Part shown: positions 1 to 53,797 of the stretch, in pieces
Position numbering within the stretch: the first letter of the stretch is position 1
Layout of the letters: the number at the start of each line of letters is the position of its first letter
Virus record (IMG/VR): IMGVR_UViG_3300020469_003502
Span: 1-53,797 of that record
Reading direction: 5' to 3' (one strand)
Origin: a virus
Lineage: Duplodnaviria; Caudoviricetes
DNA: 53,797 nt
The notes under the pieces: model-generated
Database searches by the model: none
Seen by the model: only the letters and a program-made list of their open reading frames with translations
Told to the model about the DNA's origin: nothing
Made by a program: the position numbers and the translations under genes

Positions 1-629
1 GATAACTGTAACAGTGCATGACTACGCATTTCATCTACATAAGTGTATCCACGCCAATTGCTACGCATACTGTATCGTTCACACAGTTTAATAAACATCT
101 TTGCTAGATTATTGCTAACAGATCCATGCTGTACATTAAACTTTCCATTATCAAATCCACCTTCCCAATGACTGCGAACTACTTCTGTTAGTTTGCCGTC
201 TTTGTAAGCAAGGTGTTTGAATGGTGGAAAATTACATTTTGCATGATGATCAGCAGTTGTTTTTGGTTTGCTTTTTCTACCTGGCTCTAATGGTACATGT
301 TCAAATGTCATTAATCTAAAAATTAAATCTTGTTCGTTTATTGTGTCTGGACTTATCTTATAGTTGATCTGTTTTGGTTTTTGGCTAGCTTTTCTACTAG
401 TCTCTCCATGCCAGGCCCAATAAGCATCTTCATATGCCTGATTGCTTAACTGAGCGGCTCTATTTTCTTTTGCTAACTGAATTATTTCTTCGTTGTTTAT
501 ATGTTCGATATCTTCAACAATTACATCAAATCTTGTGTAATCATCATCAACAACACTACAAAAACTTAATTTGCTTTTGTGTATTTCTTTCAACATGTCT
601 TTGTTGTTTAAATAATTTTGTTTCCTCAT
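1..629 (-). CDS. gp55: T4 gp55-like late-transcription sigma factor, 3'-truncated by the window edge and absent from the ORF track
   Basis: Manual translation from ATG 629 (AAGGA RBS): MRKQNYLNNKDMLKEIHKSK...LAKMFIKLCERYSMRSNWRGYTYVDEMRSHALLQL, open to position 1. The NYxNNK and GYTYxDEM motifs are typical of gp55-family proteins. Confidence 0.75.
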   Translation of the reverse strand, partial: MRKQNYLNNKDMLKEIHKSKLSFCSVVDDDYTRFDVIVEDIEHINNEEIIQLAKENRAAQLSNQAYEDAYWAWHGETSRKASQKPKQINYKISPDTINEQDLIFRLMTFEHVPLEPGRKSKPKTTADHHAKCNFPPFKHLAYKDGKLTEVVRSHWEGGFDNGKFNVQHGSVSNNLAKMFIKLCERYSMRSNWRGYTYVDEMRSHALLQL

Positions 630-651
630 TGTTATTCCTTTAATTTCTAAT

Positions 652-680
652 AGTATATGCTCGATATTACGATATGTCAA
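652..680 (-). promoter_or_regulatory. sigma70-type promoter for the late sigma gene
   Basis: Minus-strand TTGACA (680-675), 17-bp spacer, TATACT (657-652), about 22 nt upstream of ATG 629. Confidence 0.7.
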
Positions 681-701
681 TAACTACCCATTTATTTCTA
701 C

Positions 702-709
702 TATAAATA
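702..709 (+). promoter_or_regulatory. T4-type late promoter TATAAATA
   Basis: Exact T4 late consensus in an intergenic gap, followed by AGGAG RBS and ATG 728. Confidence 0.7.
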
Positions 710-727
710 TAACTATAGGAGATCATA

Positions 728-1312
728 ATGAAATATGCACAATTGACAGAAGACGTAGCTACAGACATTGCTGTGTTTTATGGCGGGAGATTTCAGCCTA
801 TGCATAAAGGTCATCATAAAGTCTATATGGATCTGGTGGAACAGTTTGGTTCCTCTAATGTATTTATCGCTACTACAGTTAGCAAAACTGCTACACCTGA
901 GCGTGATCCGTTCAGCTTTGATGAAAAGAAACAAATTATGAATAGTATGTTTAACATACCAATAGATAAAGTTGTTCAAACACAACCTTACAGACCAGAC
1001 GTAACAATGACCGGAAAAGATCCAAACAAAACCGCAGTAGTACTAGTTTTCAGTGCCAAAGACGCTGGTAGATTAAAGCGTGGAGGTTTCCTCAGAGATT
1101 ACGAACCTGGTGTTGAAATGGTACCTAGTGACCAAGGAGCATACATTTATGAAGTGCCAATACAAGAAGGTGGTATGAGTGCAACCGACTTTAGAACAGT
1201 AATGAAAAATGATAGTTTAAATGATAATCAAAAGATGATGCAGTTTAGAGAATTTTTTGGCAGTATTAATCCTGAGATGTTTGCTTTTATAAAGGACAAA
1301 TTAAATGCCTGA
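728..1312 (+). CDS. Cytidyltransferase-like (HxGH) nucleotidyltransferase
   Basis: YGGRFQPMHKGH motif, DPFSFDEK and C-terminal MSATDFR (KMSKS-like). Confidence 0.8.
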   Translation: MKYAQLTEDVATDIAVFYGGRFQPMHKGHHKVYMDLVEQFGSSNVFIATTVSKTATPERDPFSFDEKKQIMNSMFNIPIDKVVQTQPYRPDVTMTGKDPNKTAVVLVFSAKDAGRLKRGGFLRDYEPGVEMVPSDQGAYIYEVPIQEGGMSATDFRTVMKNDSLNDNQKMMQFREFFGSINPEMFAFIKDKLNA

Positions 1313-1928
1313 AGCACAAGGAATTAAAGCTGACAATAGAGCACTGCTACAACTTAAACCAGGAGCGATTGGAACTTATATAACGGGTAACGATCTACTT
1401 CGTCCTTTACAACCTCACAGAGGTATAATGTTTCCTTATCAGCCTGACATTACATTTAGTCAGAGTGTAAGCTACAGTCCATATGATATGACACATACAA
1501 ATTATACATTTAACGCATACAGAAACACGCCCAGTCCGAGCATACAAATGAATGCACAATTTGCAAGTGTAACAGCAGAAGAAGGCAGATATACATTAGC
1601 TTGTATACATTTTTTGAGAAGTGTATCTAAGATGTTTTTTGGTATAAACGATTTAGCAGGTTCGCCTAAAGCTGGTACTCCGCCACCTGTTTTAGTTTTT
1701 AGTGCATTTGGCCCACAGTCATTTAATAGAGTACCTGTAGTAGTTACAGCGTTTAGCACCAACTATGACAGTCAAACTGATCTTAAAGATATAGACGGAA
1801 CCAATCTTCCTGTGTTAATGAATATGTTTGTTGAATTAAGTATTCAGCAGAATCCAGACAGACAGAAGAATGTTTACAGTACAAGCGGTTTTATAAACGG
1901 TAGTATGTACAAAGAAGGATTCATTTAA
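1305..1928 (+). CDS. Putative baseplate/tail-tube initiator protein (gp48/gp54-like)
   Basis: FPYQPDI...PPPVLVFSAFG...PVVVTAFS pattern of tube-fold initiators; lies immediately before the gp53-like gene. Confidence 0.5.
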   Translation: MPEAQGIKADNRALLQLKPGAIGTYITGNDLLRPLQPHRGIMFPYQPDITFSQSVSYSPYDMTHTNYTFNAYRNTPSPSIQMNAQFASVTAEEGRYTLACIHFLRSVSKMFFGINDLAGSPKAGTPPPVLVFSAFGPQSFNRVPVVVTAFSTNYDSQTDLKDIDGTNLPVLMNMFVELSIQQNPDRQKNVYSTSGFINGSMYKEGFI

Positions 1929-2227
1929 TGCTAAAATATCGAAACAGTAGTAACTATGCCAATACAGTAGTAAACAGAAAGTTTTTAGAATTATATAATC
2001 CGACTATTAATATAGACAATCTAAGTGATAGAACAATTTCAATGACACTACAATCAAAATATGATAGACGACCTGACTTACTAGCACAAGACATGTATGG
2101 AAACAGTAGACTATGGTGGGTGTTTGCACACTATAATAGAGATAAACTAAGAGATCCTATAATGGATTTTAAAGCAGGATTAGAGATAGAAGCTCCAAAA
2201 GAATACAAGCCATCAGGGGTTAACTAA
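1928..2227 (+). CDS. gp53: Baseplate wedge protein, T4 gp53/LysM-like
   Basis: RPDLLAQDMYGNSRLWWVFAHYN signature. Confidence 0.8.
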   Translation: MLKYRNSSNYANTVVNRKFLELYNPTINIDNLSDRTISMTLQSKYDRRPDLLAQDMYGNSRLWWVFAHYNRDKLRDPIMDFKAGLEIEAPKEYKPSGVN

Positions 2228-5010
2228 TGCCGCCACCAGGATATAAAGATAGACGAAAGTTCACTGAATACTATCAAGACAATGTTTTAAACAAATACGA
2301 TTCCTATACCTACAAGTGGAAGATGATGATGGTACATCCGGATCAAGCACATCAGTTTGAAGAGCTTGCCAAACCAGATTCAGATAGAGTTGTAGTAATG
2401 GCTGAATCAGGTGTTGAAGCAGAGATCAATATACAAGGTGTAAACCAATCCTTAGTACTAGCATTCAAAAAGAACAGAGACAGAAGTGGCTTAGCTAATA
2501 TGTTTTCGTTCAATTTAGTTGAGCCAGGCGGCGCAACATTTTTTAACAGAATAATATTAGCCGCAAATAGATTAGGAATAGAAAATCATCTACATGCATG
2601 TTATCTATTAGAACTTAAATTTATAGGATATAATCCAGACGGCACAGTTGACGAAGATATGGTTGGACCATTTTACTATGTTTGTTCAATGACTGGACTA
2701 ACATTTGATTATACAGATGGTGCTACATCATATAGAGCAGATCTAATTGAAACACATCAAGAAGCATTTAAGCCTCAAAATTTGCATTTAAAGCAAGATA
2801 TGGGTACGTTTAGTGCAAGCACATTTGGTGAATTTTTACAAATATTTCAAGAAAGATTAATGGAACAAGAAAGAGGTAGAGTAGCAAGAAATCCTCAGCA
2901 ATCATATCCAACTGAATACAAGTTTGGAGTAGACGACGGTGATGAAGAATGGCTAAAGTGGGAATTTGGTTCAAGTGCTCAAGGCGGTTCAAGCACAGAC
3001 CTTGGAGGCACAAGTGTTACAGGTAATGGAACACTGTCATTTACATTTGAAAAAGGAACCGCAGTAAGTGATGCTATTATTGTTGCACTACTGCACACAG
3101 ATAACATGAGAAAACTTCCAACTGCAAAAGGAGGATTTCACAAAGATGCCGCAACTGATGGACAAGCTAAACCACAAACATTTGCAAATCTGAGCAAGTG
3201 GTACGTTTTTCGCACAGAGACAAAATATCTATTTTATGACTTTGTAAGCAAACGATATCAAAAAGAAATTACATACAAGATGAAATCTCATGTAGTATCT
3301 GAGCTTGTACATGATCCTGTAAGCTTCAATGATGTTGTGAAAAATCCTAGTCTACAAAAACAACGTATCGGTGAAATTTTTAGGAACGGATATCTAGCAA
3401 AAAGATTTGATTATACCTATACTGGATTAAACACAGAGGTGTTAAATTTAGACATCAGTCTGCAAAATACTTACTTTCAATTACAAGCATTGAATCACGG
3501 TCATATGCTGTCGAGAATTCAAAATGTATCTGCAGAAGGCGGACCTAACGAACAGTTGAACCTGTTAAAAGGACAACTAGATGACCTAACAAATCAAATG
3601 AGAAAACTTAATGGTGAAGTTGCAAAACAACAATCAGAGTTAGAAAAAATAGATAACCTTGTCGGAAGTGGAATGTCTCCTGGTAGGATTCAAGCACAAT
3701 ACGGCAATCAAGATGCTCTATCAGGCAGAAGAGCTGATCTACAAACTAGCATTACACAAAAGCAATTAGAAACAAAAAGACTAGCAGAAAAATTTTCTAA
3801 AACAGAAAAACTTTGGAACAACGAATATAACGAAAGAATATCTCAAGGAACCGCTAGACAGTTAAGTCCTGTTGCAAAGCGTTACATTACACAAAGTGAA
3901 TTACTCGGCGGCACACAACCCGAAGATTCAGCAAATGTTTTACCATTGACTTTTGACCAAAATCAAATAAAATCTAAAGCTACAGGAGATGCAACACCAG
4001 ACAGTAAAAACCAAGGTGCTTTTATGTTAGGTGCTGTAGAAATTAATTTAAATTCGCTTGCAGATTTAGTACAACAAATGATTACAATAAGAGGAGACCC
4101 TTATTGGTTAGGTGCACCTAAAGGTATGAGAACAAGCACTGAAGGAGCAAACTACGCTACTGGAGGAGTTCATTACTTTTTAAATCTTAATTTTCCTACC
4201 TATCCTAATCAAGAGTCGGGACTTATGGATGTTGCTGAACAAAATTTTGGCATAATTGGAATGTATAGAGTAACAAGAGTAGATGCAACCTACAGTGATG
4301 GTCAATTTACAATGACACTACAATCATTCAGAGATGTCAACACCAATGTAGGTTTTACAATTGACGAACTTATGAGTGGGCGGGTAGAAAATACTAGTAT
4401 AAGAAGCCAAGCTGACCAATATAAGAATCAAGAAGAAAAAACTGATAACGGTGATGGTGAAGACAATCAAGCAGTAATAGAAGAATCAACTGGTGATCAA
4501 TCTGATCTAGGTCCCGTAGATGGATTAAATGGAGGTGCGTCTGGCACGTATTCAGAAGATCAATCAACTATTGCAGGAATTAGAAAGAACCCTGTTGCTT
4601 CGGATCTAGCACAGATGTTAACAAATGTAGCGGCTGAAACAGGAGTAGATATACAAGTACGCAGTGGCGGACAAGATGATACAACTGGCAGACCGGCTGG
4701 TGCAAGCAATAGACATACCAACGGACATGCGGCAGATGTTGCATTGTATATAGGAACCGGAGCAAATAGAAGAAGACTAGACTCTTCAAAAACTGAGGAT
4801 TTACCTTATATCCAAGCAGTTTTTGAATCAGCTAGAAAACAAGGTGTAACAGGATTTGGAGCAGGCAACGGTTACATGGGCAACAATGTTTTCCACTTGG
4901 ATAATGCGGCTAAGTACGGACAAGGAACTGTAGCTGTTTGGGGAGGATATGCTAAAAGACGTGTAACAGCTCCACAGTGGTTACAAACATTTGGGAAAAA
5001 ATTAACATGA
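2227..5010 (+). CDS. Putative baseplate hub protein with coiled-coil insert and C-terminal peptidase M15-like (LAS) domain
   Basis: Between gp53 and gp5. Hub-like ITIRGDPYWL...GMYRVTRVDATYSDGQFTMTL. C-terminal SGG...RHTNGHAAD...FHLD Zn motif. Confidence 0.6.
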   Translation: MPPPGYKDRRKFTEYYQDNVLNKYDSYTYKWKMMMVHPDQAHQFEELAKPDSDRVVVMAESGVEAEINIQGVNQSLVLAFKKNRDRSGLANMFSFNLVEPGGATFFNRIILAANRLGIENHLHACYLLELKFIGYNPDGTVDEDMVGPFYYVCSMTGLTFDYTDGATSYRADLIETHQEAFKPQNLHLKQDMGTFSASTFGEFLQIFQERLMEQERGRVARNPQQSYPTEYKFGVDDGDEEWLKWEFGSSAQGGSSTDLGGTSVTGNGTLSFTFEKGTAVSDAIIVALLHTDNMRKLPTAKGGFHKDAATDGQAKPQTFANLSKWYVFRTETKYLFYDFVSKRYQKEITYKMKSHVVSELVHDPVSFNDVVKNPSLQKQRIGEIFRNGYLAKRFDYTYTGLNTEVLNLDISLQNTYFQLQALNHGHMLSRIQNVSAEGGPNEQLNLLKGQLDDLTNQMRKLNGEVAKQQSELEKIDNLVGSGMSPGRIQAQYGNQDALSGRRADLQTSITQKQLETKRLAEKFSKTEKLWNNEYNERISQGTARQLSPVAKRYITQSELLGGTQPEDSANVLPLTFDQNQIKSKATGDATPDSKNQGAFMLGAVEINLNSLADLVQQMITIRGDPYWLGAPKGMRTSTEGANYATGGVHYFLNLNFPTYPNQESGLMDVAEQNFGIIGMYRVTRVDATYSDGQFTMTLQSFRDVNTNVGFTIDELMSGRVENTSIRSQADQYKNQEEKTDNGDGEDNQAVIEESTGDQSDLGPVDGLNGGASGTYSEDQSTIAGIRKNPVASDLAQMLTNVAAETGVDIQVRSGGQDDTTGRPAGASNRHTNGHAADVALYIGTGANRRRLDSSKTEDLPYIQAVFESARKQGVTGFGAGNGYMGNNVFHLDNAAKYGQGTVAVWGGYAKRRVTAPQWLQTFGKKLT

Positions 5011-6392
5011 CAGATAATTTAAATAAACCTGGATTTACTACACAAGCACCAAAAGCATTTACAGATGAACCAATTGCTGGTTTGAATCCATACAGAGGTG
5101 TAAAACTTGCAACTGTGGTCGATGTTGTAGACGACAGATACGAAGGTTATATGTATGTAGATATGGTTGGTAGCGGAAGATTAGGAAAAGTAGACAGCAA
5201 AGAGGAAAGACAAAAATACACAAGAGTAAGACGTTTACAACCTTATGGTGGTTCTTACCAAGCTAGCGATCATACTAGAAGTTATGGTATGAATAGTCAT
5301 CCTCCTGCTCCTGGTACAGAAGTATTGGTTGCGTTTACAGGACATGATCAAGAAGGTATAATCATAGGCGTTTTACCTGATGCAACAAGAAATAGTAGTT
5401 TTCCAGACAATGCAGTTAGTTTTGTAGAAGGTGAATCAAAATCAGCTGGACCTACATTTGATGCTGGAGTGCAAAAAACACAAGAAAAGAATTCAAGACC
5501 CAGACATCCTCTTGCTGGTACATTAGGAAAACAAGGACTAGGACTTGACAGTGTAAGAGGTTTGAGCAGTAGTAGTGCAAGAAGAGAATCTCCTAGTAAT
5601 GTATTTGGGTTTAATACTCCGACTGGGCATAGTTTTGTTATGGATGATGGCACAGTTAGTAAAAGCGATCAAAGTTTAGCACCAGATGAAAGTAGAGAAG
5701 CTGGCGATAGTAACCTCGTAAGATTACGCAGTGCTGGTGGTGCTCAAATGCTGTTCAATGACACAGCAGGTATAGTATATGTAATCAATCAAGCAGGTAA
5801 CAGTTGGGTTCAGCTCAGTGCTGATGGTAAAATAGACATTTACAGTAGCGGTGATATCAGTATGCACACAGAAAATGATATGAACATGCATGTAGGAGGA
5901 GACTTTTCTTTAGATGCAGATGCTGTTAATATCAAAGCAAGAGGCAGTGACGGAATTCAATTAGAAACAGCAACAGGTGAATTTAATTTACACTCAAACA
6001 AAGATATCAAACTTACAACTGATTTGAATATGCATTTAAAAGCTGTTGGTAATAGTAGAACCACTGCCGCACTAATAGATTTAAACGGCCCTACAGCATC
6101 AGAAGCTTCTAAGACTACAAACAACAATATAAGTGTTAATAGAACTGTAAAACAAAGTATTACAAGTAGAGTTCCAGAAGCAGAACCTTGGGGAGGACAT
6201 ACAGAACAACAAACTAAAATTGCAAGTGCCGCCAGCAGTGATTTAAATCTAGCAGGTAAAGACATAGACATGTCAAAGGTAGAAAATAATAATCAAAATG
6301 CTCCTAATAATCCAAAAAGCAGTACTACTCAAACTGGAGGATATGAAAAACCTAATAGGAATACCAATCCAAGAAATGGGAGTGCGTTTTAA
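5007..6392 (+). CDS. gp5: Baseplate central spike, gp5/VgrG-like (OB fold plus beta-helix)
   Basis: ATVVDVVD...PPAPGTEVLVAF OB fold, TPTGHSFVMDDG and repeated short beta strands. The start ATG 5007 overlaps the upstream TGA (ATGA). Confidence 0.75.
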   Translation: MTDNLNKPGFTTQAPKAFTDEPIAGLNPYRGVKLATVVDVVDDRYEGYMYVDMVGSGRLGKVDSKEERQKYTRVRRLQPYGGSYQASDHTRSYGMNSHPPAPGTEVLVAFTGHDQEGIIIGVLPDATRNSSFPDNAVSFVEGESKSAGPTFDAGVQKTQEKNSRPRHPLAGTLGKQGLGLDSVRGLSSSSARRESPSNVFGFNTPTGHSFVMDDGTVSKSDQSLAPDESREAGDSNLVRLRSAGGAQMLFNDTAGIVYVINQAGNSWVQLSADGKIDIYSSGDISMHTENDMNMHVGGDFSLDADAVNIKARGSDGIQLETATGEFNLHSNKDIKLTTDLNMHLKAVGNSRTTAALIDLNGPTASEASKTTNNNISVNRTVKQSITSRVPEAEPWGGHTEQQTKIASAASSDLNLAGKDIDMSKVENNNQNAPNNPKSSTTQTGGYEKPNRNTNPRNGSAF

Positions 6393-7291
6393 TGACCTTA
6401 GATATTGTAGCAAGGCGTTATCAAACCGTATGGGATGACTTTGTGGTACAAAGTCATCATTTGTATCATACACAATTAGAAATAGATAGCGTAAATGCAA
6501 GTGATACATGCGAATCTATTGCACTTAACTTTGCTAGATATATAGGTTATAATGGGTTTGCTTATGGAGAAAGTAGTGTAGATACTGGCATAACTGAACA
6601 ACAAGCATATGATGCGTGGATAACAGAATTTAATAAACAACAAAAACTAGTAAAAGATCAACTCGAAGCAAATGGAATAAAACTGATTAGTCAAAGTGTT
6701 TTCGACGGCATTGTTTTATTAAATTGGGCTACGGGTAAAATATTTTATGTAGATGCAGTAGAAGGACAATACAATTTATTATCACATCTCAAAGCAAAAG
6801 CGTATGACACAGTAGCTGATATGATAAAACGCAGTGACATAAACAATGAAAAATGTATTAAAGCGGCTACAGTACTACGTCTTGCAGACTATGGTAAAAC
6901 AAAAAATAGATCATGGATGAGAACAAATGGCATATACAATATGCGAGATCAAAATGAAAAAAATCTACTTACAGACAGTGAATTAAGAAAAGCAAGGTAT
7001 GCATACTATGCTGAAACACTTAAATTTTTACCTTTTACCCCAGAAGGTGTAAAACGTGACATATCAAACAATTACACTCGGTCATTAATTAGACAAACTT
7101 TTACATATAGCGGTACGACTACGTTTACACTAAACAAAACACCTAGTATGACACCAGTAGAAAAGCTACAAGTAATTGTAAATGGAGACATTATACAACA
7201 CTTATTTGACTTCACAGTAAGCGGAACAACACTTACAATTACCAAAACGTTACAAACAGACGATTTAATTGAAACTATTGTTAAAATATAA
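6392..7291 (+). CDS. Lysozyme-like (GH24-like, degenerate) baseplate protein with C-terminal adaptor beta-domain
   Basis: GITEQQA and SQSVFDGIVLLNWATG resemble the GH24 QxQFDALVSFxFNxG motif. Lies between gp5 and gp25. Confidence 0.5.
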   Translation: MTLDIVARRYQTVWDDFVVQSHHLYHTQLEIDSVNASDTCESIALNFARYIGYNGFAYGESSVDTGITEQQAYDAWITEFNKQQKLVKDQLEANGIKLISQSVFDGIVLLNWATGKIFYVDAVEGQYNLLSHLKAKAYDTVADMIKRSDINNEKCIKAATVLRLADYGKTKNRSWMRTNGIYNMRDQNEKNLLTDSELRKARYAYYAETLKFLPFTPEGVKRDISNNYTRSLIRQTFTYSGTTTFTLNKTPSMTPVEKLQVIVNGDIIQHLFDFTVSGTTLTITKTLQTDDLIETIVKI

Positions 7292-7310
7292 ACTGAGTAG
7301 TTAATTTTGC

Positions 7311-7318
7311 AATAAATA
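7311..7318 (+). promoter_or_regulatory. Late promoter variant AATAAATA
   Basis: 7/8 match to TATAAATA in the 32-bp gap, 5 nt before ATG 7324; no RBS, so the mRNA may be near-leaderless. Confidence 0.5.
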
Positions 7319-7323
7319 TTAGT

Positions 7324-7689
7324 ATGGTAACTTATATAGGATATAGCAGTGTAGATCAAACAATCAGCAGTAAACGTCTTGAAGATGTTGATATTGCTAA
7401 AAGGGATCTAATGAATCATTTGCAAACTCGTAAAGGCGAAAGAGTTATGAATCCAAAGTTTGGTAGCATACTACCAGAATTAGTGTTCGAACCTTTGGAT
7501 ATCGCCACACAACAAGATGCATTACAGGATATAACAGAAATTGTAAACAATGATCCAAGATGGAAATACATAGAAGCTATCCTTGATAAAACAGGCGAAC
7601 ATTCTTTAGAAGTTCGTGTACGATTAGAATATATTGATACAGGAACAGCAGAAGAACTGTTTCTTACATACACAGGTGAGCAAGTATAA
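7324..7689 (+). CDS. gp25: Baseplate wedge subunit gp25 / sheath initiator
   Basis: TRKGERVMNPKFGS...FEP...DPR signature. Confidence 0.9.
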   Translation: MVTYIGYSSVDQTISSKRLEDVDIAKRDLMNHLQTRKGERVMNPKFGSILPELVFEPLDIATQQDALQDITEIVNNDPRWKYIEAILDKTGEHSLEVRVRLEYIDTGTAEELFLTYTGEQV

Positions 7690-10600
7690 TGGCACAAGGC
7701 GCAAGACAAAGTAGTTTATTTGCCGCAGAAGACTTCAGCGTTGTATACGAAAGTTTCAGCGAAGCAAACTTCCAAGCATATGATTATGAAACCATAAGAA
7801 ATGCAATGGTAGACTACATAAACAAAAACTATCCAGAGAATTACAATGACTGGATCAATTCAAGTGAATTTGTAAGTTTAATAGAACTTATGGCATTTCT
7901 AGGACATAACTTAGCATTTAGAGCAGACCTAGCAAGTAGAGAAAATTATCTTAGTACAGCAGAACGCAGAGATAGCGCCTTACGCATTGCTGAATTTTTG
8001 GGATACACACCTACAAGAAATGTTGTTGCTAGTGGTTATCTTAAAATTGATAGTGTAAAAACAAACGAAAATGTATTTGACGCAGGTGGACAAAGTTTAG
8101 CTAATACTAGTGTACAATTTGACGACAGTTCAGATCCAAATAGTTATCAAAACTTTTTAACAATTATGAATGCAATATTTCAATCAAGTAGTCAGTTTGG
8201 TTCGCCTTACAGTAAGTTTAGTACTAGTGGTGCAAGCAATGAGATATACAGAACAAACAGTATTGCAAATATTGCAGTAAGAAATTTTCAAAATTTAGTA
8301 AACAATAAAAGCACATCTTTTAGTTTTCACAGTGTAAAAGCAAATACTGCAAGTCAAGTACTTGAAGAGAAAACACCAGATCCTTATGGTGTAATAGATT
8401 TATTATATAGAAATGACAACAGTGGTAATACAAGTTCAAACACAGGATTCTTTGTAGGATTTAAACAAGGTAGTTTAGAATATCAAGACTTTACCATTGA
8501 TGAAGGTATCTCAAACATTGTGCTTGATATAAACTCTGACAATGTTGCAAGTGGTAATGTATGGGTACAAACAATTGACGAAGTTGGCACAGTGCAAAAA
8601 AGTTGGACAAGAGTAGACAAACAGTTTGGTGCTAATACTATATTCAATGCAAGATCTAATAATATCAGAGATGTCTATACTATTGCAAGTAGAGAAAATG
8701 ATCAAATTAGTATTGTATTTGGAGATGGTAACTTTGGAAATATACCACGTGGTATAATTAGAGTTTGGTATAGAACAGGATTAAACCTAACATATACACT
8801 TCAACCTAGTAGCTTCAACAACACAAATTTAATTGTAGAATATGTTGGAAGTGATGGAAACAATTATAATGCAACTTTTATCTGTAGTTTAAAATCAAAC
8901 GTGACTAATGCAAGCGAACGTGAAAGTATTACAAGCATAAAAGCAAATGCTCCAAGATATTTTTCAACACAGGATAGAATGGTAACAGCAGATGATTACA
9001 GTATTTTTCCAGTTACAGTAAGTGAAAATATTAGTAAGATTAAAAGTGTTAATAGAGTTCATAGTGGACACAGCAGATTCAGAGATATATACGATCCGAC
9101 TGCAACATACAATGATGCAACACAGTATACTGATGATGCTTATGTTTATGAAAACAATGTAACCAATAGAAGTTTAATTAGTATGCCCAGCACACTAACA
9201 GGTGCACAAATTTATGATTTACACATTAAACCTTTGTTAAGCAATCCTGAACTTAAAAACTTCTATTACAATAGACAAGGATATACTAGTACTGGATATA
9301 ACAGTCAGAGTGATTTTAATAACACAACTGACGGAATTACAGTTGTAAATTCTACACTCAATGATGAAACAAATGTATTTCGTTGGAACCAAGTAACCAA
9401 AGGCGCAAACGGCTGTAGTGGATATTTTACTTACAACACAGGCGGCACAGTTTATGTGCAAAGAGTAGGACTTACTCAGACCAACAGTTTGAAAAAAGCA
9501 AGTTTAAACAGCCTAGTAGAATTTATTAGCACACCTTTTAAAACAGGTTACATCAGTGCAATTACTAGAGTAGCAGGAGGTAGCGGATATACTAGTGCTC
9601 CAACTGTAACTATTAGTGGCAGTGGCACAGGTGCTACAGCTACAGCGGTTGTACAGTCCGGTGCAGTTGACCACATTGTTGTAAACAACAGCGGAAGCGG
9701 ATATGATGAAAATACTATTGTTACTATTTCCGGTGGCGGTGGTTCAAGTGCTACAGCAACAATCACAGTATTAGATGCTCCAACACAATGGGTTAAAATA
9801 GATAGACTGTACAAAGACGGTATAGGAGATGATGATAGTGCTGGTGCTCCTACTGGTTTAGATAACGCAGGTAAAGGTGCAGTAGTACTAAGTGGAATAA
9901 TAAATGCAGGAGCAAGAGTCAACAGAATTGTTCCTGTAATTAATACTGACTTGGATAAAACTACAAAAGCAGATGTAGTTAGTAAAATAAATGCACAAAA
10001 TAGTTTTGCACTAAGATATGATGCTAATGCACAGCTATGGAAAGTAATTGAAACATCAAATATTCCTGCTAATACCATAGCAAATAACGTAGCAACTCAG
10101 TGGAGTAGACAGTACGAAGCAGACAATTCAGCTACAGGAAGAGATAACAGTTGGCTGATAAGATTAAACTACAGCTCAACACAATGGGAAGTACTCACAA
10201 GAAGAACACAAATGGTTTTCGGAAGTACACAAAAATTAAAGTTTGGTAACTTAAACTTCAATGAAACATTTAGCAGTGAAACACAAAAACCACAAAGAGA
10301 TTGTTTAAAAGTATTGAGTATGAATAAGACTACTGATACAAATGCAACACCACTAGGCAAAGATTACAAGTTCAATGTATTTGGATACTTCACATACCAA
10401 GATGGTTATACAGATCCACACAATGTTAGAGTAACAGTTGCTGATCCAGAAAACAGCGACTACCCAACTGATCCAGAAAGTTTTAACAAGGTGCTTGCTG
10501 GACAAACAATTAAGTTGGGTACAAAAACAGTTGACGGATTCGATTACACAGTATATGATTCAAACGGTACAACTACTGTAAATGGTAAAGCAAATTTACA

Positions 10601-11273
10601 CATGCAATATGATAGAATCAGTGACATAAACAACCTAATAGATCCAGCAGTAACAAATATTGTAGACACTTATGTATTGCTTAACAGCTACGACAGTGAC
10701 TTTAGAACTTGGGCAAACTATGATGGAAGAAGTGAAACAAAACCTACTCCGCCAACTATTAGTGAACTTACAAATCTGTTTACTAGTTTAGAAACTAAAA
10801 AAGCAATTAGTGATCAGGTAATTTACAGACCTGTAAAATATAAAATACTATTTGGCGATTTAGCTAGTAGTGAACTACAGGCTAGATTCAATGTAACTAA
10901 AACTTCAAATAGTACACTCAGTGATACAGAAATAAAGCAAAAAGTAATTGCACTTATTACTGATTATTTTAATATAAACAATTGGGACTTTGGTGAGGAC
11001 TTTTATTTTACAGAAATGGCGGCTTACATACACAATAACCTAGTAGGTGAAATAAGTCAAATAACAATTCAACCAGTTGGCAGTGAAACTGCGGTAAGAG
11101 ACTTGTTTGAAATAACAAGCTTCGGTGACGAGCTGTTTCTACCAGTAGTTAAATCTAATAACATAGTTGTTGCAAACAGCGTAACAGGCAACAGTACAAC
11201 CATTGCAGAAAGTGCAAGTGTTAGTGTAACAGGCGGTGGAAGTAGTTCTGGTAGTTCGGGGAGCAGTTACTAA
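7689..11273 (+). CDS. gp6: Baseplate wedge subunit gp6-like
   Basis: YDYETIR...ENYLSTAERRDS...LGY, IVFGDGNFGNIP, ESITSIKANAP...QDRMVTADDY motifs. Confidence 0.85.
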   Translation: MAQGARQSSLFAAEDFSVVYESFSEANFQAYDYETIRNAMVDYINKNYPENYNDWINSSEFVSLIELMAFLGHNLAFRADLASRENYLSTAERRDSALRIAEFLGYTPTRNVVASGYLKIDSVKTNENVFDAGGQSLANTSVQFDDSSDPNSYQNFLTIMNAIFQSSSQFGSPYSKFSTSGASNEIYRTNSIANIAVRNFQNLVNNKSTSFSFHSVKANTASQVLEEKTPDPYGVIDLLYRNDNSGNTSSNTGFFVGFKQGSLEYQDFTIDEGISNIVLDINSDNVASGNVWVQTIDEVGTVQKSWTRVDKQFGANTIFNARSNNIRDVYTIASRENDQISIVFGDGNFGNIPRGIIRVWYRTGLNLTYTLQPSSFNNTNLIVEYVGSDGNNYNATFICSLKSNVTNASERESITSIKANAPRYFSTQDRMVTADDYSIFPVTVSENISKIKSVNRVHSGHSRFRDIYDPTATYNDATQYTDDAYVYENNVTNRSLISMPSTLTGAQIYDLHIKPLLSNPELKNFYYNRQGYTSTGYNSQSDFNNTTDGITVVNSTLNDETNVFRWNQVTKGANGCSGYFTYNTGGTVYVQRVGLTQTNSLKKASLNSLVEFISTPFKTGYISAITRVAGGSGYTSAPTVTISGSGTGATATAVVQSGAVDHIVVNNSGSGYDENTIVTISGGGGSSATATITVLDAPTQWVKIDRLYKDGIGDDDSAGAPTGLDNAGKGAVVLSGIINAGARVNRIVPVINTDLDKTTKADVVSKINAQNSFALRYDANAQLWKVIETSNIPANTIANNVATQWSRQYEADNSATGRDNSWLIRLNYSSTQWEVLTRRTQMVFGSTQKLKFGNLNFNETFSSETQKPQRDCLKVLSMNKTTDTNATPLGKDYKFNVFGYFTYQDGYTDPHNVRVTVADPENSDYPTDPESFNKVLAGQTIKLGTKTVDGFDYTVYDSNGTTTVNGKANLHMQYDRISDINNLIDPAVTNIVDTYVLLNSYDSDFRTWANYDGRSETKPTPPTISELTNLFTSLETKKAISDQVIYRPVKYKILFGDLASSELQARFNVTKTSNSTLSDTEIKQKVIALITDYFNINNWDFGEDFYFTEMAAYIHNNLVGEISQITIQPVGSETAVRDLFEITSFGDELFLPVVKSNNIVVANSVTGNSTTIAESASVSVTGGGSSSGSSGSSY

Positions 11274-14200
11274 TGAGCGAACGCAAATCAAATCCTAGTG
11301 TAGCACCACTAATTACAACTCCTGGTGCAAGTAAAAAATTTACTGGTACAAGAGATATTACTGGTTTACTACCTAACGTATTTCAAACAGAAGTTAATAA
11401 ACAATTCTTAGATTCTACATTAGAACAGTTGCTTTCCTCAGGAAGTCTACAACCTATTAAAAATTATGTAGGTCAAAAGTTTCTTAAAGATACAGTAAAC
11501 ACAAACTATATCGCAGACAATAGAGTAGATGACAATTATCAGTTTGTTCCTGCATTGGTTAACAAAGATGAAGCAAACAATAATGCAGTCACACAGGTAT
11601 TGCCATACAATGATTTTATCAATACACTAAAGTATAACGAAGTTGATGTAAACAATCACAATAAATTATTGGACGAAAAAGGCTATACACTTGACTTACC
11701 AATTAACTATGACATGTTTATTAACTACCATAGATACTATTGGGTATTAGATGTTCTTCCTGCTAGTAAACTACAATGTACAAGTTCATTTGATATTGAT
11801 ACTATTATTGGCGAAACTACATATACAACTCCAGTACAGAAAAATACTAGAGCATTGACATTTGAGAATGGTATGCGTGTTAAATTTGATCCACATACTA
11901 TTGATAGATTTACACAGAGTAGTGCAGTTAATACAACTTTTACAGCTACAGTAGCAAATGCTGAAACATTAAAAGTTTATAAAAATAATGTATTACAAAC
12001 ATTCATAACACATTACACATACGACAGCGTATCTGGTGTAGTTACCTTTGTTACTGCTCCAGCAGTCAATGAAGAAGTAGAAATACATACATTTTATTCT
12101 AAGAGTACAAGTGGTAATTATGCAGTAGGTGACACTTACATTGTTGATGGTGTAGGTGAACCCGGCGGAATAAAACTTACAAAGCAATTCACAAGTGGTC
12201 AAATAGAAGGCAGTTACGGTGATAGAACTTGGATAAATCATACAGTTTATAGTAGTCAAGAGCCTAGCGAATTTGACAGCGACAGGTTTGCTTTTGATAA
12301 AAGACCATTTGATTTACAAGAATATAAAATGACTACAAGAGATTACGTAGTTGAGCAAAGATACTCAGAAGATCAAAGTGCATGGGCAAGAAGTAATCTT
12401 TGGGTGCATGAACAAACTATTGCCAACAGTTTGATATACGACGGCTATGCAAACGTACAAGATAATGTTTATGCAATAGACAAATACAGAGCAGTTAGAC
12501 CAATTATTGAATACAAAGCCAGTATAGAAAAATATAACTTTGGTAAAAAACATATTGCAAATGTAACTTTTTTGATTGAAGATAATACAATCGACCCTAC
12601 TACAGCAATTGTAGGTCAAACAGCATATGATTGGAACATAAGTGGTATTAGTACTGCATGGACTCAAGGAGTCGGAGGTTCAGCAGTAGGTGATCAATAC
12701 TATGTTGACCTAGGAACTTCTCCTAATACAAAGCGTACTTATTGGCAGTGTATTAAAAATCATCCTACTGCAAGAAATCCTATTCATGGCGAGAATCATG
12801 AATATTGGAAACAAATAACGCCACAAGAACTTGAGAATGGTGATACTATTTTATTTTTGAGAAATACTAATGCAAACTACAATGAAAGAATATTCAGAGT
12901 TGGTGGTGTAGGTAGTTCTATTACACTAACAGAAATTTATGGTGCTAGCAGTACAGCAATTAGTACTAACGATAAAGTTGTTATTATAAATGGATTCAAT
13001 ACTACAAAATTCGACGATGGTGAAGAAGCAAAACCATTTGGCGGCAGTGAATGGTATTATAATGGCACTACTTGGGTTTATGGACAACAAAAAACACACA
13101 GAAGTGCAGGTATGCTTGTAGAGCTTTATGATTTAGATGGTGTGTTACTTAGTAATACAACAAAATATCCTGAGAATAATTTTACTGGTGCATGTATATT
13201 TGACTATGTACACAATGATTCTAACCCAATGGACGAAGCATTAGGTTTCAGTCCCAGCTATGCTGATTATGGAAATAGTCCAGGTCTAAATTTTAGCATG
13301 CCATTTTTAAGCACTAGACTTACATATACAAGAGTTAGTAGTGATGGATTACGCAGTCTCAATCAAGAGATACAAGGGGCATACTACTATAAAGATTTGT
13401 CTGGAGTTGCATACAATGGCTGGAGTATACTAAGAAATGGACAGCCTGTCAAGAGAACAATTAGTAAAACAGTTACAACTGAAAACAGTACTCAATCAAT
13501 GATTTTTAATTTAGGTTATACAGATTTTGCAACAGACAGACATATCACAATGTTCAAGCGTAACACATATATAGATGTTAAAACGCAAAAAGATACAAGT
13601 CTAACAAACAATATTAACGATGTCAATGGTAGACTTCCTGAATTGTTTTTTGCAACAAACACAACCTACAATATAACAACACAGTTCAATCAAGCAGACG
13701 TTGAATTTGTAAATATGGACGGTACTGCAATTGGTAGTGGATTGACACGTACAGCAGGAAGTGGAAATAACTTTACAATAGTAGTTGCTTCTCCAACTGT
13801 AAATGCAATCAAGTATAGACTATCTGCACTTCCTAATAGTTTTGGTGTAATTTATTTTAATACTATTGCAAATGATACTAATATTAAAGTATATAAAAAT
13901 AGAGAAGAAACAGATAATTATACACTGAGCAATAATATATTGACAATAAATGGCGGACTAGCAGTAGATGATATTTACGAAGTAGAGTATCATACACACA
14001 ACGCTTATAGTGATTCAGCTGAAGGATTTCAACAAGCTAGCGACACACACTTGTTTAATCCACAAAACAATAGTTTTACAAATATTACATTTGGTGATTT
14101 GATAGAACATATGCGTCAACAAATGACTGGCATTCCTGGGTTTAATGGTAGTTTCTTTGGAATCAACAATTATAGAAGTATTCCGCATGTACATGAATTT

Positions 14201-17200
14201 GGTGGAACAATTAGACAACAGCCATACAGTACTGAATTACTAAACCAATTACTTATGGATACAGATACAAACTTGTATGCCAGTATCAAACATGCAAGCA
14301 GTCACTATAGTATGTTCTTAAAGAAGTTTGCTACAAAAGCAATACAAATACACAAATCATTGGATATCACAAAAAGCACATATCAAATGGTTGACAAGAT
14401 TTTACAAGAAATGAATCTTGGCAAAAACAAAGACATGCAATTTGCACAAAGTGACATGGCAATGTACAGAGATTTTGAAAGCAAAGACTATAGTTTTCAA
14501 ACAACAATGACAAAAGTTTTTGATTTGCCACAAAGTGTTAACACCTATGACGATACAGAAAATCATGTGCAGGTTTGGGTGCAAGATGATGACGGCGCTG
14601 GTAACTTACGTTGGAGATCATTGGTAAAAGATATAGATTATACACTAGCAAGTAATAAAGTAACTATCACAGGTTTAGTAACATACCCTTCTAGTGGAGT
14701 AGCTAAAACACATATTAGGTGGTATAAGAGAGATAGTGTTAGCTTTGTTCCAAACAGTGCAGTAAAGCTAGGACTAATACGACCTTACACACCTGAATTG
14801 AGATCAGACTACAGCGTTGATAGCAACGGTACAGCTACAACTAATGTAATTGTTAGACATGACGGTAGTATACATGTTCGTAACGGAACAGAAATTTATG
14901 ATAGAAGCAGAGTAGGTTATGATCCAGTTGATGCCGCTATATTTGATTTAGAGTGTAGAATATACAATAATCTAAATGCAACATTGGATAACATAGACAA
15001 TATTAAAACATATATGCCTAATGCAAATAGAGCAAATAGATACACATGGACACAAATACAAAATAGTGTTGTAAGTGAATTTAACAAATGGAAAGTAGAA
15101 AAAAACTATACTGATTTACAAAGTTCAACTTATTATGATGGCAGTGACAAGTTTACTTGGAACTATAGCAGTGTAGGTCCTGGTATTGGAGGTTGGAGAG
15201 GACTATACATTTACCACTTCAATACAGATAGACCACATACTCATCCATGGGAAATGTTAGGACATAACAAAAAGCCAACATGGTGGGATACAAACTACAG
15301 TTGGACAAACGCTACAAAACGTACCGCATTGATAACAGCATTAAGATTTGGTAAAGTAAACGACCCAAGCGTTGATAACAACTTTGATATTAACTACAAT
15401 TATGATAATTATGATTGGGCTAACAATACATTGGTTACTAATGCTGGTGTGCTAAACGATCCAGACACAGCTAATGTTGTTGCTACACCAAGTGCGGCAA
15501 ATAGACAAAAAGATTTTGTATACGGCGACTGGGGTCCAGTAGAAGCAGAATGGAGACGTAGTCCAGAATATAAGATAGCTGAATTTTTATCTTTGGCAAA
15601 AACTAGACCATTAATTGCTGTAAACAACTATTTCAAAGTTAACGAAAGATCAACAAGAGATTTTAGTTCATCAGACAAGCCTCAGATTTACAGCACCAAC
15701 AGTAACAAACTTGACAACTTTAAAAACACTGGCGTGAGTGGTGTACTACAAACTGGTAAAATTATTGAAAGTGTTATAGTTAAAGATGGCGGCACAGGTT
15801 ATACCAGTGCTCCAACTATTGTAATTAATGATAACTTCGGTAGTGGTGCAATACTTACAGCATTTGTACAAGGCGGTAGTGTAGTAAGTGTTAGTGTTGC
15901 AAACGCTGGTAAAGATTACTACAATAATCCTAAGTTAACACTAAGCACAGGATCAGCAGTATTAGAAACAGTGCTTGCTGAATCTCCAAAAAGATACTTT
16001 GCTGGTTTACAAAATGCTGTAGTAGAGTATGCAAAATCATTGAGTACTAGTAGCAAAACAATTCAAACAAGAATGAAGAGTATGGATTACAATCCAATAG
16101 TTAAAGCAGGTGGATTTGTAAACAACAATCAAAAGTTTATGTTAGAAAGTAGCCAAGACAAAGGCAGAGTATTTGTGCCTGAAGAAAACTTTACAACAAT
16201 TTTATTCAATAGTAAACCAACTGCTGAATATTTCATTAGTGGAATTAAGATTGATAAAGTAGAATCAGGTTATAAAATAAATGGTTATGATAACGACAAG
16301 ATGTACTTTGAATACTTTGAACCAAACACAGCAAGTTCTTCTATAAAGCAAACATTTTCAGTTGATATATTCAGATACAGCGAATATAACACAACAAAAT
16401 CTATACTTAATTATAACACAATTTTTACAACAATACAAGAAGTATATAGTTTTATTTTAGGCTACGGTGAATGTCTAGCACAACAAGGCTTTACACAAAA
16501 CTGGAGAGGCAGTGCAACTAACTTTGTAAATTATGCTTTAGCTTCAGCAACAGATACACTTTATCTAATACCTGATAACAGTAAAATTATTGTTAGTGAC
16601 GGAGCAGATGGATACTTTGATAATTTAGAGTCAAAGTATGATGGTATATTCAATATTAACAATAAACTAGGACAGCGGATACAAAGCACTGATTTAATAA
16701 TTGATAGAAATTTAATGATACCCAACAGCGACACAGTGTTTAAGGTAAAACAATCAACTACACAAATATATGGACTAAGACTGTACAAGACCAGTGTTGA
16801 ACATTTAATTGTATTTGACAATACAACAAATTTCGATGATACAATTTATGATGCAAGTATTGGACAAAGACACAAACGCATACAGTGGAATGGAAGTAGA
16901 ACAAAAGACTGGAACGGAAAGTTTTATAGTCCTGGATTTATTATCAACAACAACAGTATCATTCCAAACTTTGATACAGTAGCTGAACAAACAGATCAAT
17001 ATTTGGGTAGAACTAAATCACTTACAAACAATCAAATAAGTGATGTTGCTAGATTTAATATTGGATACAATCAACCCACGTGGGCTAAAGATTTGGATCT
17101 TGATGACGATACACTTTTTGAATTTGTAAAAGGAACTTACAAGTACAAAGGTACAAAATATGCACTAGATGCATTTCTAAAAAACAAAGGGTTATTTGAC

Positions 17201-20200
17201 GGAGATAGTGTAGGAGAACTGTATGAAGAATGGGCAGTGCGTATGGGTGATTTTGGAGACACTCGTAGCAGAGATACACTAGAGTTTGAACTTACACCAG
17301 ACTTGTTAATTACAAGTCCACAGCCTGTAAGATTTTTTAACACACAAAAATATGATGTGCTAACAGACACTACAATTGATATTGACACAAAAAGTCCATT
17401 GTTAGTAACAGGTACACCAGGAGATTACTTTGATACTAGAGCAGTAAAAACATATACCGAAGCAGGCATTACACAAGAAGATGCGTTTGCAAATGACTAT
17501 GTGAGTGCAGGATTACCGTTGCTAACTGAAGCAGATTTTAAAGTTTTAAACAGAGAAGGCATGTTGTCTTTTCCAGATGTAATTAATAGCGAATATGACT
17601 TTACAGGCGATTGGCAAAAACCAACTCCTTGGGAAACTAATATAAGTTACAAGTTTAACGATCAAATTATGCACAATGGTAGCACATGGGAAATGGTAGA
17701 TCCAAAAGGATATTCAGGATTAACTAGTGCTAATCAACCCATTGAGGTAGTTGGTACAGTTAGTTTGCCTATAGTACCTGCAAGTGGAGGTACATTAATA
17801 TTAGATGGCAACACAATTAGTCTTACTAAAAGTGCAACACAAACAACACTTAATGTTATAAACAAAATAGGCACACAAGATATTGCCACTAGCAATGTAG
17901 TTACACACGGAAGTACGCTAGTATTAGGTTCAACTAGTGCTTTGAGTAGTACAATAACTTTTGCAAACAGTGTAAACAATGTTACATACAACAATATAAC
18001 CAAAGACGGAACAACAAGCAATCCTAGCTTTACAGGCAGTGCAACCAAAACATTAATCATTGATGGTAACACAATTACATTCGATGACACAGTCAGCACA
18101 ACAAACAATATCACTGCACAAACAGCATTAGAAAATGCTTTTAATGCAAACGGATTTAGTAGTGTTGCTACGCTGGCTACTAATAGAATAAATGCAATTG
18201 AATCATTGAGACTGGGTTATGTAAGTGCAAATAGTGCAAGTGCATGGACAACTTTTATGACAGACTATTTCAATCCAAGTAATGCTGGTATTGACTTAAC
18301 ACTTTTATTGAATGCATACAACACAAATCCAGCATATAAAACACAGCTGGGTTCACTGATAACCAGCGATGTAGCATTAATAAATGCTAAAACTGGAAAT
18401 AGTTATGTAGCGTCAGCAGTACTAAGTGGATCAACTGTAATTCCAAGCAGTGATATTACTGCTACACAAAATGCCGTTGATAACGGTACACACATGGCGG
18501 CACTAGCAACTTGGATTAAAGCTAATCCAACAGTTGTATTTGCAACAACTACAGTTGTTACAACAATAAGTGGAACTACATTTAAAACTTATACACTAGC
18601 AGATATAGTCAACAAGATTACAGCCGCAGGAATTGCTAACATTACTGCAAGTGCAAGCAGTAATTTTTTAAGATTAGTTAAAACAACTAGTACACCTACT
18701 GTAGCGTTTAACCTTGTAATTAGTGCAGGCACCGCAAACAGTGATGTGGGCTTTAGCAGTGTTACAGAAACTATTGCGGCAACAAGCAGTGTTACAGTAA
18801 CTACCCCAAATCTAACTATTGCACAAGTTGTACAACAAATTAATAATGCTGGTATATCAAATATTTCAGCAGTTATCAATAGTGCAAATACCAATTTACT
18901 GCAAATTAATTGTAATGCAAGTTCATTGTTTGTAGGCAGTGGTACTGCAAACAGTATTGTAGGGTTAACACAAGGTGTGACCCCAGCTGGTACTACTACA
19001 ACAACATCAAATATTGCACCGGATATAAATGATATTATTGACTCAATTAATACAGCAACCATCAGTGGTGTAACAGCAAGTAACAGCAACAATAGATTAA
19101 AGTTAACCAGTAACAATGCAATACTTGTTATAGGCGCCGGAACTAGCAATGCTAATGTAGGTCTGTCAGCACAAACTTATACAGCGTCAATCAGCACAGT
19201 TAGTAATGTGTTCAATGCTATCGTAAGTGGCGTTGAAGTGTTTAAAGAAATGACAAATGATCCTAATGTTTTTAGTATTTGGGTTGCAGACGACAGTGAG
19301 TTTGGTAGTTATAACAAAGGTTATCAAGTTTATCAAACCATGGATTTTGGAATGTATATTAGCAATGCATGTGCCGGACCAACAAATGCTGATGACGCAG
19401 AGGTTACAGTAGCACGTTCACCAAGCACGGCTACACAAGCACACAATTTGGTCTCAGGTGACTATGTATTAATTAGAGGTAGTACAACTACACCAAGCAT
19501 AGACGGAATACACAAAGTTACCACTGTAGACCTTGGTAATACAGCAAAGTTTTTCATTGATGAATATATTGAATCAGAAGGAAAACTTGGAAACATTTAC
19601 CCACTACGTCCTGTTAGATTTAACAGCAAGGCTGAACTAGATACTGTATATAATTCAAAAGTAAACGGAATATACAAATATAATTTCAACGGAGTAAGAC
19701 AGAATAACAGTTTGAATAAGATTAACATATTTGTAGATGATGATGGTTATGACAAGAGTGCAGTATACACTTGGGCAGGTGACTATACTGATGCAAACGG
19801 ACACCACAATGGTAGCTTTACCCAAGCTCGTGTAGGACAAGCACAGACAACACCTTCGACTAATTTACAAGTAAAATTATACGATGCTAGTGCAAGAACT
19901 AGTATTGCTAATTTAGAGATATGGGATCCTGCAAAAGGTATTATATTTGGCTTTATAGACAAAGAGATTGATTATAAACTAGTAAATGATATTGGTAGCT
20001 ACAACTTCAATACTCTCAACGGAGAGATGACCAACATAAATGCTTGGAAAGATGAATATGTTGGAGTGCGTTGGTGGGATTTAAGCACCGCTGTTTACCT
20101 TGATTACGAACAAAGCATTATCGAATACCAGCAAACAAACTGGGGAAGACTATTTCCAGGTGCAAGTATAGATGTATACGAATGGACAAGATCCACAGTG

Positions 20201-22543
20201 CTACCTGAATTTTGGGATCAAGCTGTTGAAGATGGAACAGTAATTGACGGACAAGAAGCAAGCGGAGAAGCATACTTTACAATAATTAATAATGAAAAAG
20301 TATACAATTGGACACAGCAAAATTATTATAATCCAAAAACAAGACGTGACGAAGTTGTATATTACTTCTGGGTTAAGAATAAACTTAACTATAGCGGTAT
20401 TAGACAATATAATGTAAGTCAGATTTCACAGATACTTAAGAATCCAAGTGCATTTAATATTGCCTGGGCGGCACCTTCATTGTCTAATCAGCTATTGTTA
20501 AACAATATAAGCAACTTCGTAACAAAAAATACTGTAGTACAAGTAACCAAAAACTATACTAATACAAACAGTATGCCATTAAATGATTGGACACTGCTAG
20601 GCGAAGATGATCCTAATTGTTACATTCCAGAATACTTGCATATTAAAATGCGTGATAGTTTAGCTGGTTTTAATAATCATACAGTTGATGCAACTTACTC
20701 AACTTGGAATAATAGCACAAGTTACTTGGTAAATGCTGTAGTAGAACGAAACGGCAAATACTACATAAGTCGACAATCATCTAATCAAAACTATGATCCA
20801 TTATTAGATTCAGCAATGACATATTGGCAACAAATTTATGATTACACATTTGATAATACCACACAAGTAGATGATATTAAAATTTGGAGAGGTCAACACC
20901 TACCAGACTATAACTTACATCCATACAATAGATACGGACATCTAGTTAGACCAAGACAAAGTTTGTTTAGAGATTTACCTGAAGCAAGACAAAATTTTGT
21001 ATACACAGTAAATGACTTACTAGGCGAAGTTAATTTAATTGACGAAGTAGTAAATTGGAAAAACTGTTTCCACGCTACATTCACAAAAGGTAACGTAACA
21101 TATAATATTAAAGATTATGTAACACTAGTTGACTGGTATCTAGTAGAAAAAGATGCAGACGGAAATGTAACATACGAATTTAATCCAAATACTATAGCAG
21201 ATTTTACTTTTGATAGTGACACAGAACGTTTAGATTTTACAGGTAACATTCCAGATGGTAGTTATATATTAATCAAGTACAATCAAGGCAACGATGGATT
21301 AAACAGACAAAGAATGCTTTTTGTAACAGGCGGATTAGACAAACTAGTAAGTATGGAGAAAGCCACAGTTAAGCTCAGTGAAGAACTTTGGTTAGAAAGC
21401 AAGTTCGGACACGGTTTTGATGCAGGCGGATTTGGTATACTTCCATATGACAGTGGAGCAAATGATGTAATAGGCAAACTAATGGATCTATTACGCAGTG
21501 AAATTTTTGTACATAGACACAAGGTAATGTATAATAAAATGTGGTTTAAATTATTATACGGTGCAATTTTACAAAACACAACGGATGATTTTGCTTTCAA
21601 AACCAGTTATGTAAAATTAAAAGTAAAACACCCACTGCTAACAAATAAAACAACATATCAGAGATATCCAATAAGTGTTGTGGAAGATTACTTTAATAGC
21701 ATCAAGCCATTCCATACAAAGCTATTAGATCTCACTGAAAGCAACACACACATAGAAGCAACTATGGCAGAAATTGACGAAGTGTCCAGACAGACTGCTA
21801 TTACTATGATATACAATGACCATACTGAGTGTGCTTGGAATGGTGATGAGATACTAGAAGGTGGACTGTTTACAACTGATATGGAAACTACTGCTAGTAA
21901 TATTGACCAAAGCGGGTTTACTACACTGGATTCAAGTTATGATAATATTGCAGATGGTGATATATTTGCTAATCCACGATATCAATACTGTGACGGTGAA
22001 TTATACAAAACTGATTTTACAGAAAATATTGCAATTGCTGTACAAACAAATGCAAGTGGAAATAGCTTGACATCTGACAGTAGAGCATATAGAATGAGTA
22101 CATACATGCCAAATAACATTCAAGTGAGTAATGTTATTGTGGATGCAAACAAAACAACTACCACAGCCGCAGTAACTGGTTTAGATACAACTATTCCCGT
22201 AGCAGATGCAACTAAACTAGATAATCCAAGTACAGTAATTGGTGTAGGCGAAATACCTGGAGTTGTTTATATAGGAAGTGAACGAATAGAATACCGTGCA
22301 GTAAGTGGAAATAACTTGCTATTTTGCACAAGAGGTACACTAGGTACTAGTGGAAAAGCACATGCTAGTGGTGCAACTGTAGTAAACAGTGGCGAAACTA
22401 CACGTATTCCAATACTGGAAAAGTTCTCTGATTACGGAGATAACTTACGAACAGCATACAATGACAGTGGTACAAGTTTAAGTGCCACAGGAATCTCACC
22501 TGAACACGCATTTATTCGAAATGCAGGGCAAGGATCGATATAA
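11273..22543 (+). CDS. Giant (3756 aa) multidomain virion structural protein, probably gp7-equivalent baseplate wedge / fibre platform
   Basis: Uninterrupted ORF after gp6. N-terminal LLPNVFQTEVNKQFL, YKGTKYALD and IKPFHTKL resemble gp7/P2-gpI motifs; contains many beta repeats. Confidence 0.7.
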   Translation: MSERKSNPSVAPLITTPGASKKFTGTRDITGLLPNVFQTEVNKQFLDSTLEQLLSSGSLQPIKNYVGQKFLKDTVNTNYIADNRVDDNYQFVPALVNKDEANNNAVTQVLPYNDFINTLKYNEVDVNNHNKLLDEKGYTLDLPINYDMFINYHRYYWVLDVLPASKLQCTSSFDIDTIIGETTYTTPVQKNTRALTFENGMRVKFDPHTIDRFTQSSAVNTTFTATVANAETLKVYKNNVLQTFITHYTYDSVSGVVTFVTAPAVNEEVEIHTFYSKSTSGNYAVGDTYIVDGVGEPGGIKLTKQFTSGQIEGSYGDRTWINHTVYSSQEPSEFDSDRFAFDKRPFDLQEYKMTTRDYVVEQRYSEDQSAWARSNLWVHEQTIANSLIYDGYANVQDNVYAIDKYRAVRPIIEYKASIEKYNFGKKHIANVTFLIEDNTIDPTTAIVGQTAYDWNISGISTAWTQGVGGSAVGDQYYVDLGTSPNTKRTYWQCIKNHPTARNPIHGENHEYWKQITPQELENGDTILFLRNTNANYNERIFRVGGVGSSITLTEIYGASSTAISTNDKVVIINGFNTTKFDDGEEAKPFGGSEWYYNGTTWVYGQQKTHRSAGMLVELYDLDGVLLSNTTKYPENNFTGACIFDYVHNDSNPMDEALGFSPSYADYGNSPGLNFSMPFLSTRLTYTRVSSDGLRSLNQEIQGAYYYKDLSGVAYNGWSILRNGQPVKRTISKTVTTENSTQSMIFNLGYTDFATDRHITMFKRNTYIDVKTQKDTSLTNNINDVNGRLPELFFATNTTYNITTQFNQADVEFVNMDGTAIGSGLTRTAGSGNNFTIVVASPTVNAIKYRLSALPNSFGVIYFNTIANDTNIKVYKNREETDNYTLSNNILTINGGLAVDDIYEVEYHTHNAYSDSAEGFQQASDTHLFNPQNNSFTNITFGDLIEHMRQQMTGIPGFNGSFFGINNYRSIPHVHEFGGTIRQQPYSTELLNQLLMDTDTNLYASIKHASSHYSMFLKKFATKAIQIHKSLDITKSTYQMVDKILQEMNLGKNKDMQFAQSDMAMYRDFESKDYSFQTTMTKVFDLPQSVNTYDDTENHVQVWVQDDDGAGNLRWRSLVKDIDYTLASNKVTITGLVTYPSSGVAKTHIRWYKRDSVSFVPNSAVKLGLIRPYTPELRSDYSVDSNGTATTNVIVRHDGSIHVRNGTEIYDRSRVGYDPVDAAIFDLECRIYNNLNATLDNIDNIKTYMPNANRANRYTWTQIQNSVVSEFNKWKVEKNYTDLQSSTYYDGSDKFTWNYSSVGPGIGGWRGLYIYHFNTDRPHTHPWEMLGHNKKPTWWDTNYSWTNATKRTALITALRFGKVNDPSVDNNFDINYNYDNYDWANNTLVTNAGVLNDPDTANVVATPSAANRQKDFVYGDWGPVEAEWRRSPEYKIAEFLSLAKTRPLIAVNNYFKVNERSTRDFSSSDKPQIYSTNSNKLDNFKNTGVSGVLQTGKIIESVIVKDGGTGYTSAPTIVINDNFGSGAILTAFVQGGSVVSVSVANAGKDYYNNPKLTLSTGSAVLETVLAESPKRYFAGLQNAVVEYAKSLSTSSKTIQTRMKSMDYNPIVKAGGFVNNNQKFMLESSQDKGRVFVPEENFTTILFNSKPTAEYFISGIKIDKVESGYKINGYDNDKMYFEYFEPNTASSSIKQTFSVDIFRYSEYNTTKSILNYNTIFTTIQEVYSFILGYGECLAQQGFTQNWRGSATNFVNYALASATDTLYLIPDNSKIIVSDGADGYFDNLESKYDGIFNINNKLGQRIQSTDLIIDRNLMIPNSDTVFKVKQSTTQIYGLRLYKTSVEHLIVFDNTTNFDDTIYDASIGQRHKRIQWNGSRTKDWNGKFYSPGFIINNNSIIPNFDTVAEQTDQYLGRTKSLTNNQISDVARFNIGYNQPTWAKDLDLDDDTLFEFVKGTYKYKGTKYALDAFLKNKGLFDGDSVGELYEEWAVRMGDFGDTRSRDTLEFELTPDLLITSPQPVRFFNTQKYDVLTDTTIDIDTKSPLLVTGTPGDYFDTRAVKTYTEAGITQEDAFANDYVSAGLPLLTEADFKVLNREGMLSFPDVINSEYDFTGDWQKPTPWETNISYKFNDQIMHNGSTWEMVDPKGYSGLTSANQPIEVVGTVSLPIVPASGGTLILDGNTISLTKSATQTTLNVINKIGTQDIATSNVVTHGSTLVLGSTSALSSTITFANSVNNVTYNNITKDGTTSNPSFTGSATKTLIIDGNTITFDDTVSTTNNITAQTALENAFNANGFSSVATLATNRINAIESLRLGYVSANSASAWTTFMTDYFNPSNAGIDLTLLLNAYNTNPAYKTQLGSLITSDVALINAKTGNSYVASAVLSGSTVIPSSDITATQNAVDNGTHMAALATWIKANPTVVFATTTVVTTISGTTFKTYTLADIVNKITAAGIANITASASSNFLRLVKTTSTPTVAFNLVISAGTANSDVGFSSVTETIAATSSVTVTTPNLTIAQVVQQINNAGISNISAVINSANTNLLQINCNASSLFVGSGTANSIVGLTQGVTPAGTTTTTSNIAPDINDIIDSINTATISGVTASNSNNRLKLTSNNAILVIGAGTSNANVGLSAQTYTASISTVSNVFNAIVSGVEVFKEMTNDPNVFSIWVADDSEFGSYNKGYQVYQTMDFGMYISNACAGPTNADDAEVTVARSPSTATQAHNLVSGDYVLIRGSTTTPSIDGIHKVTTVDLGNTAKFFIDEYIESEGKLGNIYPLRPVRFNSKAELDTVYNSKVNGIYKYNFNGVRQNNSLNKINIFVDDDGYDKSAVYTWAGDYTDANGHHNGSFTQARVGQAQTTPSTNLQVKLYDASARTSIANLEIWDPAKGIIFGFIDKEIDYKLVNDIGSYNFNTLNGEMTNINAWKDEYVGVRWWDLSTAVYLDYEQSIIEYQQTNWGRLFPGASIDVYEWTRSTVLPEFWDQAVEDGTVIDGQEASGEAYFTIINNEKVYNWTQQNYYNPKTRRDEVVYYFWVKNKLNYSGIRQYNVSQISQILKNPSAFNIAWAAPSLSNQLLLNNISNFVTKNTVVQVTKNYTNTNSMPLNDWTLLGEDDPNCYIPEYLHIKMRDSLAGFNNHTVDATYSTWNNSTSYLVNAVVERNGKYYISRQSSNQNYDPLLDSAMTYWQQIYDYTFDNTTQVDDIKIWRGQHLPDYNLHPYNRYGHLVRPRQSLFRDLPEARQNFVYTVNDLLGEVNLIDEVVNWKNCFHATFTKGNVTYNIKDYVTLVDWYLVEKDADGNVTYEFNPNTIADFTFDSDTERLDFTGNIPDGSYILIKYNQGNDGLNRQRMLFVTGGLDKLVSMEKATVKLSEELWLESKFGHGFDAGGFGILPYDSGANDVIGKLMDLLRSEIFVHRHKVMYNKMWFKLLYGAILQNTTDDFAFKTSYVKLKVKHPLLTNKTTYQRYPISVVEDYFNSIKPFHTKLLDLTESNTHIEATMAEIDEVSRQTAITMIYNDHTECAWNGDEILEGGLFTTDMETTASNIDQSGFTTLDSSYDNIADGDIFANPRYQYCDGELYKTDFTENIAIAVQTNASGNSLTSDSRAYRMSTYMPNNIQVSNVIVDANKTTTTAAVTGLDTTIPVADATKLDNPSTVIGVGEIPGVVYIGSERIEYRAVSGNNLLFCTRGTLGTSGKAHASGATVVNSGETTRIPILEKFSDYGDNLRTAYNDSGTSLSATGISPEHAFIRNAGQGSI

Positions 22544-22546
22544 ATA
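22539..22546 (+). promoter_or_regulatory. T4-type late promoter TATAAATA
   Basis: Exact consensus overlapping the stop codon of the giant gene, about 20 nt before ATG 22568. Confidence 0.6.
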
Positions 22547-22567
22547 TTATAAATTGGAAAAGATAAA

Positions 22568-23167
22568 ATGAGTTTAGAACAAATTGAAACACCACTAATA
22601 GGCATTGAAGGACACATTAAAATATGGGATCCTGAATCAGGTGAAGTTATGGTTCGTAGACGAAATGCTGTAAACTTTGAAAATATGAGTGTATCACTCG
22701 CAGGTTTACTAGCAAATGAATCAGGATCAACAAGCACTTATGAGATTAAAACAATGCGTTTTGGAAATGGTGGTACAAGCATAGACGGATTAGGTGCAGT
22801 AACTTATAAAGCAACTAATACAAACAGTGCAAGTGGAGCACTATATAATCAAACCCACAGCACAATAATAGACGAAACAATAAGTGGTAGTGCTGATAAC
22901 AGTGTTGAAATGAGTCACACAAGTCCTAATACACACAGTGATGTAATTGCAACATGCACATTAGATTACGGAACGCCATCAGGACAAGACACAACAGACA
23001 CAGCAACAAATATGAACGATACATATGTGTTCGATGAACTAGCACTATACACAGCTAATGACACACTACTAACACATGTCATTTTCCATCCCGTACAGAA
23101 AAGTGCGAATAGAAAAATACAAGTTGTTTATACACTAAGGATAAGAAGTTCGTTTGCGGACTTATAA
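22568..23167 (+). CDS. Baseplate/fibre-attachment structural protein
   Basis: FDELALY...LLTHVIFHPVQKS..IQVVYTLRI resembles tail-collar/fibre N-terminal domains; structural gene context. Confidence 0.5.
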   Translation: MSLEQIETPLIGIEGHIKIWDPESGEVMVRRRNAVNFENMSVSLAGLLANESGSTSTYEIKTMRFGNGGTSIDGLGAVTYKATNTNSASGALYNQTHSTIIDETISGSADNSVEMSHTSPNTHSDVIATCTLDYGTPSGQDTTDTATNMNDTYVFDELALYTANDTLLTHVIFHPVQKSANRKIQVVYTLRIRSSFADL

Positions 23168-23179
23168 AAGGAAATAGAG

Positions 23180-24100
23180 ATGCCATATACAATAGATTAT
23201 AGCACAAGTAGCAAAACAGCAATTGTAGTAAACGACGGAACAGTTGACACCACTACAAGTCTTAGTTTAATTGGAAAAAATTATACTAACTTTGGTGAAC
23301 TGTTAAACGAAGATTTACTACACATGTTAGAAAATTTTGCTAATGCAAGTGCTCCAACTAATCCAACTGAAGGTCAACTTTGGTACGACACTGCGAACAG
23401 TGTTTTAAAACTTTATGACAATGGTCAATGGTACACAATGGGTGCACCAGCTGGCACAACTAGAATAGAGTATAGGAATAGACAAGATACAGCAGGTGTT
23501 TATCACAAAACAATTGAATTAATTGTTGACAACAACATTGTTTCAATCACAACAGATGATACTACAGTTTGGACACCTCATGCAACAGAATTTTTAGAAG
23601 ATGGAACAACTGCCTTAACTACACAATTTGCAACTATTCAAGCAGGCATCCAAATGAATAGCACAGCAAACTACAAGTTTAGAGGTACAGCAACCAGTGC
23701 AGAATATGCTGACTTGGCAGAGCGTTATGCCGCAGACCAAGAGTATGACCCAGGTACAGTTGTTAGAATAGATAGAGGTGATGCTGAAATTACGCAAACA
23801 ACTGAAGAAGCAGATATAAATGTATTTGGAATTATCAGTACTGCACCAGGATTTGAAATGAACGCAGGGGCAGGTACAGATGCTACACATCCGTTTGTAG
23901 CATTATCAGGTCGAGTACCATGTAAAGTAGTTGGAACTATACACAAAGGTGATAGACTAGTTACTAGTAGTATACCAGGCACCGCAAGAATAGCCAATCC
24001 TACAGAACTTGCCGACTATAGAAATATTATTGGTAGGGCAATGGAAACAAAAACAACTGAAGAAGTTAGTTTAATTGAAGTAGTGGTAGGAGCAAAATAA
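23180..24100 (+). CDS. Tail-fibre-like protein with C-terminal intramolecular chaperone (peptidase G2/IMC-like) domain
   Basis: N-terminal LIGKNY..FGE...LENFA...P.EGQLWYD; C-terminal YADLAERY...GIIST.P...VALSGRVPCKV.G...GDRLV. Confidence 0.7.
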   Translation: MPYTIDYSTSSKTAIVVNDGTVDTTTSLSLIGKNYTNFGELLNEDLLHMLENFANASAPTNPTEGQLWYDTANSVLKLYDNGQWYTMGAPAGTTRIEYRNRQDTAGVYHKTIELIVDNNIVSITTDDTTVWTPHATEFLEDGTTALTTQFATIQAGIQMNSTANYKFRGTATSAEYADLAERYAADQEYDPGTVVRIDRGDAEITQTTEEADINVFGIISTAPGFEMNAGAGTDATHPFVALSGRVPCKVVGTIHKGDRLVTSSIPGTARIANPTELADYRNIIGRAMETKTTEEVSLIEVVVGAK

Positions 24101-25267
24101 ATGGCTGTTAGTGCAAACCAATTAGCTGAAGCATCTCATTACAATACTGTAGCAACAACTGTCAACAAAGTTTTTGGAGACAATTATAGTACAGCCGCTG
24201 TAACAGATGCGTCAAGAATCGACACACACAAATTTGGTTGGGGAGCAACAAATGTAGCAGATGCTTTAACAGCAGGTACAAGTATAACAGCCGTAAGATT
24301 GCAAGACTTAGTTGAAAGAGCGAATGTTAGTGTAGATCATATTAATGTTACTGACAGTAATTTAGTTTTTGTAGTACCTACAAATAGATCTAATGTAACT
24401 GCGGCTACACTTGTGAGAGCAGAAGACCTAAACGTAGTAGAAGATAAATTTACCAATACAATTATAGCGAATGACGCACACGCAACAATGGATGCGGCTA
24501 ATGCTAGTGCATTAAATGCAACACCTACCAGTGGTGGCCCTTATACACGTAGTTCAACATGGAACGGACAACTAGTTGGTGAACACAAATGGACTTGGGG
24601 AAGCTACAACAAAGCAAGATACTTTTTTAATGCTGGCGGACAAGTAAGACTAGCTCTTGCAATGAGTGGTGGTAGTACAGCAGGTTATTATAACTGGAGT
24701 GATGTGATCAATGAAATGGGTGTAATGAATCTATTATGGAACAACTTTACACAAAGTAATGCAACCACATCTGGAACAAGTCAAGCAAAAGGTTTTTATA
24801 ATCTAACACAGTATTATGGTGATGGCAGTGATGCTGGAGCCACAAACGAAGGCTTACTGTTTACTTCAAATGGCGTTACACTAAGCAGAACAGTTGGCGA
24901 CAGTGGAACAAGTGGTTCAGCATATGGTTATATTACTGGTCCAGGAACGTTTGCACAATGGGGTGATTGGGCCATAATCGGCGGCACACAAAGTAATACA
25001 ATTTACGTAAGTGCCTACAGTGCTTACAGTACATATCAAAACTTAAGATTTAAAATTTATGGAAAATATGCAGATGGCGGAGCAAGTGTCATGTTAAAGT
25101 TTATCTTAGATGATTCAGCACATGCAAACGTGATTGATGGTAGTATAACACCTACATTAAGTTACTTAATGCCAGACAATATTACACAAGGCGGAGCTAC
25201 ATTTAGCGTAACTCCAGCTCCCACAGTAAGTATTACTAATAATTTAACTAGCCCTGATGATTATTAA
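24101..25267 (+). CDS. Ser/Thr/Gly-rich virion structural (fibre-associated) protein
   Basis: ARYFFNAGG motif, beta-rich composition, last gene of the structural block. Confidence 0.55.
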   Translation: MAVSANQLAEASHYNTVATTVNKVFGDNYSTAAVTDASRIDTHKFGWGATNVADALTAGTSITAVRLQDLVERANVSVDHINVTDSNLVFVVPTNRSNVTAATLVRAEDLNVVEDKFTNTIIANDAHATMDAANASALNATPTSGGPYTRSSTWNGQLVGEHKWTWGSYNKARYFFNAGGQVRLALAMSGGSTAGYYNWSDVINEMGVMNLLWNNFTQSNATTSGTSQAKGFYNLTQYYGDGSDAGATNEGLLFTSNGVTLSRTVGDSGTSGSAYGYITGPGTFAQWGDWAIIGGTQSNTIYVSAYSAYSTYQNLRFKIYGKYADGGASVMLKFILDDSAHANVIDGSITPTLSYLMPDNITQGGATFSVTPAPTVSITNNLTSPDDY

Positions 25268-25270
25268 TAC

Positions 25271-25300
25271 TTGACAAACCATACATAAATAAGTTATAGT
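25271..25300 (+). promoter_or_regulatory. Composite promoter: sigma70-type with an embedded late-type box
   Basis: TTGACA 25271-25276, 18-bp spacer, TATAGT 25295-25300; CATAAATA at 25284-25291. Confidence 0.6.
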
Positions 25301-25324
25301 AGCATATAACTATAGGAGAAACTC

Positions 25325-25672
25325 ATGGACGAGAGACTCGAAAATGCACTTGAGTTTGCAAATTATCGTATTACTTTAGGCAATCAGAAGAGAACAATTA
25401 GACAACGTATGACTGTTTTATCAACAGTGCAGTACAAAACAGGCGTATTTCACGCCAATCCCACTACAATTGCATTTGTGAAAGCACTCATTGATGCAGA
25501 TAAAACTAGTGCAATTGTACTAGACACAAAAGACAATCCAATCGATATTGAAGATCTTAAAGATTTCTTAGAAAATCTATTGGGTGCTTATACAGAAGCA
25601 ACAAATGAATACAAAGTTCAATTGGATAAAGTTAAAAAAGCAAGAAATATCAAGAGCTTGATGGATTGGTAA
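25325..25672 (+). CDS. Hypothetical protein, possibly a fibre-assembly chaperone
   Basis: Strong AGGAG RBS; helical 115-aa protein following the fibre genes. Confidence 0.55.
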   Translation: MDERLENALEFANYRITLGNQKRTIRQRMTVLSTVQYKTGVFHANPTTIAFVKALIDADKTSAIVLDTKDNPIDIEDLKDFLENLLGAYTEATNEYKVQLDKVKKARNIKSLMDW

Positions 25673-25679
25673 TACAAGT

Positions 25680-26582
25680 ATGAAAAAAGACGGCAACGGC
25701 ATATGTATGTTTGCATACAATAACGAGCAGTTAGATTATGTAAAATTTGCAACACTAGCCGCCAAATATGTTAAAAAGAATATGAAAAATAATCAGACAT
25801 GTTTGATCACGAACGAAGGTTCTTATGACTGGATGAAAACCAGCATTGGACAAAAAGAAATTGATCGCACATTTGATTATGTTGTAGTCCAAGAACTTCA
25901 AGCGGCACAAAATATGCGTGTACATTTTGATAGTCCTTGGACAGAATTTAATGCACAGTTCAGTAATACTAACAAGCACCTCATCAATGAATATACACCG
26001 TTTGAACGCACATTACTGATTGATACAGACTTTTTAGTAATGAACGATTTCTACGATTACATATTTGATACTGATGTAGATATTAGTATGCATAGATACG
26101 CAGAATATTTAGGAGGGCAACCTCCATATCAGAATGAAATTACATTGAATCCTGGTGGTATAAACCATTGGTGGAGTACTGTAGTATATTTTGATCAAAG
26201 TCCAACTAGTAAATTATTTTTTGATATATGGAGTCATGTAAAAGATAATTGGGAATACTATAGTTTATTATATCAATTCGAGAAAAGTTTATTCAGAACA
26301 GATTACTGTGTAAGCATAGCCGCACATATGTTCAATGGATTTAACAACGACGATTTTGTACATGATTTTTTAGGGTTACCTCTATTAACACAAGATCAAA
26401 AAGACGATATTGTAAAATTCAATGATATAAATGATATTGTATTTCTTAAACACAACAGAGCAGAACCGTGGAAAAACACATTGATCAGACACACAAATGA
26501 TAATCTGCATGTAATGAACAAACGTTCGTTGGATAGACAAATGAATTTTTTGATGAAAGAGTTCGGAGAAACTAATGTCTAA
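25680..26582 (+). CDS. GT-A fold glycosyltransferase (GT8-like)
   Basis: K..INEYTPFERTLLIDTD DxD motif; WWSTVVYF; FRTD. Confidence 0.75.
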   Translation: MKKDGNGICMFAYNNEQLDYVKFATLAAKYVKKNMKNNQTCLITNEGSYDWMKTSIGQKEIDRTFDYVVVQELQAAQNMRVHFDSPWTEFNAQFSNTNKHLINEYTPFERTLLIDTDFLVMNDFYDYIFDTDVDISMHRYAEYLGGQPPYQNEITLNPGGINHWWSTVVYFDQSPTSKLFFDIWSHVKDNWEYYSLLYQFEKSLFRTDYCVSIAAHMFNGFNNDDFVHDFLGLPLLTQDQKDDIVKFNDINDIVFLKHNRAEPWKNTLIRHTNDNLHVMNKRSLDRQMNFLMKEFGETNV

Positions 26583-27444
26583 AGGATTTATAACACTAGG
26601 TATTAATACTGAAGTTAACAAAATAAAATATTGCTATGGTCTTGCACTTAGTATTAAAGGTTGTGATCCTGAAGCTGAAGTTTGTTTGGTAGTTGATAAA
26701 GGCAAAGTAGATGAAGTACCAAAAGAATATCATCATGTGTTAGATTACATAGTAGAACTACCATACGGAAATACTGCATACAAAGATGGCTTTCACGGAA
26801 TGAACTTATGGCAGTTATATCATTGTTCTCCGTTTGAAGAAAATATATATTTAGATGCAGATACATTGATGCACAATGTAAAGATTGAAGACCTATGGAA
26901 CTTGTTGAGTAAAAACGAAATGAGTATTCCAAAGAATGCATTTTCATATCGTAACTTACCAGCTGACCCCAGAATGCGTTTTGAGTTTGAGGAAACATAC
27001 GAACTACCACAATTTTATAACAATTTAATTTATTGGAAGCACGGTACTCAAACCGCTGAAGAATGGTTTAAGTTAGCTGATCCTATACTGCAAGATTGGC
27101 GTAGTGTATACAACAATTTCTTTCAAGACAAGAAACCTGATACATTTAATAAAAATGTATTGTGTAATTTAATTACACATTACGGTGACTTGAAAGAACA
27201 AGTACAATGTTTTGTAGGAAATCATTATGATATACACAGTGACAATCAAGGTGTTTGGTATGACGAAGTACCTGACAACTGGACTGAAATGATAAACTAC
27301 TGGGTAAGCGACAACGGTAAAGTACAGATAGAAAATAGTATTATAAGTAGTGGTATTATACACTATACAGATGAAAATTTTTTAACGGATGAAGTTATCG
27401 ATGTCTACAGAACTAACATTATTAACAAACAAAGCAGAACATAA
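26575..27444 (+). CDS. GT-A fold glycosyltransferase, paralog of the preceding gene
   Basis: GFITL...LALSIK; SPFEENIYLDAD; C-terminal IIHY. Confidence 0.75.
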   Translation: MSKGFITLGINTEVNKIKYCYGLALSIKGCDPEAEVCLVVDKGKVDEVPKEYHHVLDYIVELPYGNTAYKDGFHGMNLWQLYHCSPFEENIYLDADTLMHNVKIEDLWNLLSKNEMSIPKNAFSYRNLPADPRMRFEFEETYELPQFYNNLIYWKHGTQTAEEWFKLADPILQDWRSVYNNFFQDKKPDTFNKNVLCNLITHYGDLKEQVQCFVGNHYDIHSDNQGVWYDEVPDNWTEMINYWVSDNGKVQIENSIISSGIIHYTDENFLTDEVIDVYRTNIINKQSRT

Positions 27445-28417
27445 AAAAGAAACCAAATGGTGTGTTTACTTTGATGAAGAAACGGGTGATGTTATCACCG
27501 TTACAAGCAAGCCACACGAGTCTGTTAAACATCCGTATCTGAGAACAGCTTCTGATGATGCACGAAAAGTACTAATGGGTATTGAAGACCCTAGGAAATT
27601 TGCCGTAGTTGATTTAAGTGAAGGTCATAAACTAATAGAACGTGGAGATGTTGTCAGACTTAGAGAAGCAGAAAACTATCTCACACATATACCAATCAAC
27701 AATAATTTGACATATGATGTTAATATTATTTTTTATGTTAACAGTTGGAAAATGGAAGTAAACTTTAGTCAAGAAACACTATACAAAATGACTGGTCGCA
27801 GAAAGTTTAGAGATGTAAAAATTAATCCAGAAAAAGAAGGTCGTTATGATAAGATAACATTATTTCTTATCAAACAAAATGATCCAAATTTTCTAATCGA
27901 TTCGATAGAAGTTGATCCTGTTGAACTTATAGTAAATGGCTATCTGTTGTTTGATATGAGCAGTTTACGCAATGTATGTGGCTTAGGCGAAGTACATGTA
28001 ATGACTAAGAAGATTTTCAAACACTACGGAGTCAAACGTAAATCGCACTTTGGACAAGCAGACTTTATTAGTAGATTAAGCAAACGCAGAAACGAAGCAA
28101 TTATAAAAGAACAATCTCAAGACATCACTACAACATTTACAGTTATTAGAAAAGATGATGACCAATATTATCTAAAGAGTAATTTTGAAAATCCACATGA
28201 AAGTAAAATTTTCAATGATATGACGCTGTATCTCATACCTAAAAATAATCCTAACCAATTGTTAGGATATGTACAGGTGCCTATTGAAGAAATAGGTTAC
28301 CAAAAAGAATATTATCTTAAAACCAACTACTCTTTAGAAAATTGTAGTTTTTTATGTAGAGAGGAAAATAACAATATAACCTTTGACTACGAAACCCAGG
28401 AGTTGAACAATGCCTAA
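27401..28417 (+). CDS. Hypothetical protein with internal duplication
   Basis: KITLFLIKQNDPNFLIDSIEV repeated as DMTLYLIPKNNPNQLLGYVQV. Start uncertain (27389 or 27401). Confidence 0.6.
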   Translation: MSTELTLLTNKAEHKKETKWCVYFDEETGDVITVTSKPHESVKHPYLRTASDDARKVLMGIEDPRKFAVVDLSEGHKLIERGDVVRLREAENYLTHIPINNNLTYDVNIIFYVNSWKMEVNFSQETLYKMTGRRKFRDVKINPEKEGRYDKITLFLIKQNDPNFLIDSIEVDPVELIVNGYLLFDMSSLRNVCGLGEVHVMTKKIFKHYGVKRKSHFGQADFISRLSKRRNEAIIKEQSQDITTTFTVIRKDDDQYYLKSNFENPHESKIFNDMTLYLIPKNNPNQLLGYVQVPIEEIGYQKEYYLKTNYSLENCSFLCREENNNITFDYETQELNNA

Positions 28418-29390
28418 CCTAGTACCTATAACAGAATTTGATATTGTATATATTAGTTATGATGAACCAAATGCAGAACAGAATTATGCAGACCTATTAG
28501 AAAAGTGTCCGTGGGCACAACGCAGTCATGGAGTATGGGGCAGTGATGCCGCACACAAAGCCGCGGCGGCACTTTGTGAAACAGACAGATTTATTACAGT
28601 AGATGCTGATAATATTGTAGATCCTGAATTCTTTAGTCAGATAATTGACTTAGACACAATAGATGCAGATGATATTATCAGTTGGGCAGGAAAAAATGAA
28701 GTAAATGGTTTGGTATACGGTAATGGTGGTATCAAGTGTTGGCCCGTGCATGTAGTTGAAAGAATGCGTACACATGAAGCCGCACCTGAAAGCGATAAAA
28801 GAGCACAGGTTGACTTTTGTTGGAATATGCGTTATGTACAAATGAACAATGTGTACTGTGATGTAATGAACAATGGTAGTCCACTGCAAGCATGGAGAGC
28901 TGGTTTCCGTGAAGGTGTTAAGATGGGACTAGATGGGGGTGATGTTGTAGACCCTAAGCATCTTAAAAATATACACAAAGGTAATCTTGACAGACTTTTA
29001 GTTTGGATGAGTGTAGGAGAAGATGCTGTTAATGGCTTGTGGGCTATATATGGTGCAAGATTGGGTTGTCATATGACCAATATCCAACGCAAAGATTGGG
29101 ATTGGAAAAATGTGCGTGACTTTGATTGGTTAACAAACTTCTTTAAAACAGAACTATTTCCAGAGTTTGAAGGTGGCAACGAGATGTGTGTAAACACAGG
29201 CATGACTTGGGATTGGAATAAACTTAAAGCTAAAACTGTTGAACTTGGTAAAGATATCAGAGGTGTGTTAGATTTAGAAATAAGTGACTTAGATAAAACT
29301 GCTAGTCGATTCTTTAAGACTGTTTATAAAAATCCAAGTAGGCTTGGTGCTATGGTCAAAGAAGAAAATGTGGTAGATACTATTGGCTAA
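28410..29390 (+). CDS. GT-A fold glycosyltransferase-like protein
   Basis: DIVYISYDE, AHKAAA, FITVDADN (DxD), AWRAGFREGVK. Confidence 0.65.
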   Translation: MPNLVPITEFDIVYISYDEPNAEQNYADLLEKCPWAQRSHGVWGSDAAHKAAAALCETDRFITVDADNIVDPEFFSQIIDLDTIDADDIISWAGKNEVNGLVYGNGGIKCWPVHVVERMRTHEAAPESDKRAQVDFCWNMRYVQMNNVYCDVMNNGSPLQAWRAGFREGVKMGLDGGDVVDPKHLKNIHKGNLDRLLVWMSVGEDAVNGLWAIYGARLGCHMTNIQRKDWDWKNVRDFDWLTNFFKTELFPEFEGGNEMCVNTGMTWDWNKLKAKTVELGKDIRGVLDLEISDLDKTASRFFKTVYKNPSRLGAMVKEENVVDTIG

Positions 29391-30735
29391 CTTTGATGAA
29401 ATGTACGGAGAAACATTTTGTGTTTACCCTTGGTTAAGCCTAATGGTCAATACTAGTGGTAGTATTGACTTTTGTTGTATTGCCAAACCCAGTGTACTAC
29501 GTGGCGACGATGGCAAAATTTTAGATATCAACAGTACAACACTAAAGCAAGCATGGAACGGCAAAGACATGCGTGACATACGCATGACTATGATGCAAGG
29601 TGAACAAGTTAGCAGTTGTAAACACTGTTATCTGCAAGAAGAAGTAGGTAAAAAAAGTTTTCGTCAAATGCATAATGAGGAATGGGAACGCCGTATAGGC
29701 GAAGAAGCCATTCATGAACGCATTGAAGCAAGCTATAATAACGACTTTGAACTACCAGACCATGATCCACTTTACTTGGACTTGCGTTTGGGTAATTTGT
29801 GTAATCTTAGTTGTAGAATGTGCAACAGTTTTAACAGTAGTACTATTGCTAAAGAGGATGCCAAGCTCACTGATGTTGAAGAAGATTATACTAGAATACA
29901 AGAAAAGACATACGGAAAACGCCCAGACTGGATTAACAGCAAGGAATACAGAGAAAAGTTTGATGCTGATGACTTTTGGAAAGACATATACGAATGGATG
30001 CCTAAACTGAGAAAAGTTTACATGACAGGCGGCGAGCCTACTATGATTCAAAACAACATGGAGTTTTTGAACTATGCCTCAGAACAAGGTCACAGTAAAC
30101 ATATTAATGTGTTTATGAATACAAACTGTACAAACGCAAATCAAAAGTTTTTAGATAGTATAAGCAAGTTTGAAAGTGTAGACATCAATGCTAGTTTAGA
30201 TGGTGTAGGTGTTGTGAATGAATTTATACGTGGTACTAAGAATTGGGATATTATACTGAGAAACTATCGCAGTATATTAAGTTTACCAAATGTTTCTAGT
30301 AATATAAGTCCAGTACTACAGATTTACAACCTAAATAGAATACATGAAATACTATATCTTGCAAACGATTTAAGTGAAGAATTTTATGCAGGCAAGCCAG
30401 AACTTGAATGGAAAAGCATTGGTGTTGATATATTAATTAATACACACCCTCCATATTTAGATATAAGAAATCTACCTCTTGAAATGAGACAGGATGCTAA
30501 AAATAGATTGCTCGAATTCAAAGAACAGTGTAATATACTATATGAGAAGAATTGGTTGATTAAAAATAGTGTAGACGGTATCGTTGGATACCTAGAACAA
30601 CCACAGTTAGATACATGGGAGGAACAACTACAAGATTTTGTAAAGATGACCGAAACATGGGATAGACAACGTAATACTAACTTTAGTGTCGTTGATGACC
30701 AACTGTATGAACAAATACGAGGATTGGTGAGTTAA
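29383..30735 (+). CDS. Radical SAM protein with N-terminal SPASM/twitch-like Fe-S domain
   Basis: FCVYPW..CC..CKHC, then CNLSCRMC and TGGEP. TTG start. Confidence 0.9.
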   Translation: MANFDEMYGETFCVYPWLSLMVNTSGSIDFCCIAKPSVLRGDDGKILDINSTTLKQAWNGKDMRDIRMTMMQGEQVSSCKHCYLQEEVGKKSFRQMHNEEWERRIGEEAIHERIEASYNNDFELPDHDPLYLDLRLGNLCNLSCRMCNSFNSSTIAKEDAKLTDVEEDYTRIQEKTYGKRPDWINSKEYREKFDADDFWKDIYEWMPKLRKVYMTGGEPTMIQNNMEFLNYASEQGHSKHINVFMNTNCTNANQKFLDSISKFESVDINASLDGVGVVNEFIRGTKNWDIILRNYRSILSLPNVSSNISPVLQIYNLNRIHEILYLANDLSEEFYAGKPELEWKSIGVDILINTHPPYLDIRNLPLEMRQDAKNRLLEFKEQCNILYEKNWLIKNSVDGIVGYLEQPQLDTWEEQLQDFVKMTETWDRQRNTNFSVVDDQLYEQIRGLVS

Positions 30736-32033
30736 TGGGCCAAGATTTTTTAGAAGATTACGGAAAGAAATTTTGCATACTTCCTTGGATGCATATGGCA
30801 ACTTATACAGACGGCACAGCCTTGCTTTGCTGTCTAGCTCAGCCTACTGATGACAAGAGACTTAATCTTAACAATGCAACAATAGAAGGAGTTTGGAATA
30901 GTTACTATTTCAAAAATGCAAGAAAAGAAATGCTAGAAGGCAAAGCACTTAAAGCCTGTATGCATTGTTGGAAAGAAGAAGCGGCAGGCATACGCAGTCA
31001 TAGAATGAATGAGAATAATTTATGGGCAAAGAAACTTGGTAGAGAATATATCAATGATCTAATAGCTAGTACTAAAGAAGATGGAAGTATAGACCAAGAT
31101 GTTATAACATTAGATTTACGTTTGGGCAATACATGCAACGTACAGTGTGTGATGTGTAGACCAACTGACTCAAGCAAATGGGTAAGAGATGCAGAAAAGA
31201 TAAAAGATCTAAACGCAGATAATCCTGTTGTTAAACATGATTGGGAATGGAAACTGCAAGACCATAAAAAGAATAATTATAACTGGGCCGCTGATGATGA
31301 GTTTTGGCACGAAGAAATAGCACCATTATTACCTAACATGCGTCATTTTATATTTGCTGGTGGCGAACCGCTTTATCTTAAAAATCACAAACGTTTTTTA
31401 AAACTGTGTGTTGAAAGTGGACATGCAGAACACATAGAACTACGCTATCATACCAACGGTACTCTAATGCCAGATGATATTATCGAACTATGGAGTAACT
31501 TTAAATTTGTTGAACTTATGCTTAGTATAGATGGTATAGGTGATATGAACAAATGGCTACGTTATCCAACTGATTGGAACACAGTACACAAAACACTAGA
31601 CAAAGTAGAACAAGCACCTGATAACATTATAGGCAAAGTATTGTGTACAGTAAGTGCATTAAACATTTGGTACTTGCCAGACTTTGCACAGTTCTTGTTT
31701 GATAAAAACTATAAAAAAATTGGAATACATGACCATGAAGGAATGTTTCATCCTGGAGTATTGCATTTCCCACAGTATATGTGTGCTAAAGTATTACCAC
31801 AAGGAATGAAGGATACTATAACACAAAAGATAGATGATTTTACACTAAAGTATCCAAACAAAAATAAAGTACAAGAACTTAAAACCATGACAGCATTTAT
31901 GAATAGTGAAGATCACAGTGATAAATGGCCCGCACTCAATCAGTATATAAGAACAATTGATCAGATGCGTAAAACTGATTTCAAACAAGATTTTACAGAA
32001 CTATATGAGATATGGGGTAAGTATGAAGTTTGA
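30735..32033 (+). CDS. Radical SAM protein with N-terminal twitch domain, tandem paralog
   Basis: FCILPW..CC..CMHC, then CNVQCVMC and AGGEP. Confidence 0.9.
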   Translation: MGQDFLEDYGKKFCILPWMHMATYTDGTALLCCLAQPTDDKRLNLNNATIEGVWNSYYFKNARKEMLEGKALKACMHCWKEEAAGIRSHRMNENNLWAKKLGREYINDLIASTKEDGSIDQDVITLDLRLGNTCNVQCVMCRPTDSSKWVRDAEKIKDLNADNPVVKHDWEWKLQDHKKNNYNWAADDEFWHEEIAPLLPNMRHFIFAGGEPLYLKNHKRFLKLCVESGHAEHIELRYHTNGTLMPDDIIELWSNFKFVELMLSIDGIGDMNKWLRYPTDWNTVHKTLDKVEQAPDNIIGKVLCTVSALNIWYLPDFAQFLFDKNYKKIGIHDHEGMFHPGVLHFPQYMCAKVLPQGMKDTITQKIDDFTLKYPNKNKVQELKTMTAFMNSEDHSDKWPALNQYIRTIDQMRKTDFKQDFTELYEIWGKYEV

Positions 32034-33006
32034 CGTTACACTACAAAATGATCTCGGACAATCAAAAACGCTAAAATGTGATATATTTGCAGATTGGTTT
32101 CATCTTGGATTGATGAATCCACCTGATGTAATACATTGGAATGTATTTCACAAACATGATGCACTAAACAGGTTGTATAAAATTACAGAAACATTAGATA
32201 AAAAAATCAATGAATGGAACAATATTGCTGATGCATACAAAACAGAAAATATACCACTGAGTGAGATACTTGGAAATATTGTAATGAGCAGTGGCAATGC
32301 TTTTTGTAAAATAGACAACAAGTTACACAAGTTTAACCCTCTCAAAGAGTGGTATAGCATGGATAAAAAAACTATTGATCATAAGTTTGGATTGGTTGTA
32401 CATCAAGATATTCTCAATCCTATGCAAACACAAGTAATTTTAATTTATAGAGTGTTGAACGATCAGAATTTAATTACACATATTAACAAGTTAGTAGAGA
32501 TATTTCACATGATAAAAGTAATGCGAGATGTTACTACTAGTATTACACAAGAAACAAATTTACAGAACTTTGGTTTAAAGTTTCACAATGACTTTCATCT
32601 ATTAGATGACGAATGGGTTGATAGATTTAGTATGGAGCGTAACCCTGGAGAAATATTTTTGTACCCAACACAAATAGGATATGACTACGACAACATAATG
32701 ATAGAACTGTATGATGACGATGAACACAATGCAATAAAGATGACCAGTAACAGTTTTGATTTGGTAGAGCAACAAGTTTGTTACAATGGAGAACTACTGT
32801 TTTGGTGTGGTGATCCAAGAACACACGAAGACGCATTAGAACATCTAGACTATAGTCTGAACAGCTATTGGGGTGGTTATAAAATTAAAAAGACCGACAC
32901 TAGAAACAAATATGACATGCTTACTTGGGGCATGTTAAAGGTCGGAAGTTTTGATATTGTTCCTGAACCAGAATACGATACGGTAAAAAATTATGTTATC
33001 AGATAG
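32023..33006 (+). CDS. Hypothetical protein
   Basis: ATG 32023 with GGGG RBS; overlaps both neighbours; no recognisable motif. Confidence 0.6.
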   Translation: MKFDVTLQNDLGQSKTLKCDIFADWFHLGLMNPPDVIHWNVFHKHDALNRLYKITETLDKKINEWNNIADAYKTENIPLSEILGNIVMSSGNAFCKIDNKLHKFNPLKEWYSMDKKTIDHKFGLVVHQDILNPMQTQVILIYRVLNDQNLITHINKLVEIFHMIKVMRDVTTSITQETNLQNFGLKFHNDFHLLDDEWVDRFSMERNPGEIFLYPTQIGYDYDNIMIELYDDDEHNAIKMTSNSFDLVEQQVCYNGELLFWCGDPRTHEDALEHLDYSLNSYWGGYKIKKTDTRNKYDMLTWGMLKVGSFDIVPEPEYDTVKNYVIR

Positions 33007-34030
33007 TGCAGAGCTTGTTGAAATTAAACAAAAGTACAACAAGTACTTTCATATCAATTGGAACTTGACCAACAAGTGTAACTTCAGCTGTGCATACTGT
33101 CACCCTTATAACTACGAAGGCAGTAGTCCTGCTTTTGATTTAGACACTTACAAAAACTTTGTAACACGAGTAAAAAGTTATCTCAACGAAGATGAAGAAC
33201 TAGTAATAAGTTTTACAGGCGGAGAGCCTACAGCATTGCCTGTGTTTGATGACTTTTTAACTTGGCTAGTAGAAGAGAAAGTACAAGTTGGTCTAACAAC
33301 AAACGGAAGTAAAAGTCTTAAGTTTTGGGAAAAGCACAAGGAAAGTTTTCGTTGGGTAAGTTTTAGTTTCCACAGTGAAAAAACAAACCTAAGACATTGT
33401 GTAAATGTAATTGATACACTTTGGCCTCATACGCTATTGGGTGTGCGTATTATGATGCACCCACAACAGGTATACTTTGACAAGTGTATAGAATTTTTTA
33501 ACATACTAAAAACAGAACCTTACATGGGACAATTTTTTGTTGAGAAGGTTCCTATTGTTGCAGATTGGCTTACAGAAAAAGAACGCCCGCATGTCTATAC
33601 AAAACAACAACAAGCACAGATAGATGAAAAACAAAGTTTTAAACGCAGAAGTGCTAATCCTAATGTAAACTATGAACAATATACAATGCCTATTGATGCT
33701 ACTGCAATTTATAAACTAAAGGATGGTAGATACAAAGAGGAAACTATATTTGATACAAACGGACTGTACAGTGCAAAACAAAACAAGTTTAAAGGCTGGA
33801 ATTGCTATGCAGGTATCGACGGATTGTTTGTTAACGAACTAGGATTAATAAGTGGAGCCGCATGTTTGCCTGAGGGCAAAGATGAGAACGGTACTATAAG
33901 GTGGCTTGGTAAAATAGATAATATGAAGCACTTTAGAATGAGAACAGATCCCTACATTTGTCAAAAAACAGAATGTTTTTGTAACACAGATTTGATACTA
34001 AGCAAGTTTAAAGAGGCAGTAGCAGTATGA
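32993..34030 (+). CDS. Radical SAM protein with C-terminal auxiliary Cys cluster
   Basis: CNFSCAYC, TGGEPT, TTNGS; C-terminal GWNC...C...CQKTECFC. Confidence 0.9.
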   Translation: MLSDSAELVEIKQKYNKYFHINWNLTNKCNFSCAYCHPYNYEGSSPAFDLDTYKNFVTRVKSYLNEDEELVISFTGGEPTALPVFDDFLTWLVEEKVQVGLTTNGSKSLKFWEKHKESFRWVSFSFHSEKTNLRHCVNVIDTLWPHTLLGVRIMMHPQQVYFDKCIEFFNILKTEPYMGQFFVEKVPIVADWLTEKERPHVYTKQQQAQIDEKQSFKRRSANPNVNYEQYTMPIDATAIYKLKDGRYKEETIFDTNGLYSAKQNKFKGWNCYAGIDGLFVNELGLISGAACLPEGKDENGTIRWLGKIDNMKHFRMRTDPYICQKTECFCNTDLILSKFKEAVAV

Positions 34031-34578
34031 AAAAGTTATTACACATACCAAACTGTTGGCATGAACAAATTGCAAACGCATACGATTTAGAATTAGTAAC
34101 AGATAATCCTGATATTATTATACTACGTGATCCTTTTGATAGAGCTGTAGAAGCTACAGTAGATTTGTTGGACAGCGGAGGTGAAACCAATGGTTTGACA
34201 TTTGAAGAATTATTGTTTCAAGACAACAATATATATTCAAAAGCATTGAGAATCACAACTGGAACAGCAGATGAGCTGAAACAGAAAATGTTCGAGTTTG
34301 TTTGGTTAAGCAGTTATATCGTTTGGCCTAGAATAACAGGTGAACTGCACCCCAAGGAGCAGACCAAACCACTTGAAAGATTTAATTTGACCAGCACAAG
34401 TAAAAAATTAAGTGATTATCTTTCTGTGCCACATCAGCAGTTAAATGTCAATCAAAGATTTACTAGTAGTGATTTAGGTACAGCTCTACGTGGAGACTTT
34501 CAACTTGCTAACAGTATGGATTATGATCTCGTAAGAAAATTAAAAATATACACAGACAAAGGAAGATACTATGAGTAA
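34027..34578 (+). CDS. Degenerate sulfotransferase-like protein
   Basis: LLHIP, ILRDPFDR and NSMDYDL remnants; the KTGGT loop is absent. Confidence 0.5.
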   Translation: MKKLLHIPNCWHEQIANAYDLELVTDNPDIIILRDPFDRAVEATVDLLDSGGETNGLTFEELLFQDNNIYSKALRITTGTADELKQKMFEFVWLSSYIVWPRITGELHPKEQTKPLERFNLTSTSKKLSDYLSVPHQQLNVNQRFTSSDLGTALRGDFQLANSMDYDLVRKLKIYTDKGRYYE

Positions 34579-35401
34579 TGTTATTGTTTTCCCACATTGT
34601 CCTAAAACTGGCGGAACCACGCTTAAAGAACGCTACAGCAATCAAAACGAATCGTTTGCAATAACAGATTTAAATCACAATGTCAATAATAAAACCAAAG
34701 TGATATTTGGACATAATGTAAAAATTGGATATTACGAAAACGTTCTCAAAAATAACTGTGTATACATCACATGTTTACGCAATCCTGTAAGCAGAATAAT
34801 GAGCATGTATAACTTTTATAGAACACAAATCCTTTATATGAATCCAGATAGTCCAGACATTGACTTCTATCTTTGGTTCATAAACAAAGATGTTATTAGA
34901 CCTATGTCTGTAGTCAAACAGTACGAATACTTTTTATATCAGCATGCTGATCATGTAAGCTGGTTTGAAGATAAAACACTAGCAGATCCTTTTCGTTCGA
35001 ATGATATGTATCTCAATAGTGTACTATCCTGGGACGTTGAAGCAGATAAAAGTTCTGTAGACAACAATAAATTAGAAGACCGTATAAAACACAAACAACA
35101 AGTTGAACAACAGAATATGAATGTAACTTGGGATAGAGTAGTAAATAATTTTGACCATGTATTTTTTCAACATGAAGATATTGTTGATATCTTTGATAAC
35201 CTATTAGTAAAGTATGACATACAAATGCAAGTATGGAAAGAAATGATCATAACCAACGAAACAAAACATGATTTAGAAAAACATAATTTAGAATATGTAA
35301 ACTTTTACAACTTAGACGACGACTTAAAGTATCTTGTTGAGCTTGATCTAAAAGCTGATATTGACTTTTACAATAGATGCGAGGAAAAATGGAAACGCTA
35401 G
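34571..35401 (+). CDS. PAPS-dependent sulfotransferase (family 2)
   Basis: 5'-PSB HCPKTGGTT, 3'-PB LRNPVSRIMSMY, C-terminal DIDFY. Confidence 0.85.
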   Translation: MSNVIVFPHCPKTGGTTLKERYSNQNESFAITDLNHNVNNKTKVIFGHNVKIGYYENVLKNNCVYITCLRNPVSRIMSMYNFYRTQILYMNPDSPDIDFYLWFINKDVIRPMSVVKQYEYFLYQHADHVSWFEDKTLADPFRSNDMYLNSVLSWDVEADKSSVDNNKLEDRIKHKQQVEQQNMNVTWDRVVNNFDHVFFQHEDIVDIFDNLLVKYDIQMQVWKEMIITNETKHDLEKHNLEYVNFYNLDDDLKYLVELDLKADIDFYNRCEEKWKR

Positions 35402-36135
35402 CAGTATTTCATATACTTAAAAACGGAGGTACAACTCTAGTAGATAGATACAAGCATAATGATAATTTTGTTTATCAGCGTATTCCTAGTGAAATCATAT
35501 ACAATTATCAAAGTATCACACAGCAAAGTTATCATGTTAACATGTGTGATCGTGCAACACCCAGTGTAATATTTGGACACGGTGTTACATTTGCATGGGA
35601 TAAACTCTTGCAAAATCCTGTAAAGTATGCTACTATACTAAGAGATCCAATAAAACGTATGATGAGTGCGTATAATTATTTTAGATTAGAAATGATTAAC
35701 GTACACAATCATGCATCTAATATTGATTTTGTTACGTGGCTTATAAATTGTGATAGAATGTTACCAACTCCTACATTTGCACAATATCAACAGTTTAGTA
35801 CACAAGTTTCTTTGAGAGAAGATTATGGAAGACACATTGACGGAGAATTAGAATATGAACTATACAGTACTGCTATTGAAAACGTTCAACGGCTAGACCA
35901 CATACTTTTTATAGAGGATAATTATATAGAGAAGTTCGACAAAGTAGCTAAAACATATGATGTAACACCAGATGATGCTGTAACACATCAACACGATACA
36001 GTAGTTCAGTTGCGTGAACGAAAAGAACAGTATGTCAAGTACAGTGACTTAGACGTAGTTGCACAAGACTTACTGTTACAAACTGTACAAAGAGATCAAC
36101 AGTTTTACGATTATTGCAAGGAAGAATTTGCATGA
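35389..36135 (+). CDS. PAPS-dependent sulfotransferase (family 2)
   Basis: FHILKNGGTT, LRDPIKRMMSAY, DQQFY. GAGG RBS before ATG 35389. Confidence 0.85.
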   Translation: METLAVFHILKNGGTTLVDRYKHNDNFVYQRIPSEIIYNYQSITQQSYHVNMCDRATPSVIFGHGVTFAWDKLLQNPVKYATILRDPIKRMMSAYNYFRLEMINVHNHASNIDFVTWLINCDRMLPTPTFAQYQQFSTQVSLREDYGRHIDGELEYELYSTAIENVQRLDHILFIEDNYIEKFDKVAKTYDVTPDDAVTHQHDTVVQLRERKEQYVKYSDLDVVAQDLLLQTVQRDQQFYDYCKEEFA

Positions 36136-37583
36136 GAGATTATTATAGTCCAAAAAGAACTTATGTTGGACAATATACTCATGACAAACACAATACCTAT
36201 TTTGAACACGGACTAGGTTACTATAATGTTCCACTTACTGGCAAGTGTGCTGGAGAGTTTGATCACAATACTGTAACTGGTATTGCTGTAAAGACTTGGG
36301 AGCATGGTGAAACTTATGTAGGACAATACTTGTTGAATAAGAAACAAGGATTAGGTCTACATGTTTGGCCCACTGGTGCTAGATACTATGGAGAGTTTCA
36401 CAACAACAAACCTTGTGGGTACGGTATATTAGAAACAGCCCACAAAGGTGTAAAATTTATAGGTCGAGTTGATGGCATGATAGCAGAGCCACGAGAAGGG
36501 CAATGGTATCTCAACGACAAACCTTGTGGACTTGATGAAGCTGACATCGACGGGGTTGGTTGTAGAACACTAAAAGACGGCACAGTTGTAAACGCTGTGG
36601 GCGAACGCACAGAAAAATTCACTGACAAAAATGGTGAAATAGTTACAAGACATACAGAAAAGAATATAGTAACTGAAACTAGATATATAGAACCTTACAA
36701 TTTTATGTACGGAAAAAGAGATACAACACACTATGGTGATTGGATAAGAACATACACAGGACACTTTTTAAGTGGCAGGTACCATGGTAGATCTCAAGTT
36801 CAACAGCTGGGTACTCCAGACTATGAAAGCAATTGGATACTAGGTGATCCAGTACAGTTTGAAACATATAGCAGTGTAGCATTTGACGAAGCTAGTAATT
36901 ATACAAGAAGTATAGAACGTAGAATGACAAGACGCTATTGTGCAATTTATGATTTAGCAGTTAGCCATTTGTTACGTACAAACCCAATTTACAATAAACA
37001 AGATGATTTTACTATTGTAGAGTTTGGAGTTGGTAAAGGTGAACACTTACAGTTTTTACAAAAGTTATTTCCAAGAGCTACAATAATAGGTGTTGACAAT
37101 TTATCTAGTTTTAGTATTGCAAAAAATGAACTAGAGAAACAACAAATAGATGACATAAAAATTGCAAAAAGAATTCCTGGTATCCATTTAGAACTAGAAC
37201 AAGACTGTTATGATCCACAAGTAATTAAACGTCTGACAGAAAAATATGGTCCGATAGATTTAGCAATCCATGATGCAACACATACAAGTGATGCATGGAA
37301 CAAACTAGGAGCAATACGAAATGGACTACACCCCAATCGAGGCTTGTTGATATCTGAGGAGATGTGTTGTAACAATGACGCTACAGATAAAGACAGTGTG
37401 GACTGGCATCAAATAGAACTAGCAAAAGATCAAATGTGGAGAATATGGGATTTACGTCCATTGAGTTTTCATACTCACACAAATAGTTTTATAGGCGTAT
37501 GGTCTCCTGCTCCAAAACAGTTTCATGCAGGAGCATTAAGTTTGTATGAGATATACAAAGACGGGGAGAAGCAGTATGGATAG
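36132..37583 (+). CDS. MORN-repeat protein fused to a class I SAM-dependent methyltransferase
   Basis: YVGQYLLNKKQGLG, YYGEFHNNKPCGYG and YTGHFLSGRYHGRS repeats; IVEFGVGKG, IIGVD, DLAIHDATH. Confidence 0.75.
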   Translation: MRDYYSPKRTYVGQYTHDKHNTYFEHGLGYYNVPLTGKCAGEFDHNTVTGIAVKTWEHGETYVGQYLLNKKQGLGLHVWPTGARYYGEFHNNKPCGYGILETAHKGVKFIGRVDGMIAEPREGQWYLNDKPCGLDEADIDGVGCRTLKDGTVVNAVGERTEKFTDKNGEIVTRHTEKNIVTETRYIEPYNFMYGKRDTTHYGDWIRTYTGHFLSGRYHGRSQVQQLGTPDYESNWILGDPVQFETYSSVAFDEASNYTRSIERRMTRRYCAIYDLAVSHLLRTNPIYNKQDDFTIVEFGVGKGEHLQFLQKLFPRATIIGVDNLSSFSIAKNELEKQQIDDIKIAKRIPGIHLELEQDCYDPQVIKRLTEKYGPIDLAIHDATHTSDAWNKLGAIRNGLHPNRGLLISEEMCCNNDATDKDSVDWHQIELAKDQMWRIWDLRPLSFHTHTNSFIGVWSPAPKQFHAGALSLYEIYKDGEKQYG

Positions 37584-38214
37584 ACATCGTATTCCAAGAA
37601 TAAAAGATAGTTTGCAATTTTTAAAAGAATCAGGGTGTCACATTGAATATTGTTTAGATATCGGAGTACATTCAGGAACTCCGTGGTTACAGTATAGTTT
37701 TCCTAAAGCACATTATGTTTTGATTGAACCAGATACAAATCACAACAAAGCTATACATGAAAACTATAAAAACTATAGCTATGAACTTATAAATGTAGCA
37801 GTTGGCAAAACTAATCAAACACAAGCAAGTTTAAGTTGTGTACACGAAGGCAAAACTTTCGCTATAAAGTCTGATATTGTTGAACTGGATAGTTTGAAAA
37901 TAGTACCACCAAGTAATAGTTTGTGTAAGATAGATGTTGACGGATATGAGTTACAAGTAATAGAAGGTGGTAATAATACATTGGCTAACTTTGATATTCT
38001 TATAATAGAAAGTCAACTAAAAGATTTACATCATATTATATTTGAATGTGAACATACACTAAACTTCGGTCTATGGGATATTGTAAACATGGACTATGAA
38101 TATGGAAACCTACATCAAGTAGACTTAATTTTTAAAAAGAATAACTTTATACTAAATCCTGTTGATGGTTACTTGGATTATCAATTCTTTCGGCAAGGAA
38201 GCGAATTGCAATGA
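37576..38214 (+). CDS. FkbM-family methyltransferase
   Basis: LDIGVHSG, LIEP, LCKIDVDGYELQVIEG, QVDLIF. Confidence 0.85.
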   Translation: MDRHRIPRIKDSLQFLKESGCHIEYCLDIGVHSGTPWLQYSFPKAHYVLIEPDTNHNKAIHENYKNYSYELINVAVGKTNQTQASLSCVHEGKTFAIKSDIVELDSLKIVPPSNSLCKIDVDGYELQVIEGGNNTLANFDILIIESQLKDLHHIIFECEHTLNFGLWDIVNMDYEYGNLHQVDLIFKKNNFILNPVDGYLDYQFFRQGSELQ

Positions 38215-39551
38215 GAGTAACTAAAAAAATGCTGAGAAACGGATACAGCGGTCCTGGTGAACTTGACAATGCAGTTGCAGAGTTTACTGATGGAAAACGC
38301 AACGGTTTAGGTGTGGACGATTCGGTGGCTGGCGAATATAAAGATGACAAGTTACATGGTTATGCTATTAGTAACATTACTAAAAACATCAACAGATATG
38401 AAGATGGCGTAATTGCTGAACAACTGGTCACAAGATATATGAATGGTGACATATGGGTTGGTACAAATGACGTTGGCATACTAATAAGACTAGACGGAAC
38501 AACCAGCTCAGCAAAACCTGTATATGTTGAAAATCCAGTTTATTTTATAAATCAAGACAAACAATTTAAACGCATAAGCATGGTAGATTTAAAAATGCGT
38601 GAGATTGATTTTAGAGGTTGGTATTGTCCAATTTACAAAGCTAACTTTAGCATTAATCCTGTTGGTGAAATTTGTAGTGGTGTGTGTGCTAACATCAGAC
38701 ATGTATCAAAGTTTGATCCGCATTGGAAAACTTTGGACAAGTTAGTACTAAAAGAAAATACAATGTGTAAACTAAAAGCATGCTTTTGTGATGCTGATCT
38801 ACTACAGCCCAAAGCACGAACCAAAGAGCTTTACGATTATTTCAATGAACACAATCAATTTGATGAACACCAATTAGAAGAACTACCTGTAGCCACAGAC
38901 GATGACGAAATACTTGCAATGGGCAGAGGTAGTATGATGATGAGTGAAATACATTTTCATATTGGCTTACGCTGTAACTATGATTGTGCATATTGTCCAG
39001 GTCCAGTATATGATGAAACAGGCAAACTACAAAGTGGTGTGCATGACAATTCAAGTCCGCATATGAGTGTGGAAGAATTTAAACATGGGCTAACACTGCT
39101 TGACCCTCATGTACCTCCAAAGCCTAATCGCAGAGTATATATTACAGGAGGCGAGCCAACACTTAATCCAAAAATAAAAGATCTAGTACAAGTATGTTTG
39201 GACATGGGGTTTGAACCTAGAATAAGTACAAACGGAACAGGCAGTGAAAAGAAGTACAGAGAACTACTTGACATGGATGTGTATTTAGAATTTAGTTTTC
39301 ATGTAGAATTTACTATAGATAAAGTAATACAAAAAGTTACAAATCTTATCAAAGACTATGATCCAGTAAAAATTACTGTAAAATGTATGAGTTTTGAAGA
39401 TACACCTTTTGCACAAAAAGTGCAATACATTATACCCAAAGACAAAGATATATTTTATTATCCGATCTATGGTAGAGATATTGAACACAAATATTACTAT
39501 GATAGATCAGAACAAGAAAAAGAACAAGCAGAGGTGCAGTTTAATGATTAG
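38211..39551 (+). CDS. MORN-like region, auxiliary Fe-S domain and C-terminal radical SAM domain (permuted order)
   Basis: AEFTDGKRNGLG/GEYKDDKLHGY; GWYC...C...CKLKACFC; then CNYDCAYC, TGGEPT, STNG. Confidence 0.8.
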   Translation: MRVTKKMLRNGYSGPGELDNAVAEFTDGKRNGLGVDDSVAGEYKDDKLHGYAISNITKNINRYEDGVIAEQLVTRYMNGDIWVGTNDVGILIRLDGTTSSAKPVYVENPVYFINQDKQFKRISMVDLKMREIDFRGWYCPIYKANFSINPVGEICSGVCANIRHVSKFDPHWKTLDKLVLKENTMCKLKACFCDADLLQPKARTKELYDYFNEHNQFDEHQLEELPVATDDDEILAMGRGSMMMSEIHFHIGLRCNYDCAYCPGPVYDETGKLQSGVHDNSSPHMSVEEFKHGLTLLDPHVPPKPNRRVYITGGEPTLNPKIKDLVQVCLDMGFEPRISTNGTGSEKKYRELLDMDVYLEFSFHVEFTIDKVIQKVTNLIKDYDPVKITVKCMSFEDTPFAQKVQYIIPKDKDIFYYPIYGRDIEHKYYYDRSEQEKEQAEVQFND

Positions 39552-40569
39552 AGAAGATATAAAAAAACTAAACAGACCTCATTGGGCAGGATTGCTTGCT
39601 AGAGTAGAGAAGATAGAATCAGGATATGTTAACTTGGATAGAAATGAAAACCAAGACGAAGTATTGTGTGGTCATATACAAAAAGCAATCAAACATTTCT
39701 TAGATTTATCCAGCTCAATGAAGTATGAAGATTATTATAGATACTATGAGATATTTGCAGATTACTACAACACTACCATGGACAACATATTGATAACAGG
39801 TGGGTGTGACGAAGCAATACGCTTGACATTTGAAGCAACACTAGATAAATCCAAAAAGTTTTTAACTATATCGCCCACTTACAGAGGCAGTGTAACAAAT
39901 GCTATAGATCTGACAGATAATATAATTGAATGCAGTGAAGACGAAGATGACATCACTGCTAGTATTGAACAACACAGACCAGATGTATTTTATATTTGTT
40001 CACCTAATAATCCAAGTGGTAAAGTCTACAGTGCAAAGTTTTTGGATTATATTTGCGGAGCATATCCAAACATGACTGTGCTAATTGATAATACGTACAG
40101 ACATTTTTGTACAGAAGATTATTTTGAATTGTGCAATTATGAAAATTGTTTATTAGCATTTAGTTATAGTAAAAGTTGGGGATTAGCAGGTGCTAGACTG
40201 GGCATACTACAAGGACATGCAAATACAATTAGTGAAATCACAAAGATAAGACCAATAATGAGTGTAAGCAGTATTACACTTAGACTTGCAGAATACTTGC
40301 ACAAACATCATTACATAGTAGAAAAGAGCCTAGAACGCAACAGAGAAGGCATCGAGTTTGCACATAAATATTTTAGTAATTGTAAAATATATAGCGAGCC
40401 AACGATTAATCATGTTGTGTTTGAGCCAACTGAAGATATAATCAGTAGATTAGATTCTCAAAAGATACTGTATGGCAAAGCACCAGAATTTAGTAGCACA
40501 GCTATTAGATTAACTACGTTGCCCAAGGATCAGTTTGAGAAACTTATATGTTTAAATACCTCCAAATAG
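39544..40569 (+). CDS. PLP-dependent class I/II enzyme (HisC/CobD-like)
   Basis: LDRNEN, GCDEAI, CSPNNPSG, SYSKSWGLAGARLG. GAGGTG RBS before ATG 39544. Confidence 0.85.
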   Translation: MIREDIKKLNRPHWAGLLARVEKIESGYVNLDRNENQDEVLCGHIQKAIKHFLDLSSSMKYEDYYRYYEIFADYYNTTMDNILITGGCDEAIRLTFEATLDKSKKFLTISPTYRGSVTNAIDLTDNIIECSEDEDDITASIEQHRPDVFYICSPNNPSGKVYSAKFLDYICGAYPNMTVLIDNTYRHFCTEDYFELCNYENCLLAFSYSKSWGLAGARLGILQGHANTISEITKIRPIMSVSSITLRLAEYLHKHHYIVEKSLERNREGIEFAHKYFSNCKIYSEPTINHVVFEPTEDIISRLDSQKILYGKAPEFSSTAIRLTTLPKDQFEKLICLNTSK

Positions 40570-41339
40570 AAACAACAACATTTTGTAATGCAACATGTTG
40601 GTTTTGTCCAAATCATTTAGTTCCAAAAGAACACATGGAACTTGATTTAATCTATAAAATTATAGATGATACCAGAGACATGGGCATAACGTACAGACCA
40701 TTTGGATTGGGTGAGCCATTGGTTGATACAAGACTGCCAGACATAGCAAGATATATTAAAGAAGATCCTACAGCTAAAGTAGAACTTAACAGTAATGGTG
40801 AACCCATGACACTGAAAACAGAACGAAAGATTGCTCCGTTTGTTGATATAATACGTTTTAGTGTAGATGGTTTTAGTAAAAAAACTTTTGATGAAACCAG
40901 AGGTATTAGTTTTGATAGAGTATATGAAAACGTAACTAGATTTGTAGACAATCATCCTGAGATCGACTGTGAAGTAAGAATGATCAACTTACCAGATACA
41001 AAAGCAGAACAAGAAGCATTCAAAGACTATTGGAATAATGTTAGACCAGGTTGTGCAAAAATTACAGAACTGTATCAACACCCTTGGGAAGACCAAACCA
41101 AAAGTTTAAACTTGCCTTGTAAGAAAGTTGAAGACGAAGCATTCATATACATAGACGGAACAATGTATTTGTGTCCATGGGACTTTGGCAAACGCAATCC
41201 TGTTGGTCGAGTAGACATGCAAACAAGTCCTGTAGATGTATGGAACAATCATCTTTACAACAAATACAAAGGATTACTCAAGGAGGGCAAACGCTGTGAC
41301 ATCGAACTATGTAGCAGATGTAGTGCAGTCTTCACCTGA
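40548..41339 (+). CDS. Radical SAM/SPASM protein
   Basis: CNATCWFC, GLGEP; C-terminal PC...DGTMYLCPWD...VWN...LCSRC. Confidence 0.9.
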   Translation: MFKYLQIETTTFCNATCWFCPNHLVPKEHMELDLIYKIIDDTRDMGITYRPFGLGEPLVDTRLPDIARYIKEDPTAKVELNSNGEPMTLKTERKIAPFVDIIRFSVDGFSKKTFDETRGISFDRVYENVTRFVDNHPEIDCEVRMINLPDTKAEQEAFKDYWNNVRPGCAKITELYQHPWEDQTKSLNLPCKKVEDEAFIYIDGTMYLCPWDFGKRNPVGRVDMQTSPVDVWNNHLYNKYKGLLKEGKRCDIELCSRCSAVFT

Positions 41340-42567
41340 TATAGTTCCAGTTGGAAAACCTAAAGGTTGGAAGCCCAAAGGATTTAATCAAGATGACAGT
41401 CAACTTACAGCAGATGCTAAAAATTTAAATGGTAGGTACTGCGGACATTTTTTCAATAGAGCAGAAATAAGTGCATATGGCGGAGTGTTTATGTGTTGTC
41501 CGTATTGGTTGCCTGTAGTTATTGGTGACCTAAATGTGCAAACTATGGAAGAGATATGGAACGGACCTAAAGCACAAGAGGTAAGAAATCAATTGTGGGA
41601 CGGTAGAAACTGGCCCATGTGCAAACACAATACCTGTCCAAAAATACACAACGATGAACTTGTTGTTATAGATGAGATATCAAAGAGACGTAATAATGGT
41701 AACCCAAAAGACGGTGCATATCATAACTTAACTGAATATGAACTAAACGCTATTAGTACTCGAAGCACAGTAGCAGAATATCTACCACATGATATACAAA
41801 TTGGTTCAGATGAAAGCTGTAATTTATATTGTCCAAGTTGTAGAAATGAAAAAATACTACATGCAAAAGGCAATGCTTACAACAAAAGAAAACACCTAAC
41901 TGATAAATTGTTTGAAGAAATAATGAATGCACCAAAAGATTATTGGTTTGACCTTTGGATTACAGGTGGCGGAGATCCTTTTGGTAGTAAAATTTTCAGA
42001 GAACGTTTACAAGGTATGGACTTAACTGATAGACCAAATACCTACTTGCATTTTCAAACCAACGGAGTTATGCTTACGCCCAAAACTTGGGATAGTATAC
42101 AGAGAGTTCAACGCAATGTCAAGAGCATGATTTTTAGTTTTGATGCTGGTAGAAAAGATACATATGAAAAGGAAACAAGACTAGGCGGACATTGGGATCA
42201 ATTGGTAAGCAATGTTGATTATGTTTATTCACAGATGGGTAACTTTGAAAATCACGTAGCAGGCAACCAAGACTTGAGTATTACACATAACTTTGTAGTA
42301 CAAACTTGTAACTACAAAGAGATTCCAGAGTTTATACAAATGGTAAAAGATAGATGGTGGAGTGATACAAAACCCTGTAGAGCAACTTTTAGTTTGATAC
42401 TACAATGGGGACACATGTCAGATTTTGAACAACGTGCTATTTGGAAACCCACACACCCAGAACACAAAGATTTTTTACGTGTGCTACGAGATCCAAGAGT
42501 TATAGATAATAGTAAAATGTGCCATTTTGGTAACATGGGCACACTAGTTAAACAGGCTAATGCATGA
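41296..42567 (+). CDS. Radical SAM protein with N-terminal SPASM domain
   Basis: YC..F..MCC..W..EEIWN..C...CP, then CNLYCPSC and GGGDPF. GTG 41296 follows AGGAGG (start inferred). Confidence 0.88.
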   Translation: MTSNYVADVVQSSPDIVPVGKPKGWKPKGFNQDDSQLTADAKNLNGRYCGHFFNRAEISAYGGVFMCCPYWLPVVIGDLNVQTMEEIWNGPKAQEVRNQLWDGRNWPMCKHNTCPKIHNDELVVIDEISKRRNNGNPKDGAYHNLTEYELNAISTRSTVAEYLPHDIQIGSDESCNLYCPSCRNEKILHAKGNAYNKRKHLTDKLFEEIMNAPKDYWFDLWITGGGDPFGSKIFRERLQGMDLTDRPNTYLHFQTNGVMLTPKTWDSIQRVQRNVKSMIFSFDAGRKDTYEKETRLGGHWDQLVSNVDYVYSQMGNFENHVAGNQDLSITHNFVVQTCNYKEIPEFIQMVKDRWWSDTKPCRATFSLILQWGHMSDFEQRAIWKPTHPEHKDFLRVLRDPRVIDNSKMCHFGNMGTLVKQANA

Positions 42568-43211
42568 TTCTAATCGTTGGTTGTAGTTTCAGCAGTGGCT
42601 GGTTTTCATACAAAAATAAAACTGAAACACTACACAATGACTACTGTTGGTATGACGAACTTGATCAACCATACGAAGTTTACAGTCATCCAGGTGGAGG
42701 TATAATGGCATATGGTCAATGCTTACAACACATTGATCTCAGCAAGTATAGCAAAATACTCATACAGGAAACATTCACTCCAAGAATAGTTATACAACGA
42801 CAGTTGGAATACACAGTTGTACGTAATGGTGTATACCAATGGACAATTGATAATTATTTCAATAACAATATTCATGCTTGGAATAATGTACAAAACAAAC
42901 TGGAAGAACATTTCAAATTTGACTGGCAAAAAGGAATAAGTGATTGGTTTATAGCATTAAATGAACGGGATAGTTGGGATTATCTAAACAGTGCAAGTGC
43001 AAGTCATTTGGATTTATTAGCTAGTCAAACAAGTTTGCCCACATATAGTTTTAGCTTAACTGGAGTTAAATACCCATATAAATATATTAAATATCTAAAT
43101 GTAAATCCTGAGAATTTATTTTACAAGTTGGATTTGCACAATCCGGATTTACATTTTACTCACAAAGGCAATACTGTATTAGGACAGATGATAAAAAATG
43201 AACTACCGTAA
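42564..43211 (+). CDS. SGNH/GDSL-like hydrolase or acyltransferase
   Basis: Block I GCSFSSG; C-terminal DLHFTHKGN. Confidence 0.6.
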   Translation: MILIVGCSFSSGWFSYKNKTETLHNDYCWYDELDQPYEVYSHPGGGIMAYGQCLQHIDLSKYSKILIQETFTPRIVIQRQLEYTVVRNGVYQWTIDNYFNNNIHAWNNVQNKLEEHFKFDWQKGISDWFIALNERDSWDYLNSASASHLDLLASQTSLPTYSFSLTGVKYPYKYIKYLNVNPENLFYKLDLHNPDLHFTHKGNTVLGQMIKNELP

Positions 43212-44043
43212 AACAGCTTTAGTATGTGGTTGTAGCTTCACCGCAGGTTCCTACAGTTGGGATCCTGAGTATATACAATACAATGAAGTACTACAAAGTG
43301 ATGGCACTACTGTTAAACAAGACAATGGATTAGGCAGAGAACGATTGGACATTAATGGAGGTTGGGTTGAACATTTGGATCCACAAGACCATTACACAGT
43401 ATATGCTATCAGTGGCGGAGGTATCGCACAGCATGCCACAGTAGTTGAACACTACTACCAAACAAATCAGCTAGCAGATTTTGATTATATTGTTGTACAA
43501 TGTACTTGGGAACCAAGACTAACTTGGAATACACCAGGTACTATTGAAGAATGTTTTTGGTACGAACATGACTTACAAGCTGAAAACATTGATATGTATC
43601 AAGGCAAAGGCACCAGCAAAAACTTTAATTTTTTAAATGCTGGCAACAAAGCCAACCTCGGTGGCAACTTTAATGATTATCCAGACTATCAGAAGAAACT
43701 TTTTGATAGTATGACCAATACAAACGTAGTTCAGTCGTGTGCAACTCTAATAGATGAGAGATGTAAACAAACTGATACACAATTGTTTTACTTTCCTTGG
43801 GCTGACTGTGGTCCAGAACACAATTTAAAATTTGAAAATGGCACACGACTACAGTTTCCATATCCTTGGGGAGTTGGTACAGGTACTATGGATATATTTT
43901 TAAAAGAAAAATATCACGTGTTTGGTCCAATCGATACAGCAATTAGTAGAGATGGAAGTGATACTTTTATTGGACACTTTAATCGAGAAGGAAATCGTGT
44001 AATAGGTGAACGTGTACGCAAAGAGTTGGATCAATACCTATGA
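43198..44043 (+). CDS. SGNH/GDSL-like hydrolase or acyltransferase, paralog
   Basis: GCSFTAG, SGGG, VVQCTWEPR, GHFNREGN. Confidence 0.6.
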   Translation: MNYRKTALVCGCSFTAGSYSWDPEYIQYNEVLQSDGTTVKQDNGLGRERLDINGGWVEHLDPQDHYTVYAISGGGIAQHATVVEHYYQTNQLADFDYIVVQCTWEPRLTWNTPGTIEECFWYEHDLQAENIDMYQGKGTSKNFNFLNAGNKANLGGNFNDYPDYQKKLFDSMTNTNVVQSCATLIDERCKQTDTQLFYFPWADCGPEHNLKFENGTRLQFPYPWGVGTGTMDIFLKEKYHVFGPIDTAISRDGSDTFIGHFNREGNRVIGERVRKELDQYL

Positions 44044-44558
44044 AAATACTAGTGCTTGCAAATACAACTGAATGGCTAGAACGTTTGCCCAAAGAACATG
44101 AATACGGTGTTTACACAATTGCTTATGGAAACTACTTGAACTATTATGAGCTCTTGACATGGTTACGAATTCATAATATAATTAAACAGTACGAGTATAT
44201 ACTAGTAGAGTCATCATCAACACCAAATTTATGTTTCTATAAACGTACTTGGGTTAATAATTTAATACGTTCACAGAAGGATAATTTTGAATATTGCAGT
44301 GCTGACATTAATTTTTTAGTATGGTCAACAGATGTATTTGATACTGCTCAAGGTGATCAAATACAACATAAGTATGACATGCAATTGACCAGACCACAAA
44401 TAGACTATCTACAAAAATTAGTTGTAAATAATTCAATCGATGCAATAATGAAAGGTAGTCAAATTAGGTTAGAGAGATATTTAAAAAGATTGAACATAGA
44501 ATATAATTTAATAACGGATGTAAACAATGAAAATATTAATATTTGGTCTGCCAGGTAG
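44040..44558 (+). CDS. Hypothetical protein
   Basis: ATGA-coupled ORF; no clear motif. Confidence 0.55.
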   Translation: MKILVLANTTEWLERLPKEHEYGVYTIAYGNYLNYYELLTWLRIHNIIKQYEYILVESSSTPNLCFYKRTWVNNLIRSQKDNFEYCSADINFLVWSTDVFDTAQGDQIQHKYDMQLTRPQIDYLQKLVVNNSIDAIMKGSQIRLERYLKRLNIEYNLITDVNNENINIWSAR

Positions 44559-44952
44559 TGGTAAAACTACACTAGCAAAACCATTTGCAGAACTAATCGG
44601 CGGTATACACATTAATGCTGATACAATAAGAAAAAAATATGACGATTGGGACTTTAGTCCTGATGGACGTATTAGACAAGCACAACGTATGCGACACTTG
44701 GCTGATGGAGTAGAGATGGCTGGCAAAATTGCAGTTGCTGACTTTGTGTGCCCCACCGAACAAGCACGTAAAGAATTTGCACCCGACTATACAGTTTGGA
44801 TGGATACAATTAATGCAGGTAGATTTGCCGACACAAATGCTATATTTGAAAATCCTCCAAACTGCGATTATCATGTAGGCAAATGGTTTACAGATACACC
44901 AGCACAATTAATGCCAGTAGTACAACGTTGGATGGAGAAAAATAATGTTTGA
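44527..44952 (+). CDS. cysC: Adenylylsulfate (APS) kinase-like protein
   Basis: GLPGSGKTT P-loop, NADTIR, DFSPDGRIRQ, DFVCP, FENP. Confidence 0.75.
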   Translation: MKILIFGLPGSGKTTLAKPFAELIGGIHINADTIRKKYDDWDFSPDGRIRQAQRMRHLADGVEMAGKIAVADFVCPTEQARKEFAPDYTVWMDTINAGRFADTNAIFENPPNCDYHVGKWFTDTPAQLMPVVQRWMEKNNV

Positions 44953-45334
44953 TTGGAAGAAACCCACTGCACAAATGCTTGGACGTTGGCAACCTTGGCA
45001 TGATGGACATACTGAATTGTTCAAACGCATACTAGCAGAACACGGACAAGTTTGTATTATGATACGAGATGTATGTGGTGCAGATGCTGGTATGGGAAAC
45101 ACAGACAACCCGTTTGATTATCGTACAGTAAAGAAAAATATCATAGCAGGGTTGGAAGAACATGGTTATAAATGTGGTATTGAATATGAAGTTTTAAGTG
45201 TTCCTAATATTGTAGACATCAGCTATGGCAGAGGTGTAGGATACACATTTACTGAGCATGACTTGGATAAAGATATTCAAGCTATAAGTGCGACAAAGAT
45301 TCGTGCTGAAATGAGAGCTAAAGGCGAACTATGA
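44945..45334 (+). CDS. Small HxGH nucleotidyltransferase (cytidyltransferase-like)
   Basis: GRWQPWHDGH, YGRGVGY, ISATKIR. Confidence 0.8.
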   Translation: MFDWKKPTAQMLGRWQPWHDGHTELFKRILAEHGQVCIMIRDVCGADAGMGNTDNPFDYRTVKKNIIAGLEEHGYKCGIEYEVLSVPNIVDISYGRGVGYTFTEHDLDKDIQAISATKIRAEMRAKGEL

Positions 45335-46818
45335 TAAGTTGGGGTTGGACAGGTATGGCACATGATGCTAGTTTAGCAGTGTTTGATAACAAGCAACTGA
45401 TGTTTGCCTCTCATGCCGAACGTTACAGCAGAATAAAAAATGACAAGCATCTTAATCGTGGTATACTTATAGATGCATTGTACCATGGTGAGCCTGATGA
45501 AATATTCTTTTATGAAAGACCTTGGTTAAAGAAAACAAGACAGTTGTACGCTGGACAGTATAATTTACTTACAAAACCTTCTCCAAGAAGTGTGCTTGGT
45601 GAATTGTATACTAATCCACCACGTGTACGCACAACAACGCATCATCACAGTCATGCCGCCGGAGGTTATTTTACCAGTCCGTTTGATGATGCTGTGATAC
45701 TGTGCATAGACAGTATAGGTGAATGGGAAACAATTAGCATATGGACAGGTGAAGGTAATCAATTAAAGAAACTATGGAGTCAAAGTTATCCTAATAGTAT
45801 AGGCATATGGTACAGTGGTATGACACAGCGTATAGGCTTAAAGCCACAAGAACATGAATATATATTAATGGGTATGGCGGCTGTAGGTGATCCCAACACA
45901 TATTATGATCTAATTAAAAATGATTTTATATTAAAGATGCCCACAATGCAAGACGGTAAAACTGTATTTTTACGCAACTGTCACAGAGGTTGTATGAATT
46001 GGCAACCTTTACTAAACAGTGTACAAAATTATGCTGATATAGCCGCGGCGACTCAGCGTATATACGAAGAAATATTTCTAGGACTAATAAGACACACAGC
46101 ATACTTGACCAATGGTCGTAAAAAGAATCTGGTACTTACCGGAGGTTGTGTATTGAACTGTGTTGCAAATCCAATTGCACATACACATTTTGATAACGTA
46201 TGGATCATGCCCAATCCAGGTGATGCTGGCAGTGCAATTGGTTGTGTGCTTGCTCACAAAAGCGAACACATAGAGTGGCCCGGACCATATTTGGGACACA
46301 ATATACAAGGAGAATATCCAGTTGAAAAAGTTATACATGAACTACAAACCAACAAAATTACTGCCGTTGCGGCAGGTAGGGCTGAGTTTGGTCCTCGGGC
46401 TCTCGGCAACCGTAGTATTCTTGCTGATCCCCGCGGAGATGATGTCAAGTCGCTTGTTAACAGTATTAAACACAGAGAGTCATTCAGACCATTTGCGCCA
46501 GCAATCCTTGAAGAACATGCGTCAGATTATTTCGACGGCTTCACAGGTCCGTACATGCAATACACAGCAACGTGTAAAGACCCTGCTTCGTTTCCAGCAA
46601 TCATCCACTACGATGACACAAGCAGAGTTCAGACAGTATCTAAAGACAATAATACAGGATTCAGAAAACTGCTAGAACGTTGGTATGAACTAACAGGTTG
46701 TCCCATGCTATTGAATACAAGTTTAAACATCAAAGGTGAGCCATTGGTTAATAGTTTAGCTGACGCCGAGCGTTGGAGCGAACAATACGGAGTAGAAGTT
46801 TGCACACCCTCGGTATAG
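45331..46818 (+). CDS. O-carbamoyltransferase (NodU/CmcH/TobZ family)
   Basis: HDAS, ERYSRIKND, HHHSHAA, EYILMG, GDAG, EFGPRALGNRS, RESFRPFAP, LNTSLN. Confidence 0.95.
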   Translation: MISWGWTGMAHDASLAVFDNKQLMFASHAERYSRIKNDKHLNRGILIDALYHGEPDEIFFYERPWLKKTRQLYAGQYNLLTKPSPRSVLGELYTNPPRVRTTTHHHSHAAGGYFTSPFDDAVILCIDSIGEWETISIWTGEGNQLKKLWSQSYPNSIGIWYSGMTQRIGLKPQEHEYILMGMAAVGDPNTYYDLIKNDFILKMPTMQDGKTVFLRNCHRGCMNWQPLLNSVQNYADIAAATQRIYEEIFLGLIRHTAYLTNGRKKNLVLTGGCVLNCVANPIAHTHFDNVWIMPNPGDAGSAIGCVLAHKSEHIEWPGPYLGHNIQGEYPVEKVIHELQTNKITAVAAGRAEFGPRALGNRSILADPRGDDVKSLVNSIKHRESFRPFAPAILEEHASDYFDGFTGPYMQYTATCKDPASFPAIIHYDDTSRVQTVSKDNNTGFRKLLERWYELTGCPMLLNTSLNIKGEPLVNSLADAERWSEQYGVEVCTPSV

Positions 46819-49106
46819 TAGGAGGCGGTCGTTGGGCTAAAATAATTCAACGTGTTGCCAAAAACAATAGAATACAAACACAAATCTACAGTCGCAATCC
46901 TGACTTACCCACAGTGACTAAGTTAGAAGATTTGCGTAGCGGTTACTGTTGGATAGCCAATCAACCTGACGATCATTTTACAAGTGTAGTACACTGTTTG
47001 TCGTTGGATAAACATGTTCTAGTAGAAAAGCCAATAGTAAGAACTGTACTAGAACACAACAAGCTAGTGAAACTTGCCAAACAACTTAACCTAAATTTAA
47101 TTGTTGGCTTGGAATTAGAATATAGTAATACAATAAATGATATCGCAAGTCAAGTAGAAAATCCTAAAAAGATTGAAATAGTATGGAATAGTAAAAATAA
47201 TACTCAACGGCATGGCGAACAATATGTAAGCGATCCTACAATTAGTGTATTTGAAGATATTACACCTCATGTACTAACAGTATTACGCAAGATTGTCAAG
47301 AGCGAAACGGCAGTATTAAAAACAATTATACACAATGAAACTGGTATTGAATATACAATGCAGTTTGGTGATGCAAGCGTTGATGTTACACTAAAGCGTG
47401 ATGTAGAAAATACCAGAACTATAACTGTAGATGGTGTTGAATATGATTTCAGTACTGATGATGGTAAAAGTTTAGATAGACAATTGGAAGCATTTTACCG
47501 AGGCGATACAGTAAACAGTGCAGAGAACACCATCTGGATTACACGATTTATTGAAAAAGGCTGTCGACAACTAATACCACAACACCACGACATAGTTAGA
47601 TTCAATGATACATTTACTGCTAAAGAAATAGTAGCGTTATACACCAGCAAATCAATTATTGATTGTGGACTTGCTGTGAGTAGATATGATCCTCAATTGA
47701 TGATTGCTGTAGAACAAATATACACAATTATAAAATGTTACAGTGCCGATCCATTTGTTACACAACAATATATACAACAACAATTAAATGTCAATCGAAA
47801 AAGATTAATTCAATTGAATCAAGTTATAAAAAACACAGAGTTTATTCAAACTTGTATTACAGATGACATACGCAATCAACAGTACTGGCACAACACTATT
47901 ATACCTCTGAGTCAGAGTGGTACAATCCGTAATGTGCTCAATAATGAATACAGTTATCCGCACAGGGTAGGACTACACATTGGACAAAGCTGTATGTTTT
48001 GGTGTAGTTTTTGTGGTCGCAACATGGATACAAATGCCGCTTACAAAAAGACTGAACTAAAAGCTACAACACCTGACATTGTAAATCTGATAAAAACAGC
48101 CCCCAACGATGATCCCTATAGGTTTTATTTGAGTGGAGGATTGGAAACACTTACTAATCCTGACTTGATGAAATTGATTAGTGCAGGTTATGACAGAGGC
48201 TTTAAGTTTAGTCTGTATACAAATGGATTTATGCTTACTGAAAAGTTTGTTGAAGCTAATCAAGACTTGTTTAAACTTGAAGTATTGCGTATAAGTTTAT
48301 ATGGAAGCAATCAACAGGTATATGAACAAATAACCAAACATAAAAAAGGATTTGAACGTGTTAAACAAAATGCAATTGACTTCTTACGCTATAAGAAAAA
48401 ACACAATAAAAAACTAAGGTTTGGATTTAATTATATTATTTTACCAGGATTAGAACAAGACTTTTTAGAAGTAATTGATCTAATAGAAGAAATAAATCGC
48501 ACAGCAGGTGATCAAATTGATTTTATTACACTCAGAGAAAACTTTCAAACGCCCAATGAACTGGATACGTTTGGTGATAGAACAAAAATAAAACAAGTAT
48601 TCGCAGAGGTTGAAAAACGTAGAAACAGTGAGCATTTAAACCGTTTGCACATAGATTATGGTTATGCACTAAACGCATTAAGCAGAGGCATTGATGCTCC
48701 CACTATGCATTGTATTACAGAAGAACAGATGCTACCCAAAGGCTTTCCACAAGTAGACTTGGTAGTAGATGCATATGGTTTGGTTTATTTGTGCAGAGAA
48801 GCAGGGTTCTTAGACAGACCAGGTAATGATAGATACATAATTGGTAAGTTATCTGAAACTGACAGTTTAGAAAGTATAGTACGCAATTGGATACGCAACG
48901 GAAAACCTGTAGATATTCAAAAAGGTGATACAGAATTTATGGACAGCTATGAACACATAATTAGTTTGATGCTGAACCAATCGAACAGTGACCAACAACA
49001 TGGCATACCAGAACAATTAGGGCCAATACTTGCAAAAGCACAAGCTACGGATACAGTCAGTGTGCAAGCATTTTATCAAGGAGATCCAAATGCCAAAGTC
49101 AATTGA
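46800..49106 (+). CDS. desII: Fusion of a Gfo/Idh/MocA oxidoreductase and a DesII-like radical SAM NDP-4-amino-4,6-dideoxyglucose ammonia-lyase
   Basis: N-terminal GIVGGGRWA and HVLVEKP. C-terminal YWHNTIIPL, CMFWCSFC, SGGLETLTNP, RISLYG, DYGYAL and VYLCREAGF match DesII as recalled. TTG 46800 follows GGAG. Confidence 0.85.
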   Translation: MHTLGIVGGGRWAKIIQRVAKNNRIQTQIYSRNPDLPTVTKLEDLRSGYCWIANQPDDHFTSVVHCLSLDKHVLVEKPIVRTVLEHNKLVKLAKQLNLNLIVGLELEYSNTINDIASQVENPKKIEIVWNSKNNTQRHGEQYVSDPTISVFEDITPHVLTVLRKIVKSETAVLKTIIHNETGIEYTMQFGDASVDVTLKRDVENTRTITVDGVEYDFSTDDGKSLDRQLEAFYRGDTVNSAENTIWITRFIEKGCRQLIPQHHDIVRFNDTFTAKEIVALYTSKSIIDCGLAVSRYDPQLMIAVEQIYTIIKCYSADPFVTQQYIQQQLNVNRKRLIQLNQVIKNTEFIQTCITDDIRNQQYWHNTIIPLSQSGTIRNVLNNEYSYPHRVGLHIGQSCMFWCSFCGRNMDTNAAYKKTELKATTPDIVNLIKTAPNDDPYRFYLSGGLETLTNPDLMKLISAGYDRGFKFSLYTNGFMLTEKFVEANQDLFKLEVLRISLYGSNQQVYEQITKHKKGFERVKQNAIDFLRYKKKHNKKLRFGFNYIILPGLEQDFLEVIDLIEEINRTAGDQIDFITLRENFQTPNELDTFGDRTKIKQVFAEVEKRRNSEHLNRLHIDYGYALNALSRGIDAPTMHCITEEQMLPKGFPQVDLVVDAYGLVYLCREAGFLDRPGNDRYIIGKLSETDSLESIVRNWIRNGKPVDIQKGDTEFMDSYEHIISLMLNQSNSDQQHGIPEQLGPILAKAQATDTVSVQAFYQGDPNAKVN

Positions 49107-49836
49107 AGACTATTGTCGCAATCTAACATACGGAACTGACACAGTATTTTGGTGCATGGGCGATGAAACAGTATTACCATTGACAATGAACTGGGTTGAA
49201 AACTGTAAACAGTTGGGTATAAATTTATTATATGTAGCATTGGATCTGCAGAGTTATCATGTTATGCAGAGCCGTGTGCCTACAGTACACATACCACAAG
49301 GCAACCACCATGTGTTTGTGTATAAATTTATTGTAGGACAACAGATCATGCAGTGTGGATTAAATTGGTTTTATACTGATGTTGATTGTGTAGCAAGACG
49401 AGATTTTACTGTTGGCATAAGAGAAATATTTAAAACAAAAACTGATATGGTGTGTCAAAGTGTAAAACAATATGCATGGTTAGGTGATCCAATTGATGCA
49501 CACAGTGAATACAACTGTGGTACAGGTATGTTTGGTATGAGATGCAAAACAGAAAATATTGCAATATGTGAAACAGATTATCTATATGCAAACGGCTATG
49601 ACAGTACCTGCCAAAAATTTGCCAACACACACCTAAAACATTTATCGAACAACTATATTACACTATTAGATCCTATACAGTTTCCCACTGGACATAACTT
49701 TGATATTAATGCTGACTGGAAAGTATTTCATGTAACTGGTAAGTATGCTTATGAGGATTGGGATAATACAAAAGAATACTTGGGTGATAGTGCTAAGATA
49801 GCAAGTTTAAAGCAGTTAGGACTTTGGTACCAATGA
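49090..49836 (+). CDS. Nucleotide-diphospho-sugar transferase (GT77-like)
   Basis: NW..NC, YVALD, FYTDVD, CGTGMF, LLDPIQFP.G, FH. Confidence 0.7.
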   Translation: MPKSIEDYCRNLTYGTDTVFWCMGDETVLPLTMNWVENCKQLGINLLYVALDLQSYHVMQSRVPTVHIPQGNHHVFVYKFIVGQQIMQCGLNWFYTDVDCVARRDFTVGIREIFKTKTDMVCQSVKQYAWLGDPIDAHSEYNCGTGMFGMRCKTENIAICETDYLYANGYDSTCQKFANTHLKHLSNNYITLLDPIQFPTGHNFDINADWKVFHVTGKYAYEDWDNTKEYLGDSAKIASLKQLGLWYQ

Positions 49837-50777
49837 CAATACTAGTAACAGGAGCCGCAGGCTTATTGGGCACAGAACTGTGTAGGCAACTGCTAGCACA
49901 AGGTGAAACTGTATATGCAGTTGATAACTTTTATACTGGTTCGAAATCAAATATAGAACAATTCAAAGGAAGAAATGGGTTTTACTTTGTTGAGCATGAT
50001 ATCAGAGATCCTTACCAATGGAACAATCCCATGGGCATGTTTGATCCACTCAAACAAGTGTATAATCTAGCTTGTCCAGCTAGTCCTGTACACTATCAAA
50101 CAGATCCATGGAATACACTAATGACAAATATTGATGGTGTACGCAATATGCTTGAATTATGTAAACAACACAATTTAAGAATGTTACAAGCAAGTACCAG
50201 CGAAGTATATGGCGACCCACTTGAAAATCCACAAAATGAAAAATATTGGGGTAATGTAAATCCGTTAGGTCCACGTGCTTGTTATGATGAAGGCAAGCGT
50301 GTAGCAGAAACCATGTGTACTATTAGCAGTGTAGATACTTGTATTGCTAGAATATTCAATACATTTGGTCCACACATGGCATTGAATGATGGTAGAGCTG
50401 TTAGTAACTTTATTATACAAGCAATACAAAATCAACCAATTACTGTACACGGCGATGGCAAACAAACTAGAAGTTTTTGTTATGTAACTGACACTGTGAA
50501 AGGACTAATTGCTCTTATGAACAGTGATAACAAAGGACCAATTAATATTGGTAATATAAAAGAAGTAACACTACTACAACTAGCAAAAGAAATAATAGAA
50601 CTAGCTGACAGCGACAGTGAAATTATCCATACAGACAGTGCAGTAGATGATCCACACCAACGTTGCCCAGATATATATCATGCAATAACTAAACTGGGTT
50701 GGGCACCCGATGTTGACAGACGAACTGGACTTAAATATACTATAGACTATGTGAGGAAACAACTATGCGATGGTTAA
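49833..50777 (+). CDS. uxs: UDP-glucuronic acid decarboxylase (UDP-xylose synthase)
   Basis: TGAAGLLG, LACPASPVHYQ, STSEVYGDP, YWGNVNP.GPRACYDEGKR, DGRAVSNF, QTRSFCYV. Confidence 0.92.
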   Translation: MTILVTGAAGLLGTELCRQLLAQGETVYAVDNFYTGSKSNIEQFKGRNGFYFVEHDIRDPYQWNNPMGMFDPLKQVYNLACPASPVHYQTDPWNTLMTNIDGVRNMLELCKQHNLRMLQASTSEVYGDPLENPQNEKYWGNVNPLGPRACYDEGKRVAETMCTISSVDTCIARIFNTFGPHMALNDGRAVSNFIIQAIQNQPITVHGDGKQTRSFCYVTDTVKGLIALMNSDNKGPINIGNIKEVTLLQLAKEIIELADSDSEIIHTDSAVDDPHQRCPDIYHAITKLGWAPDVDRRTGLKYTIDYVRKQLCDG

Positions 50778-50878
50778 TTAATTTTATATTATCACCTTGG
50801 CGCAAGTATAAACTATACAAGTGGCGTAAACAAAAAATAAAAGAATTAAAAGACAAAGATCCTTTTATATACGAGTAG
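50765..50878 (+). CDS. Small basic 37-aa protein, below the ORF-track cutoff
   Basis: GAGG RBS; MRWLINFILSPWRKYKLYKWRKQKIKELKDKDPFIYE; fills the gap before the next promoter exactly. Confidence 0.65.
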   Translation: MRWLINFILSPWRKYKLYKWRKQKIKELKDKDPFIYE

Positions 50879-50907
50879 TTGACAAACAGTTGAATGTTTG
50901 CTATAAT
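50879..50907 (+). promoter_or_regulatory. Perfect sigma70 consensus promoter
   Basis: TTGACA 50879-50884, 17-bp spacer, TATAAT 50902-50907. Confidence 0.85.
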
Positions 50908-50928
50908 AAAATAATTACGGAGTCTAAT

Positions 50929-51633
50929 TTGTTAGATGTTGTACAAATCAGTTATCATGAAACGTTTGCTGATGATAACTTTGAGATATTAAAGATGTTT
51001 GCACCTCATGCCAAGCGTGTACAGGGTGTTGAAGGCATCTTTGCGGCACACAAAGCCGCGGCTGAAATAGCAGAGACCAGTCATTTTTATGTAATTGATG
51101 CTGATGCAGTTATGGACGAAGAGTTTAGTTTTAGATTTAAACCTGAATCAAACAAGTTTGTATATGAAACTGTACCAGAGACAGACTGTGTATTTGTGTG
51201 GCGTAGTCGAAATCCCATCAATGATTTATTATATGGCTATGGCGGAGCAAAACTGTTTCCTAGAAAGAAACTATTAGAAGCAGAGGATTGGAATGTAGAT
51301 ATGACCACTACAATAGGTTGTACATTTGTTCCCAAATTTCAAATTAGTAATATTACAGCATTCAACACCAGCGAGTTTGAAACTTGGAAAAGTGCTTTCA
51401 GAGAGTGTACCAAGTTAGCCAGTAGTATAATACCAAATGGTGATAGTATAGATAATATATATAGATTAAAAGTTTGGCAAGAGCGAGGTGCTAAAAGACC
51501 ATATGGTGAGTATTGTATACTAGGTGCAAAACAAGGTGCTGACTTTGGCACAGCATATAGAAACAAACCACATGTACTTACTAAAATAAATGACTTTGAT
51601 TGGTTAAAGGAAACATTCAATGACGCAGTCTAA
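50929..51633 (+). CDS. GT-A glycosyltransferase-like protein, paralog of 28410..29390
   Basis: DVVQISYHE, AHKAAA, VIDADA, YGYGG.KL, WKSAFREC. TTG 50929 follows GGAG, downstream of the promoter. Confidence 0.7.
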   Translation: MLDVVQISYHETFADDNFEILKMFAPHAKRVQGVEGIFAAHKAAAEIAETSHFYVIDADAVMDEEFSFRFKPESNKFVYETVPETDCVFVWRSRNPINDLLYGYGGAKLFPRKKLLEAEDWNVDMTTTIGCTFVPKFQISNITAFNTSEFETWKSAFRECTKLASSIIPNGDSIDNIYRLKVWQERGAKRPYGEYCILGAKQGADFGTAYRNKPHVLTKINDFDWLKETFNDAV

Positions 51634-52666
51634 TAATGATTATAAAGATTTTAAAAATGTTCCAGATGATGAACAGTATAAGCTATATCATGAAAGAATT
51701 ACTAAAGATTCTAAAGCTACTATGTCAGAGGATGGAACTCATATGGTTAATTCTGAGTTAGGAAAAAATCTACATTGGATGCATGGACTAGAAGAGTACT
51801 TGGAATATATTGACCACAAACAAAAGGAAAAATATCATGTATTAAAACGTGCAGTGATGTATGGAAATATATGGTATATAAAAGAAATAATCAGAGATGA
51901 AATTTATAGGGGCGACACAGACCTAACAGATGAATTTTTAAATATTATTCTTGCACACTACACAGGCTATGAACACATAAATCACAGAAAAGCACTACAG
52001 TATGTGGCTCACTGTATTGATAGTGACTATATAAGAAAAATTAGCAGTTGGGCTATAACTTGGCAGTATAGAGCTAACCTCAATGACCACTTTAGTAGAG
52101 GTCAAATGAAAAGTAAATTATGGCTATTAGAAGAAATGAAAAATATTATACCAAATCTTTATCTGGGCACAGTTGTACACTATGGTGGCTGGTATGCTAC
52201 AGTAGCAAAACATTTATTTGAACAATTTAAAATAAGACAGTATTACAATTTAGAGCTTGATCCTGATTGCATAGAAATTGCAGATGCCTTTAACTATGAA
52301 CAGTACTATGATAAATGGCGTTATAAAACTGTTGAAAAAGATTGTGGTGTTGTACAATACAATGCCAATGGTGAGTTTGATGTTGAAATTGAAAATGCAA
52401 ACAAGCAAAAAATAGTAACTACTGTTAAACCTGACATTATAATTAACACAAGTTGTGAACACATGAATGAAGATTGGTTCCATAATTTACCTGATGGTAT
52501 GTTGGTATGTTTGCAAACAAATGATTACTTTAGCAACGAACAGCATGTAAATTGTGTAAGCGGTATAAATGAAGCAAAAGCCAAGTACCCAATGAAAGAA
52601 GTGTTGTATGAAGGTGAGATAGATACACACTTATACAATAGGTTTATGTTAATAGGTGAAAAATGA
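51620..52666 (+). CDS. Class I SAM-dependent methyltransferase-like protein
   Basis: GQMKSKLWL, HYGGWY, LELDP, DIIINTSCEH. Confidence 0.6.
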   Translation: MTQSNNDYKDFKNVPDDEQYKLYHERITKDSKATMSEDGTHMVNSELGKNLHWMHGLEEYLEYIDHKQKEKYHVLKRAVMYGNIWYIKEIIRDEIYRGDTDLTDEFLNIILAHYTGYEHINHRKALQYVAHCIDSDYIRKISSWAITWQYRANLNDHFSRGQMKSKLWLLEEMKNIIPNLYLGTVVHYGGWYATVAKHLFEQFKIRQYYNLELDPDCIEIADAFNYEQYYDKWRYKTVEKDCGVVQYNANGEFDVEIENANKQKIVTTVKPDIIINTSCEHMNEDWFHNLPDGMLVCLQTNDYFSNEQHVNCVSGINEAKAKYPMKEVLYEGEIDTHLYNRFMLIGEK

Positions 52667-52884
52667 TAGAACAACTATCATTGCGTGAATTGCAAAAAGA
52701 ATCAGCAAGGGCATTGGCTACAATGCAAGCAACAAATAATAACATACATATGTTTAATAAGAAAGCACATCATAATAGTCAATTATGGTACAGTGCAGTA
52801 ATAGAATGGTATGTAAATACGTATGGAGATTTACCTAGCAAAATAAGTCCAGGTAAAGAAATCAAATTGATTATGGAGGATTAA
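52663..52884 (+). CDS. Hypothetical protein
   Basis: ATGA-coupled 73-aa ORF with AGGTG RBS. Confidence 0.6.
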   Translation: MIEQLSLRELQKESARALATMQATNNNIHMFNKKAHHNSQLWYSAVIEWYVNTYGDLPSKISPGKEIKLIMED

Positions 52885-53559
52885 ATGTTATTTGAAAACT
52901 CACAAGATAATTGGGAGATTGATCTCCCGGAGAATATGAAAACCCTGGGATTGAAAATCAGTGGAGGTGCTGACAGTGCAATAGTTTGTTACATGGTTGC
53001 GAAGTATGTAACTGAAGAAAGACCTGACATAACCATTCATCCCATTACTGCGGTAGCAAGTACCAAACCATTTCAACAGATATTTGCAGACAAAGTATTA
53101 CGCAAAGTAGAATCACTAACAGGCATTGAATTTGCACCGCACCAATATAGGACAATTGATAGTACTACAGTTGAAAACTATATCAATCAACAAGCAGATC
53201 TTGTCAATGATGTTTATGCAAGTCAAGGCTTGCAAAAGCATTTCTCTGGTTTAACTGCTAATCCAACAGCTGAAGACGCTCCTGAACTTTATGATGGTAC
53301 GCATGCACTACCTGGCAGTTTTGGTCCAAATGATACTGACAGGAGTAAAGGTATAGAAAAGAAATCCAATACATTTAGACCTTTAATAAATGTTGACAAA
53401 AAAGGTGTTGCTGAACACTACGTTAGATTGAGTGTATTAGAAGAACTATTTCCATTGACCCGTAGTTGTGAAAAAGATAACGTGTATACATTTGAAGAAC
53501 ACTGCGGAGACTGTTGGTTTTGTAGAGAACGCAAATGGGGATTCGGAAGATTAATATAA
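52885..53559 (+). CDS. QueC-like PP-loop ATP pyrophosphatase with Zn motif
   Basis: ISGGADS PP-loop, RPLINVDK, TRSC...HCGDCWFCRER. Confidence 0.75.
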   Translation: MLFENSQDNWEIDLPENMKTLGLKISGGADSAIVCYMVAKYVTEERPDITIHPITAVASTKPFQQIFADKVLRKVESLTGIEFAPHQYRTIDSTTVENYINQQADLVNDVYASQGLQKHFSGLTANPTAEDAPELYDGTHALPGSFGPNDTDRSKGIEKKSNTFRPLINVDKKGVAEHYVRLSVLEELFPLTRSCEKDNVYTFEEHCGDCWFCRERKWGFGRLI

Positions 53560-53797
53560 TTGAAACACTTAAAAGTAAAATTGAATTAAATCAATCCAGT
53601 GTTGTTAAGCAATTTAGATCATTAGTAATTGCAAATCCCAAGACTTGGCTAAAACATTATCAATCATTATGTGAACTTAATCCACACCTTGTTAAAGTAT
53701 ACAACATTAATGAACAAGGCACAGAGATTGTAATGGAAAATCTTGGCAAGATTATTACAATAGAAGACTTACTCAAAGATGCAAACTATTTTAAACT
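53535..53797 (+). CDS. Protein-kinase-like (APH/choline kinase-type) protein, 3'-truncated
   Basis: Manual translation MGIRKINIIETLKSKIELNQSSVVKQF...NPHLVKVY...IVMENL, open to the window end. Only the N-lobe is visible. Confidence 0.45.
   Translation, partial: MGIRKINIIETLKSKIELNQSSVVKQFRSLVIANPKTWLKHYQSLCELNPHLVKVYNINEQGTEIVMENLGKIITIEDLLKDANYFK

Follow-up and report, generated by a model that had tools for sequence, protein, structure and literature searches.

A kinase–HxGH nucleotidyltransferase gene pair of marine phages, SAR11 and SAR86 is a candidate non-canonical sulfate-activating module

What do a small P-loop kinase and an even smaller HxGH nucleotidyltransferase do side by side in a phage genome? 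We analyzed a 53,797-nt stretch of Caudoviricetes DNA (IMG/VR record IMGVR_UViG_3300020469_003502; hereafter the window) in which the two genes lie together (Table 1). The original prediction was that they form a minimal two-gene PAPS synthase feeding the phage's own sulfotransferases, and the observations on which it was built held up. The cysC-like and HxGH open reading frames overlap by 8 nt (ATGTTTGA), and two paralogous sulfotransferase-like genes are found about 9 kb upstream, close to the 10 kb first given. The HxGH protein carries GRWQPWHDGH (residues 13-22), YGRGVG (94-99) and ISATKIR (114-120) in the order described. Profile searches of the window returned no match to Sat (PF01747) at E<=0.1 and none to CysD (TIGR02039) at E<=0.001. 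In addition, the start of a carbamoyltransferase gene overlaps the stop of the HxGH gene by 4 nt. When the region was searched against cultured phages at the nucleotide level, the sole match was 81 nt long. With a probability of roughly one half, we read the pair as an APS kinase working with a sulfate adenylyltransferase of a non-canonical type, a module for PAPS supply in the phage.

Table 1. Features of the window considered in this analysis
Feature	Coordinates	Strand	Remarks
Sulfotransferase-like protein 1	34571..35401	+	Sulfotransfer_1 E 6.2e-5, 22.9 bits (cut-off 22); possible PAPS user
Sulfotransferase-like protein 2	35377..36135	+	Paralogue of protein 1, BLASTP 26% identity, E 2e-23
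P-loop kinase, 141 aa	44527..44952	+	APS-kinase-like, shortened lid; Walker A GLPGSGKT
Minimal HxGH nucleotidyltransferase, 129 aa	44945..45334	+	Candidate non-canonical sulfate adenylyltransferase
NodU/Nol-type carbamoyltransferase	45331..46818	+	Carbam_trans_N E 6e-43, Carbam_trans_C E 2e-52; context only

The 141-aa kinase is APS-kinase-like by both sequence and fold. It scored 31.3 bits against Pfam APS_kinase (PF01583; cut-off 21.1), over profile positions 5-91 of 152 only, and equally well against AAA_33 (31.9 bits), with a weak match to AAA_28 (E 0.0024). Against TIGR00455, the APS kinase equivalog, it reached 22.5 bits, below the cut-off of 138.7. When the AF2 model of the kinase (pLDDT 92.2) was compared with the pdb by Foldseek, the listed matches down to rank 34 were all APS kinases, with a best E of 2.3e-8. 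TMq ranged from 0.72 to 0.86 across all APS kinases among the matches listed, and the first other fold among them was gluconate kinase at rank 37. In a 31-sequence alignment of the kinase family, D32, R35 and R48 were invariant and F43 was at least 90% conserved. All four residues were invariant in comparison with canonical SAR11 CysC and all aligned to 2yvu; we take this D-x-x-R, F and R after the P-loop to be the substrate-side residues that bind APS. In comparison with canonical SAR11 CysC, the lid is short by about 17 residues, which, judging from sequence, may mean a change or loss of APS kinase activity.

A single PHROG profile, phrog_10255 (230 positions), covers the kinase and the HxGH protein end to end, and in 76 of 80 related viral loci the HxGH gene is preceded on its own strand by a kinase homologue. 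These data indicate that the pairing is not due to chance. The kinase is also upstream of the HxGH gene in 69 of 80 genome loci. Of 5354 longer candidates scored, 5261 matched (E<=0.001). Most of the 120 listed are 245-292 aa long and have PF01583 and/or PF13671 on record, and in fused relatives the kinase is N-terminal. The CysC-like kinase and the HxGH protein are joined in thousands of metagenomic fusions, in addition to being neighbors in the viral loci. For a quick tree, 162 rows of HxGH sequences were reduced to 134 by dropping identical trimmed sequences and trimmed domains of <=100 residues. Most forks were unresolved; the window sequence grouped with those of viral loci L004 and L005. 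Cell and virus labels needed 4 changes on this tree, from which the direction of transfer is not readable. Very long branches lead to the fusions from Xylella and Stenotrophomonas phages.

The 129-aa HxGH protein matched no Pfam family at E<=0.01. Its family profile matched archaeal NMNAT 1f9a (E 1e-10) and NadM 2qjt (E 8.5e-9), chiefly through the N-terminal half, with positions 17-75 and then only 99-129 aligned to NMNATs. The protein scored below the cut-offs of the NadM-type NCBIfam families PRK01153 (25.7 bits, cut-off 127) and TIGR01527 (20.0 bits, cut-off 181.2). NMNATs are 168-181 aa long, so the phage protein is about 30-50 residues shorter, and in the profile alignment the stretch between the VPNI (third) strand and the GY strand of NMNATs is absent from it. 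In NMNATs, this stretch forms the NMN pocket. In alignments of the family, the HxGH and ISAT..R motifs, like some other residues, show at least 90% conservation; the extra conserved positions are R40 (IRD), N88 (PNI) and YGRxVGY, with D41 conserved in the consensus only. The AF2 model (pLDDT 88.2) has three clear strands, and residues 87-108 are without regular structure. VIA gave this model Z scores of 10.9 to NadM, 10.1 to PPAT, 10.0 to NMNAT, 8.8 to ATP sulfurylase 1v47 and 8.2 to NadR. On the strength of its sequence matches, the protein is homologous to NadM and archaeal NMN adenylyltransferases and not to Sat.

This differs from the original prediction, in which the protein was a stripped-down ATP sulfurylase of the Sat type and its YGRGVG was the counterpart of the Sat GRD motif. 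A PDB search with the family profile (E<=10) recovered no ATP sulfurylase, and a SAR11 orthologue scored 16.7 bits against PF01747, below the cut-off of 24.3. Alignment of the HxGH profile to a 7-sequence Sat alignment by hhalign gave a probability of 35.6%, with the HxGH stretch outside the aligned part. At this low probability, Sat IVGRDHAG was paired with IMIRD (38-41) rather than with YGRGVG, so the proposed motif equivalence was not recovered; spacing arguments go both ways. In the Sat T-R-N-P-x-H-x-x-H stretch, T26, R27, N28, H31 and H34 are invariant in a Sat alignment. The window protein instead has the NadM-type G-R-W-Q-P-W-H-D-G-H, in which GRWQP replaces the Sat-invariant T-R-N before HxxH. 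The HxGH and ISxT...R motifs themselves are general to the whole nucleotidyltransferase superfamily. In structural comparisons, VIA aligned 118 residues of the model to 1v47 with an rmsd of 3.3 and gave other ATP sulfurylases Z 6.1-6.7, and Foldseek matched ATP sulfurylase 1g8f at E 0.072; the VIA scores do not separate NadM, PPAT and Sat. Membership of the Sat family is not supported, whereas the idea of a sulfate-activating function is supported by the likeness of the kinase, by the two-protein unit and by its sulfur context in cells.

The cellular context ties the kinase-HxGH unit to APS/PAPS metabolism. Two presence lists were compared for 151 sampled Pelagibacterales genomes, of which 122 were found to have the HxGH protein and 124 aprA. 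Both were present in 118 (one of these, G086, is unpublished), the HxGH protein only in 4, aprA only in 6 and neither in 23. The 23 SAR11 genomes with neither may come from a single clade or a small number of clades, in which case few events would underlie the association. The HxGH gene is about 360 bp from aprA in 19 genomes and 1.4-1.8 kb from it in 4 more. SAR11 loci L168, L136 and L146 have the one-strand order HxGH-aprM-like-aprB-aprA-orf116-TauE, and in genomes with the HxGH-aprMBA operon neither Sat nor an APS kinase over the cut-off was found (5/5). The kinase-HxGH pair is divergent from aprM, with a cysQ-like gene beyond, in L085 and L092. The order is CysQ-kinase-HxGH in L087 (CysQ by TIGR01331, 288 bits against a cut-off of 228.8) and YeiH-type putative sulfate exporter-kinase-HxGH in the complete SAR86 genome G003.

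Canonical sulfate activation genes were rarely found in genomes that carry the HxGH protein: CysD in none of 14 carriers and Sat in 1 of 10, this one (G005) having Sat and the pair together. The pair occurs without aprA in three SAR86 genomes, in G005 and in one Bacteroidota MAG. All five carriers tested have sulfotransferase-family genes. In SAR11 such genes are present in 16 of 18 genomes with the pair versus 9 of 18 without it. SAR86 G003 has two strong sulfotransferase genes, and no Sat, CysD or aprA was found in it, only the truncated kinase. Published accounts describe a similar gene set in SAR11. A passage of PMC10356861 describes most SAR11 as without ATP sulfurylase. Passages of PMC5069961 report sat and cysDNCHIJ as absent from Ca. 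P. ubique, cysC and aprA as co-distributed in 7 genomes, and an AprBA route by which SAR11 can make APS from sulfite. As described in these passages, SAR11 keeps AprBA and a 'cysC' and lacks sat/cysDN (PMC5069961, PMC10356861).

The same associations could be explained if the chemistry ran in reverse, with APS and PPi (or Pi) converted to ATP (or ADP) and sulfate to complete the sulfite oxidation and detoxification route of host AprBA. The phage copy would then serve as an auxiliary gene for energy or detoxification, with no relation to the window's sulfotransferases, and the kinase would have a regulatory or side-branch role. In SAR11 the HxGH gene closely follows aprMBA and TauE in its distribution and adjoins them, which agrees with this direction, as do the kinase-less HxGH form inside the apr operon, the YeiH-type exporter adjoining the pair in SAR86, the phage pairs that occur without sulfotransferases and the description of most SAR11 as lacking Sat in part of PMC10356861. 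However, the kinase is kept in most viral and genome loci, often as a fusion, which is a better fit to PAPS synthesis, and cysQ is adjacent to the pair in some lineages. SAR86 and G005 have the pair without aprA, and neither aprA nor aprB was found in the related viral loci (0/80). We regard a reversed reaction as unlikely.

Among phages, the window's sulfotransferases are not regular companions of the pair. Protein 1 also matched Sulfotransfer_2 (E 4.6e-4), with a PF00685 match at 34700-34900; protein 2 itself matched no Pfam or NCBIfam family. Their alignment shows a PKxGGTT-type loop in both, with PKTGGTT and LRNPVSR in protein 1. A homologue of a window sulfotransferase was found <=10 kb from the pair in 1 of 80 viral loci, and none was found in 14 other phage records, two of them >=90% complete. 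The expected co-occurrence of the pair with sulfotransferases among phages thus fails, which counts against the part of the original prediction that had the phage sulfotransferases fed by the pair; the function-level idea of a two-gene PAPS synthase keeps its support. The usual neighbors of the pair in phages are replication genes.

Another alternative is that the pair activates a different small phospho- or phosphono-compound and in this phage feeds the neighboring cluster of radical-SAM, carbamoyltransferase and glycosyltransferase genes. Either an adenylyl- or cytidylyl-X would be formed and then 3'-phosphorylated, or the kinase would act first and nucleotidyl transfer would follow. Consistent with this, the HxGH gene is translationally coupled to the carbamoyltransferase gene, which has a homologue in 20 of 80 related viral loci, and a CMP-KDO-synthase-type gene recurs near the pair in 13 viral loci. 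Glycerol-3-phosphate, heptose-1-phosphate and phosphonates are substrates of HxGH enzymes comparable in size (VIA Z 6.5-7.2, to 2b7l, 5x3d and 3glv). However, while viral loci keep the pair, only 1 in 80 of them was found to have the remainder of the window's cluster; in addition, the cellular contexts indicate APS/PAP, and in fold the kinase matches APS kinase specifically. Activation of such a compound appears distinctly improbable.

Could the NMNAT homology mean that the pair salvages NAD in the manner of NadR? The kinase would act on nicotinamide riboside and the HxGH protein would convert NMN to NAD+ by adenylylation, perhaps as a means of replenishing NAD+ in the infected cell. Significant sequence matches of the HxGH protein are confined to NMN adenylyltransferases, NadM is its best fold match, and the weak AAA_28 match of the kinase points the same way. 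Set against this are the missing NMNAT region between the VPNI and GY strands, a kinase that resembles APS kinases and not NR kinases, NadD already present in SAR11 carriers, and conserved cellular neighbors that are all sulfur-nucleotide genes and in no case NAD genes. These features make NAD salvage very unlikely. A role for the pair as replacement for a missing NAD, CoA or FAD gene was dropped because SAR11 carriers also have CoaD-, NadD- and RibF-like genes. We give hardly any credence to the idea that the kinase alone acts on APS (from AprBA or another route) beside an HxGH protein with a different role such as regulation or scaffolding: although the evidence is stronger for the kinase than for the small protein, and SAR11 can obtain APS from sulfite via AprBA according to part of PMC5069961, the residues of the small protein are conserved as for an active enzyme, it occurs alone with aprMBA where the kinase was not found, and in SAR86 G003 no aprA, Sat or CysD was found as a source of APS.

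What is shown here is the gene pair with its fusion, folds, homologies and genomic associations; for the reading that we prefer, sulfate adenylyltransferase plus APS kinase, we infer what each enzyme acts on, which way the reaction runs and how the phage sulfotransferases are connected, as follows. The 129-aa protein would be a pared-down descendant of a NadM-type NMN adenylyltransferase that has lost one NMNAT segment. It would use a small anion, catalyzing ATP + sulfate <-> APS + PPi, and would be a functional analogue of ATP sulfurylase outside the Sat family. The 141-aa kinase would then add a phosphate to the 3'-OH of APS, yielding PAPS. Translational coupling here, and fusion in thousands of relatives, would pull the unfavorable first reaction forward. 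With this module the phage would provide PAPS in SAR11/SAR86-type hosts, in which neither Sat nor CysDN was found. Plausible consumers of this PAPS would be the window's two sulfotransferase-like proteins, which belong to the neighboring modification cluster. More tentatively, the 129-aa protein could be a third, hitherto unrecognized class of sulfate adenylyltransferase beside Sat and CysDN, derived from a NadM-type enzyme by loss of about 30 residues, and the 'missing' ATP sulfurylase of SAR11 and SAR86, in an auxiliary metabolic module spread by large marine phages. In SAR11 and SAR86 the small enzyme would work with AprBA, CysQ and its APS-kinase-like partner. In the literature outside subscription journals, we found no paper that names the small HxGH protein as a sulfurylase.

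In weighing sulfate activation, we counted for it the kinase-HxGH unit, the APS-kinase likeness and the lost NMNAT segment; the SAR11 association with aprA, the apr, cysQ and YeiH contexts, and carriers with no CysD and rarely Sat; and the sulfotransferases in the window and in all five carriers, together with a window that has neither Sat nor CysD. Against it, we counted homology to NMNATs only, the weak match to the Sat profile and fold scores that do not separate the candidates; the failed co-occurrence with phage sulfotransferases and the pair-less SAR11 genomes (9/18) that have sulfotransferases; and the combination of Sat and pair in G005, the carriers without aprA and the shortened kinase lid.

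The kinase-HxGH pair is a very common marine gene pair that lies beside sulfur-nucleotide genes in SAR11 and SAR86, and it may be the enzyme for sulfate activation that seems to be missing from both groups. These groups count among the ocean's most abundant bacteria, and the production and use of APS in them is a gap that the pair could fill. If so, models would change for the marine turnover of organosulfur and sulfite as well as for cellular PAPS supply, a PAPS synthase could be as compact as roughly 250 residues, and large marine phages would bring their own sulfate-activation step into hosts without the standard one.

The unit resembles several known systems. In sulfur oxidizers, sat heads sat-aprMBA operons. 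A SAR11 sublineage has the small HxGH gene at the position of sat, followed by aprM-like, aprB, aprA and TauE genes; unlike in those clusters, none of our tests identified the gene at this position as a homologue of Sat, and elsewhere the pair occurs without aprA. NadM and archaeal NMNAT (1f9a, 2qjt, 1ej2) have GRxQPxHxGH, NPF and ISxTxIR in common with the HxGH protein and are closest to it in fold by score (Z 10-10.9), but the cellular context of the HxGH family is sulfur and not NAD. Other pairs of a kinase with an HxGH transferase are NadR (NMNAT and RNK), CoA synthase (PPAT and DPCK), HldE and RibF, which follow the same logic with kinases that are not of the APS-kinase type. PAPS synthases, namely animal PAPSS1/2 and Sat-CysC fusions such as that of Aquifex (2gks), likewise combine an APS-kinase fold with a nucleotidyltransferase of the HxGH superfamily, and in animal PAPSS, a protein of about 600 aa, the kinase is N-terminal. 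In contrast to these enzymes, the phage unit is about 250-270 aa in all, with a kinase lid about 17 residues shorter and a 129-aa transferase part that is related to NadM, has no PUA-like domain and has no match to the Sat family.

The overlapping kinase and HxGH genes of the original prediction were recovered in the window, together with every quoted motif and the two upstream sulfotransferase-like ORFs (Table). As the original prediction noted, Sat and CysD had no matches anywhere in the window. T4-like baseplate and virion genes occupy its first 22.5 kb. Because CheckV puts this 53.8-kb IMG/VR fragment at 10% completeness and pair-carrying relatives reach 328-342 kb, a jumbo phage is the probable source. 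Only one genome locus, L084, has homologues across nearly all of the window cluster (ORF 28410 to ORF 51620, 25-94% identity). It is a 108-kb contig of a 'Gammaproteobacteria' MAG, probably of phage origin and placed in the MAG by binning.

Table. Features of the window and of cellular loci (L-numbers) with relatives of the pair or, in L170, a canonical CysC
Locus	Coordinates	Feature	Details
Window	728-1312	Second cytidylyltransferase-like ORF, 194 aa	Unrelated to HxGH protein; phrog_395, E 2.7e-10; adjoins virion genes
Window	11273-22543	3756-aa ORF	Directly follows baseplate wedge gene
Window	23180-50777 (about 23 to 51 kb)	Gene cluster	One strand; encloses kinase-HxGH pair; may serve glycan, DNA or small-molecule modification
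Window	34571-35398	Sulfotransferase-like ORF 1	Paralogue of ORF 2
Window	35377-36132	Sulfotransferase-like ORF 2	Paralogue of ORF 1
Window	44527..44952	Kinase ORF, 141 aa	8-nt overlap with HxGH ORF
Window	44945..45334	HxGH ORF, 129 aa	8-nt overlap with kinase ORF
Window cluster		NodU-type carbamoyltransferase	Start overlaps HxGH-gene stop by 4 nt
Window cluster		Radical-SAM proteins, n=8	Most with SPASM domains
Window cluster		GFO/IDH-radical-SAM fusion	777 aa
Window cluster		FkbM methyltransferase	
Window cluster		Aminotransferase	
Window cluster		Glycosyltransferase	
Window cluster		Epimerase/dehydratase	
Window cluster		Several ORFs without any family	
Window	52885-53559	ORF	C-terminus weakly matches QueC-like queuosine-biosynthesis PHROG (E 1.5e-7)
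L165	8019-8369	116-aa ORF (orf116)	Kinase-HxGH convergent with orf116-aprA-aprB-aprM-like
L168	10200-10550	116-aa ORF	HxGH-aprM-like-aprB-aprA-orf116-TauE, one strand, without kinase; same order in L136, L146
L092	5852-6202	116-aa ORF	cysQ-like, then orf116-aprA-aprB-aprM (other strand), then kinase-HxGH divergent from aprM; same order in L085
L087		CysQ-kinase-HxGH	CysQ by TIGR01331, 288 bits, above cut-off
L108 (complete SAR86 genome)		YeiH-kinase-HxGH	YeiH-type putative sulfate export transporter
L170 (Pelagibacter G002)	8143-8691	Canonical full-length CysC	In glycan island

The kinase bears out its description as cysC-like. Its Pfam APS_kinase match clears the threshold over the first 60% of the profile only, and the kinase falls below the NCBIfam equivalog cut-offs. 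With its AF2 model (pLDDT 92.2), all Foldseek matches listed as far as rank 34 were APS kinases (best E 2.3e-8; TMq 0.72-0.86 over all the APS kinases listed). Its lid is about 17 residues shorter than that of canonical SAR11 CysC. Residues D32, R35, F43 and R48, which we take to be APS contacts in solved APS kinases, are conserved in relatives and relative to that CysC.

The 129-aa protein had been proposed as a stripped-down Sat-type ATP sulfurylase, and this descent found no support. Pfam gave no match, and the family profile hit archaeal NMNAT (1f9a, E 1e-10) and NadM (2qjt, E 8.5e-9), with no ATP sulfurylase at E<=10. The NMNAT match covers the N-terminal half and resumes only from the GY strand and ISAT helix; therefore, an NMNAT stretch is absent from the small protein. 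When hhalign was run against seven alphaproteobacterial Sat catalytic domains, the probability was 35.6%. That alignment paired ISAT with ISGT and IRD, rather than the proposed YGRGVG, with GRD, and left HxGH outside the aligned stretch. The AF2 model (pLDDT 88.2) does resemble Thermus ATP sulfurylase by VIA (Z 8.8), with NadM (10.9), PPAT (10.1) and NMNAT (10.0) scoring higher; these model-based scores do not decide among the four. We thus classify the protein as a predicted reduced NadM-type transferase outside the Sat family. The literature searched yielded no description of it as a sulfurylase.

The two genes behave as one unit. A single PHROG profile spans both, and kinase-transferase fusions of 245-292 aa make up most of 120 listed longer candidates; the 129-aa protein matched 5261 of 5354 scored longer candidates (E<=0.001). 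Near-length relatives number at least 8000, and 1077 representative clusters stand in the 50%-identity library. Of 50,697 cultured-phage records, 12 carry the fusion (phages of Xylella, Xanthomonas and Stenotrophomonas and one Clavibacter phage), where it is surrounded by early and DNA-metabolism genes. It is annotated merely 'kinase' or 'hypothetical' in Xylella phage Salvo (L002) and Stenotrophomonas phage DLP6 (L003); an annotated cysteine dioxygenase lies ~3.5 kb upstream in Salvo, and an Fe(II) oxygenase and a Ser/Thr phosphatase adjoin it in DLP6. The kinase precedes the HxGH gene on the same strand in 76 of 80 related IMG/VR loci, where the genes most often found nearby encode a helicase, a clamp-loader-like ATPase, a Toprim protein and an exoribonuclease; 20 loci have a carbamoyltransferase homologue. 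The proposed link to phage sulfotransferases did not extend to relatives: homologues of those in the window, or of most of its cluster, occur at only 1/80 loci, and 14 other pair-carrying phage records (two at least 90% complete, 328 and 342 kb) contain neither a homologue of the window sulfotransferase nor a Sulfotransfer_1 match. Sat and CysD had zero matches in the seven longest, including those two.

A genome scan found the pair in SAR11, SAR86, other marine Alphaproteobacteria and a few Bacteroidota. Across 151 Pelagibacterales genomes sampled, a comparison of two lists placed the small protein in 122 and aprA in 124 (both, 118, including one unpublished genome, G086; small protein only, 4; aprA only, 6; neither, 23). 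The two genes lie ~360 bp apart in 19 genomes and 1.4-1.8 kb apart in 4 more. APS kinase above cut-off, SAR11-kinase homologues and Sat were not found in any of the 5 genomes with the HxGH-apr order (read in G128/L168 and G172/L146) or with close HxGH-aprA spacing alone (G138, G116, G089). The main Pelagibacter clade departs from these orders: its pair has a creatinase-like gene on one side and an enoyl-CoA hydratase on the other, with dimethylglycine-dehydrogenase-like and ETF genes nearby. The conserved 116-aa ORF, which has no Pfam or NCBIfam family, follows aprA in 9/9 aprA loci of SAR11 and alphaproteobacterial apr clusters.

CysD was found in 0/14 carriers and Sat in 1/10. Sulfotransferase-family genes occur in 5/5 carriers tested versus 2/14 control genomes, and in 16/18 SAR11 genomes with the pair versus 9/18 without. 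The complete SAR86 genome encodes two strong sulfotransferases; its sole APS-kinase-type gene is the truncated kinase, and Sat, CysD and aprA were not found in it. Sat and CysD were likewise not found in Pelagibacter G002, whose glycan island also encodes Polysacc_synt_2, a CMP-sugar-type cytidylyltransferase and PEP-utilising enzymes. Published passages agree with this inventory, describing ATP sulfurylase as absent from most SAR11 (PMC10356861), Ca. P. ubique as lacking sat and cysDNCHIJ and cysC and aprA as sharing one distribution across seven genomes (PMC5069961, text and Table 3), and sat as confined to HTCC9565 (PMC3448164).

The modelled kinase fold and the fusion, like five different sulfur-nucleotide contexts, all indicate a pair that would handle APS; this much of the predicted PAPS synthase gains support, with NMNAT homology in place of Sat descent. 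In the most economical assignment, the small transferase would catalyse ATP + sulfate <-> APS + PPi, a small second substrate fitting the absent NMNAT segment, and the kinase would convert APS to PAPS. With the phage's own two sulfotransferase-like proteins, the pair may supply PAPS in hosts without standard sulfate activation. We put this reading at about 0.5. Counterpoints are the small protein's homology to NMNATs, the rarity of sulfotransferases with phage copies, the sulfotransferase-family genes in half of the SAR11 genomes without the pair, Sat beside the pair in one carrier and SAR86 carriers without aprA; the SAR11 association with aprA may also reflect few evolutionary events. Because of these points, some weight goes to a reverse, dissimilatory role (APS -> ATP + sulfate, together with host AprBA), which we consider unlikely, and NAD salvage or another substrate is in each case less probable still. 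The sulfurylase-kinase reading would give the pair the same logic as PAPS synthase, with a transferase that comes from another branch of the HxGH superfamily.

What the first reader, a model, noticed from the sequence alone, without database searches (positions are those of the whole stretch)
46800..49106. DesII-type radical SAM deaminase fused to a Gfo/Idh/MocA ketoreductase in a phage
Seen: one 768-aa frame with an N-terminal Rossmann/EKP domain and a C-terminal domain carrying a collinear series of DesII motifs. Known: Streptomyces DesII converts TDP-4-amino-4,6-dideoxyglucose (viosamine) to TDP-3-keto-4,6-dideoxyglucose for macrolide desosamine, and Gfo/Idh/MocA enzymes such as KijD10 and SpnN are NDP-sugar 3-ketoreductases. 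Inference: a bifunctional enzyme making an NDP-4,6-dideoxyhexose (chalcose-type if later O-methylated). I know of no described viral DesII or of this fusion.
Basis: partly seen in the sequence, partly recalled or inferred. Interest (0 to 1): 0.88.

Follow-up and report, generated by a model that had tools for sequence, protein, structure and literature searches.

The report
Phage DesII-like radical SAM/oxidoreductase fusion
A marine jumbo phage carries one gene that joins a sugar oxidoreductase to a relative of the radical enzyme DesII, probably to remove the C4 substituent of an activated sugar; the same join is common but unstudied in bacteria.

Summary
One uninterrupted frame (best start TTG 46800, 768 aa; stop 49106) encodes a Gfo/Idh/MocA domain followed by a complete DesII-like radical SAM enzyme. 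It matches solved DesII at E 1.8e-76, and the model superposes at TM 0.92. Every residue named for DesII's cluster, its SAM motifs (two conservative changes in the beta6 pair), and its E408 and D456 is kept. Contigs assembled separately from runs of other studies give the identical frame.

- The fusion is not peculiar to this phage. It makes up 48 of 139 non-redundant family members, spans several bacterial phyla and includes cultured actinomycetes. Some Pelagibacteraceae (SAR11) genomes carry the two parts as adjacent genes.
- Stand-alone DesII-like genes are also frequent in viral contigs, often flanked by two DegT aminotransferases.
- The phage clade scores below NCBI's DesII cut-off (360 vs 450 bits) and sits apart from macrolide DesII.
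- Neither it nor its relatives' records encode a DegT aminotransferase, RmlA or RmlB. The neighbours are instead a UDP-glucuronate decarboxylase, a HisC-like aminotransferase and further radical SAM genes.

Best reading: a two-step module, radical elimination at C4 followed by C3 ketoreduction. The substrate is unresolved. I found no paper describing the fusion or a viral DesII.

The parts
46800..49106 (+). Fused gene, 768 aa from TTG 46800 (alternative TTG 46773 gives 777 aa); the stop codon is 49104-49106
   Evidence: Identical in contigs of runs from other studies.
46789..46792 (+). GGAG ribosome-binding candidate, 7 nt before TTG 46800
   Evidence: Read. The same arrangement with GTG occurs in L002.
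46800..47642 (+). Gfo/Idh/MocA oxidoreductase module (residues 10 to about 290 of the 777-aa frame). GxGxxA lies at 46821-46838, EKP at 47025-47033 and D162..H166 at 47256-47270.
   Evidence: PF01408. The profile of 12 N-domains hits 84 Gfo/Idh/MocA PDB sequences. Foldseek TMt 0.65-0.69. Invariant residues.
47643..49103 (+). Complete DesII-like radical SAM enzyme (residues about 291-777): helical N-domain, radical SAM core and C-terminal domain
   Evidence: TIGR04426 E 1.4e-107. 8hzv E 1.8e-76. Foldseek TMt 0.92, rmsd 2.3 A over 484 columns.
47991..48014 (+). CX3CX2C motif (C407, C411, C414) that binds the [4Fe-4S] cluster
   Evidence: Aligned to DesII C141/C145/C148. Present in 139 of 139 family members.
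48135..48146 (+). GGLE SAM-binding motif (G455-E458)
   Evidence: Aligned to DesII G187-E190. G, G and E are each in 139 of 139.
48798..48800 (+). E676, the counterpart of DesII E408 (proposed general base)
   Evidence: E in 134 of 139 family members.
48942..48944 (+). D724, the counterpart of DesII D456 (the D456A mutant is inactive)
   Evidence: D in 139 of 139.
45331..46818 (+). Carbamoyltransferase gene directly upstream; it overlaps the fusion's start
   Evidence: PF02543 and PF16861. Syntenic in L002, L003 and L032.
49030..49836 (+). Nucleotide-diphospho-sugar transferase-like gene directly downstream
   Evidence: PF03407, 23.5 bits against a cut-off of 22. It follows the fusion in L002-L005 and L032.
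49824..50777 (+). UDP-glucuronate decarboxylase (UDP-xylose synthase type)
   Evidence: PDB 4gll/2b69, E 1e-96. Kept one gene after the fusion in L002-L005 and L032.
38211..41339 (+). Three genes that sit immediately before the fusion in L004/L005: a radical SAM gene (38211-39551), a HisC-like class I/II aminotransferase (39394-40569) and a small radical SAM/SPASM gene (40548-41339)
   Evidence: Pfam, NCBIfam and synteny.

Best explanation
The gene encodes a bifunctional sugar-tailoring enzyme that removes the substituent at C4 of a nucleotide-activated sugar in two steps.

**Step 1, the C-terminal DesII-like module.**
- A [4Fe-4S] cluster held by C407/C411/C414 cleaves SAM.
- The 5'-deoxyadenosyl radical takes the hydrogen from C3.
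- With E676/D724 as proton acceptors, the neighbouring C4 leaving group is eliminated. In DesII this group is an ammonium.
- One-electron reduction gives a 3-keto-4-deoxy sugar.

**Step 2, the N-terminal Gfo/Idh/MocA module.** It uses NAD(P)H, with K86 and D162/H166, to reduce the labile 3-ketone to a hydroxyl. The product is an NDP-4-deoxy sugar (4,6-dideoxy if the substrate is a 6-deoxyhexose). The glycosyltransferase-like gene that follows may pass it on.

**Shown by sequence and structure comparison:** both folds, all cofactor and catalytic motifs, and an intact fusion.

**Inferred:** the order of the two steps, the direction of the redox step, and the substrate. I put about 60:40 on a 4-amino leaving group against a 4-hydroxyl one. 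I give only about 0.25 to TDP- or UDP-viosamine specifically.
For: **DesII likeness.**
- Near full-length match to solved DesII and TMt 0.92 for the AlphaFold model, which has pLDDT 91.4 and pTM 0.90.
- The residues the DesII structure paper names are kept: the cluster cysteines, GGLE, R/S/Y of the ribose motif, E408 and D456 (main text of PMC11434129; mapping).
- The cluster cysteines, the G, G and E of GGLE, the R and S of the ribose motif and the D456 position are each present in 139 of 139 non-redundant family members. The ribose-motif Y is in 137 and the E408 position in 134.

**Oxidoreductase domain looks active.**
- E85, K86, P87, D162 and H166 are invariant in 56 fused proteins that are only 27-87% identical to the window's.

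**Repeated linkage of the two parts.**
- Single ORFs occur in at least five bacterial phyla plus phages.
- The two parts are separate adjacent genes in either order in 6 Pelagibacteraceae loci and 1 viral locus.
- On the radical SAM tree the fused state needs at least 5 changes.

**The oxidoreductase appears to replace the second aminotransferase.**
- DesII-like genes linked to a Gfo-like part never have two DegT genes within 3 kb: 0 of 22 loci.
- Stand-alone genes do in 25 of 88 loci, including DegT-DesII-DegT in jumbo-phage contigs.
- This fits a reductase taking the 3-keto product in place of a DesV-type transaminase.

**Some fused loci do have a DesI-like partner.** In 4 of the 9 bacterial fused loci (10 with the phage-like L032) a single DegT gene sits directly upstream. 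One is an Omnitrophota glycan cluster of glycosyltransferases and methyltransferases.

**Precedent.** AprD4, a radical SAM dehydratase, works with the NADPH-dependent reductase AprD3 (passages of PMC5461906).
Against: **No upstream pathway seen.**
- No DegT aminotransferase in the window or in any of 8 phage-type or Gfo-linked viral records. One of these, which holds L031, is rated 95% complete. The five with the single-ORF fusion are rated 6-24% complete.
- No RmlA-type transferase.
- No RmlB above cut-off.
- So the source of a 4-amino-4,6-dideoxy sugar is not visible.

**Family membership is incomplete.**
- The DesII score, 360 bits, is under NCBI's equivalog cut-off of 450.
- The phage clade is separate from characterised-type actinomycete DesII.

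**Direction of the redox step is open.** The best solved relatives of the N-domain are C3 dehydrogenases (GnnA best, E 6.9e-17), not the ketoreductase KijD10 (E 5e-9).

**Structural oddity.** The phage-type N-domain lacks about 25 residues after the second strand of the Rossmann fold that the bacterial fused forms have. Cofactor binding is therefore assumed, not shown.

**Statistics.** The DegT contrast rests on related loci and is not an independent-sample test.
Confidence: 0.55

Rival explanations
1. Same two-step logic but without an amine. The radical SAM module acts as a diol dehydratase on a 4-hydroxy NDP-sugar, for example a UDP-pentose made by the neighbouring UDP-glucuronate decarboxylase. 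The fused reductase then finishes a direct C4 deoxygenation, as AprD4/AprD3 do at C3' of paromamine.
For: - No DegT, RmlA or RmlB in the window or in related records.
- A UXS-type gene (E 1e-96 to human UXS1) is kept one gene after the fusion in L002-L005 and L032.
- 18 of 22 Gfo-linked loci have no DegT within 3 kb.
- According to the introduction of PMC11434129, DesII partly dehydrates TDP-D-fucose.
- AprD4/AprD3 provide a precedent.
Against: - DesII oxidises rather than dehydrates TDP-quinovose, and the computed barrier for dehydration is high.
- E676 and D724 are conserved exactly as in the deaminase, so nothing in the sequence signals a change of leaving group.
- 4 of the 9 bacterial fused loci do have an adjacent DegT.
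- The phage records with the single-ORF fusion are only 6-24% complete.
Confidence: 0.2
2. The Gfo/Idh/MocA module works upstream as a C3 dehydrogenase, as GnnA, WlbA, KanD2 and GenD2 do. The conserved HisC-like aminotransferase then makes a 3-amino sugar. The radical SAM module performs a DesII-like elimination at the mirror position, or some other radical step. On this reading the fusion joins non-consecutive steps.
For: - The nearest solved relatives of the N-domain are sugar C3 dehydrogenases that work with aminotransferases.
- A class I/II aminotransferase sits two genes before the fusion in L004/L005.
- It recurs near the split pair in Pelagibacteraceae loci L051 and L061.
Against: - HisC-type aminotransferases are not known to act on NDP-sugars (my recollection, not tested here).
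- Fusions usually join consecutive steps.
- The DesII active-site residues are unchanged.
- The similarities within Gfo/Idh/MocA are weak (11-19% identity) and do not fix the direction or the substrate.
Confidence: 0.12
3. The substrate is not an NDP-sugar at all. It could be, for example, an aminocyclitol, a glycoside or a modified nucleotide in a phage DNA or virion modification pathway. The two domains would then carry out DesII-like and redox chemistry on that scaffold.
For: - The surrounding 25 kb holds six further radical SAM genes, a sulfotransferase-like gene, an FkbM methyltransferase, a carbamoyltransferase, kinase-like and nucleotidyltransferase-like genes, and a weak QueC-like ORF.
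- No classical NDP-hexose genes were found.
Against: - The adjacent genes are a UDP-glucuronate decarboxylase and a nucleotide-sugar transferase-like protein.
- The fused gene in Omnitrophota sits among glycosyltransferases.
- The only characterised family member acts on a TDP-sugar.
Confidence: 0.08

Closest known systems
DesII of Streptomyces venezuelae (dTDP-4-amino-4,6-dideoxy-D-glucose ammonia-lyase; PDB 8HZV/8HZY; TIGR04426)
   Same: - All three domains are present. The match covers chain residues 56-482, and the model superposes at TMt 0.92 and rmsd 2.3 A with 32% identity.
- CX3CX2C, GGLE, the ribose motif R/S/Y, and the counterparts of E408 and D456 are all kept.
   Different: - It is fused to an oxidoreductase of about 280 aa.
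- It scores 360 bits against the 450-bit equivalog cut-off.
- It sits in a separate all-fused clade.
- D323/Y324 are replaced by N590/F591.
- The records seen hold no DesI-, DesIII-, DesIV- or DesV-type neighbours.
- It is carried by a jumbo phage.
Gfo/Idh/MocA sugar C3 oxidoreductases: GnnA (7BVJ), GenD2 (6NOR), KanD2 (6JW6), WlbA (3OA0), KijD10 (3RBV)
   Same: - Two-domain fold, TMt 0.60-0.68.
- Profile E-values from 6.9e-17 (GnnA) to 5e-9 (KijD10).
- The GxGxxA, EKP and D..H motifs are kept.
   Different: - Only 13-19% identity for these five.
- The domain is shorter, and the phage type lacks about 25 residues after strand 2.
- It never stands alone here, running straight into the DesII helical domain.
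- The direction of the redox step is unknown.
AprD4/AprD3 (radical SAM diol dehydratase with an NADPH-dependent reductase partner, apramycin pathway)
   Same: The logic is the same: radical elimination next to a hydroxyl-bearing carbon gives a ketone, which a nicotinamide-dependent partner reduces, for a net deoxygenation (PMC5461906, passages read).
   Different: - They are separate proteins acting on a pseudodisaccharide.
- Homology of either to the window's domains was not tested here.
DesI-DesII-DesV route to 3-amino-3,4,6-trideoxyhexose (desosamine), and the chalcose route in which a 3-ketoreductase follows DesII-type chemistry (the latter recalled, not checked in a call)
   Same: Stand-alone viral and actinomycete relatives show the DegT-DesII-DegT arrangement. 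The fused form looks like the branch in which the 3-ketone is reduced rather than transaminated.
   Different: In the phage clade neither aminotransferase of that route is seen. The nucleotide carrier may be UDP rather than TDP, given the neighbouring UXS-type gene.

Membership tests
DesII (TIGR04426, radical SAM NDP-aminosugar ammonia-lyase) | CX3CX2C motif binding the [4Fe-4S] cluster | tested here: met
   C407/C411/C414 align with C141/C145/C148. Present in 139 of 139 family members.
DesII (TIGR04426, radical SAM NDP-aminosugar ammonia-lyase) | SAM-binding motifs: GGE (G187-E190), ribose motif (R238, S240, Y242) and beta6 (D323, Y324) | tested here: met
   GGLE 455-458 and R506/S508/Y510 are identical. 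Beta6 is N590/F591. The paper describes backbone and hydrophobic contacts there, so the change is conservative. N occurs in 11 of 139 and F in 50 of 139 members.
DesII (TIGR04426, radical SAM NDP-aminosugar ammonia-lyase) | Active-site acids E408 (proposed base) and D456 (D456A inactive) | tested here: met
   E676 and D724. E in 134 of 139 and D in 139 of 139. The mutant data come from the paper's main text; its supplement was not seen.
DesII (TIGR04426, radical SAM NDP-aminosugar ammonia-lyase) | Three-domain fold (helical N-domain, radical SAM core, C-terminal hairpin and helices) | tested here: met
   AlphaFold model with pLDDT 91.4. Foldseek to 8hzv gives TMt 0.92 over 484 columns for a 477-residue target.
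DesII (TIGR04426, radical SAM NDP-aminosugar ammonia-lyase) | Score above NCBIfam's curated equivalog cut-off (450 bits) | tested here: not met
   360.4 bits. For comparison:
- Streptomyces L077: 834 bits.
- Fused Solihabitans L041: 627 bits (passes).
- Viral L015, flanked by two DegT genes: 348 bits (also fails).

The failure therefore tracks distance from actinomycetes.
DesII (TIGR04426, radical SAM NDP-aminosugar ammonia-lyase) | Placement inside the clade of the characterised enzyme | tested here: not met
   The window lies in an all-fused clade of 11 rows (SH-aLRT 97). Actinomycete stand-alone DesII forms a separate 28-row clade (99). This is a quick search with a midpoint root.
DesII (TIGR04426, radical SAM NDP-aminosugar ammonia-lyase) | Pathway context: DesI-type DegT 4-aminotransferase, NDP-glucose synthase and 4,6-dehydratase | tested here: not met
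   - DegT: 0 of 1 (window) and 0 of 8 related records.
- PF00483: 0 of 1 and 0 of 5.
- TIGR01181 above cut-off: 0 of 5.

The five single-ORF fused records are 6-24% complete, so absence from the whole genomes is not shown.
DesII (TIGR04426, radical SAM NDP-aminosugar ammonia-lyase) | SAM-dependent deamination of an NDP-4-amino-4,6-dideoxyhexose | not testable with these tools
   Needs an anaerobic enzyme assay.
Gfo/Idh/MocA oxidoreductases | N-terminal Rossmann domain with a glycine-rich dinucleotide motif, above the Pfam threshold | tested here: met
   PF01408 scores 34.9 bits against 24. G17-x-G19-x-x-A22 is present; G17, G19, R20 and W21 are in at least 90% of 56 fused proteins. The phage type lacks about 25 residues after strand 2.
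Gfo/Idh/MocA oxidoreductases | EKP motif and the downstream Asp/His pair (their catalytic role is recalled from the family literature) | tested here: met
   E85, K86, P87, D162 and H166 are invariant in 56 fused proteins.
Gfo/Idh/MocA oxidoreductases | C-terminal alpha/beta substrate-binding domain | tested here: met
   No Pfam hit for it. However, the model aligns over 290-340 columns with whole Gfo/Idh/MocA chains at TMt 0.54-0.69, and the profile covers 7bvj residues 25-303.
Gfo/Idh/MocA oxidoreductases | NDP-sugar 3-ketoreductase activity (KijD10 type) | not testable with these tools
   KijD10 matches at only E 5e-9, weaker than the match to C3 dehydrogenases. The direction cannot be read from the sequence.
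AprD4/AprD3-type radical dehydratase plus reductase pair | Homology to AprD4 or AprD3 | not tested
   Used only as a mechanistic analogy.

The most novel reading that the evidence does not exclude
The fused enzyme may be the core of an undescribed sugar-tailoring pathway shared by marine jumbo phages and SAR11-type bacteria. The recurring gene set is a UDP-glucuronate decarboxylase or SDR, a HisC-like (not DegT) aminotransferase, a small radical SAM/SPASM enzyme, the DesII-like enzyme and the Gfo-like reductase. On this reading the pathway starts from a UDP-pentose or UDP-hexose. The DesII-like domain removes the C4 substituent without the classical DesI step, giving a 4-deoxy sugar not yet known from phage or SAR11 glycans.
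Probability: 0.2. Interest if true: 0.8.

Novelty: new variant of a known kind. Interest (0 to 1): 0.6.

Why it matters
- **Enzymology.** DesII is a textbook radical SAM enzyme known from macrolide antibiotic pathways. These data show that the antibiotic enzymes are one branch of a much wider family. About a third of the non-redundant members are fused to, and others sit beside, a Gfo/Idh/MocA oxidoreductase. A natural fusion gives enzymologists a self-contained system for asking how the reactive 3-keto product is handed on. It also bears on what decides deamination versus dehydration versus oxidation.
- **Phage biology.** A marine jumbo phage invests in seven radical SAM genes and a set of sugar-modifying enzymes next to its baseplate and fibre genes. 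This points to elaborate glycan chemistry, on the virion or on the infected cell, that nobody has looked at.
- **Annotation.** Automatic annotation already names these proteins 'dTDP-4-amino-4,6-dideoxy-D-glucose ammonia-lyase'. For the phage clade that name is not backed by context.

Tried and rejected
- **Close-relative search in viral contigs.** The search for related loci with the single protein confirmed none of 16 pattern matches. The alignment query worked.
- **INPHARED.** No match for the protein or for 9 kb of structural genes by megablast.
- **PHROGs.** No family for the fused protein.
- **RNA evidence.** No RNA holder listed.
- **Read laying.** One X12 contig joins 48305 to 48648, skipping 342 nt, with only 21 letters on the shorter side. 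I treated it as unreliable. The pieces listed for X13 leave 47180-47194 and 48307-48399 uncovered, which proves nothing.
- **Literature.**
  - Two searches failed on term format. The first was redone.
  - A search of DesII with viral, virus, metagenome and marine was too loose to be useful.
  - A search by PDB codes did not give entry names.
  - DesII with O-antigen terms gave nothing relevant.
  - The chalcose search matched 'desIII' rather than DesII, so the chalcose 3-ketoreductase precedent stays a recollection.
  - 'radical SAM' + 'jumbo phage' + 'marine' gave 4 papers. None appeared to be about this gene from the listing, and I did not read them.
- **Rejected: assembly chimera or frameshifted pair.**
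- **Rejected: T4-like cyanophage.** The baseplate wedge points instead to the PA5oct / Atu_ph07 / SCTP-2 type of jumbo phage.
- **Rejected: C3 epimerase.** On this idea the radical SAM part oxidises C3 and the Gfo part reduces it from the other face. It seems unlikely, about 0.05, because a Gfo/Idh/MocA enzyme can oxidise C3 by itself.
- **ORF calling.** Greedy ORF picking in high-GC loci was unreliable. I used six-frame family searches and all-ORF phmmer searches instead.

Full report
**1. The observation**

The window is a whole IMG/VR virus record of 53,797 bp. It is linear, and CheckV rates it about 10% complete. One open frame runs from 46773 to 49106 on the + strand.

- GGAG lies 7 nt upstream.
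- Relative L002 has GTG at the same place behind the same GGAG.
- L004 and L005 start just before the glycine motif.
- Residues 1-9 of the longer form are disordered in the model.

I number residues on the 777-aa frame; subtract 9 for the 768-aa protein.

Pfam finds GFO_IDH_MocA (residues 39-112) and Radical_SAM (403-570). NCBIfam finds rSAM_desII at E 1.4e-107 over residues 311-747, covering profile positions 29-462 of 468. The score is 360 bits, below the 450-bit equivalog cut-off.

The frame is not an assembly artefact:
- 58 of the 120 protein clusters listed carry both Pfam domains in one protein of 740-905 aa.
- Contigs from runs of other studies cover 46658-49300 and 46658-49220 without a single difference or gap. 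No insertions or deletions were reported in four runs.

**2. The DesII-like half**

The sequence matches the solved S. venezuelae DesII (8HZV/8HZY) at E 1.8e-76 over chain residues 56-482. I read the main text of the structure paper (PMC11434129; supplement not seen). I mapped its named residues through the alignment.

| DesII residue(s) | Role given in the paper | Window counterpart |
|---|---|---|
| C141/C145/C148 | cluster ligands | C407/C411/C414 |
| G187-E190 | GGE motif | G455-G456-L457-E458 |
| R238/S240/Y242 | ribose motif | R506/S508/Y510 |
| D323/Y324 | beta6, backbone and hydrophobic contacts | N590/F591 |
| E408 | proposed base | E676 |
| D456 | D456A inactive | D724 |

I aligned 139 family members, left after dropping copies at least 80% identical from 242. 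The cysteines, the G, G and E of the GGE motif, R506, S508 and D724 are present in all 139. E676 is present in 134.

An AlphaFold model built on 56 fused homologues has pLDDT 91.4 and pTM 0.90. It superposes on DesII at TMt 0.92 and rmsd 2.3 A over 484 columns, which is the whole enzyme including its helical N-domain.

**3. The oxidoreductase half**

A profile of 12 N-domains hits 84 Gfo/Idh/MocA PDB sequences:
- The best is 7bvj at E 6.9e-17, covering residues 25-303.
- 6nor scores E 7.3e-15 and 6jw6 scores E 1e-14.
- The sugar 3-ketoreductase 3rbv scores E 5e-9.

Foldseek supplies the entry titles GnnA (UDP-GlcNAc 3-dehydrogenase), GenD2, KanD2 and WlbA, with TMt 0.60-0.68.

E85, K86, P87, D162 and H166 are invariant across 56 fused proteins that share only 27-87% identity with the window's. 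The domain therefore looks catalytically competent.

The phage type lacks about 25 residues after the second Rossmann strand that the bacterial fused forms have.

**4. Distribution**

- An exhaustive HMMER search of 1.84 billion representatives gave 1047 hits at E 1e-3 or better, and 53 at 1e-30 or better.
- In IMG/VR, 30 of 49 pattern matches were confirmed. Five loci (L002-L006) carry the single-ORF fusion. L026 has a separate Gfo-like gene directly upstream. The rest are stand-alone genes, some on contigs of 192-345 kb.
- In species-representative genomes, 123 of 124 matches were confirmed and the best 80 were kept.
  - Single-ORF fusions with a detectable N-domain occur in L032, a 'Gammaproteobacteria MAG' contig that is collinear with the window and so of the same phage type.
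  - They also occur in Gloeocapsa, Omnitrophota, Actinomycetota and Acidimicrobiales MAGs, in Solihabitans fulvus (two copies), in Lentzea sp. E54 and in Nocardia sp.
  - An Acidobacteriota MAG has the same as two overlapping ORFs.
- Six Pelagibacteraceae loci have a Gfo-like gene of about 240 aa immediately before or after the DesII-like gene.
- On a maximum-likelihood tree of the radical SAM domain (quick search, SH-aLRT, midpoint root):
  - The window sits in an all-fused clade of 11 rows (support 97).
  - Stand-alone actinomycete DesII forms a 28-row clade (99) nested among fused actinomycete forms.
  - The fused label needs 11 changes on the best tree, and at least 5 are forced by well-supported branches.
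- The fused Solihabitans protein passes the DesII equivalog cut-off at 627 bits. A viral stand-alone gene flanked by two DegT genes does not, at 348 bits. The cut-off therefore tracks distance from actinomycetes rather than function.

**5. Context**

The phage is a jumbo myovirus:
- Baseplate genes are present.
- The wedge protein is 41% identical to that of Pseudomonas phage PA5oct (287 kb) and 38% to Agrobacterium phage Atu_ph07 (490 kb).

Downstream of a 3756-aa ORF lies a block of about 30 kb of modification genes. It holds seven radical SAM genes including the fusion. It also holds sulfotransferase-like, FkbM methyltransferase, HisC-like aminotransferase, kinase-like, nucleotidyltransferase-like and carbamoyltransferase genes.

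Around the fusion, relatives L002, L003 and L032 are collinear with the window. In L004 and L005 the order tightens to: radical SAM, HisC-like aminotransferase, small radical SAM/SPASM, fusion, PF03407 transferase-like gene, SDR. The SDR is a UDP-glucuronate decarboxylase (E 1e-96 to human UXS1).

Classical partners are missing:
- DegT: 0 in the window and 0 of 8 related records.
- PF00483: 0 of 1 and 0 of 5.
- RmlB above cut-off: 0 of 5.

By contrast, 19 of 23 viral records with stand-alone genes have DegT. The table counts DegT genes within 3 kb of the DesII-like gene.

| Architecture and source | Loci | Two DegT | One DegT | None |
|---|---|---|---|---|
| Fused, viral | 5 | 0 | 0 | 5 |
| Fused, genome | 10 | 0 | 4 | 6 |
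| Adjacent | 7 | 0 | 0 | 7 |
| Stand-alone, viral | 24 | 11 | 7 | 6 |
| Stand-alone, genome | 64 | 14 | 31 | 19 |

These loci are related to each other, so the contrast is descriptive and not a statistical test.

Three further contexts:
- In Omnitrophota the fused gene follows a DegT gene inside a cluster of glycosyltransferases and methyltransferases.
- Pelagibacteraceae locus L051 has, in order: a Gfo-like gene, the DesII-like gene, two unknown genes, an SDR, a radical SAM/SPASM gene and a class I/II aminotransferase. This is the same set as the phage module.
- L061 repeats the aminotransferase and SDR parts of that set.

**6. Reading**

The most economical explanation is a two-step C4-deoxygenation unit. 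DesII-type radical elimination gives a 3-keto-4-deoxy sugar, and the fused NAD(P)H enzyme reduces it.

Three things support this:
- The two parts are linked repeatedly, by fusion and by adjacency in either order.
- A second, DesV-like aminotransferase is absent wherever the Gfo part is present.
- AprD4/AprD3 provide a precedent (PMC5461906, passages).

What stays open is the leaving group (amine or hydroxyl), the nucleotide carrier and the sugar. The UXS neighbour and the missing DegT, RmlA and RmlB genes make a UDP-pentose or host-supplied substrate a serious alternative to viosamine. The direction of the redox step is not shown.

**7. Novelty**

I found no paper on a viral DesII or on the fusion (loosely 44, 70, 71). 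The library lacks many subscription journals. The fused proteins are in public databases under automatic names such as 'Gfo/Idh/MocA family oxidoreductase' or 'dTDP-4-amino-4,6-dideoxy-D-glucose ammonia-lyase'.

This is therefore a new, uncharacterised architectural variant of a known enzyme family. It is widespread and is not a phage invention. The phage instance stands out for its context.

Noticed in passing
window 29383-49106: Seven radical SAM genes lie within 20 kb of one phage contig: 29383-30735, 30735-32033, 32993-34030, 38211-39551, 40548-41339, 41236-42567 and the fusion. The first two pass NCBIfam's 'N-terminal twitch domain radical SAM' model (362 and 384 bits against a cut-off of 170), with the SPASM/twitch part ahead of the radical SAM core. 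Their functions are unknown.
   Followed up: partly
L013-L016, L020, L021, L028 (IMG/VR contigs up to 345 kb, up to 99% complete): Stand-alone DesII-like genes are flanked on both sides by DegT aminotransferases and preceded by an SDR. This is a DesI-DesII-DesV-like set, which suggests that some jumbo phages make a 3-amino-3,4,6-trideoxyhexose.
   Followed up: partly
window 46799/46800: In runs X10 and X13 some contigs follow the window up to 46799 and then continue with unrelated sequence that begins with ATG. Some strains therefore seem to carry a different gene at the place of the fusion, with the breakpoint exactly at its start.
   Followed up: no
window 11273-22543: A single 3756-aa ORF directly follows the baseplate wedge gene. 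It is presumably a giant fibre or structural protein and was not analysed.
   Followed up: no
window 52885-53559: A 224-aa ORF has an SGGADS PP-loop-like motif and a C-terminal cysteine cluster. Its C-terminus matches QueC weakly (E 2.3e-4, far below cut-off).
   Followed up: no
L032 (contig of a MAG labelled Gammaproteobacteria bacterium MED685): This 108-kb contig is collinear with window 36114-52884 at 39-94% protein identity. It is a phage contig binned into a bacterial MAG, which is at best a weak hint to the host.
   Followed up: partly
L051 489-7707 and L061 (Pelagibacteraceae single-cell genomes): The split Gfo-like and DesII-like pair lies with an SDR, a small radical SAM/SPASM gene and a class I/II aminotransferase. 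This is the same gene set as the phage module.
   Followed up: partly
window 44527-45334 and 728-1312: Small P-loop kinase-like (APS-kinase/AAA_33) and nucleotidyltransferase-like (NMNAT/cytidylyltransferase) genes may activate a non-classical sugar or cofactor.
   Followed up: no
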